A stretch of DNA of 64,000 bases from Candidatus Yanofskybacteria bacterium (lineage in GTDB: Bacteria; Patescibacteriota; Minisyncoccia; 2-02-FULL-40-12; IGHO2-01-FULL-4-A). Shown here piece after piece: positions 1 to 64,000 of the stretch. The notes under the pieces were generated by a model. That model was given only the letters and a program-made list of their open reading frames with translations, was not told where the DNA came from and did no database searches. The stretch covers positions 7,718 to 71,717 of the forward strand of contig JACOZV010000004.1 in assembly GCA_016181175.1 (NCBI GenBank), written 5' to 3'. Each line of letters begins with the position of its first letter. Position 1 is the first letter of the stretch. The position numbers were made by a program, and so were the translations under genes.

Positions 1-26
1 AATTAAAAAACTAGCTCTAGCAATCC

Positions 27-62
27 CCAACCAAAAACCCCGATAACGGGGTTTTTGGTTGG
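27..62. other. perfect 15-bp stem / 6-nt loop hairpin (ccaaccaaaaacccc-gataac-ggggtttttggttgg)
   Basis: Inverted repeat read directly. It lies 3' of tRNA-Trp on the minus strand. There is no clean U-tract after the stem, so a terminator role is uncertain. Confidence 0.4.
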
Positions 63-122
63 GTCCTTCCTTCGCGGTCTAGAAGCGGGTTTTACCCGCC
101 GTAGCCCGCTTAGGTGGGCGAA
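63..122 (-). ncRNA. unassigned GC-rich structured element immediately 3' of tRNA-Trp
   Basis: On the minus strand, CCTTCGC...GCGAAGG encloses the nested hairpin GCGGG-TAAAA-CCCGC. It is GC-rich in an AT-rich genome. I recognise no family. Confidence 0.25.
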
Positions 123-195
123 GGCGGGGGCGTCCCGACTCGAACGGGAATTGACGGTTTTGGAGACCGTAGTCCTGCCATTGAACGACGCCCCC
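123..195 (-). tRNA. trnW: tRNA-Trp (anticodon CCA)
   Basis: The reverse complement folds as a cloverleaf. Acceptor GGGGGCG/CGCCCCC; anticodon stem ACGGT/ACCGT; loop CTCCAAA; T-stem TCCCG/CGGGA; discriminator G followed by CC. Confidence 0.85.
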
Positions 196-198
196 AAA

Positions 199-224
199 AT
201 AGTGCTTAAGGCACTATTTTTTTG
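199..224. terminator. hairpin atagtgc-ttaag-gcactat followed by T6-7
   Basis: Stem-loop plus T-run read directly. It sits between tRNA-Thr and tRNA-Trp. Confidence 0.45.
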
Positions 225-390
225 TTTCTTTGTGCATCACGTGCTTTCTGCAAAACTTGCAGAATTTCTTCATTTCGATTGTCCGCGTAACCAGTTTCTT
301 ATTTTTCGTAGAAAAATAATTGACTTGCTTGCAGATGCTGCACTTTAATTTTATTAGGTTATCTTGGGACATATTGTTTATTATTAACTT

Positions 391-465
391 TGGAGCCAGC
401 GGTCGGAATCGGACCGACGCTCTTTCCCTTACCATGGGAGTGCTTTACCACTAAGCTACGCTGGC
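391..465 (-). tRNA. trnT: tRNA-Thr (anticodon GGT), CCA encoded
   Basis: The reverse complement gives GCCAGCG-TA-GCTTAGTGGTAAAGC-A-CTCCC-ATGGTAA-GGGAA-...GTCGG-TCCGATT-CCGAC-CGCTGGC-T-CCA, a full cloverleaf. Confidence 0.85.
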
Positions 466-506
466 ATAATACCATGGAGTTGCTCTTCCACTGAGCTACA
501 ACGGCC
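466..506 (-). pseudogene. diverged duplicate of a tRNA-Thr(GGT) 5' half (acceptor, D-arm, anticodon stem-loop) with no 3' half
   Basis: The reverse complement is GCCGTTG-TA-GCTCAGTGGAAGAGC-A-ACTCC-ATGGTA..., parallel to the intact tRNA-Thr directly downstream. There is no matching 3' acceptor strand. Confidence 0.5.
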
Positions 507-520
507 TCACACCTACTTAG
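503..520. repeat. left arm of perfect 18-bp inverted repeat GGCCTCACACCTACTTAG
   Basis: Exact reverse complement of 781..798. It contains the TAG stop of the GIY-YIG ORF. Confidence 0.9.
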
Positions 521-776
521 CTTCAACAACACAATTCTTAATTCGCCTTTTAAGTTGCAGGTATGCGTTTCCTCTCAATTTTATACTATATTCTCTATGC
601 TTGGCATCTCCTTGCGAATAATAACTTTCATAGTATATCAGCCACCAAGGAATATTCAACTTTGTGGCTTTAACCAAACCAAAATTGTGTTGTTGGAATC
701 TTAACGTAAGATCGTGGGTATAGCCAAAGTATAATTGGCCATCTTTTTTACTTTTCAAAACATAAAAATAATACAT
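513..776 (-). CDS. GIY-YIG nuclease family protein (small stand-alone YhbQ/UPF0213-like), 87 aa
   Basis: The motif MYYFYVLKSKKDGQLYFGYTHDLTLRFQQHN matches the GIY-(x10)-YxG...R...H/N signature. The ORF extends to a TTG at 800 only because it reads through the inverted-repeat arm. The internal ATG at 776 is the likely start. Confidence 0.75.
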   Translation of the reverse strand: MYYFYVLKSKKDGQLYFGYTHDLTLRFQQHNFGLVKATKLNIPWWLIYYESYYSQGDAKHREYSIKLRGNAYLQLKRRIKNCVVEAK

Positions 777-780
777 AAAG

Positions 781-798
781 CTAAGTAGGTGTGAGGCC
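781..798. repeat. right arm of perfect 18-bp inverted repeat
   Basis: Reverse complement of 503..520. Confidence 0.9.
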
Positions 799-838
799 AA
801 CGGCCTTTTTTATCAACATTTTTTAACTTTATTTTTAT

Positions 839-854
839 TCTGTGGGGGCGGTAG
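839..854. repeat. 16-bp direct repeat TCTGTGGGGGCGGTAG, a copy of the tRNA-Tyr 3' end (T-stem 3' strand, acceptor 3' strand and discriminator)
   Basis: Identical to 1039..1054, which is the genuine 3' end of tRNA-Tyr. Confidence 0.85.
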
Positions 855-1036
855 CGTTGAAAACCAACTGCTTGGTTTTCAACGGGAATTTTAGCTTTGC
901 CTTGTGCGAATAGCACGGCAAAGCGTTATAAAAATTCCCATGCACCGTATTCGCTAAAAGCGAACTTGATGCAAATCTGCTGCTTCGCAGCAAGTCCAGA
1001 AACATAATCGCCGTAGGTAGTTATGTTTCTGGACTC
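855..1036 (-). other. hairpin-rich 180-nt segment between the two tRNA-Tyr 3'-end copies
   Basis: At least five strong hairpins: 855-884 (12-bp perfect stem), 883-941 (nested 9+8+4 bp), tcgctaaaagcga, gctgcttcgcagc, and 1003-1036 (14-bp stem). No ORF. Confidence 0.4.
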
Positions 1037-1038
1037 TA

Positions 1039-1054
1039 TCTGTGGGGGCGGTAG
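1039..1054. repeat. 16-bp direct repeat (native tRNA-Tyr 3' end)
   Basis: See 839..854. Confidence 0.85.
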
Positions 1055-1126
1055 GATTTGCACCTACGTAGGCACAAGGCCAGCAGATTTACAGTCTGCC
1101 CTCGTTGACTGCTTGAGTACACCCCC
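1042..1126 (-). tRNA. trnY: tRNA-Tyr (anticodon GTA), long variable arm
   Basis: The reverse complement gives GGGGGTG...GCAGA-CTGTAAA-TCTGC, a 15-nt variable arm, GTAGG-TGCAAAT-CCTAC, CGCCCCC and discriminator A. Confidence 0.85.
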
Positions 1127-1142
1127 TATTTTGGCCAACCGA

Positions 1143-1217
1143 TGGAGCCGACCCCGAGATTCGAACTCGGAACCTACGCTTTACAAAAGCGTTGCTCTGC
1201 CGTTGAGCTAGATCGGC
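1143..1217 (-). tRNA. trnT: tRNA-Thr (anticodon TGT), CCA encoded
   Basis: The reverse complement gives GCCGATC-TA-GCTCAACGGCAGAGC-A-ACGCT-TTTGTAA-AGCGT-AGGTT-CCGAG-TTCGAAT-CTCGG-GGTCGGC-T-CCA. Confidence 0.85.
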
Positions 1218-1822
1218 AACTTTTCCAATTTTTTTAAGAGTCGTGTGAGTTTGTTCCGAGTTGTTTCGTCCTCCGGATCAAGTTCTGCGGCTTTTTTAAA
1301 AGACTCAACTGCATCGTGCCACTCCTCCATTTTCATATATATATTGCCTAATTTTTTATAAAGCCCAGCGTCCTTTGGATTTGTTGCTATTTCAAGAATC
1401 AACTTATGTTCTTGCTCTTCTAAATCTACTCCCCTGCCACTGTCGCTACTAATCCTGACTTCTTGTTCGGCCTGGGCGGCCGCTTCGCTACTTATCACGC
1501 TCTCGTGATGCATCACTGATTTGCGAACCCTATTGATTAACCGATTGGTGACCGCGTCAAGTTTTAGCGAAAATAGTCTTAATTTCCTCAAAAATTTTTC
1601 AAATTCAGCAAGAAAATTAAGACGATATTGCCTTAAATCTACTTTCTGAATATAGGCAGTGGGCACCGGAAAAAATTCAGCCCAAAAACCAGACTGTTCC
1701 GGCACAACACTCTCAACCACTTCGGGGGTAAGTTTTTTAAGATAAACGAACTTTCGGCTTATAATCCAGCCGATAGAGACTATAGAGAAAATAAAAATAC
1801 CAAATGGAATGAAAAAAAACAT
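1208..1822 (-). CDS. hypothetical membrane-anchored protein with C-terminal TPR-like helical repeat
   Basis: ORF 1208..1843. An N-terminal TM helix (FFFIPFGIFIFSIVSIGWII) is followed by a charged helical region. The likely start is the internal Met at 1822 because the annotated start overlaps tsf. The stop codon overlaps the tRNA-Thr 5' end by about 10 nt. Confidence 0.5.
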   Translation of the reverse strand: MFFFIPFGIFIFSIVSIGWIISRKFVYLKKLTPEVVESVVPEQSGFWAEFFPVPTAYIQKVDLRQYRLNFLAEFEKFLRKLRLFSLKLDAVTNRLINRVRKSVMHHESVISSEAAAQAEQEVRISSDSGRGVDLEEQEHKLILEIATNPKDAGLYKKLGNIYMKMEEWHDAVESFKKAAELDPEDETTRNKLTRLLKKLEKLPI

Positions 1823-1824
1823 GT

Positions 1825-2274
1825 TTAGAGTTGCAGTCGGCAAAACTTACCTATCTTTATGTTCTCCCCGAGTTTAGCTATATATTGAGTTATCAATTCT
1901 TCAACGGTAACATCTTGATCGCGAATATATGGCTGGCTTAAAAGCTCGGGGCCGTCTTGCGGATCCATTGCCGCAACCTGCATCGCCACCTCGTGGGCCA
2001 GTTCACTGAACATGGGATTTCGCGCCACAAAATCCGTTTCGCACAAAAGTTCCAACAATACACCCACTTTTTTGTTGGAATGAATATAGGCCTCAACTAA
2101 TCCTTGTCCGGTAGTACGCAATGCCTTTTTTTCAGCCACCTTAACGCCATGTGCCTTTAATACCTCCAAAGCTCGCGCCTTATCCCCGCCGGATTCATCC
2201 AGAGCTTTTTTTATCTCGTTAAAAGACAGGCCTGTTGAATCACGAAGTTCTTTTAATAGTTCTACATGGGACAT
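1825..2274 (-). CDS. tsf: elongation factor Ts (short form)
   Basis: The N-terminus MSHVELLKELRDSTGLSFNEIKKALDESGGDKARALEVLKAHG is the EF-Ts UBA-like start. It lies directly downstream of rpsB. Confidence 0.85.
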   Translation of the reverse strand: MSHVELLKELRDSTGLSFNEIKKALDESGGDKARALEVLKAHGVKVAEKKALRTTGQGLVEAYIHSNKKVGVLLELLCETDFVARNPMFSELAHEVAMQVAAMDPQDGPELLSQPYIRDQDVTVEELITQYIAKLGENIKIGKFCRLQL

Positions 2275-2289
2275 ACATAATTGGGTTAA

Positions 2290-2988
2290 TTAAGGATTAG
2301 TGACGCCCTTGCATATTGCTTCCAATATGAGTTCTACTGATTTCTTGGAATTGTCGTTGGCCCCGATAGGATAATCGATCAGTTTGGGGTCACTATCGGT
2401 ATTAACTATGCCAACGACTTTAACACCTGCTCTTTTGGCTTCATGAACTGGCAATTGGCTCTCCTTAAGCGAGGTAATAAAAATTATGTCGGGAATACGT
2501 GACAGTTTGCGGATACCGCCGAATTTCAACTTCAGGCCTGCGATTTCTTTTTCTTTTAACACCTTTTCTTTTTTAGTAAACTTGTCAAAACCGCCTTCGG
2601 CTTGTTTTTTTTCAAGTTCTTCCAAATATTTAATCCTACCGGTAATTGTTTTGAAATTTGTCAAAGTGCCCCCAAGCCAGCGGTTGATTACATACGGCAT
2701 ACCCAATGTCTCGGCTGTTGTTTTAATCGAGTCGGCAGATTGTTTGGTCAAACCAACAAATAAAATCATCTTGCTTTCTGCCATGGCTTTCTTTAAAAAA
2801 TCCACCGCCTTAACGAGCGAATCTGTTGTTTTGATCAAATCTAATATATAGATATTATCTTTCAGGGTATAGATGTACGGTTTCATGTTTGGGTGGAAAA
2901 TCGTCTTCTTGCGCCCAAAATGCATCCCCGCCCTTACCATATCCTCATAGGCCGGCAAAAAACTGATTGTATTGTTTACTTCAGGCAT
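2290..2988 (-). CDS. rpsB: 30S ribosomal protein S2
   Basis: MHFGRKKTIFHPNMKPYIY...ILFVGLTKQ...VVGIVNTDSDP are S2 hallmarks. I take the start at the internal Met (2988); the ORF is called to 3045. Confidence 0.9.
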   Translation of the reverse strand: MPEVNNTISFLPAYEDMVRAGMHFGRKKTIFHPNMKPYIYTLKDNIYILDLIKTTDSLVKAVDFLKKAMAESKMILFVGLTKQSADSIKTTAETLGMPYVINRWLGGTLTNFKTITGRIKYLEELEKKQAEGGFDKFTKKEKVLKEKEIAGLKLKFGGIRKLSRIPDIIFITSLKESQLPVHEAKRAGVKVVGIVNTDSDPKLIDYPIGANDNSKKSVELILEAICKGVTNP

Positions 2989-3079
2989 GCTGAAAATAAT
3001 AACAAAAAAATTGGGGATATGCAACACAGCACTCGCCACCCACAAAAATTACAAACTTAATTAGCAATAGGATTTATCT

Positions 3080-3170
3080 ACCGGCTCCGCGCGCGCGTTT
3101 TGCTGGCCGCTACGCGAACAGGCACAAAACCCACGCGCCTTCACCGGAAAACCCGTCGGACTAGCACTTT
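3080..3170 (-). other. GC-rich, possibly structured leader upstream of rpsB
   Basis: A roughly 90-nt stretch at more than 60% GC in an AT-rich intergenic region, with multiple short complementary segments. Its position matches a ribosomal-protein leader. No family recognised. Confidence 0.2.
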
Positions 3171-3192
3171 GTCTTAGAAATTTACGACCGAT

Positions 3193-3215
3193 AAAAACTG
3201 CCGATTGGTATCGGC
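3193..3215 (-). terminator. rho-independent terminator (gccgataccaatcggc + T-run)
   Basis: Hairpin plus a T-tract on the minus strand downstream of the giant surface-protein gene. Confidence 0.55.
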
Positions 3216-3235
3216 TTGGGGTTTGTAATCTTTGA

Positions 3236-3263
3236 TGAAAAACAAAAGCCGAGGTGTCTCGGC
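3236..3263 (-). terminator. rho-independent terminator (gccgagacacctcggc + ttttgttttt)
   Basis: Hairpin plus a U-tract about 25 nt after the stop of ORF 3289..6984. Confidence 0.65.
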
Positions 3264-3288
3264 AAAAATTGACAGTTGCCCCTATGAC

Positions 3289-6200
3289 TTATTTATAAAA
3301 ATTCCAGAAATTTCCAAAAATATCTAACGCTTTGTCTTTTAACCCCCCCCCCCCCGTAACTTGTATTTCCAAACTGGAATCGCTGAAATTACCGGCCAGA
3401 TCAAAAACTCTGGCAGTTATTTTATGCTTTCCCGACTCAAAAAACGGGACAAGCAACTCCAAAGCAACAGGAAAAAATATTCCATCATCAATCTTAAAAT
3501 AAACAACCGGCTGAACAATTTCCTCGAAACCCACACTGAATTTAAATCTCACAGTCTCGCCGATTTTCACCGACAAAGAACTCGCCTTTATTACTGGCGG
3601 TGCCGGCGGCGTTGAATCAATCATAATTTTGAATTGGGAAACCGGCCCGAGACGGCCATCGGTGTCTTCTGCCTGGAGACGAAAATAGTATATGCTGTCT
3701 TCATCAATGGAGATGTTAAGAAAATTGTCCGAAGTTGAAACGGCTTTGCCCGGTATAAAGTCCGGGGTTTGATTCAACGCATAGTGATAAACGCCGCCTT
3801 CAAGCAACGGCCAAGCCAGCTGAATATCTTTTTTATGATACCAGCGATTGCTGTTGGGATGGCTTGGTGAAAATATGGGTATTATTTCATTAATGCTCGC
3901 GTTGGTTAATCCTTGTCGGGTAATACTGTAAAAAGCGTCACTTGCCGCCCTAAGCACATCGGTCCCCAAGCCGTCATTGGCAAGAACTTGCGTCCCTTCG
4001 GCGAATTTAAGCGAAGCCCCGCCCACAGTTAACGGCTGCACTACAAGCTCGGCTACCGTACCGGACGGTTCGGAAAATCCGGGATTAGGAACGCCGCAAA
4101 CAATTGTTACCGTTCCCGCCGCATTATCAATATCTTTTTCCAAAAAAAGTCCGGGATCGCACAAGGAATTGGCCGTCAAAATATCAACTATTTCAAACAC
4201 GCTCGGGTCATATTTTATTACCGCGCTCACGACATTGATAATTTCTCCACCGGTAAGCACCTTTATGGCAATGTTTTTTTCAACAAATTGGTTAATGATA
4301 TCCGCTTCAGGTTCAAATTTAATCGTAGAATTATAGATAGAATACGGCGCTCTTTCTAATTTTATAGAAATGCGGTCCAGTTTGTTGTAACTGATAAAAT
4401 ACATCACGGAAAATAAAGTCAGGGTTATAATTAAAATAGTTGGAATCCGATGCCTATGATGGAAAACACTCAGGAAAAAAGATAAATATATGAAAATCGC
4501 AAGAAAAGCAAGCGCCATAAAACCGGCCAAAACAATGCTATAGAAATTGTGGCTGGTCGGAAAAAGAATAATCGTTCCGCCGGGGCTTCCCTCAATTCCC
4601 GGAAATACGATATTGCTGACAATGTAATATTCCTCGCTTATTTTAAGTTCTTTGGCAAATTTAGGAACTTGTTTGGCAATTAGGTCGGAACCAACCGAGA
4701 AAAAGCTATTCAGTATAAAAATAGTATCCTTATCCTTTAAGCTTGTGCTGATTAAACCCTCCTCTGGAGTATAAAAAATAACATGCGAACCATTCTTCAA
4801 ATACTTGTCCTGAAACCGTACGGCATAAGAATTGTTAAATAAGTTTCCCAGAACAATAGCGCCGATAACTTTGTCATCTTCTAAAATAAGGGAGTTGCTT
4901 ATTGCGGCCAGGGGATTTTTGACCCCACGGACGATTTCAGTAACCGTTTCACCTTTAGCCACCCGCCTTCCTTGGATAGTGGTTTGAAAAACATTATCTC
5001 CGCGTTGATCCGGCAAATGTGAACGAACAAGCACAAATCCGTCCTTGTCAGTTACGGCAATAAAACTAAGTTCCCTTTCTTTTGCTTCAGCTTGCACGAT
5101 GGAGAGAAGCTCCAGCGTATCGCCTGCCTTCAGGGCATCGTTAAGAACTCCTGAAGAGACAATCTCCTCTCTTTGGTCAGAAATGTATTTGAGTTCCTCG
5201 GAAAAAACAGTCTTTAGTTGAATAATTTGTTTATCAGTTGAATAAGAATACCACAAGCCCAAGAGCCAGTTAGAAAATAGCATAATGATTACAAACACCA
5301 GAATGCTTAGCAATATTTCAATCATCTCTTTTTTGTGTATCCAGTCGGTTTTGCTTTTTTTATTTAATTTCTTTTTTTTACGATATTTTTTAATTAAATA
5401 ACTCTTAACTTCATGCCCAGTAGCTAGAATCTCCTTTTTTGTCGCGACAAAAATGAGCGCAATAATCAAAATAGAGGAAACCAAAAGCCATTCATTTTTA
5501 ATAAAGTTAATGAAGCCGCCGAATATCTTTGTCAAAAAGTCAAAAATTAGTTCGGTAAAAGACCCGGATTTTACCCTAAATGATACTCGGTTAGAATCAA
5601 TAGAAATGGCACTCCTGTCATCAACCGCCTGCGCCGTCACCTCGTGGCGACCTCCTCGTTCCGGCTTAAACTCAACCTGCCAATATCCATTGGCATCGGC
5701 GTGCGTTTCCAGTATGTATTCCGGGTTGACCCTGATGGCAACCCGAACTTTTTGGTTGGGCTTGGCTTTTCCATTTATAGTAATGGTTTCGCCTATTTTA
5801 ACTTGCGGCTTTTCTATTTGATTTAAAATCACCGGCTCTATTGATTGAATCTCCATTTGATAGTCAGATTCTGAATAATTCCCTGCTTTATCAAAAGCTC
5901 TTATGATAATCTTGCGCACCCCTGGCAATTGCAAAGGCATTTTATATAATCCGGCCAACCCCGGTTCTATTTTTAACCAGTCACTCTCACCGATTTTCAT
6001 TTCATATCTATCAATACCAGATGTACCGTCTGAAGTATCAAAAGCGAGTCTGGGTTGCGGGTTGGTTAAGTCCGCCACATCCAATCTGGTTATTTTAAAA
6101 TCTGCGGGTTTTTGGGTATCAACGTTAAACTTAAACGAAGTTACGGGACCTAATCCCGCTGGTGTTTTCGCACGGGCGTTAAAATAAAATTCGCCCTCTC

Positions 6201-6984
6201 CTACATCATCCAGAACTTTTTCTGAAATCGGAGGATCATAGCTTATTATCGGCGGGGAATTGTTTCTTCGGCTCAAAACCAAAATGACCTCGCCGGTATC
6301 TACCGGCAAATCCCATTTGAAAATTGGGTTATTATTTGAATACCACTTTAACTGGTCTGGATGGGTAGACGATGTAATAATCAACTGCTCCGCTGAAACA
6401 GGAGCGGGAGTTGTGACTATTTTGGGCGTTGCTTGAGACGATGCCTGCGGCGATACCGGTGTTACCTTTGGTAATACCGATATTGCCCTTAAAACATAAG
6501 CTCCGCCCGCTAACGATGATAAAACATTCGTACCCTGCCCATCATTGGCTAAAACCGCGCCGGATGAAAAAGAAACTTGAGTAGTTGCCACCGCCTTTGC
6601 CTTGAAGTTTATAGTAAGAATATTGCCTGATGTTCCCGTATATCCAGGATTAAAAACAATGCCGCCGAAATTTATCGTTCCCAGCGCATTGGAAAAATCG
6701 GGTTCTTGCACCCAGAGACTGAAAATAGAACCAGTCCTCGTAAGAGACGTAACCGCGAGTTCAGCAGGATTAAATTTTAGTATGCCTACAGCGGCGTTAA
6801 TTGAAACACCGGCGCTATTAATCCTGATAGAAACACTAAAGTTGCTCCCATTATTATAAGTTCCCGAACCTGGAGATATAAAAAGCGTCGCGGCTCGCGC
6901 TAAAGAAAAGGGAAACAGAAACAAAAGCAAAGAAATTGCTGGAATTGCCCACTGCTTTTTAAATTTTATTTTTAACCCCTCCAA
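3289..6984 (-). CDS. giant cell-surface protein: signal peptide, cohesin-like N-terminal domain, FN3/Ig-like repeats, four central TM helices, and a second cohesin-like module
   Basis: Signal peptide MEGLKIKFKKQWAIPAISLLLFLFPFSLARA. Cohesin-like motif LFISPGSG...FSVSIRINSAGVSINAAVGILKFNPAELAV, repeated near the C-terminus (NQFVEKNIAIKVL...IKYDPSVFEIVDI). TM segments near the middle. Confidence 0.75.
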   Translation of the reverse strand: MEGLKIKFKKQWAIPAISLLLFLFPFSLARAATLFISPGSGTYNNGSNFSVSIRINSAGVSINAAVGILKFNPAELAVTSLTRTGSIFSLWVQEPDFSNALGTINFGGIVFNPGYTGTSGNILTINFKAKAVATTQVSFSSGAVLANDGQGTNVLSSLAGGAYVLRAISVLPKVTPVSPQASSQATPKIVTTPAPVSAEQLIITSSTHPDQLKWYSNNNPIFKWDLPVDTGEVILVLSRRNNSPPIISYDPPISEKVLDDVGEGEFYFNARAKTPAGLGPVTSFKFNVDTQKPADFKITRLDVADLTNPQPRLAFDTSDGTSGIDRYEMKIGESDWLKIEPGLAGLYKMPLQLPGVRKIIIRAFDKAGNYSESDYQMEIQSIEPVILNQIEKPQVKIGETITINGKAKPNQKVRVAIRVNPEYILETHADANGYWQVEFKPERGGRHEVTAQAVDDRSAISIDSNRVSFRVKSGSFTELIFDFLTKIFGGFINFIKNEWLLVSSILIIALIFVATKKEILATGHEVKSYLIKKYRKKKKLNKKSKTDWIHKKEMIEILLSILVFVIIMLFSNWLLGLWYSYSTDKQIIQLKTVFSEELKYISDQREEIVSSGVLNDALKAGDTLELLSIVQAEAKERELSFIAVTDKDGFVLVRSHLPDQRGDNVFQTTIQGRRVAKGETVTEIVRGVKNPLAAISNSLILEDDKVIGAIVLGNLFNNSYAVRFQDKYLKNGSHVIFYTPEEGLISTSLKDKDTIFILNSFFSVGSDLIAKQVPKFAKELKISEEYYIVSNIVFPGIEGSPGGTIILFPTSHNFYSIVLAGFMALAFLAIFIYLSFFLSVFHHRHRIPTILIITLTLFSVMYFISYNKLDRISIKLERAPYSIYNSTIKFEPEADIINQFVEKNIAIKVLTGGEIINVVSAVIKYDPSVFEIVDILTANSLCDPGLFLEKDIDNAAGTVTIVCGVPNPGFSEPSGTVAELVVQPLTVGGASLKFAEGTQVLANDGLGTDVLRAASDAFYSITRQGLTNASINEIIPIFSPSHPNSNRWYHKKDIQLAWPLLEGGVYHYALNQTPDFIPGKAVSTSDNFLNISIDEDSIYYFRLQAEDTDGRLGPVSQFKIMIDSTPPAPPVIKASSLSVKIGETVRFKFSVGFEEIVQPVVYFKIDDGIFFPVALELLVPFFESGKHKITARVFDLAGNFSDSSLEIQVTGGGGLKDKALDIFGNFWNFYK
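3343..3355. repeat. homopolymeric C13 (G13 on the coding strand) inside the 3' end of the giant surface-protein gene
   Basis: 13 consecutive C read directly. It encodes GGGG, 20 codons before the stop. Confidence 0.95.
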
Positions 6985-7003
6985 AGTTAAAATTGATAGC
7001 CTA

Positions 7004-7903
7004 CTATCTGAATCTTTTGTTATTTTTTATTAATTTTTTTGCTCTTCGTATTAACCGTGTTAAAAATGAAAAAAATAAAATAACCAAAAAAGTCGGCGTG
7101 CCAATTGCCAAATATGCAAATCCGTGGGGGACGAATTTCTCAATTCTTGCAAGCCCTACTTTATCCACGGCTTTTATCTCTATTATACTAAACGGATACA
7201 AATGCCGCAAAACATAAGGACTGTCTGCTTCACGCCACTGACCAAACAAACCAAGAGTTTTTTCCTTAACTTCATAGTGGCTAATGCCACTTCCCTTGTC
7301 TTGGGCTGAAAAAACGGCAACTCTGGCGCCATCAAATAAATTCTCGTTTTTGGTTATGAGTATCTCAAACTTTTCGGGCGCATAAAAATCCACAATTCGT
7401 GTTTTGATTATCTCTTGGTCGCCAGCTTCAAGAATATTAACAGCCGCTATCCCCGTGGTAACCGGCGCCTCCTGGCCTCCATCTTGGTGCAAATAAACCT
7501 TAAAATCTTCGAAAAATATCCGAGCTTCTCCTGTTTTCTTGGCCAAAAATGATAAATCAATAATTTTATCTTCCTTATCAGTGGTTGGTCCCTCTCCTCC
7601 GGGTATAATACCTGAAAATTTAATTGTATCTTTTCCGATTAAGGCTGGCCTATCAACCCATAAATTTATCAGCGAATTGGCATCAGAAAAATCTTTATAT
7701 TCAAGCAGGTTTGGGTCAAATTTGATTTTACTTTCTATGGCATTTATAAATTCTTCCGGATTTATCAGAACCTTAACTGAAAAAATCTGACCGGCCTCAA
7801 TTTCGCCCGGGATAGAAAAATATAATTTGGCCGCCGAGGCAAAATTAGAGAATAGTAAGTAGAAAGTAGAAAGTAGTAAAAAAATTAAATATTTTTTAAA
7901 CAT
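7004..7903 (-). CDS. secreted/anchored protein with cohesin-like N-terminal domain and C-terminal TM anchor
   Basis: Signal peptide, then AAKLYFSIPGEIEAGQIFSVKVLINPEE...IKFDPNLLEY (same module as in 3289..6984), and a C-terminal hydrophobic segment followed by basic residues. Confidence 0.7.
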   Translation of the reverse strand: MFKKYLIFLLLSTFYLLFSNFASAAKLYFSIPGEIEAGQIFSVKVLINPEEFINAIESKIKFDPNLLEYKDFSDANSLINLWVDRPALIGKDTIKFSGIIPGGEGPTTDKEDKIIDLSFLAKKTGEARIFFEDFKVYLHQDGGQEAPVTTGIAAVNILEAGDQEIIKTRIVDFYAPEKFEILITKNENLFDGARVAVFSAQDKGSGISHYEVKEKTLGLFGQWREADSPYVLRHLYPFSIIEIKAVDKVGLARIEKFVPHGFAYLAIGTPTFLVILFFSFLTRLIRRAKKLIKNNKRFR

Positions 7904-7930
7904 TTTTGTTCAGAAGTAATCTATCTGACT

Positions 7931-9730
7931 CTATCCGGACCAATGGAATGCTAATATGCTAAAGTCGGCTAAGTTCAAAAGTCCGTCACAGTTCAAGTCA
8001 ACATTAGAACCTTCGGGAACTGTTCTTTTCCACCAGTAAGCCATAATAGAAAAGTCTATTAGATTAATTTTTCCGTCACTATTAATATCGGCGTCGCGGG
8101 AACATTCTTTTTGCGGAACCGCAACGCCGATTCCAAAAGTCACCAGCTGGGAAAAAATGGATTCATCACCGGTTTTTAAAACTTCGGTTTTGGTTTTAAC
8201 AGTATGAATACCCTTCTCCAGACCGATAGTAGAAAAAACCTGTGAATAATCTCCGTTCAACAACGATTTGGTAATATAATCTTTTGGTTCTGATACGACG
8301 CTCACTCTGACTTGGGAATCGGGCACGGAAGACCCGCTAACGGTCAATTGCTCTCCTAGGTTAACGGAGGTTTTATTTAAACTGATTGTCGGCGGCAAAA
8401 CAATATTGGACACTTTTGCGATAGAACCGCTTGTCAAAATTTCCCGCTTAGTAAAGGTTACCGAACGCCGGCCGGTTTTGTCTTGCGCCCAAAATCCAAA
8501 GTTATAACCACCCGCTGATAACCCCGATAAAATAAAGCTGAATTTGCCGCTACTGTCAGCCGTAGTCGCACCGGCATTAGATCCGTCTTTCAAAAAATTA
8601 ATAACTGCCGACGGGTAAGCAAAACCCCCAAACTCCACAGCCGCTGTTGCAAGTATAGACCCGCCGCCGCCACCTCCGCCTCCGCCACTCGAAGCCGGTG
8701 TGGGCGTCGGTGTAGCCGCCGTGGTTCCAAAAATGGCAAATGAACTAAAATTAGCAGTAGAAAAAGTAATTGTTTTATTGGTTGTATTAATTGTCGCTCC
8801 GCTAACCAGTTGCCATGAGGAGTCGCTGGATCCCCAACGATAAGGCGCAAGGGAGCTTTCTGTAATACCGCTTACATCCGAACTGGAATAACTAAGAGTA
8901 ATGGTAGCCGGAATAGAAATGGCGCTTATCTGGTCTCCGGTACTTGGATGAAAAATGTTAAAGTCGTATGTTTTGCCGACAAAGTTTTTTTGGGAAGGCG
9001 CCGGTTTGCTGGAAGCAAAATAACTATTTGGAAAAGAATTTGCGACGAGTTGAACCGTCTGTGTGTAGAAGTTCTGAGGAAAATCAAGAACAGCGGTCGT
9101 ACCGCCGCTGTTGGTTAAAGTAAGAGCATTTCTGGTGGCCACATTAAAAGTAGAGGCATTGGCCGCTTCTGCTATGCTACTTGAGACGGGAGTAACACTT
9201 TTTTCATTAGAGGTAGCGACAACATTGCCCACCCCGTCTTTTGTTTCAATTTTAAAAGTATAATCGGAGTTATTAGTTAAACTTGATTTTTGATAGAAAA
9301 TAACATTCCCTACGTTTTGGCACGAATAAGTTCCGCCTGAAGTTAATTTTGTGCAAACATTATATCCACCAACAGAAAAACCCTGGGATGCCGAAGCCGG
9401 TGTCCAAGAAAGAAAAGCTTCGGCATTCCCCTTTAAAGCAGTATGCAATATTGGAGCTGTTACTTTCGGAAAATACAAAAACCCACTTCTCAAACCAAAG
9501 TTAGTAATTGAAGAACTGCCGATGGCTAAGTCGCCGACCGTTGCTCTCAAAATAAAACTTGACGAGCTTGACGAAGCTGTACCGCCGAAAATCGAATGTT
9601 GTGAGTCCAAAATCCTAAAATTATCGGAAGATAAACTCGCGCCAATAGAAATTTCGGCCGAGACAAAATCAGGGATTAGAAATACCAAAAACAATATTAT
9701 TAACACCAATAAACCCTTGTAATGGCTCAC
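7931..9730 (-). CDS. secreted repeat protein with C-terminal dockerin-like module
   Basis: Signal peptide. A Ser/Gly-rich repeat region. The C-terminus DINSDGKINLIDFSIMAYWW...DLNCDGLLNLADFSILAFHW is a duplicated dockerin-type Ca-binding repeat. Confidence 0.7.
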   Translation of the reverse strand: MSHYKGLLVLIILFLVFLIPDFVSAEISIGASLSSDNFRILDSQHSIFGGTASSSSSSFILRATVGDLAIGSSSITNFGLRSGFLYFPKVTAPILHTALKGNAEAFLSWTPASASQGFSVGGYNVCTKLTSGGTYSCQNVGNVIFYQKSSLTNNSDYTFKIETKDGVGNVVATSNEKSVTPVSSSIAEAANASTFNVATRNALTLTNSGGTTAVLDFPQNFYTQTVQLVANSFPNSYFASSKPAPSQKNFVGKTYDFNIFHPSTGDQISAISIPATITLSYSSSDVSGITESSLAPYRWGSSDSSWQLVSGATINTTNKTITFSTANFSSFAIFGTTAATPTPTPASSGGGGGGGGGSILATAAVEFGGFAYPSAVINFLKDGSNAGATTADSSGKFSFILSGLSAGGYNFGFWAQDKTGRRSVTFTKREILTSGSIAKVSNIVLPPTISLNKTSVNLGEQLTVSGSSVPDSQVRVSVVSEPKDYITKSLLNGDYSQVFSTIGLEKGIHTVKTKTEVLKTGDESIFSQLVTFGIGVAVPQKECSRDADINSDGKINLIDFSIMAYWWKRTVPEGSNVDLNCDGLLNLADFSILAFHWSG

Positions 9731-9746
9731 TTGCTAATTTTAACAC

Positions 9747-9773
9747 AAAACCGCCGCAAAAGCGGCGGTTTTA
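9747..9773. terminator. bidirectional terminator hairpin aaaaccgccgc-aaaa-gcggcggtttt
   Basis: Perfect stem flanked by A- and T-runs. Confidence 0.7.
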
Positions 9774-9790
9774 TCAACAAATTTAAAATT

Positions 9791-10237
9791 TTACTTATTT
9801 CCTATGCTTATAGGGGCTACTTCTACAATTTTATTGTTATCCGGGTCATAGAGGATGGCTTTTTTAGCATTGGCATACAGCAAAAGCTTGTCGCCCTTTT
9901 TTGCTTTCACGAAGAATTGCTGGTCTTTTAATTTTTCCGGATCTGAAACAGTGGCAACAGTCGGCGTTTCTCCTTCGGGCAATATGATAAGTTTGGAAAT
10001 TTGAGCAACCAACTTGGCTGTTTCTTCCCTGACGATCTTGTTTGGATCTTCTTTTAGCACGGCTGCTTCATTGTAAAAATAAAACGCTAAACCGCTTGTC
10101 GTAAGCGCAAGAAAAACCAAAATGGGAATCAAATGTTTTTTACGCTTGGGTGGTGTTTGAACGGCTAAATCTGTACCTAAGCCTTCGTTATTCATTTCTT
10201 CCTCTACTACAACTTCATTATTTATATGTTTACTCAT
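9791..10237 (-). CDS. hypothetical membrane-anchored protein
   Basis: A charged N-terminus, one TM helix (LIPILVFLALTTSGLAFYFY), then a soluble domain. Confidence 0.55.
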   Translation of the reverse strand: MSKHINNEVVVEEEMNNEGLGTDLAVQTPPKRKKHLIPILVFLALTTSGLAFYFYNEAAVLKEDPNKIVREETAKLVAQISKLIILPEGETPTVATVSDPEKLKDQQFFVKAKKGDKLLLYANAKKAILYDPDNNKIVEVAPISIGNK

Positions 10238-10296
10238 ATCAATATACTACTTAACTAATTTTTAACTTTCAAGACGACTGTGGATAACTTCTGCTT

Positions 10297-12393
10297 TTAC
10301 TGATTCGTTTTAGGATTTAGATAGCCCTGAAGCTGGTTTAAATAGTTTGTGGTGTCATAGCGGTCCGGATCAAGATATAAAGATTTTTGAAACGAGTCTT
10401 CCGCTTTTTCAAACTGACCAGTCCTGAAATAAGCTAGACCAAGCCACATATAACTCTCTGGGGTTTTCTCGCCCATATCAATCGCGTTCTCCAGAAAAAT
10501 AATCGCCGAAATTAAACTCTGGGGATCATTCTTCCACACTTTAATAGAACCCATATACAACCAAACCCAGCTGTTTTTAGGATATTCGGCCACTACTTTT
10601 TTCAAGACAGAAGTGGACAAATTTTCACTGCCCATTAAATAAATAAACCGGCCGGCAATAATTCTATCTAACACATCATCGGACGTCAGCATGTGGTTAA
10701 TTCTCTCGTTGAGATTTCCAGGAGTACTAAATTTATTAATAACTTCACTGTTCTGAGGAATGTTTCTCAAAAGAATTACTGCATAAGAATCAATATAAAC
10801 TAATGACCATAATGGATCGCGCAAGCGCCTCAATAAAAAACTTCCCACAACCGGACTTCCGTCCCGCAAACTTATAAATATCGCGTTCAGGTTATATTTA
10901 TCCCGCGCTTCAATCCATTTTTCTTCACTTGATAGCGCCGGTATGAAAACATCATCAAAAAAAGAAACAGGATAAGAATCGGCTCCATTGTTGTCAACAA
11001 AAACACGCTCTTTAGGAAATAAGTGATAAATAATATAACCTCCGATATCATAATCATTAAAAATAGGACCTTTTAAGTTATTATTCTTGAAAAATTCTCC
11101 GGCATCATTTGAGTGGCGACCTAATCCAATGCCCCAGTCATTCTTATATCCCCGCGAAGCCGCATCCGCATTCAAATCATAAGCCTTATAAGGATAAACA
11201 GCAGAGATAATGACAACTAAACTATACCCTAACACGACTGCCAATTTTGGCCTTTTTTGCCTTAACCAATTTTTTATCGCAAGAAAAACACCATTAAAAT
11301 TAGACGAAACCGCGGGTAAAAATATAAACGCAAAAAGAGTAATTAATCTAATTTGGTTAAGTCCCGCGACGGCGCTAGCAAGTCCGGCCAATAAAAAGAA
11401 TATCGGTTTGTTTTTGTAGCGAAAACCAAAAATGGAACTAAAAAGAAAAATAAATACCATGGGCGCAAATGGCGAATTGAAAATATCCCACGAAAAAATA
11501 CTGGCTTTCAAATTAAAAAATGGCTGGTTTTCGCTTACCGAAAATGAGGCATAGTGAAATTTAATTTTAAGCGGAGCAAGCGCTCCTTCTAAGCCGTTGG
11601 GGTTGATAAATATTACAGCGAACAGTATAAACAGGACCGAAAGTAATTTTTTAACCACCGGATCATTTCGCAAATTTTTTAAATTTATTCTCCAATCCGC
11701 CAGCCGCCCGAATTGGCGGAGGCGGATTTTGGGCATATATAAAACAACTTTCTCAAACAAAAATCCGGCAACCAGAACGATGCCGAGAAAAAAGAAAAGA
11801 TGAAAATTAACCCACAAAAGCTGAAGCGGAATAAGCCAAAAAATCCTTTTTCTTTCCGGATGTTTTTCCAGGTCAAACAGCAAATAAAGAAACAGGGCGA
11901 GAAAAAGATAACTGAACATTTCCGGCCGTATTCTGTTGCGGCCCGCCAAGATCAAAATAGTCGGCAAAGAAAAAACCGCCACCAACCAAAAGTTAGCTTT
12001 TTTCATTGCTGCAATAAAAAGAATAGCGAAAGCGGAAAGAAGAATCGCGGTTTTTAAAATAGTCAATGCCCCAAAGCCGAAGATTTCGGACACGAGATAA
12101 AAAACAACGCTACTCATCCAGTGATGGTCGTATACAGGATGGTCCGGCACCGTAAAAGAATAGATGTTATTTCTAAATACATTTTGAGTTTCCCAAATCG
12201 TTTTGCCGTCCATAATATACAGACCGGTGTCGTTATCCATGTGCGGCAAACTTATCTTAATAAGCAAAAAAGAGGCATAAAAAGCCAGAATGATAATAAA
12301 AATCAGAATTTTCTTATAATCGGCGGGAATCAAATTCTTCATAAAACATTTTAGAGATAGCGCCAATGACATTGGAAAGTTTTTCAATGTCAT
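10297..12393 (-). CDS. polytopic membrane protein, GT-C-type glycosyltransferase-like, with C-terminal TPR repeats
   Basis: More than 10 predicted TM helices. The C-terminal TPR region includes YMWLGLAYFRTGQFEKAEDSFQKSLYLDPD. The start is uncertain (internal Mets at 12372 and 12342). Confidence 0.5.
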   Translation of the reverse strand: MTLKNFPMSLALSLKCFMKNLIPADYKKILIFIIILAFYASFLLIKISLPHMDNDTGLYIMDGKTIWETQNVFRNNIYSFTVPDHPVYDHHWMSSVVFYLVSEIFGFGALTILKTAILLSAFAILFIAAMKKANFWLVAVFSLPTILILAGRNRIRPEMFSYLFLALFLYLLFDLEKHPERKRIFWLIPLQLLWVNFHLFFFLGIVLVAGFLFEKVVLYMPKIRLRQFGRLADWRINLKNLRNDPVVKKLLSVLFILFAVIFINPNGLEGALAPLKIKFHYASFSVSENQPFFNLKASIFSWDIFNSPFAPMVFIFLFSSIFGFRYKNKPIFFLLAGLASAVAGLNQIRLITLFAFIFLPAVSSNFNGVFLAIKNWLRQKRPKLAVVLGYSLVVIISAVYPYKAYDLNADAASRGYKNDWGIGLGRHSNDAGEFFKNNNLKGPIFNDYDIGGYIIYHLFPKERVFVDNNGADSYPVSFFDDVFIPALSSEEKWIEARDKYNLNAIFISLRDGSPVVGSFLLRRLRDPLWSLVYIDSYAVILLRNIPQNSEVINKFSTPGNLNERINHMLTSDDVLDRIIAGRFIYLMGSENLSTSVLKKVVAEYPKNSWVWLYMGSIKVWKNDPQSLISAIIFLENAIDMGEKTPESYMWLGLAYFRTGQFEKAEDSFQKSLYLDPDRYDTTNYLNQLQGYLNPKTNQ

Positions 12394-13303
12394 GACCGCG
12401 CGTCATTACGCAAAGAAGGTACGGATTTTTAGGGTAATATACGATACCGCAATCATGGAGTTGTTTTATGCCACCCTCAAACCCGGTTCGCTCCCCGAAT
12501 TTATGCGCTACCGAAATTTCGGGGGGAACCCCAGCTACAATACCAATATTAAAATCTGTATTTGCCAGAAATTCTAATGTCTTTTCTGAAGTTTCTTTAT
12601 TCCTAAAAAATGATGCGTGGTAAAGCTGAATAAATATTGAGGAGTATGATTTTACGCTTATTACTTCGTCACGCTCTCCTCTTGGACTGACAATGCCCAA
12701 ATCTTGAATCGTTTCAGTAAAAACATCTGTATTTGGATAGGCCTGAATTAAATATTTAGTCAAAACAATGTATGCCTTATTGTCAGAATATTTAATCAGA
12801 CGCTTAAGCAAATCGTTTACAGAATAAGATTCATTTTCTTGAATTGATTCTTTTGGAGAAATTAATTGCTCAAAAATCACTTCTTTTGTCGTATGGTATG
12901 TTAATTTTTTTTCGAGCAACTCTGGTTTGTCCTCGGCAAAATTTAAATAGGTTATAAGCAGGGGCACCTTAAGTAAGCTGGCCGGGGCAAAAACGGCATG
13001 GTCATCAATACCCAGTGTCGGACCGCTCACAAGGTCTCTAAAATAAATGGACACATTAGTAATTTCTTTCTCTTTTATTTTAGAATCAATGAATTCTTCA
13101 ATCCTGCTCTTTAAGTCAGCATAAGCATGTTTTTTTATAACAAAAGAGTTATCGCAAGCCAGTTCTTTATTAATAAATTTAAACCTAGATTGATTACAAA
13201 AAAGATTAATATCAATAATATTAAATTTGTTTGCCAAAAATCCTCCTCCAAAAAGAATGAAAATAATAAGAAGGGTATTTGAAAACCTAAACCCAAAAAG
13301 CAT
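12314..13303 (-). CDS. class A beta-lactamase-like serine hydrolase (PBP fold)
   Basis: SxxK (PASLLKVP), SDN (YSDNKAY) and a degenerate KTG-like box (HKFGERTG), after an N-terminal TM/signal segment. Confidence 0.55.
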   Translation of the reverse strand: MLFGFRFSNTLLIIFILFGGGFLANKFNIIDINLFCNQSRFKFINKELACDNSFVIKKHAYADLKSRIEEFIDSKIKEKEITNVSIYFRDLVSGPTLGIDDHAVFAPASLLKVPLLITYLNFAEDKPELLEKKLTYHTTKEVIFEQLISPKESIQENESYSVNDLLKRLIKYSDNKAYIVLTKYLIQAYPNTDVFTETIQDLGIVSPRGERDEVISVKSYSSIFIQLYHASFFRNKETSEKTLEFLANTDFNIGIVAGVPPEISVAHKFGERTGFEGGIKQLHDCGIVYYPKNPYLLCVMTRGHDIEKLSNVIGAISKMFYEEFDSRRL

Positions 13304-13339
13304 CTTTTCAGTTTAAACTAAAATAAGAGTTTTTCAAAT

Positions 13340-15337
13340 TTAAGTGTCCGGTGAAGTTTCCGAAAGCGGAGATTCTTCTGACGGAGGCGGCTCTGGCGTT
13401 GCTTGCGGTAAGCTTGTTGAATCCGGTTCAGGAGTTGGCTCTTCCACTGGAGGTTGAACCTCTACTTGAGGTTCAACCTCGGCGGATGGCGTAGGTTCCG
13501 GAGGTGGCGATTCTTCTATTATTGGCTCCGCCGTGGACTCTTCGGATACGGATGGTTCTGATTCTGAAGTCGGTTCTATGCTCGACTCCGGAGTTGCCAA
13601 AGATTCGTAATCTTTTGAAGGAATTGGCGTCGGTTCTGGCTGTGAATTATTGAGGATACTCGGAATAACCGAACACTCACCCGGTATGTGAACCAGTTGT
13701 CCCCTTGTCATTCTTACGCAATACGGCTCCCCTGTTTCGGTATCATAAAACGTAATGCCGTTTGGCCGGTCTCGACTCCCTATGGTTAGCGAGTCGGCTT
13801 TAAGCGCCCCTGAGAAAAACGCATTACCTAAACTGTCAAAGGTAATTACCGGCGGACCAGTGCCTCGCCCCAAGCTTGAAGGACCAAATGAAGTAGAGAA
13901 TGAATCTGAAGCAACATTGAAAATACTAAATACGCCGCCATTGGCCAATTTAAACCCGACATCATCATCCACCGGCTCAATGATGTTCACGACCAGCGTA
14001 TCAGTTAAGACCCGCGGTGAAATAATTTCCAATCCGGCTATTATTCTATCAGTATATATTTCCGACAAAGATGTGCTGGCTGTTATTTCCTGCTTGTGAC
14101 TTAACATCTGGGCCAGTACCAGGCGCCCGATATCAATATCTTCTGGTATCTCATCCATATTGACCCCATATTTGCCAAGAACCGACTTTGTCCTGGCTCC
14201 GGTAGAATATGTTGTGGAAATGAACATTAAGATTTTACCTTGGTCTTCAGGAAAACCATCAGATTGGCTAGCAACACTGACGTCAAAATCTTCCAATGCC
14301 GAACCAATTATTAATCCCGCTTTATCAGTCCTTACTGCGACACCCGGAACATCGGATGCGGTAAGCAAATCGCCTTTTTTAATTTCACCATTTGCAGTTG
14401 AAACCTTAACAAGCGCCGTTCCCGACAAAGCTACGGGTTGGGTATCCGACGGCCTTTGGTCGTTCAGGTCTTTATTCATTATTTGAAATGGATCAGTAGA
14501 GATAACCCCAACTACACGGTCTTCAGGGGTTGCTTTTTTAAGAACTGCTGTTTTCTGGAGACCTTGTTTTGAGTCATATGAGGTGTCATTGGGGCCTACA
14601 GCCACCACATCACCGGGCTCTACACCATCTTCAACCACGAAATATTCTGCCAAGTCGGAACCATTGGTACCCGAAAGAGCCCAGACGATAACTGCACCGG
14701 CTGCTCCGGCGGCACCTTTTCCAAGGTTTGCAGAACCACCGCCTCCAGCGCCACCTGGAGCTGCTCCGATTGTTCCATTGCCATTATGAGCTGAGCCAGC
14801 CCCCGAACCCCCGCCGCCACCCGCACCACCCATCGGACTTCCTCCACCATCGCCGCCACCGGCGCCGGCAACTGCGGCAAAACCTGAACCGCCATTGCTT
14901 CCGCTTAGATTTAAGGTACCGCCAATTGCACTCCCCCCCACACCACCAACACCATTGGCAAGTCCTAATCCCCCGCCATTACCTTGAATATTAGCCCCAC
15001 CATTAAGTGCGCCTGTAAATCTGCTTAAATTTCCAACAACTCCGACGGTGCCACCGGTACCAACAACGATAGACACATTTCCGTTGACAGCCGTTATTCC
15101 CGCACTATACCCACCACCACCACCACCACCACCACCGTTTATCGCCGCAGCATTATTTCCACCAGCACCGCCGCCCCATACTTCCACATAAACCTGATTA
15201 ACATACGCCTGTTTAACCCAATTGCCATTAGCAGTGAAGGCGTTTATAGCTTCAATACCAAATCCCGCATCACCGCTACCAGCAGAGGTATCATCATCAC
15301 CACACGAAAATTTTCCTGTTGTTATATCCCAACCCAA
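13340..15337 (-). CDS. glycine-rich tail-fibre-like protein, C-terminal segment (frame C), with Pro/Glu/Ser-rich tail
   Basis: ORF call; the 'start' is a TTG artefact. This frame stays open upstream to about 15495 (PDPGFNFDSSLYIFDISKGLHALAALTSVGSASFNGG...). It contains long GGxGG tracts. Confidence 0.55.
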   Translation of the reverse strand: MGWDITTGKFSCGDDDTSAGSGDAGFGIEAINAFTANGNWVKQAYVNQVYVEVWGGGAGGNNAAAINGGGGGGGGGYSAGITAVNGNVSIVVGTGGTVGVVGNLSRFTGALNGGANIQGNGGGLGLANGVGGVGGSAIGGTLNLSGSNGGSGFAAVAGAGGGDGGGSPMGGAGGGGGSGAGSAHNGNGTIGAAPGGAGGGGSANLGKGAAGAAGAVIVWALSGTNGSDLAEYFVVEDGVEPGDVVAVGPNDTSYDSKQGLQKTAVLKKATPEDRVVGVISTDPFQIMNKDLNDQRPSDTQPVALSGTALVKVSTANGEIKKGDLLTASDVPGVAVRTDKAGLIIGSALEDFDVSVASQSDGFPEDQGKILMFISTTYSTGARTKSVLGKYGVNMDEIPEDIDIGRLVLAQMLSHKQEITASTSLSEIYTDRIIAGLEIISPRVLTDTLVVNIIEPVDDDVGFKLANGGVFSIFNVASDSFSTSFGPSSLGRGTGPPVITFDSLGNAFFSGALKADSLTIGSRDRPNGITFYDTETGEPYCVRMTRGQLVHIPGECSVIPSILNNSQPEPTPIPSKDYESLATPESSIEPTSESEPSVSEESTAEPIIEESPPPEPTPSAEVEPQVEVQPPVEEPTPEPDSTSLPQATPEPPPSEESPLSETSPDT

Positions 15338-15363
15338 TGTTTGGGTATCACCATCGCAATCAA

Positions 15364-16131
15364 CTAACCCCGAACCTCTGACTCCCCCGTTAAAGGAAGC
15401 TGAACCGACTGAAGTAAGGGCGGCCAGAGCGTGAAGTCCTTTGGATATGTCGAAAATGTAAAGGCTTGAGTCAAAGTTGAATCCAGGGTCAGGTCATCGC
15501 CGGTCAAGGTGAGATCGGTGCCGGCGGTAAGATTGGTGTGATTTGATATGTCTATGCCTTGGGAAGCTATGGTTAGGGTTGGAAAGGCGGTGAAAGTTAA
15601 GGCTCCGCCCAGACCGGCTAATACAGTGGCGCCGGCTGAATCATCCCACATGAAGAATCTGTCGGCGTTGGGGTCGGTAAGAGTGGCTCCAGTGCCGCCG
15701 TCGGCTAAAGAAACATCTGTGCCGCCGACTGTGTAGACGTTGGATCCGCCTATTGTAAGGGCGGAAACGCTGGCGGTTTTTATCTCAAGAGTATTACTGA
15801 ATTGATTGGAAGCGTTACTGAATGTCCAGCTTCCGGTGATAGTTTCATTGGCGGCACGACTTGCAGGACCGGTAGTCCAGTCTAATGTGATGGTGCCGTT
15901 GGAAGCGGTATTGCTGAAATTGAACATGTTAGCATCGAATTGTAAGGAAGCGATGGCGAAATATGTGCCGGCGGTTACGGCGATGTCTAAGCCGTCGGAA
16001 ACGTTGCCGCCTGAACCGCCGCCGGTATTCGGCGGAAGGCCAGGTATATGTAACGCCATTGAATGTGGTGGCGCCGGATATTGAGGCCGTACCGCCAACT
16101 TCAAAAGCGGTATTGGTAAGAGCACCCGCAT
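15364..16131 (-). CDS. tail-fibre-like protein, middle segment (frame B)
   Basis: Contains VSLADGGTGATLTDPNADRFF, which resembles the phage tail-fibre GGTGAT box. It overlaps frame A by about 200 nt. Confidence 0.5.
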   Translation of the reverse strand: MRVLLPIPLLKLAVRPQYPAPPHSMALHIPGLPPNTGGGSGGNVSDGLDIAVTAGTYFAIASLQFDANMFNFSNTASNGTITLDWTTGPASRAANETITGSWTFSNASNQFSNTLEIKTASVSALTIGGSNVYTVGGTDVSLADGGTGATLTDPNADRFFMWDDSAGATVLAGLGGALTFTAFPTLTIASQGIDISNHTNLTAGTDLTLTGDDLTLDSTLTQAFTFSTYPKDFTLWPPLLQSVQLPLTGESEVRG

Positions 16132-16834
16132 TAATACCCAGTTTTGAAAGTGTTGATGTTAACTCTAAACTTCCGGAAATTGAAGCGCTACTTCCAAAAC
16201 TCACAAATCCGTCAAATGAAACTGAACCGTCCACCTCAAGACCACCGGAGATTAGAAGATCGTTAGCGGAATAAATTGCATCGGAATGAGTCGTTGTCGC
16301 TGTCCCGAATCTTGAGTATGAAGCCGTAGTTAGTCCGCCGAACTGACCAACACCAGTCGCGTTCAAAAATCTCCCCCCGTGAACCGTCTCGGCGTTAACC
16401 GCAAATCCGGAAGCAACGATCCTTTGCCTGGGTGACAATGTTTCAAAGTCAACATTGTCATCAGACACCTGAACTTCCAAATAATAGGTCTGAGAATCAA
16501 AATCCAAATTTAACGCGCTATAACTGGCAGACGTATCACCAAGTAAAGTATTAAAAACACCTTGAGTAACTTTTATCGTTATCGCAGTTCCACCGGATGA
16601 CCACAACTCATTATCACCCGTTGCCGTAGAATGGATTTCGAACTTGAAATAAAAGTTAGTTCCGTTTCCGCCAAGAAGATTTCCAGAAGCATCAGCCAGC
16701 CGTCCTTGAAAACTTAAAATTTGAGGAACAGCAGCCGAAGAATGCCACGCAAAAAAAGTAAACGAAAAAACCGCAGTAATCAAAAACAGCGTGAAAAATC
16801 TTTTTAAAATTAAAATTTTCCCTCCTTGTTTCAC
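15929..16834 (-). CDS. tail-fibre-like surface protein, N-terminal segment (frame A) with signal peptide
   Basis: Signal peptide, then PQILSFQGRLADASGNLLGGNGTNFYFKFEIH...LWSS. The ORF ends in an Arg-rich out-of-frame tail (YRRRFRRQRFRRLRHRR), which marks a frameshift near 16035-16050. Confidence 0.55.
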   Translation of the reverse strand: MKQGGKILILKRFFTLFLITAVFSFTFFAWHSSAAVPQILSFQGRLADASGNLLGGNGTNFYFKFEIHSTATGDNELWSSGGTAITIKVTQGVFNTLLGDTSASYSALNLDFDSQTYYLEVQVSDDNVDFETLSPRQRIVASGFAVNAETVHGGRFLNATGVGQFGGLTTASYSRFGTATTTHSDAIYSANDLLISGGLEVDGSVSFDGFVSFGSSASISGSLELTSTLSKLGINAGALTNTAFEVGGTASISGATTFNGVTYTWPSAEYRRRFRRQRFRRLRHRRNRRHIFRHRFLTIRC

Positions 16835-17007
16835 TTATTAGAGAATAAATATATATTCCAATGAATTATATTTTCTCTAGTAATAATTTTAACATTAAAA
16901 CAAGCTTCCTGCTCGACTTTTATCCACAAGTTATTTTATGACATGAACGAAGACATTTTATAAGAATCCGGTTGCTTTATAAAATAAATTGTGATAATCT
17001 AATAATG

Positions 17008-17256
17008 ATGAAACCAGACATTCACCCACAATATTTTGACGCCACAGTCCACTGCGCCTGCGGAAATAAATGGAAAACCGGCTCAACAATGCCGGAGATT
17101 AGCGTGGAAATTTGCAGTCAATGCCATCCTTTCTATACGGGCAAAGAAAAAATGCTTGATACGCGAGGACGAGTTGATAGGTTCAAAAAAAGAATGGGAA
17201 AATCGGATGTTGCAATCAAAAGCAAAACCGTTAAAAAACCTCGCATCAAAAAATAG
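17008..17256 (+). CDS. rpmE: 50S ribosomal protein L31
   Basis: [27 protein letters not shown]...[10 protein letters not shown] carries the CxxC...CxxC zinc ribbon of L31. The called ORF starts at a TTG at 16972. Confidence 0.85.
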
Positions 17257-17277
17257 CTTGCCACCTGGCTCTCCTCA

Positions 17278-18168
17278 ATGCCAACAGCTGAAGAACTCAA
17301 AAAAGAACTTGATCAAATTCAAAAACAACTCGCTGATCCCGAGTTTGTTTTAGATTACAAGCGAGTAGCTGAAGCATCTAAGAGATATGCCGAGATTGAA
17401 CGATTGCTTTCCGGCGGCCAGTCAACTAACTCCGGGCAGGGCCGACAAGAAACTATTATTGAAATACGCGCCGGTACCGGTGGCGAGGAAGCGGCCTTGT
17501 TTTCTTCCAGACTTTTTGAAATGTACAAAAAATATGCCGAAACACAGGGTTGGCAAACAAGCGTCCTGGATTACAGTCAAACAACGCTTGGCGGTTATAA
17601 AAACATGGTCTTTGAACTGTCAGGAAAGGAGGTTTATAATAAAATGCGGTATGAGTCAGGCGTTCATAGAGTTCAACGAATTCCCGAAACCGAAAAAAGC
17701 GGACGCGTTCACACTTCAACAGCCACAGTGGCCGTACTCCCCAAAGCAAAGGAAACAGACTTGGAAATTAAACCTGAAGACCTTGAAATATCATTTTACC
17801 GCGCCGGCGGACCGGGAGGGCAAAATGTAAATAAAGTTTCAACCGCAGTAAGATTACTTCACAAACCATCCGGTTTAGTCGTCAGCTCGCAAAAGGAACG
17901 CTCCCAAGCGCGCAACAAGGAAAGCGCGCTGGAAGTCCTGCGATCCAAATTGTTGGATATCAAAAAACGCGAAGAAGTCGGAGCCGTTACCGAGGAACGC
18001 CGCAAACAGATTGGCTCTGCTGAACGCGCCGAAAAAATACGCACTTATAATTTCCCCCAAGACCGCATTACAGATCATCGCATCAAGAAAAGCTGGGGAA
18101 ACATAAGCAAAATACTGGACGGCAATCTTGATGTAATAGTTAATGCGTTGCTGAATATTAAAAATTAA
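17278..18168 (+). CDS. prfA: peptide chain release factor 1
   Basis: GGQ motif ([19 protein letters not shown]), an RF1-type PxT region ([22 protein letters not shown]), and the position after rpmE. Confidence 0.85.
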
Positions 18169-18294
18169 AAATAAAAGACTGGTTAATTTTATAATTTTTA
18201 ATTTTATAATTTTGTAAATAATTTCTAATGTTTAAAAATTAAAAACATTAAGATTTATTTAAAAATTAAAAATTGGAAATTAAAAATTACAAAA

Positions 18295-18852
18295 ATGCAA
18301 TTAGACCATCGTGCTTTATTTTTAAAATCTGGCACAAGCGGGTTAAATGCGCCGGGCGGTAAATCATCTGGGCCGGTTTTTGAGTTTGGCCCCGGTTGGG
18401 GAAGCAAAATAAAAAAGTGGTTTAAAAAATATATTCTCGGCGGTCACTGCACGCTCTGTCGGGCAACGCGTTATGTTCTTCTTTTTGGTCTGGTACTTCT
18501 GGTATTTGGCGGACCACAATTGAAGTCGCTGCTGGACAGCAAAAAACAGCAAGCCCTAATAAGTGAAACGAGAATAACCGAAACGGCTCAATCCGGCGAC
18601 AGTAAAATCAAAATGGCCCGCCGCGCCCTTACGGGTTATCTTAACAAATTCACCGACACGACCGTTACAAACGGCCAGAGAGTTTTCATTGAAACAGTAT
18701 TGAGCCAAACAATAACTGACGAATTGAAACCTGGCGCTCAAATAGATTTTGATTTTAAAAGCGTTGAGACCCTTATAGAGCAGTCACGCTTACTCACTCC
18801 TTCCCAGCTCCAAAAATGGGAGGACTACGCCAAAAAGGTGAAGTTTTATTAA
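18295..18852 (+). CDS. hypothetical membrane-anchored protein
   Basis: A single TM helix (YVLLFGLVLLVFGG) followed by a soluble domain. Confidence 0.5.
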   Translation: MQLDHRALFLKSGTSGLNAPGGKSSGPVFEFGPGWGSKIKKWFKKYILGGHCTLCRATRYVLLFGLVLLVFGGPQLKSLLDSKKQQALISETRITETAQSGDSKIKMARRALTGYLNKFTDTTVTNGQRVFIETVLSQTITDELKPGAQIDFDFKSVETLIEQSRLLTPSQLQKWEDYAKKVKFY

Positions 18853-18856
18853 ATCA

Positions 18857-18882
18857 AAACCCGCCTTATGGCGGGTTTTGAT
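18857..18882. terminator. bidirectional terminator aaaacccgcc-ttat-ggcgggtttt
   Basis: Perfect stem with flanking A/T runs between convergent genes. Confidence 0.7.
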
Positions 18883-19568
18883 TACTCTTTTTTCTCTGAC
18901 GACACCGGTGCTTCTTCCGCAACTTCCTCTTCGGGTTTTTCTTTCTTAATAACCTCAACCTCCTCCGGCGCGGTCGTAACCGGTGTCTCAAGTTGAGCCT
19001 TGAGTTCTTCTTCGGAAATCGGTTCCTGTACCAAAGCCACTATAACTTCGGGTTCAACCTTCACCTCAAGTTTTTTTGAGATTGATAAATCTTTTACCAA
19101 AATTTGGCTTTTAAATTCCGCGAGTACAGAGATATCTACATCGATCTGGTGGGGCAAATCTTGCGGAAAACCCTCAACTTCTATTTCAGACAGGTTTTTC
19201 ACTAAAATTCCGCCCAAGCCCTTAACCGCTGGGGATTCACCTATAAAATTAAGCTGAATTTTTGCATGTATTTTTTCATCCAAACGCACTTTATAAAAAT
19301 CTGCGTGCAAAAAAATATCATTTAACGGGTCACGAACAACATCGTGAATAATAGTAGGATGATCCTGTCCATCAACATTGAGATAAATTACAGTGGATTC
19401 ACCGGCTTCAGTATAAACCCGCTCAAATTCATTAACTGGCACCTGAATTGATAGTGGCTTAAAACCGTGACCATAAACTACGGCCGGCACAAAACCGCGT
19501 CGTCTAAGCGACTTCACCTGCCTGCCAATAATACTTCTCGGTTCCGCTTGTAGTATAACTCTTTCCAT
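18882..19568 (-). CDS. rplY: 50S ribosomal protein L25 / general stress protein Ctc
   Basis: MERVILQAEPRSIIGRQVKSLRRRGFVPAVVYGHG...FLHADFYKV is the L25 N-domain. It is followed by a C-terminal acidic extension. Confidence 0.85.
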   Translation of the reverse strand: MERVILQAEPRSIIGRQVKSLRRRGFVPAVVYGHGFKPLSIQVPVNEFERVYTEAGESTVIYLNVDGQDHPTIIHDVVRDPLNDIFLHADFYKVRLDEKIHAKIQLNFIGESPAVKGLGGILVKNLSEIEVEGFPQDLPHQIDVDISVLAEFKSQILVKDLSISKKLEVKVEPEVIVALVQEPISEEELKAQLETPVTTAPEEVEVIKKEKPEEEVAEEAPVSSEKKE

Positions 19569-19779
19569 TTGTGACGGGACTTACACGCTTAACTTAAGAA
19601 GCCCGAAATCTTATGGGCTTTGCTTGAGTTAAGCCCTACGGGTTTGTCCAATTTCTTCGTTAAAACCTCCGCTTCTCGCTCACCATAGTTCTGCTATGAC
19701 TCGCTTCGATGCTCGGTTTTGCCTTGAACTTCGCCAACCGCGTAAGCCCAGAATTATTAACTTAACACGGAAAAAATAA

Positions 19780-21086
<1,307 letters not shown>

Positions 21087-21088
21087 GT

Positions 21089-21274
21089 CTAGTTACCCTT
21101 CTTTCCCCAGACATACAGATATAAAATATCCAATACACCCAAAGTGTTAACTAATAACAGCACAACAAACCATCGCTTGTTGCGGTTTTGTGCCGCTCGC
21201 CAAAGGGCCCAACCTTTCCACGGCAAACTCCATATTGCCGCCACAACCATAATAACTAAAAATAATTTACTCAT
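21089..21274 (-). CDS. small membrane protein (two TM helices)
   Basis: MSKLFLVIMVVAAIWSLPWKGWALWRAAQNRNKRWFVVLLLVNTLGVLDILYLYVWGKK. Confidence 0.5.
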   Translation of the reverse strand: MSKLFLVIMVVAAIWSLPWKGWALWRAAQNRNKRWFVVLLLVNTLGVLDILYLYVWGKKGN

Positions 21275-21313
21275 ATGAAAAGTATACCACGTTTGTTAAA
21301 AATTAAACATTAA

Positions 21314-21946
21314 ATGTGCAACCGGGTCAACTGTTGGCAAGCCAGTAATGGCATGCTTAAATGCACACAACATGAATCCCGAACGAGACAGCCTTCGCCA
21401 ACAACAAGGAAGGGTTACAATGGCTATTTAATCGGGAATAATAAAGTTATTTTTAATAGGCACGGAAATGATTTACACAACAAATCATTTCCTGTCTCGT
21501 ACGGGATGAAACTCCTCGGCCGCGCCTACAAGCAAAAAAATGGCTGGACCTGCGGCCCAGCGGTAACCAAAATAATCCTGAATTATTCAGGCAAAACTTG
21601 CCTGGACACCAACTTGGCTAAAGAACTTAAAACCACACCGTCGGGAACTTCAAATAGTCAATTAGTTAAATTTCTAAAAAAGAAAGGTGTAAAATTTAGA
21701 GTAAGAGAGGGAGCGAGCCTAGACGCCCTGAAAAGGTTCTCAAAAAAAAGTTTGGTTCTAGTTACTTATTGGATTCCCAACCACAAAGAACATCATTACT
21801 CAATCGTAAAAAAAGTTTCCTCAAAAAGAATTTATTTCCACGACACCTGGTTCGGCGCCAACCACAGTTATACTATTGGACACTTCCGCAAAAATTGGTG
21901 GGATGATGAAGCTAAAAGCAGCTGGCTATTGGCTGTTAAAAAATAG
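21314..21946 (+). CDS. papain-like (C39-type) cysteine peptidase domain protein
   Basis: NGWTCGPAVTKIIL is a Cys box, with HYSIV...D downstream. The N-terminal 60 aa look non-protein-like, so the true start may be the Met at about 21503. Confidence 0.45.
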   Translation: MCNRVNCWQASNGMLKCTQHESRTRQPSPTTRKGYNGYLIGNNKVIFNRHGNDLHNKSFPVSYGMKLLGRAYKQKNGWTCGPAVTKIILNYSGKTCLDTNLAKELKTTPSGTSNSQLVKFLKKKGVKFRVREGASLDALKRFSKKSLVLVTYWIPNHKEHHYSIVKKVSSKRIYFHDTWFGANHSYTIGHFRKNWWDDEAKSSWLLAVKK

Positions 21947-21975
21947 CCCAGACAAATCGTCTGGGCTATTTTTTA
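21942..21975. terminator. bidirectional terminator aatagcccagac-aaatc-gtctgggctatt + T-run
   Basis: Read directly. Confidence 0.7.
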
Positions 21976-22583
21976 TATTGGACAACTTTGCCGGCCTTAA
22001 TCTCTGTTGGGTCGGCACTGCGGAATGAGGCAATGGTTTTTTTGTCGGCAATTTTTTGGTGAAGACAGTCGCATAACGCCTCGGCAATATGCCAAGGGTC
22101 TTTTTCAGCGGTTATCCAGTCGCTACCGAATTTTCTCAAATCAAGCGGCCTGGAATATTCCCTCAAATTCTTCCGGCCGACATTATCAAAGTATTCGTGG
22201 AAATAGGACATCGCTAACTCACGAATGCTTTTATAAACCGGCTCACGATAACGCAAAACAGCGTGGTTGGTCTTGCTGATCGCGCCCCAGTAACCACCGC
22301 GCTTGAAAAGCGTAACTACATGATCAAAATCCCTGTCAGCCGCACTCAAATCTAAAAGCAACGGCCTCTCGCCATGAAACCAAAGCACCGCTGACGCAAA
22401 CATAGCCCCCTCAATACAGTGCGCCTTATTTTTACGGAGCATAACCCGGGGCGACATGCAGGTATCTTTTTTGTGATCAAAATTTATAGGAATCGCTTCC
22501 AGAAAATCTTGTATTTTTTGGGGCGTATTTAATTTCCTGAAAATTTTTAGTTCTTCTGGATTTAGGAAAGAAAAGTTATCCAT
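21966..22583 (-). CDS. transglutaminase-like (Cys-His-Asp) superfamily protein
   Basis: KAHCIEGAMFASAVLWFHGERPLLL resembles the C-E-x-x-A-x-x-F-x-A-L-L-R...G-I-P-A-R core. A DFDH follows downstream. Confidence 0.4.
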   Translation of the reverse strand: MDNFSFLNPEELKIFRKLNTPQKIQDFLEAIPINFDHKKDTCMSPRVMLRKNKAHCIEGAMFASAVLWFHGERPLLLDLSAADRDFDHVVTLFKRGGYWGAISKTNHAVLRYREPVYKSIRELAMSYFHEYFDNVGRKNLREYSRPLDLRKFGSDWITAEKDPWHIAEALCDCLHQKIADKKTIASFRSADPTEIKAGKVVQYKK

Positions 22584-22701
22584 AAAATAACAAATTGTGC
22601 TAATTTCATATTAAATATAGCACAAACAAAATAGGATTGACCAACAATAAAAAATAATTTATTCTTTCGTGATAGATAACGCACATTTAAAAGGAGTTTA
22701 G

Positions 22702-23817
22702 ATGATAAAACAAGAAATCGAACGGCGTTTTTTGGTTAAAAAAATTAACCTGCCGCTAATGCTTTCCTGCGAAGACGGCTGTAAAAAAATACAGCAGGGA
22801 TACCTTGAACTGCCCGAACAGACAAAATCATTTAGGGTAAGATTGGCCAGTGAAGGAAAGTCAATTTTGGCAACAGCGACAATCAAAACCGGCTCGGGGT
22901 TGGTGCGCGAGGAAGGCCAGTTTAAAATAGATCGCCTTTTTGCGGAACACCTGCTAATGGCATGCCATCATCATCTTACAAAAACTAGGCATAAGGTTAA
23001 CGGCTGGGAAGTTGATTTTTATGATGAACCTTTGAAAGGAATTATTATCGCGGAAAAAGAATTGGCATCCGCAGACGAAAAAGTAGAACTGCCGCCATGG
23101 ATTATGGAAGCTACCGAGGTAACCGACAAGTTATCAAATTTACATCTTGCCAGACTAGCAAGTGAGTTGCGTGGCATTAACGGCCAAATTGCCTTGAATC
23201 ACACGAGAGAACTGCAAAAAGATATTTGCCGAATGGCCATAATTGGTCCCCCTTGTTCTGGTAAAAGTAGCATCTTGGAAATATTTAAAAAAAAGAGACC
23301 TGAAATATATTTTATTCCAGAAACGGCTTCAATGGTAATCCATCAACTTGGCATAAAACCAAGTGGCGATAGGGTCGCTAACCGCAGATTTCAGCTGACG
23401 GTATATCAAACTCAAAAAAATTTTGAAACGCTATCAATTCAATTCGCCAAATTAGAAAACAAAAAAGCAATTGCAGTAGATCGTGGCACACTGGATAACG
23501 CGGCGTATCTCAATGGCGGCTTGAAAGAATTTTTGAGTTTTTTCAAAACAAGCGTGGAACAAGAATATGCCCGATACGACGCCGTCATATATCTAGGTCC
23601 GCCACCAAAGCATATATTTGAAAAGGACCGCTTAAAAAATCCTGCCCGCTACGAAAAAAATTACGAAGAAATAGCACAAAGACACCGCGAGCTGTTCCGA
23701 TTGTGGAGCAAACACCCTGCATTTTTTTACATAGGATCCAAACTAAACTGGGAAGAAAAAGTTGATGAAGTTCGCTCGATAATAAAAAATATTTTAAGTA
23801 AAGGGGGGAGACAATGA
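22702..23817 (+). CDS. CYTH (triphosphate tunnel) domain fused to a P-loop NTPase/kinase domain (AAA_28/NadR-kinase-like)
   Basis: The N-terminus EIERRFLV...IQQGYL...FRVRL is CYTH. The Walker A is IIGPPCSGKSS, followed by a nucleoside-kinase-like region. Confidence 0.6.
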   Translation: MIKQEIERRFLVKKINLPLMLSCEDGCKKIQQGYLELPEQTKSFRVRLASEGKSILATATIKTGSGLVREEGQFKIDRLFAEHLLMACHHHLTKTRHKVNGWEVDFYDEPLKGIIIAEKELASADEKVELPPWIMEATEVTDKLSNLHLARLASELRGINGQIALNHTRELQKDICRMAIIGPPCSGKSSILEIFKKKRPEIYFIPETASMVIHQLGIKPSGDRVANRRFQLTVYQTQKNFETLSIQFAKLENKKAIAVDRGTLDNAAYLNGGLKEFLSFFKTSVEQEYARYDAVIYLGPPPKHIFEKDRLKNPARYEKNYEEIAQRHRELFRLWSKHPAFFYIGSKLNWEEKVDEVRSIIKNILSKGGRQ

Positions 23818-24551
23818 AGTCCGGCATTCCAAACCATATTGCTATCATACCGGACGGCAACCGGCGCTGGGCAAAATCTAAAGGACGGCCATCAGTAATG
23901 GGTCACCTGGAAGGTAAAAAACGATTTCACGAAATCAGCAAAATTGCGTTTAATCTCGGCATCCCCTATTTCACGTTTTGGGCAATGTCCGAAGACAACT
24001 ATAGAAAAAGGTGTGCCACTGAAATAGATTATTTGGTTTCTTTGCTAAAGAAAGGTCTAAACGGCCGCTTAACAAAAGACCTGTTTGAAAAACAAATCAG
24101 GTTCAAGGTTTTTGGCAAATGGAAAGAACTTACCGCCACCAGAGTTTTGGCTGATTTAATCAAGAACCTTGAGATGCGGACTGCAAATTTTGACAAACAC
24201 CACCTTACTCTCCTGTTGGGATACGACGGGAAACAAGAATTAGTCGAAGCTTTTCAAATCCAAGCGAAAATGAGAAATTGGCAACCACAAAACGCATGGC
24301 AACCTGGAGAATTAGATTTTCAAAAAATTAAGGCAACACTTTGGACGAGAGAACTGCCACCGGTAGATCTTGTTATCAGGACCGGCGAAACAAAAGAACA
24401 TTGGTTTCACAACAGTTCGGGTTTTATGATGTTGCACACCACCGATTCGGAAATTTATATATCACCCACCCTCTGGCCAGATTTTTCTGAAGAAGAGTTT
24501 AAAAAAATAATTGAAGAGTACGGCCAGCGAGAAAGAAAATTAGGAAAATAA
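23814..24551 (+). CDS. uppS: undecaprenyl diphosphate synthase (cis-prenyltransferase)
   Basis: HIAIIPDGNRRWA, IRTGETKEHWFHNS and WPDF motifs. Confidence 0.85.
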   Translation: MKSGIPNHIAIIPDGNRRWAKSKGRPSVMGHLEGKKRFHEISKIAFNLGIPYFTFWAMSEDNYRKRCATEIDYLVSLLKKGLNGRLTKDLFEKQIRFKVFGKWKELTATRVLADLIKNLEMRTANFDKHHLTLLLGYDGKQELVEAFQIQAKMRNWQPQNAWQPGELDFQKIKATLWTRELPPVDLVIRTGETKEHWFHNSSGFMMLHTTDSEIYISPTLWPDFSEEEFKKIIEEYGQRERKLGK

Positions 24552-24574
24552 AAGCGCGAGAAACGCGCTTTTTG
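24551..24574. terminator. terminator aaagcgcg-agaaa-cgcgcttttt
   Basis: Read directly. Confidence 0.7.
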
Positions 24575-24588
24575 TTTAGGCATAATAG

Positions 24589-25065
24589 TTAGCCAAGCCA
24601 GAAACGTAATTTTGGAAATTTGGAACAAATTGGCAACCTTGAACACCAATTTTCCAGACCCCAAACACGACCCGCCCGGATTGTAGCAAGAAATAGCAAC
24701 ACCGAAATATAAATTATATGCTCATCTACTATGAACGAATGGGCATTGGGGTACGGGAATTGCAAAATCGGAAAATAATATAGGAGCATAAGCACTGCCC
24801 CCAGAACCGAACTCAACCTAACAAAGATTCCAAAAATAAGAGCTAGGCCCAACAGCGTAAGACCCCACTCGTTCACAAGATTAGTAAACGGTAAAATATC
24901 GGGTCGTAAAAACCAATTATAAAACCCAGTAAAAGTTTTGGCATTGCCAAGATAGCCAGCCGCCGACCATGTCGGGTCAACAACCTTTATGATCCCGGCG
25001 TAAAACATAAGCCAACCCATTGAAATGCGAAGCAAAAATAAACAAATTTTTTGAAATTTATTCAT
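24589..25065 (-). CDS. DoxX family membrane protein
   Basis: LRISMGWLMFYAGIIKV... with four TM helices, typical of DoxX. Confidence 0.55.
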   Translation of the reverse strand: MNKFQKICLFLLRISMGWLMFYAGIIKVVDPTWSAAGYLGNAKTFTGFYNWFLRPDILPFTNLVNEWGLTLLGLALIFGIFVRLSSVLGAVLMLLYYFPILQFPYPNAHSFIVDEHIIYISVLLFLATIRAGRVWGLENWCSRLPICSKFPKLRFWLG

Positions 25066-25834
25066 AAAACAATAAAAGAAAAAATATTAAGGCCGCTATA
25101 ACACGATAAATGCCGAACCCGATAAATGAATGGCGCTGTATCAAATTAAGCAGGAATTTTACACCTAGTAAAGCGGCGAAAAAGGAAATAACAAACCCTG
25201 CCGCCAACAAATGGAATTGGCTGGCTGAAAATCCGCCGGCATTCTTAAAAAGGTCGTAGCCAGTTGCGGCGGCCATGGTCGGAACAGCCAAAACAAAAGA
25301 AAATTCAACTATAGCTACGCGTTTTATCCCGGCAAACATCCCCCCTATTATAGTTGCCGCCGCCCGCGATACGCCGGGTATAACCGCCAACGATTGCGCG
25401 CAACCCACCATGAATGCTTGGGTATAAGTAATGTCTTTCATACTAGCGGCTGAAGTTTCTTTTTCTTTAAACAACAGTTCAAAAATTATTAAAATAATAC
25501 CACCCGCAAACAAGGAAATAATAATTACGAACAAACTTTCAAATAAAACTCCTTTGATTGTTTTATACAGCAAAAAACCTACCACGGCCGTCGGCAAAAA
25601 GGCCACTAATGTTTTTTTGCCTATTCCCGGGTTTATTACCAACCGCCACGCGTAAAGAAATACAACGGCCAATATCGCCCCCAGCTGAATAGCAATTGTG
25701 AAACTTTTCATAAACTCCGATCCGCCCAATTGAAACAACCGGGACGCTAAAATAAGATGGGCCGTTGATGAGATCGGCAAAAACTCCGTAAATCCCTCCA
25801 GAATCCCTAAAATAAAAAGCTGTATTATATCCAT
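25058..25834 (-). CDS. uppP: undecaprenyl-diphosphatase
   Basis: GILEGFTEFLPISSTAHLIL and a polytopic membrane profile. I take the start at the internal Met (25834). Confidence 0.85.
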   Translation of the reverse strand: MDIIQLFILGILEGFTEFLPISSTAHLILASRLFQLGGSEFMKSFTIAIQLGAILAVVFLYAWRLVINPGIGKKTLVAFLPTAVVGFLLYKTIKGVLFESLFVIIISLFAGGIILIIFELLFKEKETSAASMKDITYTQAFMVGCAQSLAVIPGVSRAAATIIGGMFAGIKRVAIVEFSFVLAVPTMAAATGYDLFKNAGGFSASQFHLLAAGFVISFFAALLGVKFLLNLIQRHSFIGFGIYRVIAALIFFLLLFYE

Positions 25835-25850
25835 ATCATTGAGACTGTTT

Positions 25851-26192
25851 TTAACTCCACAAATAATGCCAAATGAAAAATAAAAACACAACCGAGAATC
25901 CGGCCAACGCGGTAATAATTAAAAATATCAGTCCCCCACGAATGGTATTGGGGTTTGCGCCCTTGGGCAATAAATAAAATATAGCCAATCCCCCGAAATA
26001 AACTATTAACGACAGCGCACTTTTGGTCAGCCAGTGGTGGCCTGTAAAACCGGCAAGCCAAGTCTTAAACGAAGGCGACAACTCACCCCAAATTGTAACT
26101 GCGGTGATAACAACAATAGAAAGAGCGGCGGCTATTGAAGATGAATAAGTTAGTTTAACCTTGTTCATAATATAACGACTTGCGATGTCCAA
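25851..26192 (-). CDS. hypothetical membrane protein (3-4 TM)
   Basis: Hydrophobic profile; the start may be the Met at 26168. Confidence 0.45.
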   Translation of the reverse strand: MDIASRYIMNKVKLTYSSSIAAALSIVVITAVTIWGELSPSFKTWLAGFTGHHWLTKSALSLIVYFGGLAIFYLLPKGANPNTIRGGLIFLIITALAGFSVVFLFFIWHYLWS

Positions 26193-26229
26193 ATATTAAA
26201 ACCCAATATGAGGACATCGCAAGTCGTGT

Positions 26230-26742
26230 CTAGCCCCAGCGAACGGCGGCGGATATAATAAATCCCATCGCGCCGATGGCTAATCCCAGAAAAGCAATAA
26301 ATCCGGCTAATAACATAGCCGTTTTGCGTAGCTTGAATTTTTCAAATTCTTCTTTATCTACAAACGCCAAAATCATTGCCGTTATTGCTAGTGGCAAAAT
26401 AAACAAAAAAATATGCTCTTTGGCTTCCATCGCGATAGCATGTGCCCAAGGCGCCGTTCCCTTTAGAATTACCGGCTTCACCATCTTGCCGTAATTAACA
26501 ACATAGTAATAACCGCCGAGTAGCCAGGTTAAAGCAAAACCGATTACGCCGATTATGGAAGCCCATTTAATTCTGGCATGATTTTGCGACTTGCCGGCTT
26601 GTCCAGCTCCAGTTTGGGACTGTCCAAACTGGAGCTGGACCAACTCCCCTAAGTACCACAAAAAAGCGTCTATGCCGGCAATTGCAAAAGCAAGGTGTAA
26701 TCCCACCAATACAGGTTTATATGTTAAAAATGAAAGTATCAT
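26230..26742 (-). CDS. hypothetical polytopic membrane protein
   Basis: Five TM helices. It contains a 40-nt perfect hairpin repeat at 26601..26640 encoding LVQLQFGQSQTGAGQAG. Confidence 0.5.
   Translation of the reverse strand: MILSFLTYKPVLVGLHLAFAIAGIDAFLWYLGELVQLQFGQSQTGAGQAGKSQNHARIKWASIIGVIGFALTWLLGGYYYVVNYGKMVKPVILKGTAPWAHAIAMEAKEHIFLFILPLAITAMILAFVDKEEFEKFKLRKTAMLLAGFIAFLGLAIGAMGFIISAAVRWG
26601..26640. repeat. perfect 17-bp inverted repeat with 6-nt spacer inside a CDS
   Basis: gtccagctccagtttgg-gactgt-ccaaactggagctggac. Confidence 0.9.
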
Positions 26743-26779
26743 TTTTTTATTATATCACATTAAACCAAGTTTATAGACG

Positions 26780-28609
26780 TTATGCGGCGCTATTTAAATA
26801 ATCAACTTCCATACGAGCACCGGAAATAATCGGCAGATAAGCCGCCAGTTGGCGTTTAAGGTATTCGATTTTTTTAGCTTTATCGTCCAGTAGATCAGCG
26901 GCATGGCGCATTTGCCCATAAAGCGATTCGACTTCTTCATTAAAATTTTGACCGCTGATTTCTAAAAATGATTCCTCCTTTTCTGTTTTGGCCTGTTCGG
27001 CAAGCACCTCCAGATCGGCCGCTCCTCCATCGGGAGTAGAGATCAGGATTGTATTGCCAAGAATATCCTTCTCCCATGAAGTGCCGCAGGCTTCGGTGCT
27101 AATACGTTCTCCCCTTCTCTCCCCTTCTTCAATTCTTACACGCGGCGTATTGAGCGCGACATCAGCTCCCTGCGCCAGAGCTTTTGCCAATACCTCGTTA
27201 TAATTTTTAACAAAGTGCACGCGTTTTTTAAGAATCGGATTGGCATCAATAACTTTAAAAATTCTTTTCAATTCCTCCTGCATCGGCTTGTCGGCCGAAT
27301 GCGCTTCTCCAGCCATTACCAGATAGGCATCTCGTTCTTCAAGAATACCAGCAAGTTCATCAGGACGTTCAAAAACCATACCTGGCCGTTTGTATTCCGC
27401 AATTCTTCGCTTCCAATCATATATTTTTGCCTCTTGCGGCACCACGACGGGCTCACCATATTGGTTTTTGTGTTTTTTTAAAACATCTCTCGCGATGGTG
27501 CGATCGCGTTCTTTTATTTCTTCCAATTTTTGAGCATCCATGGATTGTATTTTTTCCTTAAAATCGTCCAATACAAGATCAAATTCGTCAATAATGCCAT
27601 GCTCTCGATAATATGCAAGAAGTTCCCGATCTCCCCAGCGATCAAGCGCAATTCCATTAGTAATACCCTCAAATTCCACATTATTGCCGTGGATATCTTT
27701 GTATGTCTTGCCGGCTTCGCGTGCGTGAATCAAACTGACTCCATTCTTTTTGCCGGCAAGTTCTATCGCAAGAGTACTTAACTTGACCCTACCATCTCTA
27801 AATAATCCGCGAAGCCACTTTTTAACAGTGTCGCTTTGTATATTTGGCATTACAAAACGATCAAACTGATCAAGCGTAAATTCAGCTTCAGCGGCCTGTA
27901 CTAAAGTATGGTTAGTATAAATTGTGCCATCTTTTACGGCTCGCAATGCCTGCTCAAAATCGCCAACTACACGAACCTTCTCATCAAGGCACGCAAGAGC
28001 TGAAAAAACCGTAGCCGACTCATTGAGTTGCCGCACCGTTGGCTCCATTCCCATTTTCCTCATCGCCTGCCAACCGCCAAAACCCAATGATATTTCTTGA
28101 TAAAGACGGTGATCGCTATTGTTTTCACCCTGATAAAGCGCACCGAAGTTTTTCTCCGTGATTGTGAGTAATGTAACGCAACCCTCTTGTTTTTGGTATA
28201 CGCCCAATTCCGTAAAATCAGGTCTTCCACCCGCGACCTCTCTTACCGTAACTGACCAACCCGTAGGCTTAAATCCGCGTTTTTCCGGTTTTACGTTCGT
28301 TAGCTTGATTCTCTGTTCAAATTTCTTAAATCCCTGCGCTCTTTCTTTGGTATAAAAGGGGGTAATAAAAACAGCCGGAACTTGCTCTTTCTTTTTTACC
28401 TCAAGTGTGTCCGCCGCTAGAATTCCCAAACCTCCGCCGCCCCTTATACCGCTTCCGTAAAGTTCCATTGTAAAATAAGCCCATGGCGTTTCGGGGGTTA
28501 ACTTTTCTTTCAACTCCGGCCTGCCAATCCGTTCAAAAAACGACAGTCTTTTTTCACTTTCAATTTTCGTTTCCGGCTTTATCTCTGATTTTGGTTGTTC
28601 CAAAGACAT
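26780..28609 (-). CDS. alpha-glucan (glycogen/maltodextrin) phosphorylase, GT35 short type
   Basis: YFTMELYGSGIRGGGGLGILAADTL and the PLP-lysine region ISTEACGTSWEKDILGNTILISTPDG. Confidence 0.75.
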   Translation of the reverse strand: MSLEQPKSEIKPETKIESEKRLSFFERIGRPELKEKLTPETPWAYFTMELYGSGIRGGGGLGILAADTLEVKKKEQVPAVFITPFYTKERAQGFKKFEQRIKLTNVKPEKRGFKPTGWSVTVREVAGGRPDFTELGVYQKQEGCVTLLTITEKNFGALYQGENNSDHRLYQEISLGFGGWQAMRKMGMEPTVRQLNESATVFSALACLDEKVRVVGDFEQALRAVKDGTIYTNHTLVQAAEAEFTLDQFDRFVMPNIQSDTVKKWLRGLFRDGRVKLSTLAIELAGKKNGVSLIHAREAGKTYKDIHGNNVEFEGITNGIALDRWGDRELLAYYREHGIIDEFDLVLDDFKEKIQSMDAQKLEEIKERDRTIARDVLKKHKNQYGEPVVVPQEAKIYDWKRRIAEYKRPGMVFERPDELAGILEERDAYLVMAGEAHSADKPMQEELKRIFKVIDANPILKKRVHFVKNYNEVLAKALAQGADVALNTPRVRIEEGERRGERISTEACGTSWEKDILGNTILISTPDGGAADLEVLAEQAKTEKEESFLEISGQNFNEEVESLYGQMRHAADLLDDKAKKIEYLKRQLAAYLPIISGARMEVDYLNSAA

Positions 28610-28777
28610 ACTCCAATTCTATCACTCATTCTTCTTTATTTTCAAACCCCGTTAGAAGTAACTACTGCGTAGCTTTACACATAAGTTAAAACTGTTTTCA
28701 GCAAACTTTTTAAGTTATTTGATAGTTATTGAATACAAACCCGCTAGGGCTACTTCTAATGGGGTCAAACCCAAATT

Positions 28778-28806
28778 AAAAACCCACCAATTGGTGGGTA
28801 AAAAAT
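28778..28806. terminator. bidirectional terminator aaaaacccaccaattggtgggtaaaaaa
   Basis: A 9-bp palindromic stem flanked by A/T runs, 3' of nrdJ. Confidence 0.7.
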
Positions 28807-28822
28807 AAAAAATTAAATAATC

Positions 28823-31504
28823 CTAATCACATGAACCGGTTGAAGTGGCACAATTCGAACATGTGTAACACGAGCCAGCTCTTTTCATGATAGTACCGCA
28901 TCCACAAACCGGAGCATCGGTATCGACACCACTGATACCGCTTTTTTCTGATACGCTAACAGGTGTTTTATCATGTGGCGGTCCAAAAATTTCTTCCTGG
29001 TCTTCCTTTGAAAGAAACTTCTTGCCAAGCCATTTAAAAATGTAATCAACAATTGAACTTGCGAAACGTATTTCCTGATTTTCGGTTATACCCGCCGGCT
29101 CAAATCTCATGTCTTTAAACTTCTTAACCAGAACTTTTAGCGGCACGCCCGACTGCAGAGCTACCGAAATAAGGGTTGCAATGGTATCAACCAATCCAGA
29201 CACCGTGCTCCCTTCCTTTGCCATGACAATAAATGTTTCACCAGGAGATCCATCGGGATAAAGACCAACGGTCAAATATCCTTCATGGCCGCCGAGAGAA
29301 AACTTATGGGTTATCGCATCTCTTGTGTCAGGCAACTTTCTTCTCGTGTAATTGCCGATTGTCTGGACGAGATTACCGTCAGCAGTTTGTGGATTTACTG
29401 TCTTTTTTGTTTTTTCTTCGTCTGAAACATTCAACGGCTGAACGCTCTTACAACCATCGCGGTAAACGGCCACTGCTTTCAGGCCAAGTTTCCACGACTG
29501 TATAAATACATCGCGAATATTCTCCACCGTGGCACCACTGGGCAGATTGACGGTTTTAGAAATCGCACCGGAAATAAAGGGCTGAACGGCACCCATCATT
29601 TTGATATGACCCGCATAACCGATACTTCTAACACCGTTTTGTGCTTTGAACGAACAGTCAAAAACGGGCAGGTGTTCATCCTTTAGATACGGCGCGCCTT
29701 CTATGGTTTCCTTTTCCAAAATGTAATTTTTGATGTCAGAAACTTGCTGTTCATTGTAACCGAGTTTTTTAAGAGCCGCCGGCACTTGGTTATTTATCAA
29801 CTTAAGTGTTCCACCACCCACGAGTTTCTTATACTTAACCAAAGCCAATTCCGGTTCAACTCCGGTCGTATCACAATCCATCAGGAATGCAATAGTACCG
29901 GTCGGAGCCAATACTGTAGCTTGAGAATTCCGATAGCCAAATTTTTGCCCTAGCCCAAAAGCTTCTTTCCAAACACATTCAGATTCGCGCATAAGATGCG
30001 TCCGCTCACCAAATTGGTTTTGAAGTTTTATGGCAAATATGCCGTGCTTTTCTATAACTTTCAACATGTCTTCACGATTTAACTCATATCCGGCAAACGG
30101 GCCAGTTACTTCCGCAATTCTTGCAGACATGCAGTATGCCTCTCCGGTCATAATAGAGGTAATAGCGGCTGCCACGTCACGGCCAAAATCAGAATCGTAG
30201 GGCAAGCCCATATTCATTAAAAGACTACCGAGGTTAGCATAGCCCAATCCAAGTTCACGGAAAGCAAGAGCATTGGCGGTTATTTTTGGTGTTGGATAAG
30301 AAGAGTTGCCGACAATGATTTCTTGGGCAAGAATCATGGTATCCACGGCTTTTTTAAATGAAACAATGTCAAAACTGCCGTCATTATTCAGAAATTTAAC
30401 CAAGTTAAGCGAAGCTAAGTTACAAGCGCTATCATCCAAATGCATATACTCACTGCATGGGTTTGAAGCGTTAATTCTGCCGGTTTTCGGACAAGTATGC
30501 CAATCGTTAATTATGGTATCAAATTGCATACCCGGATCAGCAGAACGCCAGGCGGCATCCGCAATCCACCTCATGACCTCTCTTGCTTTTACCACCCTGA
30601 GTGTTTCTCCGGTGGTAACCGCTTTGAGTTCCCAATCTTCATCGGCATCAACCCGTCGCATAAATTCATTGCTTACACGCACGGAGTTATTAGCATTTTG
30701 ATAAGGTATCATGGTATATGGACTAAAAAGATCACCGTCAATTGAATTTTGAAAACCGCTGGCCTCTAAAGCCCTCACTTCATCTTCTGCTATTGTTTTA
30801 CAACAAATAAACTGCTTGATATCGGGATGGTCAACATTTAAAACTACCATTTTGGCGGCGCGTCTAGTTGTGCCGCCAGAACGTATCATGTTGGCAAATC
30901 CGTCAGCACCTTTCATAAATGAAACCGGACCAGAAGATCTGCCACCTCTAGATAATGGCTCCAGAGAAGACCTTAGTGGTGAAAGATTTACTCCACTTCC
31001 AGAACCACCCTTAAAAATCCAGCCCTCCTGCCTGCACCATTCAAAAATTGATTCCATACTGTCGTCTATGGATAGAATAAAACAGGCACTACACTGCGGT
31101 TTGTCATAAACTCCAACATTGAACCAGACTGGGCTGTTAAACGCCGCCCACTGATTTATCATCAAGAATTTTAGGTCCTGCCTGAAATTTTCAGCATCTT
31201 GTTCGGTTGCGAAATAGCTGTCCAATATGCCCCAAGCAGTGATTCTATCTACAACGCGATTAACCATCTGCCTGGCACTATTTTCTCTTTCTGATGATTC
31301 TAGTTTACCGCGAAAATATTTTGAAGCCACGATATTGGTCGCGGTCTGGCTCCAAAAATCTGGAACTTCAACACCGTCCTGTCTAAAAAAGATCTTGCCT
31401 TTTTCATTAGTAATTTCTGCCGTTCTTTTTTCCCATTTTATAGAATCATATGGATCGCCTTCACCAAATAAACGAGGCCACGAAAGGCCCTTATTTTTTT
31501 CCAT
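28823..31504 (-). CDS. nrdJ: class II (adenosylcobalamin-dependent) ribonucleotide reductase
   Basis: NPCSEYMHLDDSACNLASLNL is the active-site Cys loop. The C-terminal Cys-rich zinc ribbon is CGCGTIMKRAGSCYTCSNC. Confidence 0.85.
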   Translation of the reverse strand: MEKNKGLSWPRLFGEGDPYDSIKWEKRTAEITNEKGKIFFRQDGVEVPDFWSQTATNIVASKYFRGKLESSERENSARQMVNRVVDRITAWGILDSYFATEQDAENFRQDLKFLMINQWAAFNSPVWFNVGVYDKPQCSACFILSIDDSMESIFEWCRQEGWIFKGGSGSGVNLSPLRSSLEPLSRGGRSSGPVSFMKGADGFANMIRSGGTTRRAAKMVVLNVDHPDIKQFICCKTIAEDEVRALEASGFQNSIDGDLFSPYTMIPYQNANNSVRVSNEFMRRVDADEDWELKAVTTGETLRVVKAREVMRWIADAAWRSADPGMQFDTIINDWHTCPKTGRINASNPCSEYMHLDDSACNLASLNLVKFLNNDGSFDIVSFKKAVDTMILAQEIIVGNSSYPTPKITANALAFRELGLGYANLGSLLMNMGLPYDSDFGRDVAAAITSIMTGEAYCMSARIAEVTGPFAGYELNREDMLKVIEKHGIFAIKLQNQFGERTHLMRESECVWKEAFGLGQKFGYRNSQATVLAPTGTIAFLMDCDTTGVEPELALVKYKKLVGGGTLKLINNQVPAALKKLGYNEQQVSDIKNYILEKETIEGAPYLKDEHLPVFDCSFKAQNGVRSIGYAGHIKMMGAVQPFISGAISKTVNLPSGATVENIRDVFIQSWKLGLKAVAVYRDGCKSVQPLNVSDEEKTKKTVNPQTADGNLVQTIGNYTRRKLPDTRDAITHKFSLGGHEGYLTVGLYPDGSPGETFIVMAKEGSTVSGLVDTIATLISVALQSGVPLKVLVKKFKDMRFEPAGITENQEIRFASSIVDYIFKWLGKKFLSKEDQEEIFGPPHDKTPVSVSEKSGISGVDTDAPVCGCGTIMKRAGSCYTCSNCATSTGSCD

Positions 31505-31652
31505 TTCTACTCCTTTTGTTAACGAACAAAAATGTAGTTGGAATTATAGCAGTCTAAAAAATATGCGTCAAATTAATCCGACTAACACGATACGATTGAT
31601 TTTTTTTCTATGAAGCCTATGCTTTAAATAACTTGGTCTTTTAAAATATTTA

Positions 31653-32789
31653 GTGGAGATAGTCATGGCAAATAAAATGCGCGTGGGAACTCTTTTAAAC
31701 ACCTTCAAGCTAATACCCAAAATTTTGCAAGATACGCTTTTTTCCGACCCGCACCTTCATCATCCGCTACTGCGGCGGCGAATGGGCAATATCTTGCTCA
31801 AATTGGGCGGGCGATGTTTAAGCGGCATTTACCACGGTCCGCAAATGCCCCCGGAAAAATTGCTTTCAATGTTTAACCTTGAAAACCAAATTGAAGAATT
31901 GAGGAATGCCGGCGCGGAACATTTTGAACTTGATGACGACATAGTTTTCCTAAGACCCGAGATTACACAGTGGTGGCAAAATAAAATACCCTATTTGAGC
32001 CAGCTCAAAGATGAAGGCATAACCTTCAGCGAACACTTATCGCAATTCGGCGGATTGCAAGTTGATTCATTTATACCGGAAATCAGACAAGCTTCAGTCC
32101 AGGCGATAGGTAGAATGGTAAAACTTTTTGAACCGTTACAACCGCTTAATTATGTCCTGCATCTTGGCGGAGACAGATTTTTCCGCTACTTGAATACCCA
32201 TGCCATTGATCCTGTTTTAAGGCAAGAACTTGATAAAATATTCCCCCATTCACCTCTTAAAAAATATGCTCTGCGCAAATTTATACAGGGCTTAGTTTGG
32301 TGGACACAGCATCACGTCAATGACACTATCGTAGTTCCCTCTGTTTTGGAAACAATGAAAGAATTAAAAAAAATAATCCCCGCTCAAAACATTTGTTTGG
32401 AAAACCTGGAACACAGCGACTTTGATATGATGGCCGATATTGTTACCAAACAAATAGATGCCAGGATTTGTTTTGACGTAGGACATGACGTAATCAGGAA
32501 CGGCTTTGAACATCCCAAGCGATTTATTTTGAAATACGGACACAAGATCGCCCAATTGCACCTGCACGATATCCGCGTCATTGCCAGCACCATTTACCCG
32601 TCGGGGTATAAAGAGCCGGTTTATCAAGACCACAAGCCGCTTGGTGATGGGTCTCTTAACCTTAAAAATAATATCTTGATACCGCTAAAAGAAGTCGGGT
32701 TTTCTGGCCCGATTGTCATAGAAGATTATTACCACGACCCACTACCATCAGTAAAAATTCTAAGAAAAGCAATTGATGAAATAAGCTAG
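31653..32789 (+). CDS. sugar phosphate isomerase/epimerase family (xylose-isomerase-like TIM barrel) protein
   Basis: CFDVGHD...LHLHD...DHKPLGDG is a metal-binding pattern. Confidence 0.55.
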   Translation: MEIVMANKMRVGTLLNTFKLIPKILQDTLFSDPHLHHPLLRRRMGNILLKLGGRCLSGIYHGPQMPPEKLLSMFNLENQIEELRNAGAEHFELDDDIVFLRPEITQWWQNKIPYLSQLKDEGITFSEHLSQFGGLQVDSFIPEIRQASVQAIGRMVKLFEPLQPLNYVLHLGGDRFFRYLNTHAIDPVLRQELDKIFPHSPLKKYALRKFIQGLVWWTQHHVNDTIVVPSVLETMKELKKIIPAQNICLENLEHSDFDMMADIVTKQIDARICFDVGHDVIRNGFEHPKRFILKYGHKIAQLHLHDIRVIASTIYPSGYKEPVYQDHKPLGDGSLNLKNNILIPLKEVGFSGPIVIEDYYHDPLPSVKILRKAIDEIS

Positions 32790-32798
32790 TTGAATGCC

Positions 32799-32845
32799 GC
32801 CATAACAGGCGGTTTTTTTATTAAAAAAAACCGCCTGTTATGGGG
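32799..32845. terminator. bidirectional terminator, 13-bp stem ccataacaggcgg / ccgcctgttatgg with T7/A8 loop
   Basis: Read directly between convergent genes. Confidence 0.75.
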
Positions 32846-32851
32846 CGGAGG

Positions 32852-34345
32852 TTAAAACCCATGAAGGAATGCTCTCAATGCTAAGTTGGTCAAACCGTTA
32901 TACGGAAGCCACCACGGTTCCTTTGTCTTAAAAAACGGCAAATGGAAAAACGGGTGGTCGTGCCAAACAATAGTCTTGGGTTTTCCGAATCGCTGAATAC
33001 CGGTTCGGCCGTGCCGCGGCAAACCGCCGTATTGGGACGTACTCCCCTTCCGACCGCATTGCGGCGCGTCAGTTATAAACCAGTTTATCATCGCGTCATT
33101 GCCGACAACATTGCCAGCCTGAATATATCCGGCTATTTCATAAAATAATTTCTTGTTTTTGGTAAAAACGGAAGCATTCAAACCCAAATGAGAATCATTG
33201 GCCAAAGAGATGGCTTCTCCGATGTCATCAAATTCCATGAATGGCATTACGGGACCAAAGGTCTCTTCTTTCATCACAGACATCGAATGATCCGTGGGAT
33301 ATAAAATTGCCGGAGTCAGCCAGTTGCCACCATCGCGCAACCGATCTGGCAATTCTTTCCTCCAACAAACATGGGCTCCGGCTTTTTTGACGTCCTCAAT
33401 TTGTTTTTCCACAACATCAAATTGAGCTCTTGTAATCATGGGACCATAATCTCTGCCGGGTTTAAGATCATAGTGCACAATCTGAATGACATAAGACAAA
33501 ATGGCGTGTAAAACTTCTTTGTGAACGTAAATCCTTTCAAACGATTTGCAATATTGACCTGAATTTGCAATTGCACCGTACACCAGTGCTTGGGCAGTAC
33601 GCCGTAAATCCGCATCGGGCAGGACGATTGCCGGCGCCTTGCCGCCCATTTCTAAATTGGGTATGAAGCCGCGAGACTGGCAAATTTCAGCAACTTTTTT
33701 GCCGGTTTTACATGAACCGGTAAAACTAATGTGATCCGCAACTTGGCAAAGTTTCGCTCCAATATCGCCGTAACCCAATAGCACTTGCATCAAGCCCGCA
33801 GGAAAACCGACATTTTTCATAATTTCTTCCAGCTTTAAGGCCGTCAAGGGCGTATATTCAGACGGCTTCCAGATAACCGCGCTGCCAAGAAATAATGCCG
33901 GAAAAATATCTGCCGCCGGAATAGCCAAAGGCAAATTCCATGGAGTAATTACCCCCACAAGCTGATGCGGTTCAAAGAAGACCTTCGCATTTTTATTTGA
34001 TAAAAATACGTGATTAGAAACATGCTCGCAGGCATAAGCTTCACCCCTCCGCTCAAGCTCATGAATTTCGGCAACAGCGGATATCACGTCAACCATCGCA
34101 TCCGGCCAAGTTTTTCCCGTTTCTGATTGATTCGGCTCGACTAATTCATGATATTTTTTTTGAATATGGCGTTTCAGTTTCTTGAAAAGTTTCAATCGAT
34201 CGGAAAAGGAAACTTTTTGCCATTTTATTTGAGCCTTTCTGCCTTCACGCACAAAAAAATCCAATATAGTTTCATCATGACAAACAATTTCTCTAAATAC
34301 CTTGCCAGTGGCAGGATTAGTTACAACAATAGATTCATGGGTCAT
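32852..34345 (-). CDS. aldehyde dehydrogenase family protein
   Basis: FTGSCKTGKKV, LEMGGKAP, GQYCKS and EETFGPV motifs. Confidence 0.8.
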   Translation of the reverse strand: MTHESIVVTNPATGKVFREIVCHDETILDFFVREGRKAQIKWQKVSFSDRLKLFKKLKRHIQKKYHELVEPNQSETGKTWPDAMVDVISAVAEIHELERRGEAYACEHVSNHVFLSNKNAKVFFEPHQLVGVITPWNLPLAIPAADIFPALFLGSAVIWKPSEYTPLTALKLEEIMKNVGFPAGLMQVLLGYGDIGAKLCQVADHISFTGSCKTGKKVAEICQSRGFIPNLEMGGKAPAIVLPDADLRRTAQALVYGAIANSGQYCKSFERIYVHKEVLHAILSYVIQIVHYDLKPGRDYGPMITRAQFDVVEKQIEDVKKAGAHVCWRKELPDRLRDGGNWLTPAILYPTDHSMSVMKEETFGPVMPFMEFDDIGEAISLANDSHLGLNASVFTKNKKLFYEIAGYIQAGNVVGNDAMINWFITDAPQCGRKGSTSQYGGLPRHGRTGIQRFGKPKTIVWHDHPFFHLPFFKTKEPWWLPYNGLTNLALRAFLHGF

Positions 34346-34525
34346 TTTGTCTCTTTTTTATTAAAGATCAAATTCTAACCGCAGTCTATTTTAAACATAT
34401 ATAAAAAACAAGGGGGAAGTTACAATTTGACCCCGCCCTTGAAAAGGACGGGCGGGGTTTACAAAATATCAATAATAGTAAAGAATGATGACAACTTGAT
34501 AGCACATTAAAAAGGTAGGTAAAGT

Positions 34526-35593
34526 ATGTCAGAAACAAAAAAACCAACTGCTTTGGTAACCGGCGCCTACGGATTTGTGGGGCCGCATATGATAAAACTG
34601 CTGATAGATAATGGCTTTGGGGTCATAGCCACAGACCATCCAAATGCTAAACCCAAACCATTGCCTTATAATGTGGAATATCAACCGTGCGATCTGGCAA
34701 ATTTTTCAGATGTGGCCTCGTTGATTGCTAAACATAGACCAAACGTTGAATTCCTCGTTGCTTCTATTTTTAGATACGATGTTCCGCGAGAAAAAATTCT
34801 AAAGACCAATCACGCTATCATGAGAAATTGCTTAGAAGCAACGCGAAAATACAATCCTGATGTTCAACATATTGTGGCTTGGATTTCAGCATCCGTTTAT
34901 GGAGAAAGTTTCCGCAAGTCAAAGAACGTAAACGAAGGACATATAATCATTGATCAGCCTCTTTCAGAAAACTCACCAATGCGTCCTCGAAACGCCTACG
35001 AAGAATCAAAGGCATTACAACACATGATTTGCCAAGAATATGAAGATCTTCCTATAACCGAAATTTTTCCGATGGCAATTTACGGACCGGGTGGTAACTA
35101 TGGAGCAATGGTGATCATTGACATGATGGCCAAAAACCAGCTCCCGGGTTTTCCGTGCGGTGGCAAAAATAGAATTAGTTTGGTACATGTCTCGGATGTA
35201 TGCAGGGCGGCGCTTTTCCTTGCTAAACGCCAAGATACAATTGGAAAATGCTTTAATCTTGGCGACCGCTCCAGCTATACCATTAAAGATTTGATGCTGT
35301 GGCTAAAAAAGGAGTTTGAACGGGTAGGAATCAGGGTCGATCTTTTCCCGGTTAGCTATCCGATGTGGCTGATGAAGTTTTTCGCATGGCAATCAGAAAG
35401 AATCGCACGAAAATATAATCACCCGCCATTAGTTCAACGCGATTTCTTGGGCTACTTTGAACGTGGTTATAACTTTTTGGTTAGTTCTGAGTCTATTCGT
35501 AACCTTGGATTTAGATTTCAATATAATGACCCGCTACTTGATGGTGGCCTGCGTGAAACAATTGAATGGATGAGGGAGGAGGGACTGATATGA
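34526..35593 (+). CDS. NAD-dependent epimerase/dehydratase (extended SDR)
   Basis: ALVTGAYGFVGPHMIKLL is a Rossmann motif; YEESK is the catalytic YxxxK. Confidence 0.75.
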   Translation: MSETKKPTALVTGAYGFVGPHMIKLLIDNGFGVIATDHPNAKPKPLPYNVEYQPCDLANFSDVASLIAKHRPNVEFLVASIFRYDVPREKILKTNHAIMRNCLEATRKYNPDVQHIVAWISASVYGESFRKSKNVNEGHIIIDQPLSENSPMRPRNAYEESKALQHMICQEYEDLPITEIFPMAIYGPGGNYGAMVIIDMMAKNQLPGFPCGGKNRISLVHVSDVCRAALFLAKRQDTIGKCFNLGDRSSYTIKDLMLWLKKEFERVGIRVDLFPVSYPMWLMKFFAWQSERIARKYNHPPLVQRDFLGYFERGYNFLVSSESIRNLGFRFQYNDPLLDGGLRETIEWMREEGLI

Positions 35594-36312
35594 TTATTAT
35601 GTTATTGATGGTTCTTGCCAGTATCGGCATTGTTCTTACGGCTGAACGGCACGCAACAACACGCGGTGTAATACGAGGGCTCGCTCAAGCGTATACTCCC
35701 GGCACTTGCCATAGCTTCCTACTTGATATACCAATTCTTCTGCCGCTTGTCGGCTTACTGGTCGAAGTCCTGGCAAGACGCATAAATAGTCTAAGGGCTC
35801 TGGCAATTTTCCCAACCATAACTTCACTCATATTCTTGTTTGCTGGATTTTTTTTGCAAAATAACTTTTTAATGATTTTAGCCTTCATTCTCTATTGCCC
35901 ATTTGTTCCTGGATTATTGTTTGGAGGAAAAACTTGGCTATGGTGGACAATGCGCCAAACACCGCTATATTATACGGCGCTTGTGATTTTCTTGACGATT
36001 TCCGGTTCTCTTTATGTTGATTACATTAATTTTTCATTTCTGACGCCACTACTCGGCCATGCCGAAGCATGGAGTGGAAATCACTTTATGTGGAATTCCG
36101 GGATTGAGGTTGTGGGGTTCAACCCACTTATTGACACGACTGTGCCGACTTACAAAAACTTCCTGGGTTCCTGGAACCTTCTTGCTCTTGTTTTATTTCT
36201 CACCTATCCCTTTGTCATGATAGGTGCCGGCACCAGAATTCATGGATTAATTTTCGGCTATAGTGAAAAACAGACCGGCATTTCCGCTTTATTTTTAGAA
36301 CGCAAAACCTAA
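35566..36312 (+). CDS. hypothetical polytopic membrane protein
   Basis: Multiple TM helices; overlaps the end of the epimerase gene. Confidence 0.5.
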   Translation: MDEGGGTDMIIMLLMVLASIGIVLTAERHATTRGVIRGLAQAYTPGTCHSFLLDIPILLPLVGLLVEVLARRINSLRALAIFPTITSLIFLFAGFFLQNNFLMILAFILYCPFVPGLLFGGKTWLWWTMRQTPLYYTALVIFLTISGSLYVDYINFSFLTPLLGHAEAWSGNHFMWNSGIEVVGFNPLIDTTVPTYKNFLGSWNLLALVLFLTYPFVMIGAGTRIHGLIFGYSEKQTGISALFLERKT

Positions 36313-36337
36313 TCGGGATAAAAACCCGATTTTTTTA
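36312..36337 (+). terminator. terminator atcggg-ataaaaa-cccgat + T7
   Basis: Read directly. Confidence 0.7.
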
Positions 36338-36417
36338 TTAGCCTTTACAAGTTTCGCAATTCGGCGTATTTTTTAGATGAATTATTTGGGTTCTTTTAAA
36401 ATAAGCGGGAGAAAACC

Positions 36418-38400
36418 ATGAAAGATATTCAAAGAATAGCTGTTTTTGGCGCTGGAACTATGGGTTTGGGTATTGCCCAAAACGCCCTGCAAAGCGGCTT
36501 TGATGTTTACCTTTATGATGTTTTTTCGTCAATGGCAAAAAATAAAAATAATAGCGGACCGTTTGAAATTGCGTATCAGGAAACGATTCAAGATTTTAAA
36601 AGAAGACTCTGGCTTGCGCTTTTTTTGGCTAAAGGATCAGATAGCCGGCTCTTATACTATTCCAAGGAAGCCGTAAACTCGGCTTTGAGCCGTATCCAAT
36701 TTTTTGATTCAAGCAATTTAGACTCACTAACTTTGGCCGATTTTATCATAGAAGCAATTTTCGAAGATTCAGAAACCAAAATGAAACTCTACGAAGCGGT
36801 GACCGAAAAAATCGACGACAGTATTCCAATAGCTTCAAACACTTCAACCATAAAAATTGAGACTCTGGCTCAAGCCGTAAAAAATCCACAGAGATTTCTG
36901 GGGATGCACTTTTTTAACCCAGTACCAAAAATGCATTTGGTTGAATTGGTTTTTTCCAAATACACCAACAAGGTAACAGCGGATTCGGCAATTTTCTTGG
37001 CTTCCGCCTTGGGTAAAACCCACGTTATCGCCCCAGATATTCCGGGTTTTATCGTAAATCGGGTTGCACTGCCCATGCTAATGACCACCTTTGAAGTTTT
37101 GTCTGAAAGCACAACTCCCCAAGACATAGACGGAGCTTTTACAAGCGGGGAATGGTTCAAAGATCAAAAGTCATTAAGGATTATGAAGGCTATGGCTAAT
37201 TCTGTTTCAGAGCTCGCAAAAGAAACCGGCTGTAGCATGGATGCCATTGACAAGGCTTTACGATTGGGCTTAAACTGGCCCGTCAAAGCTTCGGAATTGG
37301 ATCGGCTCCTGTCGCTATCGACCGATAAACTTGAAGAACAAAAAGAAGAACTCAAATTCAGGATGGGGCCGGTAATGTTCAGCGATTTAGTTGGCAATGA
37401 TGTCAGCTTAGACGCATTAAAGTCATTCCAAAAACAAGAACCGGAAAAACACTGGTCTATTCCGCCGCTACTTGCAAAAATGGTAGCGGAAAAAAAACTG
37501 GGAATGAAAACCGGAAACGGTTTTTACGAATACAGATCAGGGGTCAGGCTTGATAACCTGGGTGATGGCTACTGGCAAATTACCTTCGGCGATGGCCGAA
37601 GCAACCTTTTGTCGTCATCAATCGTAAAACAACTCCGTGAAGCATTTGAATCGTTAAGAAGCCAAAAAGACATTCGAGCCGTTTTTATTGGAGCCAACGG
37701 ACCGGTAAACGGTGCGAACATCAAAGAGTTTCCCTTGTGTCTGCAAAGTGTTGAGCAAGCACAAAAAGCAGTAAACGAATTCAACGATTTGCTTAAAACC
37801 ATTGAGGATTTTCCGGCTCTAGTTGTCGCGATCATTCGCCAGCGTGCTTTGGGCGGCGGCTACGAATTGGCTCTGGCTTGCGACCGGATTGTCGCCACAA
37901 AAGACAGCCAAATCGGTTTGCCAGAAGTAACCTTGGGTATTATGCCTGGTGCAGGAGGCACGCAAAGGTTGCCTCGCCGCGCCGGAAGGGTTCGTGCTAT
38001 TAACCTAATACTTTCCGGCAGACTCGAAAAAGCCGAACCTCCATTTGTCGATTTCGTTTTATCAACAATAGAACCGCGATTTTTAAAATTACTGTTTGCG
38101 CAACCTTACAAGCCAATCAAACAATCAAAGAACGGACCGCTTAACGAAATGTTTAGCGACAAACTGGCGGCTCTCAAAGAAATACTAAAAATATGGCTGG
38201 GTTGGAAAGTAAAAGGCATGACACCACCTAAATCTTTTGCGTCGGCGTGTCAAACAATAATTCGTGGCAGTAGAAAAACTCTTGAAGAAGGACTGCTATG
38301 TGAAAAAAACGCAATTTTAGAATCTTTCCAAAGCCGTGATGCCGAAGAAGGGATCAGAGCTTTTCTTGAAAAACGTAAACCTAAATTTACCGGACAATAA
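36418..38400 (+). CDS. 3-hydroxyacyl-CoA dehydrogenase (N-terminal) / enoyl-CoA hydratase (C-terminal) fusion protein
   Basis: The N-terminus is IAVFGAGTMGLGIAQ (NAD-binding HCDH). The C-terminus is ALGGGYELALACDRIVAT (crotonase fold). The domain order is the reverse of FadB. Confidence 0.75.
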   Translation: MKDIQRIAVFGAGTMGLGIAQNALQSGFDVYLYDVFSSMAKNKNNSGPFEIAYQETIQDFKRRLWLALFLAKGSDSRLLYYSKEAVNSALSRIQFFDSSNLDSLTLADFIIEAIFEDSETKMKLYEAVTEKIDDSIPIASNTSTIKIETLAQAVKNPQRFLGMHFFNPVPKMHLVELVFSKYTNKVTADSAIFLASALGKTHVIAPDIPGFIVNRVALPMLMTTFEVLSESTTPQDIDGAFTSGEWFKDQKSLRIMKAMANSVSELAKETGCSMDAIDKALRLGLNWPVKASELDRLLSLSTDKLEEQKEELKFRMGPVMFSDLVGNDVSLDALKSFQKQEPEKHWSIPPLLAKMVAEKKLGMKTGNGFYEYRSGVRLDNLGDGYWQITFGDGRSNLLSSSIVKQLREAFESLRSQKDIRAVFIGANGPVNGANIKEFPLCLQSVEQAQKAVNEFNDLLKTIEDFPALVVAIIRQRALGGGYELALACDRIVATKDSQIGLPEVTLGIMPGAGGTQRLPRRAGRVRAINLILSGRLEKAEPPFVDFVLSTIEPRFLKLLFAQPYKPIKQSKNGPLNEMFSDKLAALKEILKIWLGWKVKGMTPPKSFASACQTIIRGSRKTLEEGLLCEKNAILESFQSRDAEEGIRAFLEKRKPKFTGQ

Positions 38401-38422
38401 AACCTGCAAAAGCAGGTTTTTA
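38401..38422. terminator. terminator aacctgc-aaaa-gcaggtt + TTT
   Basis: Read directly. Confidence 0.65.
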
Positions 38423-38441
38423 ATTTAGCTATTTTTCCAGA

Positions 38442-38960
38442 TTATTCTGACAATCCTGGTCTGTTTTGTTCTATAAAATCCGTTACTTTTGTAGAATTCT
38501 CGTTGCTTAAAATTTGCATGAGCAATTCATCTTCTATAAAAATCGGTGAATTAAAATGTAATGCCATGGCAACCGCATCGCTGGGCCTACTATCTATAAT
38601 TTTCTCTTCCTCGCCTTGTTGACAGTAAATCTCGGCAAAATATGTTGCATCCTCGTCAATTCTGGTAATAACGACTTTGTTTATCTTTATACCCCAATCA
38701 ACAAGAGTATTTTTAAAAAGATCGTGCGTTAGCGGTCTTAAAGTAGCAGCACCCTCAAGTAACAAAGAAATGGCTACATACACAGACTCGTCTATCCAGA
38801 TCGGAAATGTGGAATTTGTTAGTTTGTCCCGAGGCAAAAGAATATAGTGAATTTCTAGGGGCTGATCTTCCTCCTCTTGGCCATCCTTAACCTGGCTGTT
38901 TTTTATGTAACCCTTTATGATTACGGGAGAACTTAAATCAACTATTAACTCTCTCAGCAT
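38442..38960 (-). CDS. bifunctional nuclease family protein (BFN/DUF151)
   Basis: DSRPSDAVAMALHFNSPIFIEDEL matches the D-(A/S)-RPSDA-(I/V)-ALA core. Confidence 0.65.
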   Translation of the reverse strand: MLRELIVDLSSPVIIKGYIKNSQVKDGQEEEDQPLEIHYILLPRDKLTNSTFPIWIDESVYVAISLLLEGAATLRPLTHDLFKNTLVDWGIKINKVVITRIDEDATYFAEIYCQQGEEEKIIDSRPSDAVAMALHFNSPIFIEDELLMQILSNENSTKVTDFIEQNRPGLSE

Positions 38961-39044
38961 TTTGCTTCCTTATTTTAATGAACGAGTAATTAGTTGATGT
39001 AAGAGTATCACTGGTGTTTCTTGCTGTCCAACATTGGTTAGTGT

Positions 39045-39266
39045 TTAAAAACTTATTTCAAAAATTTTGTTTCTTTTTTTTGCGCCACTGATTAGCCTGA
39101 TTTTAGCCGATGACATTTTAAAATACGAAATTAGAGCGGGCACAACCGCTTTGTTGGCTAAACCTCGTTCGGCTTTTTCCTTTACCCTAACTTCCAAGCT
39201 ATCCTCTGACTTTTTTATGATTCCTGTTTTCTTTGAGCCGACGAAAACCTTTACTTTAATCAACAA
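39045..39266 (-). CDS. DUF167 (YggU/UPF0235) family protein
   Basis: KVKVFVGSKKTGI...LEVRVKEKAERGLANKAVVPALISYFK...IRLISGAKKRNKIFEI. Confidence 0.6.
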   Translation of the reverse strand: MLIKVKVFVGSKKTGIIKKSEDSLEVRVKEKAERGLANKAVVPALISYFKMSSAKIRLISGAKKRNKIFEISF

Positions 39267-39270
39267 TTTA

Positions 39271-39405
39271 TTATTTGCCTTTTATCTTTTTCCAAAGCCA
39301 AAAACCAAGAAGCACTAAGTCAATAAGAATAACAGCTGAAAAAAGTGATGCAAACAAACCAAAACCGCCTCCCCAGCCCATCATGTTTCCCCAATAACCC
39401 ATCAT
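39271..39405 (-). CDS. unlisted small membrane peptide (44 aa, Gly/Trp-rich then TM)
   Basis: MMGYWGNMMGWGGGFGLFASLFSAVILIDLVLLGFWLWKKIKGK, preceded by a strong RBS (aagggggtgcatctac-ATG). It is below the 60-aa ORF cutoff. Confidence 0.4.
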   Translation of the reverse strand: MMGYWGNMMGWGGGFGLFASLFSAVILIDLVLLGFWLWKKIKGK

Positions 39406-39435
39406 GTAGATGCACCCCCTTTCGTTTTAGCCATT

Positions 39436-40398
39436 TTAATTCTCAAACAATATCGGTATTTCTATGGCATCATCATATTCAGGAAGACCCGAAGGATTGT
39501 CTTTTCTTAAAATAAGTGCTCCCCTTCTGCTGAAGTCACCGATATATTCCGGCTTTTTAAATTCAATCACTCCTTCAAACGGAACAAAGTCCTCGGTCAT
39601 CCAATCTTTTTTCGCCATTGCATACCCTTCGGAGATAATTCTTCCGTCCCAATCCGTCAGCACAATTGGAAAACTTGCTTCAAAAAACCAAATACCCCTA
39701 GCCTGGCCCTTCACGGTCAAGGGACTTGAAACAGTATCATTAGCTTTGACATTTTCAACCTTGATTAAGTCTTCCTTGGGACAAAGCGCAAACTCGCAAT
39801 TTGGTCCAGTCCTACCAACATACGATCCATCTGAACAAAGTTTAGCATCCTGCGTACAGAAAACAGTGTCGGGTGTTTTATTGGCTTGCCAAATGGAAAA
39901 ATTAAGATAGGCCGCAAAACTCACCCAGAGAATATATGGCACTAGCAAATATGCCGCGGAATGGAAAATTTTGTAAAACACAACGATTGTCCAGACAATC
40001 GCAAACCAGAGCGCTACGATATCAACAAATGCCCAACCGAGATTATTTATGGTGAGCCATGTCGAACCATGCAATCCGAAAAAAATAATTGACCAGATAG
40101 CATTCAAGAATAACTGGATAAAAAACACCGCGATGGCCATTTTCCACATCCACAACATTCTAACATTCTGCAGAATGTTAGAATGTTGTTTCCAAACAAG
40201 GAAAAGCGCGATACCCATTAGTGCGTAAAGTGTTGTCCACGCCGGCCCAAATACCCATGCCGGTGGGTTAAGTGCCGGCTTTGTGAGTGTCTCATACCAG
40301 GTTGGAATTGCCGAGATCGTAAACACGGAACCAAGAATACCAGCAAGTTCGGATACGCCGACTGCAATGAATAACTTAGTAAGATTATTTAAACGCAT
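39436..40398 (-). CDS. TspO/MBR (tryptophan-rich sensory protein) domain fused to a C-terminal Gmad2 Ig-like domain
   Basis: PTWYETLTKPALNPPAWVFGPAWTTLYALMG is TspO. The C-terminus GIWFFEASFPIVLTDWDGRII is Gmad2-like. I take the start at Met 40398. Confidence 0.6.
   Translation of the reverse strand: MRLNNLTKLFIAVGVSELAGILGSVFTISAIPTWYETLTKPALNPPAWVFGPAWTTLYALMGIALFLVWKQHSNILQNVRMLWMWKMAIAVFFIQLFLNAIWSIIFFGLHGSTWLTINNLGWAFVDIVALWFAIVWTIVVFYKIFHSAAYLLVPYILWVSFAAYLNFSIWQANKTPDTVFCTQDAKLCSDGSYVGRTGPNCEFALCPKEDLIKVENVKANDTVSSPLTVKGQARGIWFFEASFPIVLTDWDGRIISEGYAMAKKDWMTEDFVPFEGVIEFKKPEYIGDFSRRGALILRKDNPSGLPEYDDAIEIPILFEN
40152..40189. repeat. perfect 38-bp palindrome (19+19, centre ctgcag) inside the TspO gene
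   Basis: acaacattctaacattctg | cagaatgttagaatgttgt. Confidence 0.9.
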
Positions 40399-40441
40399 AA
40401 TTAAATTATATCTTAAATCATTTATACGAACAAAAAAACAA

Positions 40442-40466
40442 AACGACACGAAAGTGTCGTTTTGTC
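40442..40466 (-). terminator. terminator aacgacac-gaaa-gtgtcgtt + T-rich
   Basis: Downstream of the 66-aa gene on the minus strand. Confidence 0.6.
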
Positions 40467-40598
40467 CTGTCTGGCTCCGAACTGTTGACTGCGTTCGAAC
40501 ATGGATTAGGGCAAACTATCGGACGTATTATGTGCCTAAATTAGAGAAGCCGAAATAAAAAATGACCGTTCTCGGCCAGCGAGCCCATCGTGGACAAC

Positions 40599-40799
40599 CT
40601 ACTTGTTGATGTCTCTGTGTATCTCTTCTTGAACCTCAGATAGACGGGCTTTGTAAAGCGGAGCAATTTCTCCGAGTTCTTGGCAATATCCTGGCTCCTG
40701 GAGTTCCATGAGCATATTGCTCACAGCTACTCGAATTGCCATCGATTGAGCCTCATTTAACTTGGTACTACCAATCATGATTGTCGCTTCTTTTGACAT
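40599..40799 (-). CDS. small hypothetical protein (66 aa, helical, charged)
   Basis: Good RBS (gggaggtaacgc-ATG). A 9-bp palindromic operator-like site lies about 20 nt upstream. Confidence 0.45.
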   Translation of the reverse strand: MSKEATIMIGSTKLNEAQSMAIRVAVSNMLMELQEPGYCQELGEIAPLYKARLSEVQEEIHRDINK

Positions 40800-40820
40800 G
40801 CGTTACCTCCCATTAAAAAA

Positions 40821-40842
40821 ATATACCACTTTTGTGGTATAT
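40821..40842. promoter_or_regulatory. palindrome ATATACCAC-TTTT-GTGGTATAT upstream of the 66-aa gene (candidate operator)
   Basis: Perfect 9-bp inverted repeat read directly. Confidence 0.4.
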
Positions 40843-41039
40843 TGTCAAACAATGCTCGCTTGGGTGGATAGTTTCAGGAACTATAATTGGCGCAAGGCTC
40901 TACCGTGTCCGGATGTAACAATTAAGCATTCAAAATACTTGTTGTCTTTGATTTGACTTGTACTGAGCTTGTCGAAGTAATCCTCTCCCGACATTTCGGG
41001 TAAGGTTCAGAAAAGTGAAAAGTAAACCGTCAACCATAA

Positions 41040-41423
41040 TTAGTTTTGCATTTTTGGTTTTCTGAAAAGCGATTTGTTATAGATGACAGCAGTAATAATT
41101 AATCCAACGCCCGTTCCCCAAATCTGCCATATTCCCCAAGTACTGGCAAATACATAGCGACCGACATAAAGAAGAATTGCCCCAATCACAAGCAGTATAA
41201 ATGGTTTTTGATTTTTATGCGCTCGGTAGTCCAAAATAAAGCCAACTGCACCAAGAGTAATGAAACCAAAAGCAATCCATCGCCAAACTGGTATTAAGGC
41301 ACCTAATCCTAAATAAGTTAAAAGCGAAGCCGAACCAATCCAGCAGAGCGGACAGACACCTATTGCTCCAGCACCTAGAATAGGGGCTAGTCTCGTCACT
41401 ATCTTTTTAAAAAATTCCCTCAC
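41040..41423 (-). CDS. hypothetical membrane protein with CPLC motif in its first TM helix
   Basis: GAGAIGVCPLCWIGSASLL; four TM helices. Confidence 0.45.
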   Translation of the reverse strand: MREFFKKIVTRLAPILGAGAIGVCPLCWIGSASLLTYLGLGALIPVWRWIAFGFITLGAVGFILDYRAHKNQKPFILLVIGAILLYVGRYVFASTWGIWQIWGTGVGLIITAVIYNKSLFRKPKMQN

Positions 41424-41426
41424 GAA

Positions 41427-41604
41427 CTTATTTTATATCATTATTCTTATTTTCCTCTGCTTGAGCGGTAATCTCTAAATTACAACTATGATGCTCCTTA
41501 CACCATGCTTCGCATTTTTCAGCTTGTTCTTTTTCAACGTAGTGAAAACCGCATTCTTCACATTGATATAATTGCTTGACTTCTTGTATCGAAACTTTAA
41601 CCAT
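41427..41604 (-). CDS. unlisted small Cys-rich zinc-ribbon protein (58 aa)
   Basis: MVKVSIQEVKQLYQCEECGFHYVEKEQAEKCEAWCKEHHSCNLEI..., preceded by the RBS ggaggcattataaat-ATG. It lies between trxB and the CPLC membrane protein. Confidence 0.45.
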
Positions 41605-41606
41605 AT

Positions 41607-42584
41607 TTATAATGCCTCCGCTGCGGGGCTTTGTTTCTGGCGCTGAAGCAGATAGTTGTAGGCTGCCAAAGCTGCCTTAACCGCATCGCCAGCAGAGATG
41701 TTATTTTGCTTATAGGGGTCATTCGTTATATCACCGGCTGCAAATATACCGGGATGGGAAGTAGAAGCATGGCGCGGGTTAATGACTACTTGCCCCCATT
41801 GATCAAGTTCTACCAAACCCTTTACTATTTCCGAGTTTGGTACCGAACCTATTTCTACAAAGACACCATCCAGAGACATTGTCCCCTCTTCTTTTGTTTG
41901 TTTGTCCCTGTATTTTAGACCAGAGACAAATTTATCACCTGTTATTTCAAGAGTCTCGGCGTTTAATATCAAACCCTTGAATTTATTGCTTTTTTTAATC
42001 TCTTCTAGCGTGGTGGCATCGCCCTTGATTTTGTCAGAGTTATTGAAGAGGTAAACCTCGGAGGCATAGGGTATCAAGTCCTGAACCGCTTCCAGTCCGG
42101 CATTGCCACCGCCAACTACCGCTACTTTTTTACCTGGGAAAAGTGGAGCATCGCAGGTTGAGCAATAAGCGACGCCCTTGCTGCTAAACTGTTCTTCTCC
42201 TGGTATTCCTAGCTTTCGACGCCTTGCACCGGCAGCGAGAATCAACGCCTTGCCTTGATATTTATTTGATTGATCGGTCTCAACTTCAAAATCGCAAGTC
42301 CTTCCCGGATCGGTGCATGCTATCGCGCTTACTTTAACTACTTTCTCTGGAGATTTTATTTCAACCATTTCTGGGTATGAGCGTATATGGGTTTCCAGTT
42401 TTTGAGCCAAGTCGAATCCTGAAATATGGGGGTCGCCAATCCAGTTTTGAATATCATCGGAAACGATTGATTGCCCGCCGAATGAATCGGCAATAAAAAG
42501 GGTTTTTAGTTTTTTCCTGGCCGCATAAACCCCGGCCGCTACTCCAGCCGGCCCGCCGCCGATAATAATTAGGTCGTAAGCCAT
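41607..42584 (-). CDS. trxB: thioredoxin-disulfide reductase
   Basis: MAYDLIIIGGGPAGVAAGVYAARK (FAD binding). The redox-active site is CSTC. An NADPH-binding GGGNAG motif is present. Confidence 0.85.
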   Translation of the reverse strand: MAYDLIIIGGGPAGVAAGVYAARKKLKTLFIADSFGGQSIVSDDIQNWIGDPHISGFDLAQKLETHIRSYPEMVEIKSPEKVVKVSAIACTDPGRTCDFEVETDQSNKYQGKALILAAGARRRKLGIPGEEQFSSKGVAYCSTCDAPLFPGKKVAVVGGGNAGLEAVQDLIPYASEVYLFNNSDKIKGDATTLEEIKKSNKFKGLILNAETLEITGDKFVSGLKYRDKQTKEEGTMSLDGVFVEIGSVPNSEIVKGLVELDQWGQVVINPRHASTSHPGIFAAGDITNDPYKQNNISAGDAVKAALAAYNYLLQRQKQSPAAEAL

Positions 42585-42638
42585 AGTATGTGTGACAATG
42601 AATCTCCACGCAACAAATTACGCGAAGATTCATCATTT

Positions 42639-42881
42639 TTAGGCAGTCTTAACCTTCTCCCATAGTTCAAGATCTTGGAAAAATCTATCGTCTTCGTATT
42701 TTTTGTTTGCCATGCAAGAAAAACAGCTAGTAAACATCGCGCCTTTTTCAAAATATTGTTTCCTTCCGCAAGGCACGCATATATATTCTCCCGCTTCTTT
42801 TACCAAACTACCGACCGCGAATACCGTCTCGGCAGACTCCTGTTTTTCTCCGGTTTTATTAAAGGTTTTATTAGTAAACAT
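42639..42881 (-). CDS. small Cys-rich protein (CxxC...CxxC, zinc-ribbon-like)
   Basis: ICVPCGRK...TSCFSCMANK. Confidence 0.45.
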   Translation of the reverse strand: MFTNKTFNKTGEKQESAETVFAVGSLVKEAGEYICVPCGRKQYFEKGAMFTSCFSCMANKKYEDDRFFQDLELWEKVKTA

Positions 42882-42909
42882 GGTTTTTTATTATTTTAAG
42901 ACGCTCAAC

Positions 42910-43617
42910 CTACAGACCGCCGTTTGTTAATATTTGATCTATTAAACCGGCGAAAACTTGATATGGCTGGGCGCCAACAAGTTGACGGCCATTGAGAAAA
43001 AAGTTGGGCGTGCCGCGAGCGCCGAATCGAGCCGCATCTTGACTGTCTTTGGCTATTTCTTGCTGATATTTGCCTGATTCATAACAAGAACTGAATTGTT
43101 CCGTGTCAAGCCCCAGATCAGAAGCAAATTTTATAAGATTATTTTTTTTAAAAACTCCAACATTGTAACCGCGGCGTTCGGAATAAAGCCGATCGTGATA
43201 ATCCCAATACTTCTCTTGTTCTCCGGCGCATTCTGCCGCCTCAGCGGCATTTTGGGACTCGCGACCGTTGATAACAAGGTCACGAAACACAATCTTTAGT
43301 TTTCCCGTTTTAACATATTTATCAATTAGAATTGATTCGGTCTCGTTAAAAAACTTGGTGCAAAAAGTACATTGATAATCGGCGAACTCTACCAATGTTA
43401 TAGGGGCATCGGGATTGCCAAGCACGGCGTCATTATCTTCAAGAGATGTTGGGCCCGGAACGATTTGCGCGGCCTGCTGCGGGCGTGGCGCGCTGTTGCC
43501 CAGATGATTTCCCGTGGGTTGATTGGTGGCCTTTCCGCCAACTAAAATCAGTATCACTGACAGACCGATAGCGCCTGCTATCATGCTTATCGAAGTTATT
43601 AAAGATTTATTTTTCAT
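42910..43617 (-). CDS. DsbA-like thioredoxin-fold protein (CxxC = CTFC) with signal/TM anchor
   Basis: FADYQCTFCTKFF; N-terminal TM helix. Confidence 0.7.
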   Translation of the reverse strand: MKNKSLITSISMIAGAIGLSVILILVGGKATNQPTGNHLGNSAPRPQQAAQIVPGPTSLEDNDAVLGNPDAPITLVEFADYQCTFCTKFFNETESILIDKYVKTGKLKIVFRDLVINGRESQNAAEAAECAGEQEKYWDYHDRLYSERRGYNVGVFKKNNLIKFASDLGLDTEQFSSCYESGKYQQEIAKDSQDAARFGARGTPNFFLNGRQLVGAQPYQVFAGLIDQILTNGGL

Positions 43618-43620
43618 AAT

Positions 43621-44388
43621 TTATAAAAATCTATTTATATATTCTTCATAAAACTGGTATTGCAGCAACCAACCGCGGAATTGGTTAAAAACCGGCGTGA
43701 ACTGGTTACTGATAAGGAGAGCGCCGAGCGCGATAAGAAAAATACCAGCGACAACATTGATGACCTTGAGCATTCGGCCCCACTTGGCAAAAACCGTAAA
43801 CGCTTTGCCGATAAGAAGCGCAGTAATCAAAAAAGGTATGGCTAGCCCTAAAGAAAACATCATCAAAAGAAATGTGCCCTGCGCCACCGTACCGGATCCG
43901 GATGCCAGGAAAAGAATAGAACCCAAGAGCGGCCCGACACAGGGCGACCAACCGAGAGCGAAAAGCACGCCGATACCGAATGAGTTTGTCTTATTAGATG
44001 AAGTAAAAAGCTTGGGCAATCGAATCTGTTTCTCTGCGCTCAACCATGGCAGTTTTAATAATCCCGACAAAAATAGTCCGAACAGTATTATCAAGATACC
44101 GCCGATTCTTTGAAGCCATAACCGGATAACAAAAATTTTACCCAGGAATGAGAAAGCCACGCCGAATAATATAAATACCAGTGAAAATCCAAGCACATAG
44201 AAAACAGCGTTGCTGAATATTTTCCAACGTAACCGTTTTAGCTTCTCGGGATCGTTCAGCTCTTCCGGCCCGACGCCGGCAATCACACCCAAAAACGCCG
44301 GCACAAGCGGTAGAGTGCAGGGCGCGAAAAAAGTAAATACGCCGGCAACAAATGAAGAAAGTATTAATGCGATACCAAATTCTATCAT
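43621..44388 (-). CDS. ccdA: cytochrome c biogenesis / disulfide transfer membrane protein CcdA (DsbD core)
   Basis: FFAPCTLPLVPAFLG and GWSPCVGPLLGSIL, the two conserved Cys-bearing TM segments. Confidence 0.75.
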   Translation of the reverse strand: MIEFGIALILSSFVAGVFTFFAPCTLPLVPAFLGVIAGVGPEELNDPEKLKRLRWKIFSNAVFYVLGFSLVFILFGVAFSFLGKIFVIRLWLQRIGGILIILFGLFLSGLLKLPWLSAEKQIRLPKLFTSSNKTNSFGIGVLFALGWSPCVGPLLGSILFLASGSGTVAQGTFLLMMFSLGLAIPFLITALLIGKAFTVFAKWGRMLKVINVVAGIFLIALGALLISNQFTPVFNQFRGWLLQYQFYEEYINRFL

Positions 44389-44420
44389 CGTTTATTTGAT
44401 TATTTTATTTATTTTTTGGA

Positions 44421-44930
44421 TTAACTCTGCCTGTGGGGCATCGCAAAGCCTCCGTAACGTCCATAGATAGAGTCGGATTTATCGTTAAGAAAAACAAGGG
44501 CATCGGCTAGACTAAGCTGGTCCGTGAATTTTTGGCCGGTTTTCTGATCTTCGCCTCGGTTAATCGCCAAAGTAACATACTGGCCACCGGATTGTTTTTG
44601 AACACGGGCCATAAGCGGAAGCTCTTCAACGCAAAACGGACACCATGACGCCCAGAAATTTACGAACACCGGTTTCTGTCCGCGAAAATCAGACAACCTT
44701 ACGGTCTTGCCGTTATAATCTGTTAATTCAAAATCGGGCGCGAGATTGCCGATCTTTGTCCCCGTTGTTAGCTCGCCTTGCGGTTCTTCCGTGGTTGAGG
44801 GCGTTGAAACTGATGTTTCTTTTTTGCCATCGCGCAAAACTAATGCCAAAACCGCCGCAATAATTATGACTATAATTGGAATAATTTTTTTCATATTTCG
44901 TGCATTATTTGCAACCGCAAGCGGGGGCAC
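44421..44930 (-). CDS. TlpA/ResA-like thiol-disulfide oxidoreductase
   Basis: VFVNFWASWCPFCVEELP; N-terminal anchor. Confidence 0.75.
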   Translation of the reverse strand: MPPLAVANNARNMKKIIPIIVIIIAAVLALVLRDGKKETSVSTPSTTEEPQGELTTGTKIGNLAPDFELTDYNGKTVRLSDFRGQKPVFVNFWASWCPFCVEELPLMARVQKQSGGQYVTLAINRGEDQKTGQKFTDQLSLADALVFLNDKSDSIYGRYGGFAMPHRQS

Positions 44931-44941
44931 CGTCTTCCTTA

Positions 44942-45178
44942 TTATTTTATCCCAAGTAATTGCGAAAGCCGCGGCTTATCAAAGCCGACAACAATCGTGC
45001 CGTCAATATCAATAACCGGCACTGACATTGCTCCTGATTTTTCCATTGCTTCCTCCGCTGCGGCGTGATCTGACGCCACATCTTTTTCCTCGTAGACGAC
45101 ATTATGCTCTTTGAAAAAAGCTTTGGTCATCTTGCAATATGCGCAGGTGGGTGTTGTATATATTGTTACTTTAACCAT
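44942..45178 (-). CDS. glutaredoxin / NrdH-like redoxin
   Basis: VTIYTTPTCAYCKMTKAFF...SVPVIDIDGTIVVGFD. Confidence 0.75.
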   Translation of the reverse strand: MVKVTIYTTPTCAYCKMTKAFFKEHNVVYEEKDVASDHAAAEEAMEKSGAMSVPVIDIDGTIVVGFDKPRLSQLLGIK

Positions 45179-45194
45179 AGTTTTGTTATTTTAA

Positions 45195-45581
45195 TTACTG
45201 AATTAACCTATAGTATCCGCCGCCAGTAAAGAATATCGCCAGGTTAGATGCCAACAATATAAAATCAAACTCCCAACCGGTTTTATCCATCGCGGAAAAC
45301 CTCGTTTTCCATTTTGTCATCTTGAAATATATTGCCCCGACCATGACAATAGACAGCAAGATGGATGCTAACTGTATATAAATTCCTAAGAGCAGACCTA
45401 TACCAGAAAGGGCTTCAATCATACCAAGCATGAATACCTCACCTCCGGACATGCCCATCATCTGACCCATCATGCCGGCTTTCATCAGTTTTGGCAGGCC
45501 ATGGTAAAGAAAGATGATTGCTACCGCCAATCTCAATATCAGTAAACCGAGATTGGCATTCAAAAAAACTGATGGATCCAT
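45195..45581 (-). CDS. DoxX family membrane protein
   Basis: LGLLILRLAVAIIFLYHGLPKL. Confidence 0.55.
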   Translation of the reverse strand: MDPSVFLNANLGLLILRLAVAIIFLYHGLPKLMKAGMMGQMMGMSGGEVFMLGMIEALSGIGLLLGIYIQLASILLSIVMVGAIYFKMTKWKTRFSAMDKTGWEFDFILLASNLAIFFTGGGYYRLIQ

Positions 45582-45685
45582 TCTGTTTAGATAAACTAAG
45601 CTGATGTTTCTCTGTTTTGATTTTCAACTCAGAAAAAGCATCATTCTTAATTATTAATGGGTTGAACTCAGCTCGATGGGCCAAA

Positions 45686-46333
45686 TTATTTATATAATTC
45701 CGTCTCCGGATGAACTGCTAACCAACTGAACCAGAATCCTCCAATATATGGAAGCGGTTTTTTGTTTGCGCCGATAAACATTCTCACTTCTCCTTCCGTT
45801 TTTTTCTGGATTAGAATCTGCTTTCCGCTGAACGTATCTTTTGTCTCTCCGGCTTTCAGAGCTTCCGAATGATATGCTTTGTACTTTCCATCAATCTGAA
45901 TTCCCAAAACAAATTCTTTGGGGTGCAGACGGGTATCGCTAAAGGATGCACCGAAGGAAACATCGTTGGAGGTGTAATAATCGCCATAAGGATCGTAGCC
46001 GTAACTTCTGATGGTTCCCGTGTCTTTAGAAAGAACGGTTGTGCCGGGATGCAGTTTTTTCCAGTCGCTGTATCTGACTACATCGGATGGGATAACTTTC
46101 AATTTCGTTCCTGTAAACTCACCGACAATCGCTTCGCCGAGCACCTGTGACCATAGAGATTCCTTTTGGGGGTCACCGGTTCGGTTATACATAACAAGGT
46201 TGGACTTCCAGAGCTTCCCGGAAGTGCCAAATTCCACTGTCGTACCGTCTAATTTTCTTTCAAAAACAATACCAGTCAGACAAAGGGGGCAATACGTGAC
46301 CAATACTGGTTGATTGCCAACGGTGTCATTCAC
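45686..46333 (-). CDS. DUF3179 family protein, C-terminal part (GTG-called start is an artefact)
   Basis: NDTVGNQPVLVTYCPLCLTGIVFERKLDGTTVEFGTSGKLWKSNLVMYNRTGDPQKESLWSQ is the DUF3179 core. This frame continues upstream as FYPYQILVWHEIVND, to about 46384. Confidence 0.6.
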   Translation of the reverse strand: MNDTVGNQPVLVTYCPLCLTGIVFERKLDGTTVEFGTSGKLWKSNLVMYNRTGDPQKESLWSQVLGEAIVGEFTGTKLKVIPSDVVRYSDWKKLHPGTTVLSKDTGTIRSYGYDPYGDYYTSNDVSFGASFSDTRLHPKEFVLGIQIDGKYKAYHSEALKAGETKDTFSGKQILIQKKTEGEVRMFIGANKKPLPYIGGFWFSWLAVHPETELYK

Positions 46334-46347
46334 AATCTCATGCCAAA

Positions 46348-46656
46348 CTAGTATTTGATAAGGATAAAATCGGAATCCGCTTCTTTAGTGGATAGAAATT
46401 TCGGGTCATCAATTGAGGGTATGCCGTCTTTAGGCGGACCGCCGGATAGAATTTCATTTAATGGTACGGAATGTTTTACCCCGTCGGTTATTAAAATTTT
46501 TCTGTCTGATATTGGCATGTTGAAATCAGAATTGGCCGGCGCTGTTTCTAAAACTTTGGTCTCTCCTTTGGGCAGTTTAAACTGGCGCGATTGGTTATAA
46601 AAATAAAACCCGCCAACTCCAAGCAATAACACAATAATTATAACCCATTTTATCAT
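46348..46656 (-). CDS. DUF3179 family protein, N-terminal part (TM anchor + GGPPKDGIPSIDDPKF)
   Basis: Matches the DUF3179 N-terminus. It is separated from the core by a 1-nt frame change in an A4/T4 run at about 46366-46371. Confidence 0.55.
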   Translation of the reverse strand: MIKWVIIIVLLLGVGGFYFYNQSRQFKLPKGETKVLETAPANSDFNMPISDRKILITDGVKHSVPLNEILSGGPPKDGIPSIDDPKFLSTKEADSDFILIKY

Positions 46657-47003
46657 TTAACTGTTTTTATAAGTTTAATTAGCTGGTTAGTTAGTTTGTT
46701 ATCTCTATTAAGGCAATAGCATATCTCCTGACCATAACGGCACCTAGAAACAACACCCAAAAGCTCTAACTTTTTCAACTGGTGAGAGATGGCGGATAAA
46801 GATGAGTTCGTCATTTCAGATATCCTGCCTACGCAAGGCTCTTTCTCTGCTATTAAAACCTTAAAAATACTGATCCTGGTAGGGTCGGACAAGAGGCTAA
46901 AAACTTCCGCTGGTTCTAATTGTTTGTATTGGTCATTCATGGATTCGATTAACTCACCATGGGTTGATTCTATAAGCTTATCACAACTTGAAGAATTGAG
47001 CAA
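46653..47003 (-). CDS. ArsR/SmtB family transcriptional regulator
   Basis: LSDPTRISIFKVLIAEKEPCVGRISEMTNSSLSAISHQLKKLELLGVV is a winged HTH with the metal-site Cys. Confidence 0.7.
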   Translation of the reverse strand: MLNSSSCDKLIESTHGELIESMNDQYKQLEPAEVFSLLSDPTRISIFKVLIAEKEPCVGRISEMTNSSLSAISHQLKKLELLGVVSRCRYGQEICYCLNRDNKLTNQLIKLIKTVK

Positions 47004-47121
47004 CTATTCAAGTATACTACCTGAAAAATATGCCGTCAACTGTGGACAACTTGAACATCAAAAAACTGCCCCTGGGCAGCTTAAATTAAAATCATCGTTT
47101 ATCTATCGCCGAGCGTTTCTT

Positions 47122-47280
47122 TCATTTTGGTGTTACTTCCGTTCCGCCTCTGGTACCGACCCCGGCAAAATGCTTTTTTTCAAAATCATTGAGTTCGTCT
47201 TTATGATTTTTAGCCAACATAGCGTAATTCATCAAATTACGGGCCATCACATCAACCATTGCTTTGGTGGCTTTGCTCAT
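47122..47280 (-). CDS. small hypothetical protein (about 52 aa)
   Basis: The internal Met MSKATKAMVDVMARNL... starts right after the stop of the upstream gene. The longer ORF call (to 47364) overlaps the flavodoxin gene. Confidence 0.3.
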   Translation of the reverse strand: MSKATKAMVDVMARNLMNYAMLAKNHKDELNDFEKKHFAGVGTRGGTEVTPK

Positions 47281-47780
47281 TCTCCTTTTTTCAGCATCTT
47301 GGTCCATGCTTCCGCCACACTCTCGGGCGGTATGACAAATCCGAGCCACTGCAAAAAATTGCATAAATTGCCAACAATATGTTGGACCCCGTCTTCGTGA
47401 CCGGTAATAATCAAACCGGCAATTTTATGATAGAAATCAGATTTTCCGGTCATAATATATGACTCGTCAAAATGAGTCATCCTTTCCATAACCCGTTGAA
47501 TCAAACTTGATTGCCCGCCCCACCAAATAGGGGTAGCGAAAATAACAATATCAGCTTTCCGCAAGGCATCGGCAATCTTGGGCCAGTCGTCGTCATCAGA
47601 CATCTTTTCCCCCAGGCCAACCGGGATATTCATATTGGCTAAACGAAATTTCTCCATTTCTGTTCCATATTCATTAAAATGCTTCAAAAGATTATCAACA
47701 AGCTCGTCTGTATTAGATGGCCCATCGCCAACCTTAAGAGTTCCCAATAAAACCACTATTTTTATTTTTTCTTCAAACAT
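47277..47780 (-). CDS. flavodoxin-like NAD(P)H-dependent FMN reductase family protein
   Basis: KIVVLLGT...ADIVIFATPIWWGGQSSLIQRVMER. Confidence 0.6.
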   Translation of the reverse strand: MFEEKIKIVVLLGTLKVGDGPSNTDELVDNLLKHFNEYGTEMEKFRLANMNIPVGLGEKMSDDDDWPKIADALRKADIVIFATPIWWGGQSSLIQRVMERMTHFDESYIMTGKSDFYHKIAGLIITGHEDGVQHIVGNLCNFLQWLGFVIPPESVAEAWTKMLKKGE

Positions 47781-47783
47781 AAT

Positions 47784-48071
47784 TTATTCAATATTTGTCT
47801 TTATTCCACAAATCTTGCAGAACTTATGCCAAAAATTAGGATGATCGACAATCAGCTCTTCCAATATAGCAAACGGAATGACAATAACAATAGCGCCCAA
47901 CATAATACGGGGGGTTATTATTTGATCAGTTAAGAAGTATAAAGACAACAAGTTGTCGGCTAGGTTGGATATTAAACCGAAAATTACAAACTCCAAAATT
48001 CTGAATATGGTTTTAGGTTTCATGTATTCATTATATCCGCCATTTAAAAATAAGGTAAGAGAGTAGGCCAA
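47784..48071 (-). CDS. hypothetical membrane protein
   Basis: Three TM helices. Confidence 0.4.
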   Translation of the reverse strand: MAYSLTLFLNGGYNEYMKPKTIFRILEFVIFGLISNLADNLLSLYFLTDQIITPRIMLGAIVIVIPFAILEELIVDHPNFWHKFCKICGIKTNIE

Positions 48072-48411
48072 GTTGTAAAGTTGGAGTTAGCCCCGTATCT
48101 AATAAGGGTATGATCGGCATTAATGAAGTATATGCCCATCGACCGCTACTGATAGCAAAACGTTCTAGTACAACCGCAACAACAACACCGAATATTAACG
48201 CATACCATTTTCTTTCTCTAAAATATGAAATTCTTATAAATAATACAGCTAAAAGTGTTATAAAAAAAGCATCAAAAAGCGTAGCTCGCAATAAAATGAG
48301 TTGAGTTATCTCTCCTGCCTTATAATGGATATACAGATACGAATACAGATTTTCCCAAACTAAATTCAACAAGAAACTAATTATAAAAATTAGAGATAAT
48401 TTCTTAAACAT
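48031..48411 (-). CDS. hypothetical membrane protein
   Basis: Four TM helices. The likely start is MFKKLSLIF (48411); the ORF is called to 48456. Confidence 0.4.
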   Translation of the reverse strand: MFKKLSLIFIISFLLNLVWENLYSYLYIHYKAGEITQLILLRATLFDAFFITLLAVLFIRISYFRERKWYALIFGVVVAVVLERFAISSGRWAYTSLMPIIPLLDTGLTPTLQLGLLSYLIFKWRI

Positions 48412-48905
48412 TAGGGCTTTTGATCGAGTTGAGGACGGAGGCAGGTCGCAACACACCAGAAACTACTTGATAGGTGGGTAAACGCCTTTATGGCCTATGA
48501 CTGAAAGAAGGCTTTTGCTGATCCAGAAGTGGCTATTAAACAGATATGTCAGCTACTGGCCACAATATAGTGAATTAAAAAACTACTTCCCTGGCCTATC
48601 AAAATCTGGCCCTCGGGGTTCTTTGTCTACAAAAGGTTAGAACTGGATAAAAACCGCTTAAACAAAGCACAAAAGGAAGCTCTCGCTTCCCTTCATTCAC
48701 ACTGGCTCGCTTGGCTAACCGCTTTCCGAACAACGGACTGGTCTAAAATCTTCCCATATCCATTGGTTTCTTTGAGGCAGATGCGCTACTTACTCACTTT
48801 AGTGGACTAACTTTTGCCCTCTTTTTTGCCTTTTTGAATAATTTTCGAACCGGACGACTCCAGCCCAAAAAATCGGGTACTTTACTGCTTACAATACTTT
48901 GCATT

Positions 48906-49075
48906 TAGGATCCTTGTTTGCGCGCCGGTTCTTCCTTGATTCGACGAAGTGTTTCGTCGAAGAGAATGGCGAAGGCGTCATCAAGATTACGCTGACCTTC
49001 TTCAGTTAAAGGAAGCTGGTGATAGCGCAGCTCAACAAGTAACGGTTTCTGTTTTCTTTTTTTCTTGGTGGTCAT
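48906..49075 (-). CDS. unlisted small basic protein (56 aa), translationally coupled to the upstream 492-aa gene
   Basis: MTTKKKRKQKPLLVELRYHQLPLTEEGQRNLDDAFAILFDETLRRIKEEPARKQGS. Its ATG lies 6 nt after the upstream stop. Confidence 0.35.
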
Positions 49076-49080
49076 GACAA

Positions 49081-50559
49081 TTACATTACCAACTTCCTAT
49101 ATGCCCCATCTAAAAAAGTGTCTATTGCTCTGATCTGATTATCTCTCCTTAAATCGAGGAGTGTTTTTATATCATCGTCGTCAAGCGCGATGATAAAACC
49201 TCGATCGTCGGACGCTGTATCTTTGCATCGTTGAATGAAGCGCGTCTTGTTGGTAAAACTCCTGCATATTAACAATCCGAATCTGCCACGATTAGTAGAA
49301 AACCTACCGGACAACTGGTCGAGTTCGGGGTTAGCCGGATCAGATGAGTAATTCTTACACTCAACAAAAATATAGCTTGATGGTACTCGCTTGTTCTGCG
49401 GTAATTCCCAAAAGAACCCTTTTTTTGCAGCGTTTTCGAAAACGATATCAACTTTCTTTCTCCTTTCATGTAGCGGCTGCTCCTTTTTCGGATTTATAAG
49501 AAACGGATAAAAAATGGCAGTGAGCGCCCCTTGAATATGGTTATGGAAATTGTCTGCGTCAGCATCACCAGTATCTATACGATCCAGTTCTGCTTTTAGA
49601 GCATCGAAGTCAAAAGCTGGGCGTGCACCTATAGCATCAATGTCTTCGTTACTAATTTCTTCGAGATTGTACTGTTTACTGTCGCGATATCGTCGCAAAA
49701 CTTCCGGATGATCTTTCGAAAAAGTGTAAAGAAATTGCTTCGAATGAGGGTGAAGTTCTTTGAGTGCCTTTTTTGTAGGCGGTCTACGCGTTCCATCTTT
49801 AAGCACCCTCACAAGGGCAGAGTTCGCGCTTAAATGCTCTTCCTGTAAAAAGTTTAGTACGAAATGCTGATAGTATTCCTGATGGCTAAACTCCAAACTA
49901 AAACGCGCAACTGCTTTAGGGACAAGTAAAACATTTCTATCATTACACACCGGAAGATTAACATACTCATTAGTCCATTCATTACGAACCGTATTCCAAA
50001 CAGTGCCGCTTGGTACGTTGTGCATTGTAATACCCCAAAATATACATTCGTTTTGGGTGTACTCGATTAACTTTCCGCGAATAATGTTAGTGGTCATGTC
50101 AGATATCTTGTCATGGCTGATGCCTTCGATAAGAAGTTCGCACTCTTCAAGATCTTTAAGAAACCCAGTTCTTACAGCCGAGCTTTCAGCCAACGCATCA
50201 TATAAATCGTTCGCCTGATCTCCTCCTACACCCCTACCTCTCGGGGATCCTCCAACAGACAAACCAAAACGAGTTTGATTCGGCTCTCGCAATCCTGAAA
50301 GCATGTATTTTGCGTCATCCTTTCTATCGGCTCTGATCAAGTCGATAACTCTTTGAAAAAAATTAACGATCTGATTGTGGCAATCGATTGACCACCTATC
50401 ATTCCGCTTTGAAAGAGCATAAGGATCAATAAACAAAGGAATATCCCCATTATTTATGGGAACATCGACAAAATCGAGTTCGTACTGGCTTTTACCAAGT
50501 CGGAAGTTCTCCGAAAAGGTTTCGTATCTTCTTGGTTGTTGTGTTCTTTGTCTTGGCAT
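49081..50559 (-). CDS. large hypothetical protein with a C-terminal PD-(D/E)xK-type nuclease motif
   Basis: ...KKVDIVFENAAKKGFFWELPQNKRVPSSYIFVECKNYS...GRFGLLICRSF fits D-x(n)-E-x-K with a downstream Q/R. No other recognisable domain. It is the last large gene of the type I R-M operon. Confidence 0.5.
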   Translation of the reverse strand: MPRQRTQQPRRYETFSENFRLGKSQYELDFVDVPINNGDIPLFIDPYALSKRNDRWSIDCHNQIVNFFQRVIDLIRADRKDDAKYMLSGLREPNQTRFGLSVGGSPRGRGVGGDQANDLYDALAESSAVRTGFLKDLEECELLIEGISHDKISDMTTNIIRGKLIEYTQNECIFWGITMHNVPSGTVWNTVRNEWTNEYVNLPVCNDRNVLLVPKAVARFSLEFSHQEYYQHFVLNFLQEEHLSANSALVRVLKDGTRRPPTKKALKELHPHSKQFLYTFSKDHPEVLRRYRDSKQYNLEEISNEDIDAIGARPAFDFDALKAELDRIDTGDADADNFHNHIQGALTAIFYPFLINPKKEQPLHERRKKVDIVFENAAKKGFFWELPQNKRVPSSYIFVECKNYSSDPANPELDQLSGRFSTNRGRFGLLICRSFTNKTRFIQRCKDTASDDRGFIIALDDDDIKTLLDLRRDNQIRAIDTFLDGAYRKLVM

Positions 50560-50567
50560 GGTTCATG

Positions 50568-52250
50568 CTATTTGATCAATTTCTTATTCCAGCCCTTTGA
50601 TTTGATGAACTTGAGCGTGCCTTCGATTTCGGCTTTCCTAAACTTGTTTGGTTTCCATGCTTGAATCTTGTCATTGATCGTTGTGAGATCGTCGCTTTTT
50701 GCATCCTGCACAACCTTGCAGACGGTTGCCAAGCACTCAATTTGAGCGCTGGTGGAGTTTTTAATTGCCGGCATAAGATCATTAAGGACGGACTCCATGT
50801 TGCTCAAGATTTTTGAGTTGTATTTGAAGAGTTTACCGGAGTTAGCGCCTAAACCATAGACGCCGTTTTTTTGCTGAAAGAAGCCATTGCGAGGACTTGC
50901 GCCGGCGGTGATGGCTTTCTTAATCTGTAGATCGTAGGGGCCGAAGTTCTGCGAGGTAAAGCTGAAGCCGAGCGGTACCCTGTAAACTTCCTGCGCGAGA
51001 TATAAGAGCTTCGCCACAACCATTTCACCACGTTCAAAACGTTGCAACACCGCTCCGATGGCTTGCCACACCGGAAAGACACTTGCTTTGACAGGAACAG
51101 CAGCCACGCCCTCTTTTACCAACTCACCAGCAAGCGCTTTTGACAAGGCGGAATCAAAAAGTTCCTTCAGCTTCTCTTTTTGAACGAGAAGTCCTTTTTT
51201 ATACTCTTTAATAGCACTAAACCTCTCGGCAATGGCATGCTGGTCTGTCGTTGGTGGTACCATGATTTTTATTTTTTTAAGTGCGGTAGAGTTTACTGCG
51301 GCTTGATTTACCCACGGCGTGCATAGATAACGAAATCTATCGGTTGAATATAAGTATTGAAGATATATAGAGAAGTAGCGCGGATCTAATACTTTTTCGT
51401 TTGTGCGAATCCGAGTGATGTGATTTGAAAAGACATACTTGTAATCCTTGTCTATGTAAACGCTTTTTCCAACTAAACTAATACTGTTTGTATTATTAAA
51501 TAGGACATCACCACTCTTCAGGAAATAAGTTTCCGCATGTGGGTAATCCTGTGGAATATACTTGATGCTATCAAAGTTCAAACTACCGTCATCGCCGATA
51601 TTATTAGGTCTGATTTGTCCAATACCCTTCCCAACCGGACGGAAGGCAAAACCATTCGTAACATCGACTACTAACGCACCGATCTTTTCTTCCTTCCAGC
51701 TTTTTGACGATGATCCAAAAATCTTATTCAAAAGCGACTGAAAAAGCTGATCTGTTTTTTCAATAAGCGCATCATTGAGTTTTTGGGCTTCGCGGATAGA
51801 ATCAACACGTTCTGCAATTGCTTGTTGGGTATTTAAAGACGGCATTGGTACTCGTAAATTTTCAAGGAAGGTTCTATTCAAATGTGGTACTGCCGCTCCT
51901 TGCGCTGCTGATCTAATTTTTTGCTGATTAAATTGCAAAAGGTAAGCAAGGTATCGACTTTCCAGTGTTTCGTTATGAACCACTTTAGCAATCGTGGAAC
52001 CAACAAATCCTCTTAAACCGATACCAACGGTGCCGGCATAAGCACCATCCCAAACCAATAAAACATCGTCATTGTCGCATCGAACTCCGTTATTTTCTGA
52101 AGTGTAAAGCGTATATTGACCACTTCTTAAATTTTCAATGCCAATATAAGGCAAGGTGTCCTTTGCGGCTTCTGCTGCGGAAATCATCATTTTACCTTTC
52201 GCAAAAGAAATAAGTTCGCCTAATTTTTTTGTTTGATAATTACTTTGCAT
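50568..52250 (-). CDS. hsdS: type I restriction-modification specificity subunit HsdS (two TRDs) with a 180-aa C-terminal Panacea/DUF4065-like extension
   Basis: The N-terminus and central conserved region are typical HsdS (LGELISFAKG...IGIENL...; central NTQQAIAERVDSIREAQKLNDALIEKTDQLFQSLLNKIFG; distal HAIAERFSAIKEYKKGLLVQKEKLKELFDSAL). After about aa 380 an extra domain carries KLLYLAQEVYRVPLGFSFTSQNFGPY. Confidence 0.75.
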   Translation of the reverse strand: MQSNYQTKKLGELISFAKGKMMISAAEAAKDTLPYIGIENLRSGQYTLYTSENNGVRCDNDDVLLVWDGAYAGTVGIGLRGFVGSTIAKVVHNETLESRYLAYLLQFNQQKIRSAAQGAAVPHLNRTFLENLRVPMPSLNTQQAIAERVDSIREAQKLNDALIEKTDQLFQSLLNKIFGSSSKSWKEEKIGALVVDVTNGFAFRPVGKGIGQIRPNNIGDDGSLNFDSIKYIPQDYPHAETYFLKSGDVLFNNTNSISLVGKSVYIDKDYKYVFSNHITRIRTNEKVLDPRYFSIYLQYLYSTDRFRYLCTPWVNQAAVNSTALKKIKIMVPPTTDQHAIAERFSAIKEYKKGLLVQKEKLKELFDSALSKALAGELVKEGVAAVPVKASVFPVWQAIGAVLQRFERGEMVVAKLLYLAQEVYRVPLGFSFTSQNFGPYDLQIKKAITAGASPRNGFFQQKNGVYGLGANSGKLFKYNSKILSNMESVLNDLMPAIKNSTSAQIECLATVCKVVQDAKSDDLTTINDKIQAWKPNKFRKAEIEGTLKFIKSKGWNKKLIK

Positions 52251-52869
52251 AAGAATGCGCAGAGTATTGAATTCTACCTACGCGGTTTAATAAGCGCGTA
52301 TCCCGAACTTTTAAGTTTTCACCATCTTTATCGAATGGCCTTATTTCTGCTTTCCAAATAGATCTACAAAAAACAGTGTTCTGATCATTCATATATGTAA
52401 TTTCTAAACATACTGGTATCGCAAATTCAGCCATTTCATACCATTCTCTAAAATTTTTTATGAGTTGAAGTTTGATTCTAAATGACTCATCCTCTGTGGT
52501 CTGATAGAGGGGCACCTTATGATATCTTTCTTCTGCGATGGGCATACCGGTCGCTTTGGGTTGGGAGATATTAAAAGCCGATCCGCGACCAGAATTGAAA
52601 CAGTCAAACTCTATGGAAAAAACTATTTCAAAATGATTCGCATCAGCACGGATTATGCTTCCGGCATCCATCACACCATATCCATGCTCTACTTCACTAT
52701 GTCTAACCCCAACCCATATTCTTAATGGACGCAAAATTAAGCTGGGTACTGTACTTAATGCAGAATTCCAATCTGCTTTTCTGATAGCTTTTATCGAAAT
52801 CCACAGTGAAACAACTGCGGTTATCCCGACTAAAATATCTGCCGTTTTAGAAATTATTTCAAAATTCAT
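52240..52869 (-). CDS. hypothetical protein with N-terminal TM helix, embedded between hsdM and hsdS
   Basis: MNFEIISKTADILVGITAVVSLWISIKAI... It overlaps the hsdS start by 11 nt and begins 7 nt after the hsdM stop. Confidence 0.5.
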   Translation of the reverse strand: MNFEIISKTADILVGITAVVSLWISIKAIRKADWNSALSTVPSLILRPLRIWVGVRHSEVEHGYGVMDAGSIIRADANHFEIVFSIEFDCFNSGRGSAFNISQPKATGMPIAEERYHKVPLYQTTEDESFRIKLQLIKNFREWYEMAEFAIPVCLEITYMNDQNTVFCRSIWKAEIRPFDKDGENLKVRDTRLLNRVGRIQYSAHSYAK

Positions 52870-52875
52870 AATCTT

Positions 52876-54405
52876 TTATCCCAGTTTATCTGTCATCTCT
52901 TCTTGTAATTTTGTTAGATCTTTATTGATTTTCTCAATTTCTTTCAAAATAATTTTTGGCTCGCGGTGTTTTATCTCTTCTCCGATAGCATATGGGTTAT
53001 AAGTGTTTGCAGAAAGTATGTAATCATTTTCGATGATTTCTTTAACTGGCGTAAACCATGCAAGCTGTTTTTCAACTGCGCGGTTTTTATGCCAGAGTTC
53101 CAACAGCTTCGGAATATCATTTCTATATTGGCTGCCGAATTTTTTGGATGCTGAAAGCGATGAACCATCACCTTGCATATCAAAGAACCATACCTTTGCA
53201 GATTCATCGAGTTTCGGCACCGCCTTTTTTTTGAACACCAAGAAGGACGTTTTTACGCCGGCATACGGCTGAAACACGCCTGCCGGCATGGAAACAACCG
53301 CCTGTAAGTCCGTATTTTCAAGTAGAAAACGGCGGATCTCTTTATCATCGCGGTTGGTACCAAAAAATGAACCTTCGGGAAGGATTATGCCGGCTCTGCC
53401 ATTGGGCTTGAGCGAGTTTATAACATGACCCAAAAATAGAACCTGTGTTTTGGTTGATTTGACCGGCAAGGTTGGTTTTATACGTTCCCGATCAACCTTT
53501 CCAGAGAATGGTGGATTTGTAAGGACAATATCGAATGTGCGCAGATCATCCTCATCTTCAGATCCAGCAACCGTGTCTTTGCGCTTAATGTTCGCACTCT
53601 CTATGCCATGTAATATCAAATTCATAAGTGCTAACCGCACCATCTCCGGATCAACATCAGAACCCAAAAAGGTTTTTTTGGTTAGAAATTCCCACTGTTT
53701 TTTATCGAGCTTATCTCCAAACCCCCTCTTGTGTCCATTTTCCTCTTCAATGCTTTTGGGATCGCTATTTCTTAATCGGATCCAATCATAGCCGGAGATG
53801 AGGAAGCCACCAGAACCACACGCAGGATCATAAACAGTTTCGCCAATTTTTGGATTCACCATTTCAACTATGACGCGAACGATATGACGCGGAGTGAGAA
53901 ATTGTCCAAGTTCGCCGGCTGATTCAATACTTGCAAGCAGCTCTTCATAAAGATCGCCCTTAACATCTGTGTCTAATCCTGTTAAATTGATCGTGTCAAT
54001 AATTTCAATCGTGTTTTTTAATGTAACAGAATGGGGAATTTCGAGCTTCGCATCATAAAAAATTTGCCGTATGTTAGAGTGTCCATTTTGCAATCGCTCC
54101 ACAAAGGGAAATACCTCATCACGAACAATTTTATACAATTCATCGCCAGCTTTTTCTTTCCAGCGCGACCATCGGAATTTTTCGTTTTTGCCCTCGAAAA
54201 TTGATTTATGTTTACGCCCAGTAAGTTCTTCGCCTCTCTCCATAGAAATATCCTGTTCCTCAAGCATTTTCAAAAAAAACAAAAAGCTAATCTGCTGGAT
54301 CCTTCTCACAGGGTCTCGTAAACCTGCACCCCAAAGATAATCGTTCAGGCGATCTAATTTTTGGCGAAACTCTATTCTTAATTGTTGTATTTTTTGTTCG
54401 GGCAT
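52876..54405 (-). CDS. hsdM: type I restriction-modification N6-adenine DNA methyltransferase subunit
   Basis: NPPFSGKV catalytic motif, AdoMet site DPACGSGGFL, HsdM N-terminal domain. Confidence 0.85.
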   Translation of the reverse strand: MPEQKIQQLRIEFRQKLDRLNDYLWGAGLRDPVRRIQQISFLFFLKMLEEQDISMERGEELTGRKHKSIFEGKNEKFRWSRWKEKAGDELYKIVRDEVFPFVERLQNGHSNIRQIFYDAKLEIPHSVTLKNTIEIIDTINLTGLDTDVKGDLYEELLASIESAGELGQFLTPRHIVRVIVEMVNPKIGETVYDPACGSGGFLISGYDWIRLRNSDPKSIEEENGHKRGFGDKLDKKQWEFLTKKTFLGSDVDPEMVRLALMNLILHGIESANIKRKDTVAGSEDEDDLRTFDIVLTNPPFSGKVDRERIKPTLPVKSTKTQVLFLGHVINSLKPNGRAGIILPEGSFFGTNRDDKEIRRFLLENTDLQAVVSMPAGVFQPYAGVKTSFLVFKKKAVPKLDESAKVWFFDMQGDGSSLSASKKFGSQYRNDIPKLLELWHKNRAVEKQLAWFTPVKEIIENDYILSANTYNPYAIGEEIKHREPKIILKEIEKINKDLTKLQEEMTDKLG

Positions 54406-54407
54406 AG

Positions 54408-56663
54408 TTATCGTGTACAGATCCTTTGGTTAAGCTCCGAGAGAGCGGATTGTAAAACACCTTCCTCAAACACTCGCAACGCATAATTAAGACCACCGAT
54501 TTGCCGGAAGATCGGCTCGTTGAATATGGAAATATCAACCGGCTCTTTGCGAACGATACATTGCGACTTTACCAAACGCAGGATTTTTATTTGATCGGAT
54601 GCAAAGTTTTTCTCGATTAGCCATGATTCAAAAAGCTGATTTACACGCTGCTCATGTAGTTGCTCTTCTGTAGGGAACTCCTTTGTTTTGAGTGCTGCTT
54701 GTATGAAGTCATTGAGCGTGCCTACCGGATAGCGATATGCTTCTCGCAAGTTTGCTTCGTTAAAATAGAACTCCGGAGAATTAAGTTTTTCGGAAAGGAA
54801 GGCGGTTTCGTCATTTGAAAGATCTTCGCCTTGTTTAACTTTTGAAATAAGCGGCTCGGTTTTAGCCATCTCTTGAACTTGCTGCTCCCATGCCACCTGA
54901 TAATCATCGGCATCAATTCTTTCGCCTTCTGCTCCAACTTCGATATGCGCACGCTGCATAACCACGTCCATGTTTTCGGGTGCTGTTTCCGGCACTTGAA
55001 CAAAAAGTCGCTTCACCACTTCTTCCTCTTCCTGCGTTAAATCTTCAGCTTCGGTTCCCCACGGAATACCAGCTTTAATTTTTGCATAGGCAGAATACGG
55101 ATCAAATCCTTCGTCATTGAAGTAACGAGTAACGCCAGCAAAGTCATAAATACGAAAAGATGTTTTGCTGATTTTTTGATATAATCGGCTGCCACGTCCT
55201 CGCATCTGTTGGTAAAGGATCGGGGAACGTGTAGGACGCGCCATGATCAAGTTTTCTACCATTGGGACATCGATGCCGGTATCCATCATACCCACCGAAA
55301 CCGCTACCATCGGCATTTCTTGGTGCTTAAAACGTCTTATGGCTCCACGAGGATCTTCGGTATCGGAAGTAATAACTTCAGCGTATCTTCCCTTATATTC
55401 CGGATATGTCTGATTGAGATAATACGCCAATTGCGCAGCGTGTTTTTTCGTAACAGCATAAAGAATGGTTTTGCGATGGTGTTTTGGTTCATGCTTTTCT
55501 TCTTCCTCTCTGAATGTTTTTGCCAATTGCTCGTTTCTTGCCGGCACATTGATTTTTCTCTCCAAATCTTCGGCGTTGTAATCTTCACCCTCAAATTGCA
55601 CACCTTCTAAAGACACTTTGGTGTCGATCTGTAAGATCTCATAACCAGCAAGAAATCCCTCTTTGATGCCTCGTCGAATACTGTATAGAAATGTCGGTTT
55701 ACCCTTTTTTTCACGCTCATCCCAACAACCAAAGAGCTTATAGGTGTTACGATCAATAAACACACTCGGCGTTGCTGTAAGACCTATCCGGATTGCGTCA
55801 AAATGCGATAGGACAGCGTTGTAGATGCCGAAGATGGATCTATGTGCTTCGTCCGAGATAACCACATCAAAATAACCACTTGTAAAATTCGATAGTTGCG
55901 AATAAAGAGTGGGAAGTGTCGAGATGATTATTGAGGATTCGTCTTTTTGCTTGCCTCCGTAAAGAAGCTTTGTAGGATAATCTTTCAAAATTTCATCAAA
56001 AACTTCCTTTGTTTGTATGCCTAAATCAATGCGATCAACAAGAAATAAAACACGCCGGATGAGATTCGCTTCAAACAGCCGTTTGAGATAAAGAGCTATG
56101 GTATCTGTCTTGCCAGTGCCGGTTGCCATAGCGATGAGCATTTTGCGCAAACCGCCCTCAATGGTTTTGTCCATGATCTGCATGGCCTCCTTTTGATATG
56201 GGCGTGGTGTGCGTAATTCGCCACCTTTAAAATAATTGTCGGGTACAGGAATGGCGGTTATCGGCTTTTGATCTATTCGTAGGGTTTGGATTTTTTCTAA
56301 ATCGCGTTGAGAAAAGAAGGTAATTACCTTTTGCTCTGGACGATATTTGTAATCCCAAAAATAAATATCCTCTCCATTGGAAAGGAAAATGAAATCGATA
56401 CCCAGCTCTTCTGCGTAGGTCAATGCCTGCTGTTTTGCCAATACTGGTTCAGTTGAAAACCGCTTTGCTTCGATAAGCCCGATGGCTCTGCCGCGTCTAT
56501 CCCTCAAGAAATAATCGGCACGTCCATCCTTCACCGGATCTTCGGTTGAAACTTGATTTTTATCCTCAATATCCCAGCCAGCTTCGCGGAGTTTGCGATC
56601 GATGACAATGCGAGCGTCCGTTTCTCTTGAGTTGTTATTGTTATTTGTCATATTCATTTTCAT
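54408..56663 (-). CDS. hsdR: type I restriction enzyme R subunit (short form: N-terminal PD-(D/E)xK nuclease + SF2 helicase)
   Basis: DYFL...IGLIEAKR nuclease core; MATGTGKT Walker A; DEAH box (VVISDEAH). Its stop overlaps the hsdM start (ATGA). Confidence 0.8.
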   Translation of the reverse strand: MKMNMTNNNNNSRETDARIVIDRKLREAGWDIEDKNQVSTEDPVKDGRADYFLRDRRGRAIGLIEAKRFSTEPVLAKQQALTYAEELGIDFIFLSNGEDIYFWDYKYRPEQKVITFFSQRDLEKIQTLRIDQKPITAIPVPDNYFKGGELRTPRPYQKEAMQIMDKTIEGGLRKMLIAMATGTGKTDTIALYLKRLFEANLIRRVLFLVDRIDLGIQTKEVFDEILKDYPTKLLYGGKQKDESSIIISTLPTLYSQLSNFTSGYFDVVISDEAHRSIFGIYNAVLSHFDAIRIGLTATPSVFIDRNTYKLFGCWDEREKKGKPTFLYSIRRGIKEGFLAGYEILQIDTKVSLEGVQFEGEDYNAEDLERKINVPARNEQLAKTFREEEEKHEPKHHRKTILYAVTKKHAAQLAYYLNQTYPEYKGRYAEVITSDTEDPRGAIRRFKHQEMPMVAVSVGMMDTGIDVPMVENLIMARPTRSPILYQQMRGRGSRLYQKISKTSFRIYDFAGVTRYFNDEGFDPYSAYAKIKAGIPWGTEAEDLTQEEEEVVKRLFVQVPETAPENMDVVMQRAHIEVGAEGERIDADDYQVAWEQQVQEMAKTEPLISKVKQGEDLSNDETAFLSEKLNSPEFYFNEANLREAYRYPVGTLNDFIQAALKTKEFPTEEQLHEQRVNQLFESWLIEKNFASDQIKILRLVKSQCIVRKEPVDISIFNEPIFRQIGGLNYALRVFEEGVLQSALSELNQRICTR

Positions 56664-56676
56664 TCTTGAGCTTGAT

Positions 56677-58476
56677 CTATAAATTCTCGTAATACCCCCT
56701 GATCTTTTTCGCCATGAGTTTGCGGCGTTCCTTCAAAAACCTTTCGTAATCCCCAAGCTCCATATTCTGAAAGCCATCCGGTATGCAATTCTGTTTTAGG
56801 TTCTCGGCGAGATCTTTTTTATCGGTTATGCCGCCATACTTGAGCTTGCCTCCTTCGGTTTGTTTCATTACTTCAGCCATGTACTCTTTGGGAGATTTTT
56901 TGCCGACTTTGATATTTATTTCAGATTGAGCATAAGTAAAGTTGCCAATCTGGTTGTAATCGCCCCTACTTAAGCCGCCTGCTTTCTTCAGGTATTCCTT
57001 TGGAAAGAGATGATGGATGTCGCCGCGATGACTGATCATATTACCAACGGTAATGTCGGTTGAAAGAAAGCCCCTGTCGTTATTTTTAACCTGTGCCGCA
57101 AAAAAAAGATTGAGAAATGGATTGCTGATGCTCGCCTTATCGAGTTCCTGAATAAGCTGCGCGTTCCAAAAAGCATCGGAGAGTTGCGCTTCTTCGATTG
57201 ATTTCAAAATCTCGCCAGCATCGCCATTGGAAATCTGCTTAATATCCGAATCAAATTGGCTTTCCGGTGATCCGGAATAACGTCCGGTGAGGATAGACAT
57301 CACAAACCAGCGTTGGACATACTTTTCGATCAAGCTTGGATCGACACTCTTATCGCGCAGCTTGAGATATAAAATATAGGCAAAGTTAAGAGCGTTTTGC
57401 GAATTGATAAGGTCGTTGCTTATAAAGCCGCAGGATTTGATGATCATTACAAACCGCTTGAAGTTTGTTTCATTTACAAAATCCAGTACCGCATCACGGA
57501 GTTTTTGGAAAGACGCATCCATTATGTCTTGCTCAAAACTGCGTGTTTCAAAGTTACGCCCCGAAAGCAGTCCGACAAGATCCGCCATCTTGCCTCGTTC
57601 AAATTGTTTGGTGAAACTCACACGCAACACATCGGAATAATCCGGATCGTAGAGGTCGTCATTTTCATCTTTAAGCCATGCAAGTTTTGAAAGGTAAACA
57701 GTTTTGTTAAACTCTGCATCATTTTCAGTTATGTGTTTGTAAAACTGCGGCTCGCGCGCAAGATGGCAAAAATAGTCGACACACTTTCTTAAATTAACGC
57801 CGAAATTATCCTCCTTGTCATAAGAAGCTATCTTCGACATGGCAAAGTCAGCTTGGCTTAATACAACACCTTTGGAATTGATACGGATAAAAATCTCGGT
57901 AACCGTTTCAATATCTAAACCGGCATCAAGTTCAATAAAACCAACCTGCTTGCTTTTGATCTGTAATAACTTCTCAATGTTCTTTTCAATGAGTTCACGA
58001 TTTACGTCAAGATTTTTGTCGCAATAGTCAGTTACATCTTTGAATAAGCCGCCGTCCTTACTCATAAGTTTTGAGATGTCAGCTATCCACGCCTTGTCCT
58101 TTTTTATTGCCGGTGTGAGTGTGGCAAATTCTTCTATGATGGGGTGAAATGCAATATAGATCCGTTCCTCCTTATAATCTTTATTGATAATGTTTTGACC
58201 GAGAATTGCCGCACGGAGAGCGGTAATGCGTTGCTGTCCGTCAATCAAGACCTTTTTGCCGTTGGAAATGGAGCCATCTTTAAGACGAACATCGGGGTTT
58301 TTCCATGCAATGATATAGCCGATCGGATAGCCACGATAAAGCGAATCCATCAGATCGCGCACCTTTGTCGAATCCCAAACAAACGGACGCTGGATTTCCG
58401 GTATAGCGATTTCCTTTTCCTGAACCCAATTCAGGATATTGCTCACAAAGTATTGATTGACTGTGTATTTTTGCAT
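56677..58476 (-). CDS. GmrSD-family type IV restriction enzyme (DUF262 ParB-like N domain + DUF1524 HNH-like C domain)
   Basis: IPEIQRPFVWDSTKVRDLMDSLYRGYPIGYII...LIDGQQRITAL is DUF262. The C-terminus GDIHHLFPKEYL is DUF1524. I take the start at MQKYTV (58476). The ORF call to 58638 reads through an HTH gene in another frame. Confidence 0.75.
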   Translation of the reverse strand: MQKYTVNQYFVSNILNWVQEKEIAIPEIQRPFVWDSTKVRDLMDSLYRGYPIGYIIAWKNPDVRLKDGSISNGKKVLIDGQQRITALRAAILGQNIINKDYKEERIYIAFHPIIEEFATLTPAIKKDKAWIADISKLMSKDGGLFKDVTDYCDKNLDVNRELIEKNIEKLLQIKSKQVGFIELDAGLDIETVTEIFIRINSKGVVLSQADFAMSKIASYDKEDNFGVNLRKCVDYFCHLAREPQFYKHITENDAEFNKTVYLSKLAWLKDENDDLYDPDYSDVLRVSFTKQFERGKMADLVGLLSGRNFETRSFEQDIMDASFQKLRDAVLDFVNETNFKRFVMIIKSCGFISNDLINSQNALNFAYILYLKLRDKSVDPSLIEKYVQRWFVMSILTGRYSGSPESQFDSDIKQISNGDAGEILKSIEEAQLSDAFWNAQLIQELDKASISNPFLNLFFAAQVKNNDRGFLSTDITVGNMISHRGDIHHLFPKEYLKKAGGLSRGDYNQIGNFTYAQSEINIKVGKKSPKEYMAEVMKQTEGGKLKYGGITDKKDLAENLKQNCIPDGFQNMELGDYERFLKERRKLMAKKIRGYYENL

Positions 58477-58477
58477 A

Positions 58478-58666
58478 TTACTTTTTTGGTTTCTTGATAT
58501 TCGATCGAGAACGAATAAACGCCTCGAGATCGCTCTCGCTGATCCGCCAATAGCCGACTTTGGTCGCCTTGAGCCGCCCACTCGAAATATAGCGATACAA
58601 GGATCGCTCGCTAACTCGCAAATACTTTGCCGCTTCACGTAATGTAAGAAATTTCTTTTTGGTCAT
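58478..58666 (-). CDS. excisionase/AlpA-family helix-turn-helix DNA-binding protein
   Basis: LTLREAAKYLRVSERSLYRYISSGRLKATKVGYWRISESDLEAF. It is the first gene of the defence operon. Confidence 0.65.
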   Translation of the reverse strand: MTKKKFLTLREAAKYLRVSERSLYRYISSGRLKATKVGYWRISESDLEAFIRSRSNIKKPKK

Positions 58667-58704
58667 AGGTCAATTGATTTCATTCTATCGCAAAAAAGCC
58701 ACAT

Positions 58705-58723
58705 GGTCAAATGTGGCAAAGTC
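58705..58723 (+). repeat. 19-mer GGTCAAATGTGGCAAAGTC (copy 1), embedded in the palindrome gccacat-ggtcaa-atgtggc
   Basis: Matches 59333..59351 at 18/19. Confidence 0.8.
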
Positions 58724-58747
58724 GGTTATCTTCCTAAAAGGCAGGTG

Positions 58748-59188
58748 TTAGCAGGGGTAACCATTTGGACAAATATCTTCCTGTCGTTCGGTCGTCGGAT
58801 CAATAGGGGTGTTTAAGTCCGGCACGGTATGGTTGCGTGCCATCAACCACCAAACGAGAAGTATCCAAAATCCCCAAAATAAAACTACTGGAACAACTTT
58901 TGAGATGTTTTTCTTTACTCTGATTTTCAACGGAGGGTGAAGTACATGTTTAAGCTCATGGCTTGCTAAATCGCCGTACTCGATTTTCTCCACACACTTT
59001 GGACACGCAACAAATTCTTTCTGCTGCTCGGAAAAGCGCTTGTTTACTCTTGCCCAGAACCCCTCGTCAATAAATGGATTTCTATTTTTTCCGCTCATAG
59101 TTTTGTGAGCGGCGAGTTTTGAAACACAAAACCCACCACTGGGAGGGCTTGCGCCCCTATGGAAGTTTCCCTCCATAACGTTAGGCAC
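58748..59188 (-). CDS. hypothetical protein with CxxC motif and C-terminal TM helix
   Basis: ACPKCVEKIEYGD...; C-terminal VVPVVLFWGFWILLVWWLMA. Start uncertain. Confidence 0.4.
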   Translation of the reverse strand: MPNVMEGNFHRGASPPSGGFCVSKLAAHKTMSGKNRNPFIDEGFWARVNKRFSEQQKEFVACPKCVEKIEYGDLASHELKHVLHPPLKIRVKKNISKVVPVVLFWGFWILLVWWLMARNHTVPDLNTPIDPTTERQEDICPNGYPC

Positions 59189-59332
59189 GCCCCAAATGAT
59201 GGGTTTTCTATGCCTAACGATTTGCGACCATGCCGCCAGCCGAAGCCGATGGTTTAGATCATTTGATATCCAATTGTGTTTTTAAGTATATCAGAAAAAC
59301 ATGAGATCCTGCAACGGATGAAAAATACTGCT

Positions 59333-59351
59333 GGTCAAATGTGGCAAGGTC
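59333..59351 (+). repeat. 19-mer GGTCAAATGTGGCAAGGTC (copy 2)
   Basis: Direct repeat of 58705..58723. The two copies bracket the divergent control region. Confidence 0.8.
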
Positions 59352-59371
59352 TGCTAAAATGAGTTTTAAGA

Positions 59372-59869
59372 ATGACGATGAATATGAAAATGAATAGTAA
59401 AAAAACCGAACCATTTCGCGTTGTTATAAATACAAGTACCGACCCCAATGTGCCATTGATTGAGCTTGTACGTGGTAACCGGAAAGCCAAACTTCCACCT
59501 ATTGCGATCAAAAACGTACGTCTTGATACCGATCGCTATTTGCTTGTCGTAAATGACGGCGAGCGCGTTGTTGCCTTTAAGTCAAAAAGGCACAAGAAGG
59601 GACTGGATAAAGAAACGAAGCTATTTAAAGTGCTGGTATTGCTTTTTGATTTTCGCCTCGAAAAAAAGGGTGAAAAAATACTCCACAGCAAAAACCTTAA
59701 CCCCGACTACACTTCTCTAAAAAATATCGCCGGAAATAGCGGAAGCCCAACACAAGAAGCAGCATATAGAAACATAAAGCGGTTAAATGGCTACTTTGAG
59801 GAAAATGGCTTGTCTATATGGATTGAAAAACACGGCAATGATTGCCGCCTCGTAGTTAAGAAGAGTTAA
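59372..59869 (+). CDS. hypothetical protein
   Basis: ORF only; no motif recognised. Confidence 0.4.
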   Translation: MTMNMKMNSKKTEPFRVVINTSTDPNVPLIELVRGNRKAKLPPIAIKNVRLDTDRYLLVVNDGERVVAFKSKRHKKGLDKETKLFKVLVLLFDFRLEKKGEKILHSKNLNPDYTSLKNIAGNSGSPTQEAAYRNIKRLNGYFEENGLSIWIEKHGNDCRLVVKKS

Positions 59870-59986
59870 TACGCGGACATTATTTTTACAGAAGCGCTCG
59901 ATACTTTAAGGATAAAAGCGCTCAAAAAGTAGAAAAAATCCCTCAAGGGACATTTTGAAAATGTCCCCGATTTTTCTCAATAGTGA

Positions 59987-60298
59987 ATGATATGGTCAAA
60001 GCAAGATACGCTTTGGCTTTTTTGTTTTCCCAAGCCAGCGCGGTCGGATGATATGAAGATACTAAATGAAAAAAACTTTTATCAAACTTCTGACTTTTGC
60101 CTCGCAACGGTTATTTCACTTTCTTTTCCGATAGAAGCAGTAGATCGGCAGAACACGCGAAAAGTTCAATTTATATTTCGTCGCAATAACGTCCTCGATA
60201 AGCTGATCGAGGATTTTTGGCGTGGTGAGATCCGAATTGATCCACAGCTTTTCTATAACCAATTACGAGTGATGAAAGCTCGGATTTACAACGACTAA
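59987..60298 (+). CDS. hypothetical protein
   Basis: ORF only. Confidence 0.35.
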   Translation: MIWSKQDTLWLFCFPKPARSDDMKILNEKNFYQTSDFCLATVISLSFPIEAVDRQNTRKVQFIFRRNNVLDKLIEDFWRGEIRIDPQLFYNQLRVMKARIYND

Positions 60299-60299
60299 C

Positions 60300-60554
60300 A
60301 TGCTTAAACCATCGGCAATTGAAGAATTAAGGTCGATATTGCTCGAAGAGTTTGGGCGTGATGTTGATATTAAAACAGCCAGAACGATCGGCGAGGATTT
60401 AGTCGGCTTCTACGACACTCTCGCAAAGATCGCGCATAAGGATAAAACGATAAGCAAAAATCTTTCCCCTTGCTCGGGTTCCATAGTGGACTATCCACTT
60501 GCAATGAGTAGTTCATTGAAAAAGAGGGTGGAACCCGAACAAAGAGAAAGATAA
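60300..60554 (+). CDS. hypothetical protein
   Basis: ORF only; tightly packed with its neighbours. Confidence 0.35.
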   Translation: MLKPSAIEELRSILLEEFGRDVDIKTARTIGEDLVGFYDTLAKIAHKDKTISKNLSPCSGSIVDYPLAMSSSLKKRVEPEQRER

Positions 60555-60565
60555 AAAAAGAAATT

Positions 60566-62125
60566 ATGAAAAACATTTTTAGTGGTAACCACAAAAAAGG
60601 AAAGGTGTCCGACAAACTGAAGGGCGCGGAATTGGTTTTAGATGTGATCGAAAAAAGCGACTTATGGCTCTTTCACGATCAATTAAACGAGGCATACGCC
60701 GTTATAGCTGGTGATGGAGCATCAATAATGAAAATCGACTCGCAAAAGTTCCACAACTGGCTTTTTAATCATATCTATGACGAAACCGGAAAGATCAGCA
60801 ACACAGCCGCGTGCGAGGCAGCCATAAAGGTTCTGAAACATCAAGCAGAAACTGGGAATCTATTTGAGCTTGGAGTTAGGGTAAAACTGCGTGAGGGCGG
60901 TATTTGGTACGATCTCGGCGGTCAAAACTTTGTGAGTATCGCAGAAGATGGATGGTTGGTAACTGATCCTCCGCAACCAATCCTCTTTAAGAGGTTCGGG
61001 CATCAAAAAGAGCAGGTGCGACCGGAACGCGAGGGTAGCATGAATGAGTTTATGGAGCTTATTAACCTACAAGACAAAAAAGAATCTTTGCTCCTCATGG
61101 TTTACTTGGTTGCATCGTTTATTCCTAACTTTCCTCATCCTGTATTGATTGTGCATGGTTCGCAGGGGGCTGCTAAAAGTACCGCATGTAAATTGATTAA
61201 AGAATTAGTGGATCCATCTGCATTAGAAACTTCGACTATAAACGACGATAAAGACATAAAAGAATTGGTACAAGCCGCATCGCATCATTGGCTGTTAGTT
61301 CTCGATAATATCTCCTATATCTCCGAGAAAATCTCGGACACGATCTCACGAATATGTACCGGAGGCGGATTATCTAAAAGAATACATTATAGCAATGACG
61401 ACGACTTCATTTACAACTTTATGCACATAGTCGCCATTAACGGAATCCATCAGATCGTAAGCAAGCCCGATCTCCTCGATCGATCAATCTTGTTGGCGCT
61501 TGAACGCATCCCTGAAGATAAAAGGATAACGGAGGAGCAACTTTGGGGTCGTTTCAATGCAATGAAAGGAAGAGTTCTCGGCGCGGTTTTCGATGCCGTA
61601 TCCGGAGCATTGCGTGAATATCCGAATGTGCAGTTAGCAACATTGCCACGAATGGCGGACTTTGCACGCTGGGGATGCGCTATTGCGAGGACGCTCGGCT
61701 ACACCGACGAGGACTTTATGAATGTATACAAAACGAATATCGGAAGGCAGAACCAAGAGGCGCTTTCAGCAAGCGCCACAGCAGCAGTCATCATCAAGCT
61801 CATGGAAGATAATGATGTTTTCGAAGATACACCATCTGCTCTTTTGCGACTAATGGATCCGATAGCCGACGATCTCAAGGTAAAAGAAGCGAAGGATTAT
61901 CCACGACAGGCAAACTGGCTTTGGAGGCGCATTGAAGCGGTTATACCGAACCTTGCTGACGCCGGCATAAAGGTCGAGCAAACGAAAGATACTGAACGGA
62001 AGATAAAAATATCAAAGATATTGCGCGGTGATGACAGCACTGAAATTATGCCGTCTTCCGAAAAACCAGCAGAAGAACCTGCAAAAGACAGCATCGACAG
62101 CATAGACGGCACTTTCCCCCTGTAG
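60566..62125 (+). CDS. plasmid/phage replication-associated P-loop NTPase (primase-helicase C-terminal / D5-VirE-like)
   Basis: Walker A VLIVHGSQGAAKSTACKLI; Walker B WLLVLDNIS. The size and context are typical of replication proteins on integrative elements. Confidence 0.5.
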   Translation: MKNIFSGNHKKGKVSDKLKGAELVLDVIEKSDLWLFHDQLNEAYAVIAGDGASIMKIDSQKFHNWLFNHIYDETGKISNTAACEAAIKVLKHQAETGNLFELGVRVKLREGGIWYDLGGQNFVSIAEDGWLVTDPPQPILFKRFGHQKEQVRPEREGSMNEFMELINLQDKKESLLLMVYLVASFIPNFPHPVLIVHGSQGAAKSTACKLIKELVDPSALETSTINDDKDIKELVQAASHHWLLVLDNISYISEKISDTISRICTGGGLSKRIHYSNDDDFIYNFMHIVAINGIHQIVSKPDLLDRSILLALERIPEDKRITEEQLWGRFNAMKGRVLGAVFDAVSGALREYPNVQLATLPRMADFARWGCAIARTLGYTDEDFMNVYKTNIGRQNQEALSASATAAVIIKLMEDNDVFEDTPSALLRLMDPIADDLKVKEAKDYPRQANWLWRRIEAVIPNLADAGIKVEQTKDTERKIKISKILRGDDSTEIMPSSEKPAEEPAKDSIDSIDGTFPL

Positions 62126-62190
62126 GTTTTGGGGTTGTAGGGGTAAATAAAGAAATAGGAATTGCTGTCTGTGTTGTCGGTAAAAAAACT

Positions 62191-62418
62191 ATGAAGAATC
62201 GAACCGAACAATTTAGAGCATGGCGAAGGCGCAATCCGGCGGCATGGAACGCTATTGTAAAGCGCTGCAAGCGCAAGGGGCGCGCGCTCAAGCTACAGTG
62301 GGTTATAAACGAGTATTCGCGCTGGCAGAAGTGGTGTGCAGCGCATCCAGCACAACACCGTAAAATAGCACGCGATTCTTACCACAGAAGAAAAACAAAT
62401 AAGATCAGGGATGCTTGA
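62191..62418 (+). CDS. small basic hypothetical protein
   Basis: Arg/Lys/Trp-rich, 75 aa. Confidence 0.35.
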   Translation: MKNRTEQFRAWRRRNPAAWNAIVKRCKRKGRALKLQWVINEYSRWQKWCAAHPAQHRKIARDSYHRRKTNKIRDA

Positions 62419-62419
62419 G

Positions 62420-62622
62420 TTGTATTCATTGTCAGATTTTTATCTGGCAGCAAGCTGGGTTGTATTCGTTGTCAAAGTGTACATGGATATAACTACAGTA
62501 GTAATGTGCGCATAAAAGATGGGGTTGAACAGGAGTGCGTGTCGTATTGTCAAGCTTCGAAGCAAGTATTGCACGCAAAGAAAAGATGGCTTGATTGAAA
62601 ACGTGTATTTGTTTGTCAAGCC
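62420..62622 (+). repeat. four direct iteron-like repeats GTTGTATTCRTTGTCAAG, at 62420-62435, 62460-62477, 62539-62555 and 62603-62622
   Basis: The repeat consensus was read directly. It lies upstream of the recombinase promoter. Confidence 0.7.
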
Positions 62623-62653
62623 CCGAAGAGAAAAACAAGGAAAAAAGTAAACA

Positions 62654-62682
62654 TTGTATCGACAATGTATTGATAGTATAAT
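62654..62682 (+). promoter_or_regulatory. sigma70-like promoter: TTGTAT - 17 nt - TATAAT
   Basis: Optimal 17-nt spacing with a perfect -10 box. It is overlapped by the small palindrome cattg-tatcga-caatg. Confidence 0.5.
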
Positions 62683-62710
62683 GGCAATGTACCCCCAGTT
62701 GCACTACAAT

Positions 62711-62770
62711 CCGTGATTTTTTATTGGCTTCTGCCCTTAAGGGGGGCGGTGCCGGAAGCCAATCCTCACG
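62711..62770 (+). other. structured 5' leader of the recombinase gene
   Basis: ccgtga...tcacgg encloses ttggcttc...gaagccaa, two nested perfect stems. Confidence 0.35.
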
Positions 62771-62808
62771 GAAAAAGCGACTGGGGTACCACCGCTCCCT
62801 TTAAGTTT

Positions 62809-64000
62809 ATGAAAAACGAACAAAATACAACTAAAAATAAGGCGATTTCCTTTTGCCGCGTAAGCTCGAAGGAGCAAGCCGATGAGGGTTATTCGCTTGA
62901 ATCGCAGGAAAAGCTACTTGAGGCATACGCTACAGACGATAAACGAGATTTTAAGATCATCAAGATCTATAAGATCACGGAATCAGCGAGCGGAAAGCAG
63001 GTACGAAAGACATTTCAGGAAGCACTGAAATACGCCACTGATCAAAAAATAAAGATCATTCTGTGTGAAAAGATTGATCGATTAACACGCAACCTTAAAG
63101 ACGCCAGCACAATTGACGATTGGGTAAAGGATAAAGACACTACCGGTCGGCAGGTTCACTTTGTAAAGGAAAACTTTATTCTTAACGCTGATACAAAGGC
63201 ACACGATAACCTTGTGTGGGATATGAAGGTGGCTATTGCGCGTTTCTATTCAAACAATCTATCCGAAGAAGTGAAGAAGGGGCAAAAGGAAAAGATCGCG
63301 CAAGGATGGCTTCCTACGAAGCCGCCGCTTGGGTATCGCACGATCGGCGACAAAGGGCATAAAACGCACGAAATTGACGAGAAGATCGCCCCATATATCC
63401 GTAAGATGTTTGAGCTTTACGCTACCGGTAATTACTCAACGCTTTCTTTGGTAAGGGTTATGTACAAGGAAGGTTTGCGCAACCGCGAGGGTAAAAGGGT
63501 TGGAAAGAGTAGATTGCATCAATTGCTTTCGGATCCATTTTATTACGGCAAGATGCGATGGAAAGGCGAGGTTGTTAAAGCAGAACACGAACCCCTTATT
63601 CCGAAAGAATTGTTTGACGACGTTCAAAAAATACTTGTCCGGAAGATCAAATATCCCATGTATAGGAAACACCTCCCTATATTTAAGGCGATGCTGCGCT
63701 GCGGAGAGTGCAAAGGCACTGTTACGTGGGAAATACAAAAAAATCATTGGTACGCTCACTGTAGCCATTACCGAAACTGCAAGCAAAAAAAGTATGTCCG
63801 GCAGGAAGCTGTCGAAGAACAGCTTTTCCCATACTTTGATCGAGTTGCCCCGATAAACACGCGCTTGCTGCAGTGGCTTGAGAAGCAGCTTAAAGAAAGC
63901 CACACCGAAGAGATCAAATACAACACCTCAAAGCGAGAGGAGTTAAACCGGATCATCGCAACCGCCGATAGACGGATCGAGGCGGCGTATAAAGAGAAGC
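62809..64000 (+). CDS. large serine recombinase (resolvase catalytic domain + recombinase domain + zinc ribbon), 3'-truncated by the window end
   Basis: My own translation gives MKNEQNTTKNKAISFCRVSSKEQADEGYSLESQ... (catalytic Ser), then DPFYYGKMRWKGE and CGECKG...C. It is not in the ORF table because it has no stop within the window. Confidence 0.85.
   Translation, partial: MKNEQNTTKNKAISFCRVSSKEQADEGYSLESQEKLLEAYATDDKRDFKIIKIYKITESASGKQVRKTFQEALKYATDQKIKIILCEKIDRLTRNLKDASTIDDWVKDKDTTGRQVHFVKENFILNADTKAHDNLVWDMKVAIARFYSNNLSEEVKKGQKEKIAQGWLPTKPPLGYRTIGDKGHKTHEIDEKIAPYIRKMFELYATGNYSTLSLVRVMYKEGLRNREGKRVGKSRLHQLLSDPFYYGKMRWKGEVVKAEHEPLIPKELFDDVQKILVRKIKYPMYRKHLPIFKAMLRCGECKGTVTWEIQKNHWYAHCSHYRNCKQKKYVRQEAVEEQLFPYFDRVAPINTRLLQWLEKQLKESHTEEIKYNTSKREELNRIIATADRRIEAAYKEK

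Follow-up and report, generated by a model that had tools for sequence, protein, structure and literature searches.

A hairpin-bracketed mini GIY-YIG nuclease gene cassette at a tRNA-Thr gene belongs to a large family at RNA genes of CPR bacteria

The cassette and the tRNA cluster in which it lies

We analysed a 64,000-nt stretch of a Candidatus Yanofskybacteria bacterium contig (JACOZV010000004.1, positions 7,718 to 71,717; assembly GCA_016181175.1), which is referred to as the window throughout. All genes in its first 3 kb lie on the minus strand, and in transcription order they are rpsB, tsf and a gene for a TPR protein, tRNA-Thr(UGU) at 1217-1143, tRNA-Tyr at 1126-1042, a 186-nt spacer, a GIY-YIG ORF at 776-513, a tRNA 5' fragment at 505-471, an intact tRNA-Thr(GGU) at 465-391, and rpmG and tRNA-Trp at 195-123. 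The features of the locus, all on the minus strand, are as follows.

806..837 (-): AT-rich leader that is shared, together with the cassette and the tRNA remnant, with the related loci L081/L154.
798..805 (-): upstream copy of an 8-nt direct repeat, GGCCGTTG, which is nt -1 to 7 of the tRNA-Thr acceptor 5' strand; its last base is shared with the 5' arm.
778..798 (-): 5' arm of the inverted repeat (IR), GGCCTCACACCTACTTAGCTT, which ends 1 nt before the ATG.
513..776 (-): 87-aa GIY-YIG nuclease gene of the Slx1/UPF0213 type, with Tyr5, Tyr16, Arg26, His30 and Glu62 conserved as catalytic residues.
683..695 (-): partner of an inner 13-bp inverted repeat (codons for QQHN).
524..536 (-): inner 13-bp inverted repeat, which extends the predicted panhandle.
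503..523 (-): 3' arm of the IR, containing the last three sense codons and the TAG stop codon (513-515); its last 3 nt are nt 1-3 of the tRNA remnant.
499..506 (-): downstream copy of the direct repeat GGCCGTTG.
471..505 (-): truncated tRNA-Thr(GGU) of 35 nt (nt 1-36 in standard numbering), ending right after the anticodon GGT at the group I intron site 36/37; a remnant of the ancestral gene on which the cassette sits.
466..470 (-): 5-nt junction ATTAT between the remnant and the intact tRNA.
391..465 (-): intact, intron-less tRNA-Thr(GGU) of a different allele (acceptor GCCAGCG).

The original prediction had described a GIY-YIG gene bracketed by perfect 18-bp inverted repeats, with the stop codon inside one arm and a partial copy of tRNA-Thr directly after it, and this observation is confirmed. 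The 18 bp are the outer part of a repeat of 21 nt, whose arms are 100% complementary and 254 nt apart. As the uniqueness of the repeat had been named beforehand as a check, we searched for it elsewhere and found it to be unique in the 64-kb window, where 0.02 matches are expected by chance with up to 3 mismatches allowed. Searches for further copies of the ORF or the half tRNA in the window also returned none, and thus only one cassette lies in it. The 8-nt direct repeat GGCCGTTG flanking the cassette (plus strand 798-805 and 499-506) is an addition to the original description. An Rfam scan of window positions 1-1400 at E-values up to 10 returned only the four tRNAs and chance hits, with nothing for the IR or the spacer and no group I intron.

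The protein matches the Pfam GIY-YIG family (PF01541) at 44.1 bits against a cut-off of 22.6 (E=2.7e-11, residues 1-71), while NCBIfam and PHROGs gave no family for it, and an exact look-up showed that this protein is not on record. Y16, G18, R26, H30 and E62 are invariant and Y5 is nearly invariant in 20 homologs, although the assignment of catalytic roles to these residues rests on the alignment to UPF0213 and on established knowledge of the fold. A profile search of PDB sequences returned the UPF0213 proteins BH0048 (1zg2, E=1.4e-11) and EF2693 (1ywl, E=2.1e-8), followed by Slx1 (3.4e-4) and, weakly, I-TevI (5.4e-3). The AF2 model (pLDDT 93.3) has the order E-E-H-H-E-H-H, with the three-stranded sheet flanked by helices that characterizes the fold, and a Foldseek search with it gave the same order of relatives, matching UPF0213 and Slx1 chains with 25-34% identity but I-TevI only at E=0.7. 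Therefore, the closest profile and fold relatives are UPF0213 and Slx1 rather than UvrC or I-TevI. The protein consists of the catalytic domain plus one C-terminal helix, and there is no DNA-binding domain beyond this basic helix.

A family of IR-bracketed cassettes at RNA genes

A word-indexed search returned 107 close homologs of the protein, almost all of 84-90 aa and from CPR/Patescibacteria, and an exhaustive search gave 3,994 cluster representatives at E<=1e-3. We fetched 80 genomic loci with a profile (related loci are designated by L and a number), and found that a perfect IR of at least 12 nt brackets the ORF in the same position in 53 of 79 loci, against 1 of 275 shifted control windows in related loci, in which the longest bracketing IR was 12 nt. 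However, about a quarter of the homologous loci have no IR. The arms have a median length of 20 nt, the 5' arm ends 0-25 nt before the start codon, and the stop codon usually lies in the 3' arm. The arm tips share a CAC core, whereas the inner arm sequence varies but stays complementary. When the arms of 50 copies were anchored on the invariant CAC/GTG, the next nine positions each showed 3-4 different Watson-Crick pair types, and 96.7% of 600 positions were paired, against 53% with shuffled partners, with 41 distinct 12-mers among the 50 copies. This indicates that complementarity is either selected or regenerated at each move. We also compared G.U with A.C mismatches in order to decide between an RNA and a DNA role for the IR, and found no RNA-strand bias (15 G.U, 12 A.C and 19 other among 1,194 pairs). 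This test is not decisive, but the scarcity of G.U pairs (1.3%) argues that complementarity is set at the DNA level or that the copies are young, rather than that it is maintained by RNA selection.

A tRNA starts within 60 nt downstream of the cassette in 18 of 80 loci, where about 1 is expected from tRNA density, and 21 of 23 adjacent tRNAs are on the same strand. Of 40 loci without an adjacent tRNA, six lie inside structural RNA genes, all in sense orientation, namely, rnpB (L018, L030 and L078), 16S (L043) and 23S (L044 and L063), while many copies lie between protein genes. In L018 the 291-nt insert sits in the P9 hairpin loop of RNase P RNA, where the CCCC/GGGG arm tips serve as the P9 stem. 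In contrast to these relatives, the window copy lies at the 5' edge of a tRNA, not inside an RNA. Flanking direct repeats of at least 7 nt occur in 11 of 60 loci, against 0.07% of controls, and nearly all of them are at tRNA ends, where 6-11 nt are duplicated, whereas the repeats are only 0-5 nt at non-tRNA sites, so that no uniform target duplication exists. Each repeat equals one strand of the acceptor stem, either nt 1-7 to 1-10 in the 5' cases (L016 GGGGCGGTTA, L085 GGCCTCA, L091 GGCCCTA and L090 GGGCGCCA), or the 3' acceptor strand in the case of tRNA-His, whose 3' end is occupied in both ORF orientations (L059 against L013/L054). The IR tip extends into one copy of the repeat, giving the pattern X-x'-cassette-X.

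Presence and absence of the cassette and the origin of the half tRNA

Since an alignment with relatives might reveal an empty site, we scanned metagenomes for the sequence of the tRNA fragment, which returned 65 loci carrying this tRNA-Thr(GGU) 5' half. Of these, only L154 has the GIY-YIG gene and only L125 has an arm remnant, and the other 63 lack any trace of the cassette. L133/L112 share the gene order of the window (rpsB, tsf, membrane/TPR protein, Thr-UGU, Tyr, Thr-GGU, Trp) and have an intact, cassette-free tRNA-Thr beginning GCCGTTG; the empty site would read AAAAAAGGCCGTTGTAGCTCAG. L125 has a 21-bp hairpin with a 29-nt loop and no ORF at exactly the same position, flanked by the same repeat (GCCGTT), and its arms differ from those of the window at three positions, all of which are compensated. 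L081-L084 and L154 (protein 90% identical) carry the same cassette with the same repeat. L082 continues from the 3' arm through GTT straight into the 5' arm, which is a tandem or circular junction (such a junction would read GGTGTGAGGCC-GTT-GGCCTCACACC), and L084 is preceded by a diverged second copy. Furthermore, proteins 74-76% identical sit 5' of tRNA-Glu(CUC), each with a repeat matching its own tRNA, and next to T4SS pilin genes, and ORF-less hairpins carrying the arm motif occur in at least seven other places.

The half tRNA is not a product of the insertion. In L081/L154, the nearest cassette-bearing relatives, the sequence after the cassette reads GCCGTTGTAGCTCAGTGGTAGAGCAACTCCATGGT, followed by an insert of about 300 nt and then AAGGAGTAGGTCGTCGGTTCAATCCCGACCAACGGCTCCA. 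The insert aligns end to end with the group I intron model (RF00028) and shows the conserved core, although its score of 22.6 bits (E=0.007, L081) is below the gathering score of 50. A 2026 survey reports that exactly these divergent 36/37 tRNA-Thr(GGU) introns of Patescibacteria are missed by RF00028 (PMC13011429). About 36 of the 65 metagenome loci have an intron at this point, and about 27 are intron-less. The window fragment is 34/35 identical to the tRNA-Thr(GGU) of relatives, but only 26/35 identical to the adjacent intact gene, which rules out that it is a diverged copy of its neighbour, and the intact gene is 56/75 identical to the relatives' spliced tRNA. Homology to L154 runs over window positions 471-837 at 86% and stops right after GGT. 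The fragment is therefore the 5' exon equivalent of the ancestral tRNA on which the cassette sits, and everything 3' of the intron site has been replaced by ATTAT plus a different tRNA-Thr(GGU) allele. Such a replacement might have arisen by a deletion between the intron start and a second gene copy, or by aberrant repair when a cassette-bearing, intron-bearing donor met an intron-less recipient, neither of which our data single out. No close match to the intact GCCAGCG-type tRNA was found among the loci that we collected. A similar cassette plus a truncated tRNA-Ala 5' fragment occurs in L007.

Accordingly, the interpretation given in the original prediction is only partly supported. Its view of a mobile-type insertion at a tRNA gene is supported. 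However, its suggestion that the tRNA 5' half is a partial target duplication is not, since the real duplication is 8 nt; nor is a homing-type insertion of the I-TevI kind, since the protein is closest to UPF0213/Slx1 and the family sits in many unrelated sequences, making classical sequence-specific homing unlikely. The proposal that the cassette occupies the slot of tRNA-Gly in a thrU-tyrU-glyT-thrT arrangement fails as well, since relatives have Thr(UGU)-Tyr-Thr(GGU)-Trp with no tRNA-Gly in between.

Possible modes of mobility and comparison with known systems

We consider it more likely than not that window positions 499-805 (minus strand) are one copy of a widespread family of roughly 0.3-kb cassettes, each an 84-90-aa Slx1/UPF0213-type GIY-YIG nuclease gene enclosed by a near-perfect IR of about 20 bp, whose 3' arm overlaps the end of the ORF. 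Our sequence comparisons establish this architecture, the family-wide IR with its covariation, the preference for tRNA ends and for loops of rnpB, 16S and 23S genes, the orientation bias, the presence or absence of the cassette at orthologous sites, the ORF-less and tandem/circle forms, the duplication of one acceptor strand at tRNA sites and the nature of the half tRNA, whereas expression, RNA processing, nuclease activity and the way in which the cassette moves are inferred from sequence alone. No plausible promoter was found upstream of the ORF, and the cassette would be co-transcribed with the tRNA operon; the sense-orientation bias fits such a dependence on host transcription. A small GGCC-GTT-GGCC hairpin considered as a terminator scored only on the antisense strand. 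In the transcript, the arms of about 21 bp plus the inner 13-bp repeat would close a panhandle helix (predicted MFE -110.6 kcal/mol, z-score -6.1), so that the host RNA could still fold or be cut free, as with rRNA intervening sequences. Slx1 cuts branched and hairpin DNA, and by inference the small nuclease may be structure-specific as well, breaking DNA at hairpin- or cloverleaf-forming RNA-gene sequences, with the cassette entering such breaks. The X-x'-cassette-X pattern, the two orientations at tRNA-His and the tandem junctions all fit a scheme in which an arm2-loop-arm1 hairpin junction is cut and joined to a target identical to hairpin tip plus loop. The repeat boundaries (tRNA nt 0/1 and 7-10, or 65/66 and the 3' end) coincide with helix junctions of a cloverleaf, where a junction-specific nuclease would cut. 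However, GIY-YIG enzymes are hydrolytic and are not known to join DNA. In this view, the duplicated acceptor strand could afterwards serve as a short left homology arm for homing-type copying between tRNA genes.

A more far-reaching version of this scheme is possible, though we regard it as unlikely on present evidence. In this version, the cassette is an autonomous mobile element of only about 300 bp, whose 87-aa Slx1-like nuclease recognises DNA secondary structure, both the element's own hairpin junction and the cruciform or cloverleaf formed by RNA genes, and cuts both, so that the element integrates at acceptor-stem boundaries and helix loops. This would be a transposition mode using neither a known transposase nor a sequence-specific homing enzyme, and the element would be one of the smallest self-mobilising elements in bacteria.

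Other explanations appear less likely. A classical free-standing homing endonuclease gene, whose sequence-specific enzyme would cut the cassette-less tRNA-Thr gene so that the cassette is copied in by double-strand-break repair, would account for the presence and absence at the same tRNA site and the strong tRNA adjacency, and GIY-YIG is a known homing endonuclease fold. Nevertheless, we consider it improbable, since the protein lacks a DNA-binding domain, family members sit at tRNA-Val, Ala, Glu, Tyr and Ser, the tRNA-His 3' end, rnpB P9, 16S, 23S and protein-gene spacers rather than at a single conserved target, and homing does not create flanking duplications or inverted repeats. A minimal IS/MITE-like DNA transposon, with the arms as terminal inverted repeats bound by the GIY-YIG protein acting as transposase and the 8-nt repeat as a target-site duplication, is the least doubtful of these alternatives, given the terminal IR with its CAC-containing tip, the flanking duplications at tRNA sites, the ORF-less derivatives, the two orientations at tRNA-His and the circle- or tandem-like junction.

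On the other hand, the duplication length is not fixed, the inner arm sequence is not conserved between copies, the IR extends into the target copy on one side, the only ORF is not a transposase of the DDE, HUH or Ser/Tyr recombinase classes, and no GIY-YIG enzyme is known to catalyse strand transfer. Least likely is a purely RNA-level device, in which the IR is an RNase III-type processing stem and the gene a vertically inherited passenger with a host function in RNA metabolism. The sense orientation in or next to RNA genes in 27 of 29 cases, the arm length of about 20 bp, the stable predicted panhandle and the GIY-YIG ORFs reported in non-intron rRNA insertions of CPR (PMC11270868) speak for it, but the scarcity of G.U pairs without sense-strand bias, the presence or absence between close relatives, the tandem copies and the many copies between protein genes speak against it.

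The closest described systems are the non-intron insertions in CPR rRNA genes that encode GIY-YIG proteins (Tsurumaki et al. 2024, PMC11270868; citing Brown et al. 2015). The same protein family occurs there in the same bacterial group, and L043 (16S) and L044/L063 (23S) are such insertions, which are not group I or II introns, but the text of that paper does not mention the bracketing IR, a text search for GIY-YIG found no link to tRNA ends, rnpB or ORF-less derivatives, and the window copy is at a tRNA, not in rRNA. Free-standing and intron-encoded GIY-YIG homing endonucleases (I-TevI, T4 Seg proteins) share the catalytic domain, the insertion of a selfish gene next to or within conserved genes and the presence/absence polymorphism, but they carry a C-terminal DNA-binding domain, recognise long specific sites and have no bracketing IR or target duplication. 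Slx1 and bacterial UPF0213, similarly minimal in domain size, are the closest sequence and fold relatives, but Slx1 has a RING domain and an Slx4 partner and acts in repair, and UPF0213 genes are not known as IR-bracketed cassettes; prokaryotic Slx1-like stand-alone GIY-YIG proteins were catalogued in 2006 (PMC1564403). The 23S rRNA intervening sequences removed by RNase III, some with an ORF (23S_rRNA_IVP), enclose an insert by a long stem within a helix loop of a structural RNA gene in sense orientation, as do the related cassettes inside rnpB, 16S and 23S genes, but they are known mainly in 23S helices 25 and 45 and carry no nuclease gene. REPtrons (RAYT genes flanked by inverted REP hairpins) and IS200/IS605 hairpin-end elements also have a small nuclease or transposase gene bracketed by inverted hairpin-forming repeats, with ORF-less copies elsewhere and DNA secondary structure probably being read, but they use HUH Y1 enzymes of a different fold and have no overlap of an arm with the ORF end, and REPs are far more numerous per genome. 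As to the group I introns at position 36/37 of tRNA-Thr(GGU) in Patescibacteria (PMC13011429), the point of insertion is exactly that at which the half tRNA of the window ends, but the window itself has no intron, and the GIY-YIG gene lies outside the intron.

Selfish endonuclease genes and intervening sequences are thus known, but we found no description of the bracketing IR, the tRNA-end duplications, the rnpB insertions or the ORF-less derivatives in a literature search that was partial, so that prior description cannot be excluded. The window copy is a typical member of this family, not a categorically new system. The family links observations that had been separate, namely, GIY-YIG ORFs in non-intron rRNA insertions of CPR bacteria, small "GIY-YIG family" genes next to tRNAs, and odd tRNA fragments, all of which fit one cassette architecture that can now be annotated by its CAC-tipped IR. 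In practice, cassette-associated tRNA remnants and intron-split tRNAs confuse tRNA annotation in reduced genomes, and here the duplicated half records the replacement of an intron-bearing tRNA-Thr by another allele. A 0.3-kb element with a single 87-aa Slx1-like nuclease would be an unusually simple system, which could be used to study how a structure-specific nuclease drives mobility and how insertions in essential RNA genes are made harmless.

Possible repeated insertions between tRNA-Tyr and tRNA-Thr

The 186-nt spacer after tRNA-Tyr is predicted to fold into five hairpins, and is flanked by a 16-nt direct repeat of the tRNA-Tyr 3' end. The features of this region are as follows.
855-1038, minus strand: spacer
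839-854 and 1039-1054: copies of the 16-nt direct repeat
915-919: minus-strand GCCGT

We found the spacer to be conserved in the metagenome loci L151 (85%) and L137 (69%), and partly in L133/L112, with compensatory changes in the first hairpin, while L142/L126 have a shorter insert with the same repeat. The spacer is a candidate non-coding element or structured RNA inserted at the tRNA-Tyr 3' end; Rfam finds nothing here. Furthermore, in L133 the spacer runs ...ACGCTTT directly into GCCGTTGTAGC, the start of tRNA-Thr, whereas the window has ...ACGCTTTGCCGTG... at the same point (915-919), and then about 113 nt more before the cassette. This makes a third copy of the tRNA-Thr 5' end, suggesting repeated insertions at this site. 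In L151 (minus strand, about 6994-8133), the closest syntenic relative, a 379-aa membrane-protein ORF lies between the spacer and tRNA-Thr(GGU), at the place where the window has the cassette.

Group I introns in tRNA genes of the related loci

Among the 65 metagenome loci (L092-L156), tRNA-Thr(GGU) is interrupted by group I introns at position 36/37 in about 36, and L125 (minus strand, about 3490-3770) also has a group I-like intron in the anticodon loop of tRNA-Tyr. Most of these genes are missed by ARAGORN. In L154 (664-793), and in the same region of L081, both of which carry the cassette on such an intron-split tRNA-Thr, a 19-bp hairpin with the cassette-like arm motif CCC[GT]CACCC sits in a peripheral loop of the tRNA-Thr group I intron, and it may be a decayed ORF-less cassette inside the intron.

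Variation in cassette structure and tRNA adjacency

A perfect 13-bp inverted repeat lies inside the ORF, where the codons for NCVVE near the C-terminus are the reverse complement of the codons for QQHN around the catalytic His.
524-536: one arm of the inner inverted repeat
683-695: its partner

This repeat is conserved in L081, and in shortened form in more distant homologs, which may explain the unusually conserved C-terminal tail. Two proteins, P0108 and P0110, of 205-214 aa, contain two GIY-YIG stretches, and are probably fused tandem cassette copies. In the locus L007 (2465-3357), a cassette is followed by a truncated tRNA-Ala 5' fragment of about 25 nt, then a second, different GIY-YIG gene, and then an intact tRNA-Ala, providing a second case of a cassette next to a tRNA 5' remnant. 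Homologs with no detectable bracketing IR in eight loci (L029, L042, L048, L051, L064, L068, L069 and L075) still lie 6-49 nt upstream of a same-strand tRNA; therefore, tRNA adjacency does not depend on the IR.

Follow-up and report, generated by a model that had tools for sequence, protein, structure and literature searches.

The closest known system to the element described here is the RtT RNA of Escherichia coli (Rfam RF00391; rttR; the 178-bp repeats of the tyrT-tyrV operon), which has been known since 1991 and has hitherto been treated as a curiosity of enterobacteria and Pasteurellaceae. RtT RNA is described as liberated from tRNA operon transcripts and as linked to amino-acid starvation, and the Rfam members include copies beside other tRNA genes in Pasteurellaceae (PMC4986893; PMC3318445). 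Its mode of action was still called unknown in a 2024 preprint (bioRxiv 10.1101/2024.07.17.603846). The E. coli tyrT-tyrV operon contains four RtT units, which score 133-138 bits against RF00391; the final 19 nt of tRNA-Tyr (AATCCTTCCCCCACCACCA) form the end of each. The structure curated in Rfam is closed by the pairing of GgGaaGGAU with AUCCuuCcC, that is, of an internal antisense segment (below, the "anti" segment) with the terminal copy of the tRNA end. The number of units per E. coli genome ranges from 1 to 14.

Related phenomena are known from other tRNA genes and from other recombination systems. The 3'ETS-leuZ sponge of E. coli is a functional small RNA cut from a tRNA precursor. The integron attC site and the CTX-phage attP hairpin are recombination sites formed by a folded single strand. 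Integrative elements that target tRNA genes, ORF-poor cis-mobilizable elements included, leave duplications of the att site behind (PMC5704250).

Here we describe a segment that lies behind a tRNA-Tyr gene in a 64-kb stretch of Candidatus Yanofskybacteria DNA (the whole stretch is referred to as the window). Together with the 16-nt repeat of the tRNA end that follows it, this 184-nt segment makes up an intact unit of a conserved type of module that lacks ORFs and, in Candidatus Yanofskybacteria and in Patescibacteria related to them, is found in the 3' trailers of tRNA genes. As far as our searches show, a tRNA-trailer element of the RtT kind was previously undescribed in this phylum.

The repeated tRNA-Tyr end and its surroundings

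The sequence CTACCGCCCCCACAGA is present exactly twice in the window, at 1054-1039 and 854-839 on the minus strand. A third copy was not found in the 64 kb even when two mismatches were allowed, and no match arose by chance in 100 shuffles. The preliminary description of the locus had reported this 16-bp duplication of the tRNA-Tyr 3' end, which is exact, and had placed 185 nt between the copies; the measured spacer is 184 nt (855-1038), and the distance from start to start is 200 nt.

All genes of the locus lie on the minus strand. The tRNA-Thr(TGT) gene (1217-1143) is followed by tRNA-Tyr(GTA) (1042..1126; ARAGORN limits 1126-1042, Rfam tRNA model limits 1126-1043, 50.9 bits), which has no encoded CCA and whose 3' end is the repeated one. 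Repeat copy 1 (1039..1054) consists of the last 4 nt of the T-stem 3' strand (CTAC), the acceptor 3' strand, the discriminator A, and CAGA; the last 3 nt of CAGA lie past the tRNA end given by ARAGORN, i.e., in the trailer. The module starts 1-3 nt after tRNA-Tyr and ends with repeat copy 2 (839..854), again an exact 16-mer, which marks its 3' boundary: the downstream sequence, beginning with GAATAAAAAT, can be aligned again with that of the related locus L005. Beyond copy 2 there is an AT-rich stretch and then a GIY-YIG ORF of 95 aa (Pfam PF01541, E = 3.6e-11), situated inside a perfect 21-nt inverted repeat (798-778 / 523-503). Farther along, a tRNA-Thr(GGT)-like gene is represented by its 5' half (509-470); a complete tRNA-Thr(GGT) (465-391) and tRNA-Trp (195-123) follow, with rpmG between these two. 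As in tRNA att sites, the tRNA is left intact beside a direct repeat of its own 3' part.

Mechanical ORFs of 36-56 aa overlap the segment, so that the earlier statement that it contains no ORF is true only with regard to conserved frames: the longest open frames of five homologous copies differ in strand and in frame, and peptide coding was ruled out because no frame is conserved among them.

Two families of modules in related genomes

The EF-Ts encoded in the window is 88% and 83% identical to the EF-Ts of Candidatus Yanofskybacteria genome bins (Patescibacteria/CPR). In about 25 related loci, a tRNA is likewise followed by a structured module of 130-225 nt that has no ORF and then by a copy of the tRNA's 3' end. 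In a scan for duplicated tRNA ends, the 3' end of tRNA-Tyr was seen to recur 135-225 nt downstream in L005, L007, L013, L015, L018, and L041. A pattern scan of metagenomes yielded 11 more tRNA-Tyr-linked loci plus L148, whose tRNA was missed by ARAGORN; the remaining ~70 matches were noise, mainly high-GC or simple-repeat sequence. In all 25 homologous copies, apart from L230, for which the upstream sequence was not covered, the module is located directly 3' of the tRNA and on the same strand. The repeat usually accompanies the module, but at a minority of loci (L020, L006, and L034) it is degenerate or missing; relatives with the same spacer and no direct repeat had been named in the preliminary description as grounds for refuting it.

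We used two covariance models to group the copies. Model R2 describes the window-type family, which comprises the modules of the window, L115, L020, L006, and L012, with scores from 181 down to 56 bits (L020, 129; L006, 121; L012, 56). L115 is a close relative of the window module. Model R1 was built from a starting consensus of eight spacers with 37 pairs, 22 of which had compensatory changes, and describes the main-type family of 20 copies. Applied to the window, R1 scores only 17 bits, limited to the last hairpin and the tRNA copy. Homology between the window-type and main-type modules was therefore rejected, and we treat them as two families with a common layout.

The direct repeat of a tRNA 3' end is the classic footprint of an att site, and the tRNA cluster of the window has the character of an insertion hotspot, with the GIY-YIG ORF and the partial tRNA copy adjoining the module. 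The segment could accordingly be what decay has left of a larger integrative element, a prophage or island formerly seated in the tRNA-Tyr att site; a decayed remnant had been suggested in the preliminary description. The comparison with relatives speaks against such decay: in four other genomes the five helices are maintained through compensatory changes, the unit measures about 130-225 nt at every locus, the same design is found at tRNA-Trp and tRNA-Thr, and neither an integrase fragment nor a conserved ORF is present between the repeats. The conserved structure largely refutes this reading, which we regard as highly improbable; the segment is an intact family member of constant size and fixed orientation that carries no remnant of an integrase. 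What endures of the first description is a structured, tRNA-linked element bounded by a meaningful repeat.

Predicted fold and compensatory substitutions

The spacer RNA folds on the tRNA-sense strand with -89 kcal/mol, compared to -48.8 +/- 4.0 for shuffled sequences (z = -10.0); the opposite strand likewise folds well (z = -8.4). Five or six hairpins are predicted in total, in keeping with the at least five strong stem-loops that had been noticed before: one of 15 bp, one of 6 bp, a composite one in which a helix encloses a hairpin, a two-tier one, and one of 12-13 bp. The coordinates below are on the minus strand.

Hairpin 1 (993..1035; inverted repeat I3 and fold) has a perfect 15-bp stem and a 13-nt loop. 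In relatives it always follows the tRNA directly; its length and sequence vary, with compensatory changes relative to L115, L006, and L020. Hairpin 1b, UGCUGC-GAA-GCAGCA (978..992; fold and model R2 alignment), is almost invariant in sequence in four of the five window-type members. It is overlapped by the anti segment CAGCAGAUUUGCA (970..982; inverted repeat I6), of which 12 of 13 nt are complementary to the anticodon arm of tRNA-Tyr (1081-1093) and 8 nt (GAUUUGCA) to the tRNA-Tyr T-loop TGCAAATC. Helix P2 (UGCAUC/GGUGCA) encloses hairpin 2 (GUUCGCU-UUU-AGCGAAU) at 941..973 (fold), and in this helix 2 both sides are changed in 8 of 13 pairs among the window-type members. The two-tier hairpin 3 (885..939; fold and window-type alignments) combines an almost invariant outer stem, GGGAAUUUU/AAAAUUCCC, with an inner stem that is variable and compensated. 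Hairpin 5 (855..884; inverted repeat I5), with a stem of 12-13 bp, adjoins repeat copy 2. Its apex AAG-CAG-UU is kept in four of the five members (AAGUAGUU in L115), both sides are changed in 7 of its 12 pairs, and 100% of the cells are paired; the changes relative to L115 are compensatory in this hairpin too. The terminal tRNA copy is unpaired essentially throughout the predicted fold of the window. A candidate closing helix, GAUAG/CUACC, could form 4 of its 5 pairs in the window and all 5 in L115 and L006.

For the five window-type copies, 96.9% of the cells are paired, versus about 40% with slid partners, and 21 of the 47 pairs are changed on both sides; the loops and junctions GAUUUGCA, GGGAAUUUU...AAAAUUCC, and AAGCAGUU are almost invariant. 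In the 20 main-type copies, 90.8% of the cells are paired, versus about 35% with slid partners, and 32 of the 37 pairs are changed on both sides; none of 500 shuffles reached such a value, and, the alignment being fitted to the model, these numbers lean towards structure. Read 5' to 3', the main-type module opens with a hairpin, after which comes an anti segment, e.g., UAGGAUUUGCA, reverse-complementary to the T-stem 3' strand and T-loop of the tRNA. Hairpin 2 is then carried on a helix of three pairs in which a GGA/GA internal loop is conserved, and hairpin 3 on a longer helix, GGUCGCGAC/GUUGUGACC, that contains G-U pairs. Last comes the tRNA-end copy, which pairs back to the anti segment. 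This closing helix of anti and copy has 7 pairs, with 89.6% of cells paired. G-U pairs are frequent on the tRNA-sense strand; at one position of P3 they occupy 13 of 18 scored cells. In both families, the module thus folds on the tRNA-sense strand into fixed helices that are kept by compensatory substitutions; the covariation analysis named in the preliminary description as a possible refutation therefore does not refute it. In a separate observation, an AT-rich perfect palindrome with flanking A and T runs precedes several main-type copies (L018, L097, and L153).

The substitution pattern also bears on the notion that the module arose neutrally, through slipped or unequal recombination at the tRNA end together with selfish palindromes, and is a duplication scar without an RNA function. 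The number of 178-bp tyrT repeats in E. coli, from 1 to 14, and the abundance of long perfect palindromes in the intergenic regions of this genome are compatible with such an origin. A scar, however, would not keep 47 and 37 pairs through double substitutions among genomes with an EF-Ts identity of only 52-83%, nor would it keep invariant loop and junction sequences; we give this possibility very little credence.

No sigma-70-like promoter was found inside 839-1054 in a promoter scan, and a scan for terminators detected no G+C-rich hairpin with a U-tract there on either strand, so that an intrinsic terminator was rejected as an identity for the segment. Five strong hairpins directly 3' of a pair of tRNAs might also form a stack of terminators or of 3'-protective hairpins for the tRNA operon, insulating it from the downstream GIY-YIG gene, and other intergenic hairpins in the window do look terminator-like. 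A U-tract is missing behind all five hairpins, though; in L005, L116, and L127 the module sits between two tRNAs of one cluster, and conserved loops and a copy of the tRNA end would be superfluous for termination. A role of this kind appears most unlikely.

Searches with Rfam models in the window (E <= 10) and in six relatives returned tRNAs only. A MITE or another IS-derived element was rejected, given the lack of terminal inverted repeats in the window copy, a direct repeat of variable length (13-24 nt), and the lack of another copy in the 64 kb. tmRNA, SRP RNA, Y-RNA-like and k-turn guide RNAs, the guide RNAs of TnpB/IscB, and the IS110 bridge RNA, all considered for resemblance of motifs, were dismissed for want of a model match or of a linked protein, or for their wrong geometry. 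Group I introns are known from tRNA genes in Patescibacteria (PMC13011429); this identity was rejected as well, since no intron family matched in Rfam and the tRNA-Tyr is complete without splicing.

Terminal and internal segments match the local tRNA

Modules were found behind tRNA-Tyr, tRNA-Trp, and tRNA-Thr. Using model R1, main-type copies were located behind tRNA-Trp in L116 (1194-1324) and L025 (4790-4922) and behind tRNA-Thr(GGT) in L006 (8732-8878). The terminal copy matches the local tRNA in each context, and so does the internal antisense segment in most modules. Where the resident tRNA differs, the copy differs with it: CCTGCC variants in L013, L015, and L148, CCTACCCGCCGCAC in L041, and CTCCCGGCCCACA in L012. 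The L116 copy ends in CGATTCCTAGTGCCCCCGCTAAAC, with 24 nt identical to the end of tRNA-Trp plus six trailer bases, and its anti segment, CTAGGGATCGAACC, is complementary to the T-arm of tRNA-Trp if one G-U pair is allowed. The main-type copy of L006 ends in CCCGACCAACGGCTCA, a 15/16 match to the end of tRNA-Thr(GGT), and has the anti segment GGGTCGGATTGAAC.

The antisense segments follow the T-loop in a similar manner. The anti position of the window-type module in L012 reads ATTCGAA, corresponding to the T-loop TTCGAAT of its tRNA; a tRNA loop TGCAAAT is accompanied by an anti segment ATTTGCA, and the anti segment of L020 matches GGTGCAAATC. Of 157 tRNAs, 12 are followed by an exact inverted match to the tRNA of 10 nt or more, and 2 are preceded by one. 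Ten of the 12 downstream matches are at the T-loop and T-stem; those of the window and L115 are at the anticodon arm. The direct repeat varies in length from 13 to 24 nt and takes in 0-7 bases of the trailer, and in many copies its left edge falls within the T-loop.

Modules are swapped, lost, and stacked between near-identical flanks

Relatives keep the order Thr(TGT)-Tyr-Thr(GGT)-(rpmG)-Trp, with widely varying gaps between the tRNAs. At 32 loci, the gap from tRNA-Tyr to the next tRNA on the same strand was 3-19 nt in 10 and more than 120 nt in 18. The tRNA-Tyr genes of the window and L005 are identical (85/85); an identity of 93-100% extends through the flanks as far as repeat copy 1 (plus TAGAG) and resumes at copy 2. 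Between the repeats the two sequences cannot be aligned, the window carrying a window-type and L005 a main-type module. L020 has both module types in tandem behind a single tRNA-Tyr, and its first terminal copy is degenerate. L230 contains at least three tandem units, and L034 has a truncated main-type copy that lacks the terminal repeat. The repeats thus act as boundaries at which modules are swapped, lost, truncated, and stacked in tandem between near-identical flanks. The significance ascribed to the repeat in the preliminary description is borne out by this precision and by the agreement of the repeat with the local tRNA elsewhere.

These observations can be accommodated by mobility. The module would then be a non-autonomous, ORF-less, site-specific element that integrates at the 3' ends of tRNAs, perhaps in the form of a folded single strand. 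Its anti segment and terminal copy would pair to mimic the T-stem/acceptor duplex, and a recombinase acting in trans would exchange this duplex with the tRNA gene, thereby regenerating the tRNA end and leaving the repeat. Consistent with mobility are the presence of one conserved core behind three tRNA species, with direct and inverted segments matched to the local tRNA; the trailer bases taken into the repeat and the position of its left edge inside the T-loop; the tandem modules in L020 and L230; the cassette-like replacement between near-identical flanks; the patchy presence and absence; and the strand-specific structure with bulges and G-T/G-U pairs.

Several findings count against such an element, which we consider possible but rather unlikely. 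A recombinase is linked to no copy, and a free or circular form was not seen. BLAST and both covariance models found no second copy of the module in the 64-kb window. The loops and junctions are conserved in sequence beyond what is usual for attC-type sites, and the anti:copy duplex is missing in the window-type module. The patchiness and the apparent replacement could also have resulted from differential deletion from an ancestral tandem like that of L020; insertion and such deletion through the repeats explain the exchange equally well. Among the IMG/VR loci listed (the first 80 of more than 120 matching stretches, plus seven from a stricter pattern), no real copy has a clearly viral context: after filtering with the covariance models, L230 was the only real locus, and its neighbours are ordinary chromosomal genes. 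A phage or plasmid origin was rejected on this basis.

Comparison with RtT and other known systems

The modules resemble RtT in several respects. Both lie immediately 3' of tRNA-Tyr on the same strand; both are units of about 130-180 nt with multiple hairpins and no convincing ORF; both end in a copy of the tRNA 3' end (19 nt in E. coli, 16/16 exact in the window); both contain an internal antisense segment, which in RtT is GGGGAAGGAU..UUCGACC, facing the T-arm/acceptor sequence GGTTCGAATCCTTCCCC; and in both, tandem units of variable number occur. However, RF00391 was silent at E <= 10 on the regions searched (window 1-1400, L018 7225-7530, and L116 1150-2000; the gathering score of the family is 45 bits), and model R1 scored merely 6-10 bits on E. 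coli, which is not significant. Membership in RF00391 by covariance model was rejected, as there was no significant match in either direction. The long anti:copy closing helix of RtT is without counterpart in the window-type module. In contrast to RtT, the repeat does not include CCA, because the host tRNA gene encodes none, and the window has a single copy, whereas RtT forms tandem units. The host, too, differs, being a Patescibacterium and not a gammaproteobacterium. In E. coli, the syntenic thrU-tyrU-glyT-thrT spacer contains no RtT match and no repeat. By its architecture we class the module as working like RtT, without being a member of RF00391, and the two types constitute two new families.

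With tRNA att-site duplications the module shares a direct repeat of the tRNA 3' part that brackets the insert while the tRNA stays intact, tandem accretion at one site, and a presence that varies among relatives. Unlike these elements, it has just 184 nt between the repeats, no integrase or other gene, a conserved folded interior, and an additional internal inverted copy of tRNA sequence. The likeness to attC and the attP hairpin consists in direct and inverted target-like copies ~100 nt apart that can pair on one strand and rebuild a duplex site, in units without ORFs, and in arrays at one attachment point. The target of the module, however, is a tRNA 3' end and not attI or dif; its core is far more conserved in sequence, it has no known link to an integron integrase or Xer, and the window type does not have the pairing. 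Like the module as we interpret it, 3'ETS-leuZ is a by-product of tRNA-operon processing that is kept as a small RNA; unlike the module, RNAs of this type are short and weakly structured, do not carry the tRNA end a second time, and have not spread as modules from one tRNA gene to another.

A probable processed tRNA-trailer RNA

On balance, and with modest confidence, we favour the interpretation that the module is co-transcribed with the tRNAs and cut out as a stable RNA, like RtT, by the machinery that matures tRNA ends, acting at both signals, and that the repeat also drives unequal recombination. The module would be transcribed within the precursor of the tRNA operon. Because the same tRNA-3'-end signal brackets it on both sides, the enzymes that trim the tRNA may also free the module as a discrete and very stable RNA of about 190 nt, with the release of RtT RNA from the E. 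coli tyrT transcript as the model. The preliminary description had offered a small structured ncRNA co-transcribed with the tRNAs as one of its readings; the structure is upheld by the compensatory substitutions, the lack of an internal promoter or terminator agrees with this reading, and co-transcription itself we infer. A second role is probable for the repeated tRNA end, that of a handle for recombination: as a short stretch of homology for unequal or illegitimate recombination, it would account for gain, loss, exchange, and tandem copies.

Some features fit this processing model less readily. The terminal copy of the window type is unpaired, and its closing helix is absent or about 4-5 bp long, which makes a tRNA-like processing signal less obvious than in the main type and RtT. 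The AT-rich palindrome in front of the L018, L097, and L153 copies, if it terminates transcription, would call for read-through or a separate promoter. A plain processing signal leaves unexplained the trailer bases in the repeat and the antisense T-loop bases that have no partner; the two point to a step of copying or targeting at the level of DNA, and together with the re-targeting to three tRNAs they are better explained by a mobile element. Speculatively, and with still lower confidence than for the mobile element as such, RtT and both Patescibacterial families might form one widespread class of gene-less mobile modules that place themselves at tRNA 3' ends by means of identical and antisense guide segments, as a folded single strand or as RNA, and that are re-targeted among Tyr, Trp, and Thr.

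The ultra-small genomes of CPR bacteria otherwise shed non-essential DNA. The RtT design is present there in two unrelated-looking families, with ends re-tailored to tRNA-Tyr, tRNA-Trp, or tRNA-Thr, which suggests that attaching an RNA or a mobile module to a tRNA gene in this manner is a general, and possibly ancient, device. The two covariance models, the about 25 loci, and the rules for the anti and copy segments provide a comparative handle on elements of the RtT type; they make an old, unexplained element tractable by comparison and hint at a targeting rule. For annotators, it follows that short duplications of tRNA ends need not be the scars of islands.

The tRNA genes themselves differ in one of the loci: in L006, both tRNA-Tyr and tRNA-Thr have apparent insertions in the anticodon loop.

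An apparent GIY-YIG cassette between the tRNA genes

The minus-strand tRNA cluster at the start of the window contains, in the 503-800 region, a small ORF on the minus strand that matches the GIY-YIG nuclease family (Pfam PF01541, E = 3.6e-11). The ORF encodes 95 aa when counted from the TTG at 800, and has an internal ATG at ~772. A perfect 21-nt inverted repeat (503-523 / 778-798) encloses it, and GGCCGTTG is found at both outer edges. The 503-800 region looks like a free-standing homing-endonuclease cassette placed between tRNAs.

The complete tRNA-Thr(GGT) at 391-465 is abutted by a second, incomplete tRNA-Thr(GGT)-like gene (470-509, minus strand), of which only the 5' half is present; the half gene stops in the anticodon loop (CCATGGTA). 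It has 73% identity to the adjoining complete gene and is nearer to the resident tRNA-Thr(GGT) (ggccg...) of L005, one of the loci compared with the window. Because of this closer match, the complete tRNA-Thr(GGT) of the window may be a replacement copy that arrived with the GIY-YIG cassette.

Another small GIY-YIG ORF (MDKKWYIYVLKSKKDSKYFIGST...) was observed in the compared locus L012 (~7318-7560), just upstream of tRNA-Tyr; ahead of the ORF lies a partial, degenerate duplicate of the 5' part of this tRNA (GGGTCGGTGGCGG...GTGGCCAATCGCA). The association of a GIY-YIG ORF with a partial tRNA duplicate is common to L012 and the window.

Other insertions in and between tRNA genes

The gap between tRNAs is a general insertion hotspot. 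In two further compared loci, L025 (~5640-5455, minus strand) and L016 (8080-8280), the spacer between tRNA-Tyr and tRNA-Thr holds a small conserved ORF of ~46 aa (e.g., MIKKKGSYWYVLSKTTGRSFGHYRTKKEALERLRQVEFFKYGKKRK) in place of a structured module.

The tRNA-Tyr (7959-8250) and tRNA-Thr(GGT) (8478-8729) of locus L006 each appear to carry an anticodon-loop insertion of ~180-230 nt, which is why ARAGORN missed both genes. These insertions are probably group I introns, of a kind reported in Patescibacteria (PMC13011429).

Hairpins and palindromes

Perfect intergenic hairpins of 17-20 bp with 4-nt loops are numerous throughout the window (e.g., 26-63, 21049-21088, 32800-32843, and 40152-40189), so long perfect stems are not by themselves unusual there. 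These hairpins are probably the terminators of this organism. Between the end of tRNA-Tyr and the module core, many relatives have a perfect palindrome rich in A and T (L018, 7316-7359; L097, 479-520; L153, 826-867; L020, 7338-7375); with A-runs and T-runs on their flanks, these palindromes resemble bidirectional terminators.

Copy number and tandem units

Among 4,741 E. coli genomes, the number of places that hold units of RtT (Rfam RF00391), the tRNA-trailer RNA of the E. coli tyrT-tyrV operon, ranges from 1 to 14 in a genome, with a median of 3; 18 places in this set are on plasmids.

The IMG/VR locus L230 (contig IMGVR_UViG_3300033463_005745) contains at least three main-type units in tandem (2832-3319), separated by pseudo-T-arm fragments (GCAGGGCAAATCCCTCC...). 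The array continues beyond the end of the sequence examined, and no tRNA lies in the examined part. The contig is labelled viral; its visible neighbouring genes are cysE-, galE-, cytidine-deaminase-, and GDSL-esterase-like.

Follow-up and report, generated by a model that had tools for sequence, protein, structure and literature searches.

In the classical contingency loci of Campylobacter jejuni, Neisseria and Haemophilus a poly-G or poly-C tract lies near the 5' end of the gene or in its promoter, changes of tract length abolish the product, and many such tracts are found per genome. CPR bacteria are believed to live on other cells; variation of their surface is known mainly via diversity-generating retroelements and one gene with an in-frame repeat (PMC6851277).

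C-terminal phase variation is a described class in which the repeat is close to the 3' end of the gene and the three reading frames switch the C-terminal sequence (PMC5320596). According to the account given there, examples come from Helicobacter canadensis (Snyder 2010, as cited in PMC5320596) and from Neisseria gonorrhoeae, where NGK_1211, mafB, pilin and ispH are named (Zelewska 2016, as cited in PMC5320596). The same account reports that in Streptococcus agalactiae a cell-wall anchor motif at the C-terminus is gained or lost by slippage (Janulczyk 2010, as cited in PMC5320596). Among CPR bacteria, one Gracilibacteria genome has a hypervariable gene of the slipped-strand type with an in-frame 9-mer (PTD) repeat (Sieber et al. 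2019, PMC6851277). No account of phase variation by homopolymers in CPR/Patescibacteria emerged from a limited literature search.

The tract described here lies in a 1231-codon ORF (positions 3289..6984, minus strand) of a Candidatus Yanofskybacteria genome, within a 64-kb stretch of DNA that is called the window. The source organism is an uncultured groundwater bacterium. The tract reads C13 on the plus strand and G13 on the coding strand (3343..3355, minus strand), and it is in frame and internal to a contig of 126,662 bp. Its first G is the third base of the Thr1210 codon (ACG) and the other twelve form the four GGG codons of Gly1211-1214, so that codons 1210-1214 are spanned. This 13-mer has a single occurrence in the window and did not arise in any of 100 dinucleotide-preserving shuffles; no other homopolymer longer than 8 is present in these 64 kb, the next-longest G/C run being a C7 at 14933. 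An earlier note on this DNA had placed a G13 coding for GGGG in the coding 3' end of a 1231-residue cohesin-like surface protein and had called it the only long homopolymer of the window. Both statements hold, the sequence and a Pfam Cohesin match agreeing on the protein. The distance of 20 codons given there from tract to stop is corrected to 17 sense codons (LKDKALDIFGNFWNFYK; 3292..3342, minus strand), which form a helix predicted with low confidence, followed by a TAA stop (3289..3291, minus strand). Read from its sequence, the tract is a candidate site of C-terminal phase variation and not an on/off contingency switch, a reading of a genuine slippage-prone Gly hinge to which a probability of about one half is given.

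The 1231-residue protein has a multi-pass membrane architecture. In its N-terminal half a signal peptide is followed by a cohesin, a THPD-WY domain, an Ig domain, Big_13, a TM segment, a Lys-rich loop and another TM segment. The C-terminal half has a dCache-like domain, two TM helices, a second cohesin, a SHPNSxRWY domain, an Ig domain, the four glycines and the tail. Pfam Cohesin (PF00963) matches two stretches of the ORF with 38.7 bits against a gathering score of 24.1; further Pfam matches are Big_13 and a sub-threshold dCache_3. The product is identical to hypothetical protein P0001 of a Candidatus Yanofskybacteria MAG. About 75 full-length homologues across Patescibacteria, stand-alone proteins of ~675 residues, were found when the last 671 residues served as query, and the N-terminal half has homologues of its own of ~700 residues. 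Because the two halves match separate proteins in most relatives, the ORF of the window, like that of its closest relative (contig L001), is a fusion of two genes. Among the matches found, the family is restricted to Patescibacteria.

The genes adjoining the ORF code for a 299-residue cohesin protein and for a protein with a borderline dockerin match. Homologues of the dockerin-like protein, of the 299-residue cohesin protein and of the N-terminal half are clustered in that order in several distant relatives, L071 and L129 among them. With its two Pfam cohesin modules and these neighbours the locus recalls cohesin-dockerin assemblies such as the cellulosome scaffoldins. Its product, unlike scaffoldins, passes the membrane several times and bears a dCache-like sensor domain, and a Pfam scan of six ORFs revealed no carbohydrate-active enzymes. 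Downstream of the ORF come a terminator-like hairpin, rpsB and then a short tsf.

The three reading frames that leave the tract yield three C-termini. In the G13 state the protein ends with the 17-residue tail. With G12 the sequence would read GGG GGT TAA and the protein would stop right after the hinge (TAA at 3339..3341, minus strand), which is the state of the relative L001, while G14 would lead to a different tail of 16 residues (VKRQSVRYFWKFLEFL) closed by a TAA at 3293..3295 (minus strand). The earlier expectation that a slip of one base truncates or replaces the C-terminus is thus borne out, loss of a base giving the truncation and gain of a base the replacement tail. All frames terminate within 17 codons of the tract, upstream of an intrinsic-terminator-like hairpin with a T run (GCCGAG-ACAC-CTCGGC at 3248..3263, then TTTTGTTTTT; 3238..3263 in all, minus strand) located 26 nt past the TAA stop of the G13 frame.

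In every frame at least 1214 of the 1231 residues are kept, all folded domains included. On/off switching is not expected because only the last 17 residues are at stake and these are outside every folded domain. The locus shares with the classical poly-G/C loci a G/C run well above the length at which slippage is frequent and a surface-exposed product. It is unlike them in that 98.6% of the protein precedes the tract and that all frames stop so soon after it: a frameshift abolishes the product of an on/off locus, while here 1214 of 1231 residues come ahead of the tract. The term classic contingency locus, used in the earlier note, fits insofar as a long G tract is found in the coding sequence of a cohesin surface protein, but the affected part is limited to 17 C-terminal residues out of 1231.

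The position of the tract within the protein was defined with an AlphaFold2 model of the C-terminal 671 residues, built from 52 sequences (mean pLDDT 89, pTM 0.85). The model opens with a long N-terminal helix and a Cache-like alpha/beta domain, continues with a helical hairpin and three beta-sandwich domains, and closes with a tail helix; the beta-sandwich at residues 874-1022 corresponds to the cohesin region. The last Ig-like beta-sandwich occupies approximately residues 1131-1210 (3355..3594, minus strand), with strands at positions 571-650 of the 671 and pLDDT above 90. In the same numbering its final strand (640-650, SLEIQVT) is followed by coil at 651-654, which is the GGGG, and by a low-confidence helix at 655-670. 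Matches obtained by tblastn in ~160 loci stop at query residues 647-651, that is, at the tract. The tract is therefore placed on a domain boundary, since the homology of the family ends there and the last strand of the model directly precedes it.

The reality of the tract and of its length was assessed from other assemblies. The Logan assembly contig L002 (SRR12113430) is 100% identical to the window in the rpsB region, spans the tract and reads G13. It represents the same strain, and its reads are possibly the same as those of the MAG or a sister set, so that the two are perhaps not independent. The closest homologue, P0002 on contig L001 (SRR13727534), is 81% identical in amino acids and 83.6% in nucleotides and likewise carries a G run at this codon. 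The G13 run is genuine and belongs to the genome. That it might be a poly-G artefact of two-colour chemistry or a chimeric join of unrelated contigs is hardly credible. On some platforms cycles without signal are read as poly-G, and a probable example of such an artefact is the G16 of contig L077 (52-67), which lies at a contig end beside GA-rich sequence. The G13, however, is in frame and internal to its 126-kb contig, and a relative sequenced in a different run carries the tract at the same codon. Colinear sequence on either side of the tract in L001, together with the passage of L002 through it, led to the rejection of this explanation.

In L001 the tract reads GCG GGG GGG GGG GAT TAA, that is G11 followed by A, 12 nt against the 13 of the window, and the protein ends in AGGGD. 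This strain is in the truncating frame, and with one base more it would regain the GGGG and LK of the window. The contig reaches 4 nt beyond the stop codon and 9 nt beyond the tract; the call of length is fragile because the contig stops so close to the resulting stop, and the difference is possibly a sequencing or assembly error. The earlier note had looked to tract length among strains as a sign of variation; one relative is shorter by one base, as read at an unreliable contig end. A third close relative, P0017 on contig L006 (83% identity), breaks off ~120 codons short of the tract. Three protein searches, a scan of GTDB genomes and a scan of JGI metagenomes yielded no more close relatives, the best JGI match to the protein being 50% identical. 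A search for the downstream flank of the L001 strain via rpsB recovered only L002 and L003, both of the strain of the window, plus unsuitable relatives. The latter fall short of the tract region or are devoid of the giant gene upstream of rpsB.

Each of the three Logan contigs breaks close to the tract, at most ~125 nt away: L001 runs out 9 nt beyond it, L002 begins 48 nt ahead of it and L003 ~120 nt after it. Breaks at such positions would be expected from either heterogeneity of length or difficulty of sequencing. They leave room for the view that the tract length is miscalled, the true state being for instance G12 with a protein ending in TGGGG, and the tail as well as the difference to L001 resulting from homopolymer errors of Illumina sequencing and from assembly. 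Illumina platforms tend to make errors in long G runs, a G12 would yield the commonest C-terminus of the family, and the possible common or sister origin of the reads of MAG and L002 also counts for this view. It is a serious rival to the preferred reading but nevertheless unlikely: G13 was obtained by two different assemblers, and the tail of the G13 frame has a paralogous match inside the same protein, detailed below.

The codons of the tract are unusual for this genome. GGG is the rarest Gly codon of the window (11.2% of Gly codons), and the other poly-Gly runs avoid it, with mixed codons or GGT. Under local usage the chance of four consecutive GGG is 0.112^4, approximately 1.6e-4. Four GGG codons are thus improbable as a random choice, and growth of the tract by slippage or selection for the homopolymer is therefore indicated. 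Selection on the homopolymer was also sought in its conservation between the window and L001. This argument was rejected: 71% of the four-fold sites are unchanged between the two, and common descent is enough to account for 3-4 GGG codons in both. Persistence of the tract in both lineages is uninformative for that reason. A classic contingency locus is an overstatement on these grounds too, shared ancestry alone explaining the conservation in two lineages. It is one also because the 64-kb window has a single tract and G/C runs of at least 9 are rare in other CPR loci. Six such runs were counted in 1.01 Mb of these loci, and the sole one of at least 13 is the G16 of L077, which looks artefactual.

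The C-terminus was compared across 123 members of the family. About half of the members (~55%) stop 1-4 residues past the last strand. About a fifth of the 123 have hydrophobic tails of 10-25 residues, and another fifth or so continue into a TM anchor, mostly distant matches that cover the cohesin-Ig module only. No homopolymer was found at the C-terminal junction in ~120 other loci of the family. Tails are alike within small groups of relatives, as illustrated by SLIFxLxxPLxRF (n=4), GT[IV]LQ[ST]ILHxR (n=3) and NTPFV[RK]NFINIFV[NK] (n=2). The short tails seem conserved within such groups and can therefore be functional. On this comparison of sequences the tail is a labile but real module of the family, probably functional where present.

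These data bear on the possibility that the tract is genuine and neutral. The Gly hinge would then have expanded by slippage at the natural end of the protein, the functional part ending at or close to the hinge as it does in most relatives. The tail would stem from translation running on by chance into the AT-rich sequence 3' of the hinge, and changes of length would have no selected consequence. This account is a serious rival, though less likely than not. It agrees with the early stop of ~55% of the family and with the end of L001 right after the hinge, with the low pLDDT of the tail in the AlphaFold2 model (57, 46, 34) and with a tract conservation that requires no selection. A random stretch of 17 open codons has a chance of ~0.18, estimated roughly from the AT-rich base composition, and the DNA of the tail contains a 10-nt near-repeat (3297-3321). 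A HMM made from 36 tails of the family was uninformative, giving no preference among the G13 frame, the G14 frame, the truncated form and 1000 shuffles. The amphipathicity of the tail, taken as helical hydrophobic moment, is not significant (p ~0.06 and ~0.05 for two tails, the G13 tail being at ~0.06), so that neither measure sets the G13-frame tail apart from shuffles. No NCBIfam family, those for sorting signals (LPXTG, GlyGly-CTERM, PEP-CTERM etc.) included, was matched by the tail of either frame with E values up to 10. At a mean hydrophobicity of 0.08 the G13 tail has too polar a sequence to form a TM helix.

Against neutrality stand the tails apparently conserved within several small groups of relatives, the fact that both assemblies of the strain are in the tail frame, and a likeness found inside the protein itself. 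The IFGNFWNFYK of the tail resembles IFGGFINFIK at residues 487-496, a score reached by 16 of 1000 composition-preserving shuffles. These residues hold the equivalent post-Ig position in the N-terminal half, juxtamembrane and just before a TM helix. In the same comparison the tail of the G14 frame had no match within its own protein. Because the tail matches the post-Ig juxtamembrane segment of the protein, the sequence gives modest support to G13 being the coding frame rather than an accidental read-through. The 17 residues may nonetheless be of no effect on phenotype.

Heterogeneity could alternatively arise at the RNA or protein level from a gene of fixed length. Slippage of RNA polymerase on the C13 template, or ribosomal frameshifting on the four GGG codons, would produce a mixture of tailed and tail-less proteins. 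Homopolymers of at least 9 are substrates for transcriptional slippage, GGG is the rarest Gly codon here and all three frames stop ahead of the terminator. The zero frame is, however, open from the start codon to the TAA, which makes recoding unneeded, while at a recoding site this frame is closed. Documented bacterial transcriptional slippage is moreover mostly at A/T runs, and a stimulatory structure is absent. This origin of C-terminal diversity is very unlikely.

The preferred explanation remains that of a slippage-prone Gly hinge which most probably makes a short C-terminal tail variable. The G13 encodes a four-Gly hinge between the last extracellular Ig-like domain and the short C-terminal helix of a multi-pass, cohesin-bearing membrane protein. 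Replication slippage is expected at a G/C run of such length from what holds for simple-sequence repeats generally. It would switch the C-terminal end only, the body of 1214 residues being made in every state. G13 would give the aromatic, weakly amphipathic tail of 17 residues. A stop after the hinge, the commonest C-terminus of the family and the state of the closest relative, would result from G12, and the alternative 16-residue tail from G14. Such switching would take place within populations, and the presence or absence of the tail would matter, for example, for the association of the distal cohesin module with the membrane or with a partner. The site is plausibly mutable and of modest consequence.

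Judged on its sequence, the locus has the features of the C-terminal phase-variable class, a 3' repeat and three different ends. As in the described cases, a gene for a surface or membrane protein has a G homopolymer close to its 3' end, and the body of the protein is kept. The length of the tract may also differ between related genomes, on one call at a contig end. What would vary comes after the last folded domain, at a position at which relatives have a membrane anchor. Unlike those cases, it belongs to an uncultured member of the CPR/Patescibacteria and not to a host-adapted pathogen. It is one tract in 64 kb, it has a tail devoid of a recognised anchor motif, and it is known from sequence alone. 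With the PTD gene of Gracilibacteria, noticed through fragmented assemblies (PMC6851277), it has in common a variation of slipped-strand type, a candidate one here, in a large extracellular CPR protein. The PTD gene has an in-frame 9-nt array that changes in copy number and has read-level support, whereas the present locus has a frame-shifting mononucleotide run known from assemblies.

A bolder proposal is that the G13 is a selected switch in an episymbiotic Yanofskybacteria bacterium. A population would alternate between presenting the distal cohesin module with the tail, without it or with the alternative tail, altering the hold on the surface or the engagement of a partner or host. This is improbable. 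The stakes are modest, with 17 residues outside all folded domains and the support of one base at one contig end. If such a selected switch is true, Patescibacteria would have their first documented case of phase variation by a simple-sequence repeat. With a switch based on mononucleotide slippage in a cohesin surface protein, CPR bacteria would gain a cheap, pathogen-style mechanism of variation.

All three Logan contigs that cover the locus of the G13 tract (coding strand, window 3343..3355 (-)), which lies near the 3' end of the gene for the 1231-aa cohesin protein, break within about 125 nt of it. The contig of an 81% identical relative (SRR13727534) ends at its position 7486, 9 nt beyond the tract, while those of the same strain start 48 nt ahead of the tract and about 120 nt downstream of it, respectively. 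Such breaks are compatible with a G run that is hard to sequence, and equally with one that varies in length.

The 17-residue tail encoded beyond the tract (window 3292..3342) carries the motif IFGNFWNFYK, which resembles the segment IFGGFINFIK (residues 487-496) of the same protein. The tail-coding region includes a 10-nt near-repeat, AAAATTTCCA, present in 2.5 copies at window 3297..3321. This near-repeat generates the peptide FGNFWNF and the motif resemblance therefore carries less weight. A second simple-sequence repeat of the window, at 15111..15136, is found in frame within ORF 13340..15337 (-). It is a perfect trinucleotide array, (GGT)8 followed by GGG, that codes for Gly9 (TRF: CCA x8.7, 100% matches).

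Homopolymers were also found at loci of relatives. In a distant family member (L138) a C9 run encoding Pro-Pro-Pro (1896..1904) is positioned where the family gene switches reading frame, the two frames giving YFHLKAKRTPPP and …GGTSHFKIMIDTIP, respectively; either the homopolymer is associated with a frameshift or the sequence is in error here. A Niyogibacteria MAG (L020) has a C10 run (2718..2727) followed by TCTCTCT, and its family homologue (ORF 2812..4848) starts 85 nt downstream of the run. The run is placed directly past a TATAAT-like box and ahead of a terminator-like hairpin, and could belong to a promoter or a 5'-UTR. The G16 run at 52..67 of locus L077 is located 51 nt from a contig end and follows a GA-rich stretch of low complexity. 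It probably entered the deposited MAG as a poly-G artefact of two-colour sequencing.

The 1231-aa ORF (window 3289..6984 (-)) is a fusion of two genes with a junction at about 5250..5350. In ~75 relatives the C-terminal half, composed of a TM segment, a dCache-like domain, two TM helices, a cohesin and Ig domains, is encoded on its own and yields a protein of ~675 aa. Separate homologues of ~700 aa exist for the N-terminal half, several of which feature a four-helix-bundle domain at their carboxyl terminus instead. The fusion is common to the window and to the 81% identical relative. In the C-terminal half (residues 561-1231; window 3289..5304 (-)), AlphaFold2 confidently models a Cache-like extracellular domain between TM helices (pLDDT 89). 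This domain is coupled to cohesin and Ig modules that are likewise extracellular, and a cytoplasmic output domain is absent, an unusual architecture for a Cache sensor.

The gene belongs to a conserved CPR surface gene cluster (window 3289..9730 (-)) that encodes also, on the same strand, a dockerin-like protein of 599 aa (Dockerin_1 22.6 bits, cut-off 22.9) and a 299-aa cohesin protein. In several distant Patescibacteria loci (e.g. L071 and L129) the dockerin-like protein, the 299-aa cohesin protein and the N-terminal-half homologue are coded in this order, near one another and adjoining the family gene. The nearby EF-Ts gene (window 1825..2274 (-)) codes for a truncated form of just 149 aa, whose Pfam EF_TS match spans profile positions 1-75 of 204.

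In the HYT65 Yanofskybacteria MAG (L006; 1128..2156 against 2818..4395) the C-terminal half and its counterpart in the window share 83% identity, while for the upstream homologue of the N-terminal half the figure is just 42%. The N-terminal module either diverged far faster than the C-terminal half or was exchanged.

What the first reader, a model, noticed from the sequence alone, without database searches (positions are those of the whole stretch)
3289..9730. Three consecutive surface-protein genes carrying cohesin-like and dockerin-like modules
Two proteins (1231 aa and 299 aa) carry the same cohesin-like module (LYFSIPG...F.V.V.IN......IKFDP). The next gene ends in a duplicated dockerin-type repeat (DINSDGKINLIDFSIM / DLNCDGLLNLADFSIL). 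Together they suggest a cohesin-dockerin-mediated cell-surface assembly in an organism without cellulosome context. The giant protein also has four internal TM helices, which is unusual topology.
Basis: partly seen in the sequence, partly recalled or inferred. Interest (0 to 1): 0.5.

Follow-up and report, generated by a model that had tools for sequence, protein, structure and literature searches.

The report
Cohesin–dockerin surface operon of Patescibacteria
Three neighbouring genes of an uncultured ultra-small bacterium (Candidatus Yanofskybacteria) encode one secreted protein ending in a dockerin and two membrane-anchored proteins carrying three cohesins, a plug-and-socket set that recurs in the same order in dozens of related genomes, often beside newly described pilus genes, and probably fixes a stalk-like protein to the cell surface.

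Summary
On the minus strand, gene C (9730-7931) ends in a canonical double F-hand dockerin. Gene B (7903-7004) is signal peptide-cohesin-Ig-TM. Gene A (6984-3289) carries two cohesins, so the region has three, not two. B's model matches solved cohesins, and the dockerin profile hits type I dockerins. No enzyme or CBM is present, so this is not a cellulosome. The odd four-TM topology of A is a gene fusion: an A'-type protein joined to a widespread ~675-aa family D (TM-dCache-like-TM-TM-cohesin-Ig). The two are separate adjacent genes in a related metagenome contig (L092). The order dockerin gene -> B -> A' holds in 64/67 and 65/68 assessable loci fetched with a B-family probe, nearly all titled as Patescibacteria. 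In 15/49 of these loci it lies directly downstream of Pam-type (CPR pilus) pilin genes. C's N-terminal motif resembles PamT. The best reading is that membrane-anchored cohesins tether the secreted dockerin stalk protein at the cell surface. I found no paper describing this operon. I rate it a new variant of non-cellulosomal cohesin-dockerin systems.

The parts
9791..10237 (-). Gene S: a 148-aa protein with a cytoplasmic N-terminus, one TM helix and a small conserved outer domain. It is a lineage-specific accessory gene 60 nt upstream of C.
   Evidence: ORF. Homologues lie directly upstream of the dockerin gene in L001-L006 and L009. It was found in 7/54 assessable loci. It has no Pfam or NCBIfam hit.
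7931..9730 (-). Gene C: a 599-aa secreted stalk protein with a C-terminal dockerin and no membrane anchor.
   Evidence: The NCBI annotation starts 14 codons later and truncates the signal peptide.
9656..9730 (-). C signal peptide (residues 1-25, cleavage after VSA).
   Evidence: Hydropathy scan. The A|E(I/V)S junction is conserved in homologues.
9467..9655 (-). C N-terminal Ser-rich triple motif (residues 26-88, SSDNFRIL...SGFLYFP). It is highly conserved, predicted disordered in the monomer, and locally similar to PamT.
   Evidence: Mean column identity is 72%. pLDDT is below 50. NCBIfam NF058579 CPR_pilus_PamT matches at E = 2.2e-6 and 27 bits, profile positions 23-77.
9191..9451 (-). C FN3 domain (about residues 94-180).
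   Evidence: AF2 model strands. PF00041 is listed for homologues. Foldseek returns FN3 arrays.
8726..9166 (-). C inserted beta-sandwich (about residues 189-335). It is present only in a subset of homologues.
   Evidence: Alignment A2 and the AF2 model.
8651..8725 (-). C Pro/Thr linker plus a run of nine Gly. This is a nearly invariant flexible hinge.
   Evidence: G337-G342 are at least 90% conserved in 53 homologues. pLDDT is below 50.
8129..8644 (-). C: two Ig-like domains (Big_6-like). With the dockerin they form the conserved core of the family.
   Evidence: Weak Pfam Big_6 hit, AF2 model, and conservation across loci.
7934..8095 (-). C dockerin: two 22-residue F-hand repeats (DINSDGKINLIDFSIMAYWWKR and DLNCDGLLNLADFSILAFHWSG).
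   Evidence: Pfam 22.6 bits against a gathering score of 22.9. Motif scan. The family profile hits type I dockerins 4FL4_A at 1.4e-6, plus 2Y3N_B, 1DAQ and 5NRM_B. Two helices are modelled.
7004..7903 (-). Gene B: a 299-aa membrane-anchored single-cohesin protein.
7424..7831 (-). B cohesin module (residues 25-160).
   Evidence: Pfam 24.3 bits against a gathering score of 24.1. The AF2 model has mean pLDDT 93.9. Foldseek against PDB gives 2W1N at E = 2.9e-11, 6KGC_A with TM 0.79 and 2XDH with TM 0.78. Conservation is concentrated on strands 3, 5, 6 and 8.
7130..7381 (-). B Ig-like (OmpL47-type) spacer domain.
   Evidence: Weak NCBIfam NF047446 hit and the AF2 model.
7058..7126 (-). B C-terminal TM anchor, followed by a basic cytoplasmic tail.
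3289..6984 (-). Gene A: a 1231-aa fusion of an A'-type anchor (residues 1 to about 540) with a D-type protein (about 541 to 1231).
6475..6885 (-). A cohesin 1 (residues 34-170).
   Evidence: Pfam Cohesin best stretch 42-150. The B-family HMM matches at 2.5e-28.
5569..6402 (-). A spacer modules: an X module (THPDxxxWY), an OmpL47-type barrel (314-372) and Big_13 (402-460).
   Evidence: NCBIfam NF047446 at 42.6 bits against a cutoff of 40. Pfam Big_13 at 34.7 bits against a gathering score of 27.
5440..5496 (-). A TM1 (497-515). This is the anchor helix of the A' part. The 41-residue Lys-rich cytoplasmic loop follows it.
5260..5316 (-). A TM2 (557-575). This is the first helix of the D part.
4540..5259 (-). 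A extracytoplasmic dCache_3-like domain (576-815).
   Evidence: Pfam dCache_3 at 18.9 bits, below the gathering score of 25.7, over profile positions 15-229 of 239. 29 of 40 D-family members hit dCache_3, best E = 6.4e-11.
4390..4539 (-). A TM3 (816-834), a short HHRHR cytoplasmic turn, and TM4 (847-865).
3895..4332 (-). A cohesin 2 (residues 885-1030).
   Evidence: Second Pfam Cohesin stretch. The B-family HMM matches at 1.2e-9. BLASTP against the N-terminal ectodomain gives E = 3e-22.
3355..3867 (-). A second X module plus Ig-like domain (1040-1210). This is the free C-terminal end outside the cell.
3248..3263 (-). Terminator-like hairpin (GCCGAG..CTCGGC followed by a T run) about 25 nt after the stop codon of A.
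   Evidence: Consensus scan only.

Best explanation
The genes form one operon encoding a non-cellulosomal cohesin-dockerin surface-tethering module.

What the sequence shows:
- Protein C is exported by Sec and has no anchor of its own.
- C is a rod made of FN3/Ig domains, a poly-Gly hinge, two Ig domains and a terminal Ca2+-type dockerin.
- Proteins B and A are exported but stay in the cytoplasmic membrane through TM helices.
- B and A present three cohesin modules on the outside.

What I infer:
- The dockerin of C plugs into the 8-3-6-5 face of one or more of these cohesins.
- This holds C on the cell surface with its lineage-variable head pointing outward.
- In this genome the head is a PamT-like Ser-rich motif plus FN3.

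Protein A is a recent fusion of the usual long anchor A' with a separate family D. Family D adds a Cache-like ligand-binding ectodomain beside a membrane-proximal cohesin.

The dockerin-B-A' triad is conserved in the loci fetched with the B-family probe, nearly all of them titled as Patescibacteria. In many it lies directly downstream of Pam-type pilin and chaperone-like genes. The module is therefore most likely part of the adhesion or pilus surface apparatus of these epibiont-type bacteria. It is not an enzyme scaffold.
For: Domain identity:
- Pfam Cohesin for A (38.7 bits) and B (24.3 bits) against a gathering score of 24.1.
- B's AF2 model (pLDDT 93.9) matches a cohesin-FN3 double module and dozens of cohesins, with TM-scores up to 0.79.
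- The dockerin has all Ca ligands at positions 1, 3, 5, 9 and 12 in both repeats.
- The family profile finds type I dockerins as its top PDB hits, at 1e-6 to 1e-5.

Compartment and operon:
- Signal peptides and positive-inside loops put the dockerin and all three cohesins outside the membrane.
- Gaps between the genes are 19-60 nt on one strand.

Synteny:
- The dockerin gene is directly upstream of B in 64/67 assessable loci.
- An A'-type gene is directly downstream in 65/68.
- The same order holds in the further metagenome loci that hold a triad.

Constraint:
- The dockerin is the most conserved module (p-distance 0.39).
- B's conserved residues cluster on strands 3, 5, 6 and 8 (0.61 against 0.46, p = 0.012).

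Fusion:
- D is a free-standing ~675-aa family (278 representatives at E <= 0.001; full-length identity 35-50% among the hits listed).
- D joins the triad in about 9 of 45 D loci, at varying positions.
- D sits right after A' in L092.
- The fused form recurs in an independent assembly, P0002.

Pilus link:
- Genes upstream of the triad hit NF058581 Pam_pilin_C above its cutoff.
- Pilin genes lie upstream in 15/49 assessable loci and the X gene in 27/49.
- C's N-motif matches PamT at E = 2.2e-6.
Against: - No binding test of any kind was possible.
- C's Pfam dockerin score is 0.3 bits below the gathering score.
- A mirror-tree test did not single out either cohesin as co-evolving with the dockerin.
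- There are three cohesins for one dockerin in the window, so the stoichiometry and the true partner are unknown.
- Neither Pam pilins nor the X gene occur in this 64 kb window. The pilus link is therefore by analogy with other lineages.
- The PamT match is short, lies in a Ser-rich region, and appeared only when the motif was scanned alone.
Confidence: 0.6

Rival explanations
1. B and A' are pilus-assembly or pilus-anchor proteins of a Pam-like system, analogous to the membrane-anchored PamC/PamD chaperones or to PamR. Their cohesin-like sandwich would handle pilin strands, and the dockerin of C would have another partner or role.
For: - The triad lies directly downstream of Pam pilins and a TM-anchored WxLIP-like gene in many loci.
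- B has two beta-sandwich domains plus a C-terminal TM, the same general build that 10.64898/2026.03.03.709456 gives for PamC/D (two beta-barrel domains plus a C-terminal TM helix) and PamR (two FnIII domains plus a C-terminal TM helix).
- C's N-motif resembles PamT.
Against: - B's model matches cohesins. No PapD/FimC chaperone appears in the top 50 hits.
- The B profile against the pilin profile gives only 27% hhalign probability.
- No Pam model hits B or A.
- A separate chaperone-like gene X already exists in those operons.
- The triad persists in this window, where neither pilins nor X were found, and in the assessable loci where neither was found upstream.
Confidence: 0.15
2. The modules are real but do not pair with each other. 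The cohesins would act as spacers or bind other ligands such as glycans or host surface. The dockerin would be a Ca2+-binding module that contacts the wall or a cohesin encoded elsewhere.
For: - The partners of many non-cellulosomal cohesins and dockerins are unknown (own knowledge).
- The mirror-tree test was inconclusive.
- A dockerin-domain protein essential in Southlakia (SEML1_0315) stands alone, with no cohesin neighbour.
Against: - Adjacency of the dockerin gene and the two cohesin genes is near-universal.
- A dockerin gene directly followed by a B-type ORF recurs a second time in one genome (L045).
- The dockerin and cohesin are the most constrained modules.
- The canonical binding sheet of B is the conserved one.
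Confidence: 0.17
3. It is a minimal cellulosome-like scaffold for polysaccharide degradation.
For: Only the presence of the cohesin and dockerin domain names.
Against: - C has no catalytic domain or CBM. It is made of FN3/Ig domains only.
- It carries the only dockerin in 64 kb.
- Each cohesin sits singly on a TM-anchored protein. There are no SLH or sortase signals.
Confidence: 0.03
4. It is a phage-derived or mobile tail-fibre-like cassette.
For: The upstream 665-aa Gly-rich protein hits phrog_863 (tail fibre). ORF 15929-16834 hits a Bdellovibrio adhesive-fibre N-domain.
Against: - B and C have no PHROG hit. A has one weak hit to a family of unknown function.
- The flanks are housekeeping genes: rpsB, tsf, RF, L25 and Tgt.
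- GC content is even across the region.
- The triad sits in different chromosomal contexts in different lineages.
Confidence: 0.02

Closest known systems
Non-cellulosomal cohesin-dockerin pair of Archaeoglobus fulgidus (cohesin structure 2XDH)
   Same: Both have cohesin and dockerin modules in an organism with no cellulosome. B's model superposes on 2XDH with TM 0.78. The A. fulgidus pair is a working binding pair that has been used for surface display (PMC9705933; PMC12484212).
   Different: Here the cohesins sit on TM-anchored proteins. The genes form a fixed three-gene operon that recurs in the loci fetched from Patescibacteria genomes. One cohesin protein carries a Cache-like domain.
Clostridium perfringens glycoside-hydrolase cohesin modules (GH84C cohesin-FN3, 2W1N; 2JH2; 2VO8)
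   Same: 2W1N is the best structural match to B: a cohesin followed by an FN3/Ig domain (E = 2.9e-11). Both are non-cellulosomal uses of cohesin.
   Different: In C. perfringens the modules are appended to secreted enzymes. Here no enzyme is present, and the cohesin proteins are membrane anchors.
Cellulosome anchoring scaffoldins and type I dockerins (Acetivibrio/Clostridium thermocellum and relatives)
   Same: The dockerin is of the same kind, and the family profile hits 4FL4_A, 1DAQ, 2Y3N_B and 5NRM_B. The logic of an anchored cohesin holding a dockerin-bearing protein on the cell is also the same.
   Different: - Anchoring is by TM helices, not by SLH or sortase.
- Cohesins are single, not in tandem arrays.
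- The cargo is a non-catalytic FN3/Ig stalk.
- Recognition positions 10 and 11 are Leu-Ile and Leu-Ala. They are Ser-Thr in C. thermocellum type I dockerins (own knowledge).
Pam pilus system of CPR bacteria (Ca. Mycosynbacter amalyticus; bioRxiv 10.64898/2026.03.03.709456; NCBIfam NF058579 and NF058581)
   Same: - It is specific to CPR.
- Components are Sec-exported Ig-type proteins and membrane-anchored helpers.
- In related genomes the triad directly follows Pam-type pilin genes.
- C resembles PamR in build: an N-terminal strand region, FN3 domains, then an anchor.
- C shares a local N-terminal motif with PamT.
   Different: - The paper does not mention cohesin or dockerin.
- C's anchor is a dockerin, not a TM helix.
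- No pilin or chaperone-like gene lies in this window.
- B and A hit no Pam model.
WxL / WxL-interacting-protein (DUF916) surface clusters of Firmicutes
   Same: The X gene between the pilins and C in related loci hits PF06030 WxLIP_PGBD (4/12 members). Like WxLIP proteins, it ends in a TM helix.
   Different: This applies only to neighbouring genes in other lineages. It does not apply to the three genes of this finding.

Membership tests
Cohesin (Pfam PF00963) | Profile HMM score at or above the gathering score | tested here: met
   A scores 38.7 bits over two stretches. B scores 24.3 bits. The gathering score is 24.1. B passes only just.
Cohesin (Pfam PF00963) | Nine-stranded beta jelly-roll that superposes on solved cohesins | tested here: met
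   B's AF2 model has pLDDT 93.9. Foldseek against PDB returns cohesins in nearly all of the top 50 hits, with TM(target) 0.7-0.79, for example 6KGC_A and 2XDH. A's cohesins were not modelled. They are homologous to B's.
Cohesin (Pfam PF00963) | Binds a dockerin on the 8-3-6-5 sheet | not testable with these tools
Indirect support only: strands 3, 5, 6 and 8 are more conserved than the other sheet (0.61 against 0.46, p = 0.012).
Dockerin type I (Pfam PF00404) | Profile HMM score at or above the gathering score | tested here: inconclusive
   C scores 22.6 bits against a gathering score of 22.9, a miss of 0.3 bits. 36 of 53 homologues carry a precomputed PF00404 hit. The family profile hits solved type I dockerins at 1.4e-6 to 6.7e-5.
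Dockerin type I (Pfam PF00404) | Two 22-residue F-hand repeats with Ca2+ ligands at positions 1, 3, 5, 9 and 12, each followed by a helix | tested here: met
   The repeats are D-I-N-S-D-G-K-I-N-L-I-D and D-L-N-C-D-G-L-L-N-L-A-D. These positions are invariant or nearly so in 20 homologues. Helices are modelled at 543-551 and 573-581.
Dockerin type I (Pfam PF00404) | Ca2+-dependent binding to a cohesin | not testable with these tools
   This needs biochemistry or multimer prediction.
Cellulosome | Dockerins carried by carbohydrate-active enzymes | tested here: not met
   C has only FN3/Ig-type domains. It carries the only dockerin in the window.
Cellulosome | Scaffoldin with tandem cohesins and a CBM, attached by SLH domains or sortase | tested here: not met
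   The cohesins sit singly on TM-anchored proteins. Pfam finds no CBM or SLH domain.
Pam (CPR-type) pilus system | Pilin with the Pam_pilin_C domain (NF058581) in the locus | tested here: not met
   An HMM built from verified Pam pilins finds nothing in the window. The feature is met in related loci: all 11 aligned pilins hit NF058581 (best E = 1.1e-36), and the three scored individually reach 67.6, 73.6 and 84.7 bits against a cutoff of 55. Pilin genes lie upstream of the triad in 15/49 assessable loci.
Pam (CPR-type) pilus system | Membership of C in PamT (NF058579, an equivalog model) | tested here: not met
   C scores 27 bits against a cutoff of 240. The match is local only, to profile positions 23-77. 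It was not reported when the whole protein was scanned.
Pam (CPR-type) pilus system | Assembly by donor-strand exchange | not testable with these tools
   C's N-terminal motif is unfolded in the monomer model (pLDDT < 50). This is compatible with strand complementation but does not show it.
dCache_3 sensor domain (Pfam PF14827) | Profile HMM score at or above the gathering score, located between two TM helices | tested here: inconclusive
   A scores 18.9 bits against a gathering score of 25.7, over nearly the whole profile. 29 of 40 D-family members hit at E < 0.01, best 6.4e-11. The location between TM2 and TM3 is met. No structure was modelled.

The most novel reading that the evidence does not exclude
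The dockerin-cohesin-cohesin triad is the membrane attachment device of the surface filaments or adhesins of Patescibacteria. In Paceibacteria-type lineages it would take the place of the TM anchor of PamR, fixing Pam-type pili or exchangeable adhesive heads to the cell through a Ca2+-dependent plug and socket. The Cache-bearing D protein would couple this docking to an external ligand. That would make it the first cohesin-dockerin system with a core cell-biological role outside polysaccharide degradation, and a handle on how CPR cells attach to hosts.
Probability: 0.2. Interest if true: 0.8.

Novelty: new variant of a known kind. Interest (0 to 1): 0.6.

Why it matters
How Patescibacteria build their surface and hold on to host cells is largely unknown, and most of their envelope proteins are annotated as hypothetical.

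This operon offers three things:
- It gives a concrete, testable protein-protein pair (one dockerin, three cohesins) that recurs in the same order in dozens of fetched genomes.
- It is often encoded next to the recently described Pam pilus genes.
- It shows that most B-type cohesins escape Pfam annotation: only 2 of 68 homologues carry a precomputed PF00963 hit. Cohesin-dockerin use in this group has therefore been undercounted.

If binding is confirmed, the known roles of cohesin-dockerin would extend from enzyme scaffolding to general surface architecture. It would also supply new orthogonal binding pairs for protein engineering.

Tried and rejected
1. Complex prediction.
2. The afdb50 fold library was unavailable.
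3. Mirror-tree and partial-correlation test of the dockerin against each cohesin over 69 non-redundant triads. Partial correlations were 0.08-0.15, no higher than for the Ig domains. The test was inconclusive.
4. A's middle domain against the neighbouring dCache_1 protein of L008 showed no similarity. A sequence search against PDB gave nothing useful.
5. The D-family profile and the X-family profile gave no informative PDB hits.
6. The essential dockerin protein of Southlakia (SEML1_0315) is a stand-alone 927-aa gene, not this operon. The paper's tables list no cohesin neighbour for it.
7. I tested whether B is a Pam pilin or shares the pilin N-domain. The hhalign probability was only 27%, so I rejected this.
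8. PHROGs gave no support for a phage origin of A, B or C.
9. The three ORFs at 13340-16834 could not be shown to be one broken gene.
10. Literature searches combining cohesin or dockerin with CPR, Patescibacteria, Parcubacteria or Saccharibacteria found no description of this operon.

Full report
**1. What is in the sequence**

Three ORFs lie head to tail on the minus strand:
- C: 9730..7931, 599 aa, GTG start.
- B: 7903..7004, 299 aa.
- A: 6984..3289, 1231 aa.

The gaps between them are 27 and 19 nt. A 148-aa gene, S, ends 60 nt upstream of C. A terminator-like hairpin follows A at 3263..3248, but that is a consensus match only.

The proteins are identical to three 'hypothetical proteins' (HYT61_03385, HYT61_03380 and HYT61_03375) of a Candidatus Yanofskybacteria MAG. 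The flanking genes are housekeeping genes: rpsB, a short tsf, tRNAs, a release factor, L25 and Tgt. GC content is even across the region. NCBI's start for C lies 14 codons downstream and cuts off the signal peptide. The GTG start restores it.

**2. Domain identity**

Pfam gives the following:
- Cohesin for A at 38.7 bits over two stretches, and for B at 24.3 bits. The gathering score is 24.1.
- Dockerin_1 for C at 22.6 bits. The gathering score is 22.9.

The near-miss for the dockerin is resolved by three other results:
- Both repeats (DINSDGKINLID and DLNCDGLLNLAD) carry the Ca2+ ligands at positions 1, 3, 5, 9 and 12. They are the only such pair in six-frame translation of the whole window.
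- These positions are invariant or nearly so among homologues, and 36 of 53 homologues carry a precomputed PF00404 hit.
- A profile of the family's last 68 residues finds type I dockerins as its best PDB matches: 4FL4_A at 1.4e-6, then 2Y3N_B, 1DAQ and 5NRM_B.

An AlphaFold model of B built on 57 homologues has mean pLDDT 93.9. Foldseek matches it first to the cohesin-FN3 double module of C. perfringens GH84C (2W1N, E = 2.9e-11). Dozens of cohesins follow, with TM-scores up to 0.79. They include the non-cellulosomal A. fulgidus cohesin 2XDH.

The model of C has mean pLDDT 82.9. It shows:
- a disordered N-terminal 72 residues;
- an FN3 domain;
- a second beta-sandwich;
- a disordered Gly run;
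- two Ig-like domains;
- two terminal helices.

Its fold matches are generic FN3 arrays and include no enzyme.

**3. A third cohesin, and why A has four TM helices**

The N-terminal ectodomain of A (17-379) is homologous to its C-terminal ectodomain (872-1209), with 25% identity and E = 3e-22. There are therefore three cohesins.

A hydropathy scan finds TM helices at 497-515, 557-575, 816-834 and 847-865. The loop after TM1 is Lys-rich, and the TM3-TM4 turn reads HHRHR. By the positive-inside rule, all three large domains face outward.

Only one other protein in the searched collection shares the whole architecture: P0002, at 81% identity, from an independent assembly. All other homologues of A cover only residues about 17-557.

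An exhaustive search with the middle domain (570-820) found 278 representatives at E <= 0.001. They are mostly about 675-aa proteins. Those listed align with A residues about 540-1231 over their whole length at 35-50% identity, and carry three TM helices in the same places. Of 40 members, 29 hit dCache_3 (best E = 6.4e-11), 16 hit Cohesin and 10 hit PKD.

I call this family D. Its build is TM - Cache-like ectodomain - TM - TM - cohesin - X - Ig.

In locus L092 an A'-type gene and a D gene are adjacent but separate, and that D is 49% identical to the C-terminal part of A. Gene A of this window is therefore a fusion of A' and D.

D joins the triad in about 9 of 45 D loci, at varying positions: between the dockerin gene and B, between B and A', or after A'. 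It is encoded elsewhere in the remaining loci. Recurrent linkage plus fusion argues that D works with the triad.

**4. Conservation of the triad**

Neighbourhoods of six distant homologues all show the order dockerin gene -> B -> A'.

A scan of one genome per species with a B-family alignment gave 257 confirmed stretches. The 80 loci kept carry titles from many candidate phyla, including Yanofsky-, Wolfe-, Komeili-, Magasanik-, Falkow-, Lipton-, Doudna-, Nomura-, Uhr-, Brenner-, Veblen- and Jorgensenbacteria, among others. About a dozen titles name non-CPR taxa. I did not verify those labels.

With HMMs built from the homologues:
- A dockerin-bearing ORF lies directly upstream of B in 64 of 67 assessable loci. 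In two of the three exceptions an extra A-type gene is inserted.
- An A'-type gene lies directly downstream in 65 of 68.

A'-type proteins normally end in one TM helix plus a coiled cytoplasmic tail.

Gene S and a class-A beta-lactamase-like gene are neighbours only in some lineages, in 7/54 and 5/41 assessable loci.

Within C, the conserved part is the Gly run (at least 90% conserved), the two Ig domains and the dockerin. The head varies between lineages:
- here, a Ser-rich motif plus FN3 and a beta-sandwich;
- elsewhere, a small Cys-rich module or larger domains.

The dockerin is the least divergent module (mean p-distance 0.39). A' cohesin follows at 0.45, and B cohesin is at 0.61.

In B, the residues conserved in at least 85% of sequences lie mostly on strands 3, 5, 6 and 8, including the FSGIIPGG motif. 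Mean conservation of that sheet is 0.61, against 0.46 for the other sheet (p = 0.012). By established cohesin structure this is the dockerin-binding face. Here I assume that the nine strands of the model number as in canonical cohesins.

**5. Link to Pam pili**

Scanned alone, C's N-terminal motif hits NCBIfam NF058579 'CPR-type pilus protein PamT' at E = 2.2e-6 and 27 bits, over profile positions 23-77. This is far below the equivalog cutoff of 240.

The Pam system was described in 2026 for Ca. Mycosynbacter amalyticus (bioRxiv 10.64898/2026.03.03.709456). According to that paper:
- The pilins have a nine-strand sandwich, a donor strand and a truncated Ig domain.
- The chaperones PamC and PamD are membrane-anchored.
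- PamT is the tip subunit.
- PamR has an N-terminal strand, two FnIII domains and a TM helix, and acts as terminator and anchor.
- Cohesin and dockerin are not mentioned.

In L008 the two genes upstream of the triad score 67.6 and 73.6 bits on NF058581 Pam_pilin_C, against a cutoff of 55. All 11 aligned pilins from triad loci hit that model.

An iterated pilin HMM finds pilin genes directly upstream of the triad in 15 of 49 assessable loci. A 310-360-aa gene X lies between the pilins and C, and is found upstream in 27 of 49. X has a signal peptide, the mature N-terminus ALTISPxKxE..GDPG and a C-terminal TM helix. Four of 12 X proteins hit Pfam WxLIP_PGBD (DUF916). X is a candidate counterpart of PamC/D.

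Neither pilins nor X occur in this window. B is not detectably related to the pilins, with an hhalign probability of 27%.

The upstream Gly-rich 665-aa protein hits a phage tail-fibre PHROG, and ORF 15929-16834 hits a Bdellovibrio adhesive-fibre N-domain. The Pam paper notes a tail-fibre-like gene near pam operons.

**6. Mechanism**

Shown:
- The domain identities.
- The topology, with all partner modules outside the membrane.
- The operon structure.
- The conservation, the fusion, and the linkage to pilus genes in other lineages.

Inferred:
- The Ca2+-loaded dockerin of C binds one or more of the cohesins of B and A.
- The anchorless stalk protein is thereby tethered to the membrane-anchored proteins, with its variable head outward.

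The two dockerin repeats are near-identical in consensus. This resembles dockerins with a dual binding mode (own knowledge). With anchors of different length (B short, A' long, D membrane-proximal), several geometries are possible. Which cohesin is the partner is unknown.

A more specific idea follows from the similarity in build between C and PamR. C may act as a PamR-like adaptor whose TM anchor is replaced by a dockerin. This is a hypothesis only.

**7. What it is not**

It is not a cellulosome:
- No enzyme, CBM, SLH domain or sortase signal is present.
- There are no tandem cohesins.
- There is one dockerin in 64 kb.

It is not phage-derived.

**8. Novelty**

Non-cellulosomal cohesins and dockerins are known in many bacteria and archaea (own knowledge), and the A. 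fulgidus pair binds (PMC9705933). A dockerin-domain envelope protein is essential for epibiotic growth of a Saccharibacterium (PMC10633639), but it is a stand-alone gene.

I found no description of any of the following:
- the conserved dockerin-cohesin-cohesin operon;
- the Cache-cohesin family D;
- the linkage of the triad to pam-type genes.

Most B-type proteins carry no cohesin annotation.

I rate this a new variant of a known kind, with interest 0.6. The main gap is the untested binding.

Noticed in passing
window 59144-59260 (-): An Rfam LOOT RNA (RF03000) match at 71.1 bits, against a gathering score of 46.4. It overlaps the 5' end of ORF 58748-59188 (-) and extends upstream of it.
   Followed up: no
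window 13340-16834 (-): Three ORFs upstream of the operon with no Pfam hit. The 665-aa Gly-rich protein has a Pro/Thr/Glu-rich tail. It hits phrog_863 (tail fibre) and is 28% identical to part of an 1841-aa protein that sits upstream of the triad in L009. ORF 15929-16834 hits NF053851 (Bdellovibrio mosaic adhesive trimer N-domain). ORFs 15364-16131 and 15929-16834 overlap by about 200 nt, so this may be a split or frameshifted gene.
   Followed up: partly
window 10297-13303 (-): A 698-aa multi-TM protein with a C-terminal TPR, and a class-A beta-lactamase-like protein (PF13354, 98 bits), lie between the fibre-like genes and the operon. A Beta-lactamase2 gene recurs near the triad in L007, L008 and L009, and was found by HMM in 5 of 41 assessable genome loci.
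   Followed up: partly
P0004-P0009, P0101, P0105, P0115, P0120, P0133 (homologues of A' and B): Several metagenomic homologues are called with an N-terminal four-helix-bundle (PF05635/PF22296) or PDDEXK_3 (PF13366) domain fused in front of the signal peptide. This may be read-through gene calls across small selfish genes inserted just upstream.
   Followed up: no
L045 16475-19251 (same contig as L007): A dockerin-bearing ORF directly followed by a B-type ORF lies about 7 kb downstream of the first triad. The gene call overlapping it on the same contig carries faint MG2 and Dockerin_1 hits. This suggests that the dockerin-cohesin pair duplicates as a unit.
   Followed up: no
L008 3305-6880 and about 20 other loci: Pam-type pilin pairs come in two N-domain types, one starting ASLLNKSDTMSS and one Cys-rich with repeated TNAHAE. 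Both end in ...TEAGSYxATLTYVATANF. The WxLIP/DUF916-like gene X follows them. This points to kinship between CPR Pam pili and the WxL surface clusters of Firmicutes.
   Followed up: partly
window 7931-9730 (-): The NCBI annotation of C (585 aa) starts inside the signal peptide. The GTG at 9730 gives a complete signal peptide.
   Followed up: yes
window 1825-2274 (-): The elongation factor Ts ORF is only 149 aa, about half the usual bacterial length.
   Followed up: no
window 50568-58638 (-): A type I restriction-modification system (HsdS, HsdM, HsdR), followed by a GmrSD-type endonuclease gene.
   Followed up: no
window 513-800 (-): A 95-aa ORF among the tRNA genes reads like a small GIY-YIG nuclease (YFYVLKS...GQLYFGYT). 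A GIY-YIG gene also follows A' in L008.
   Followed up: no
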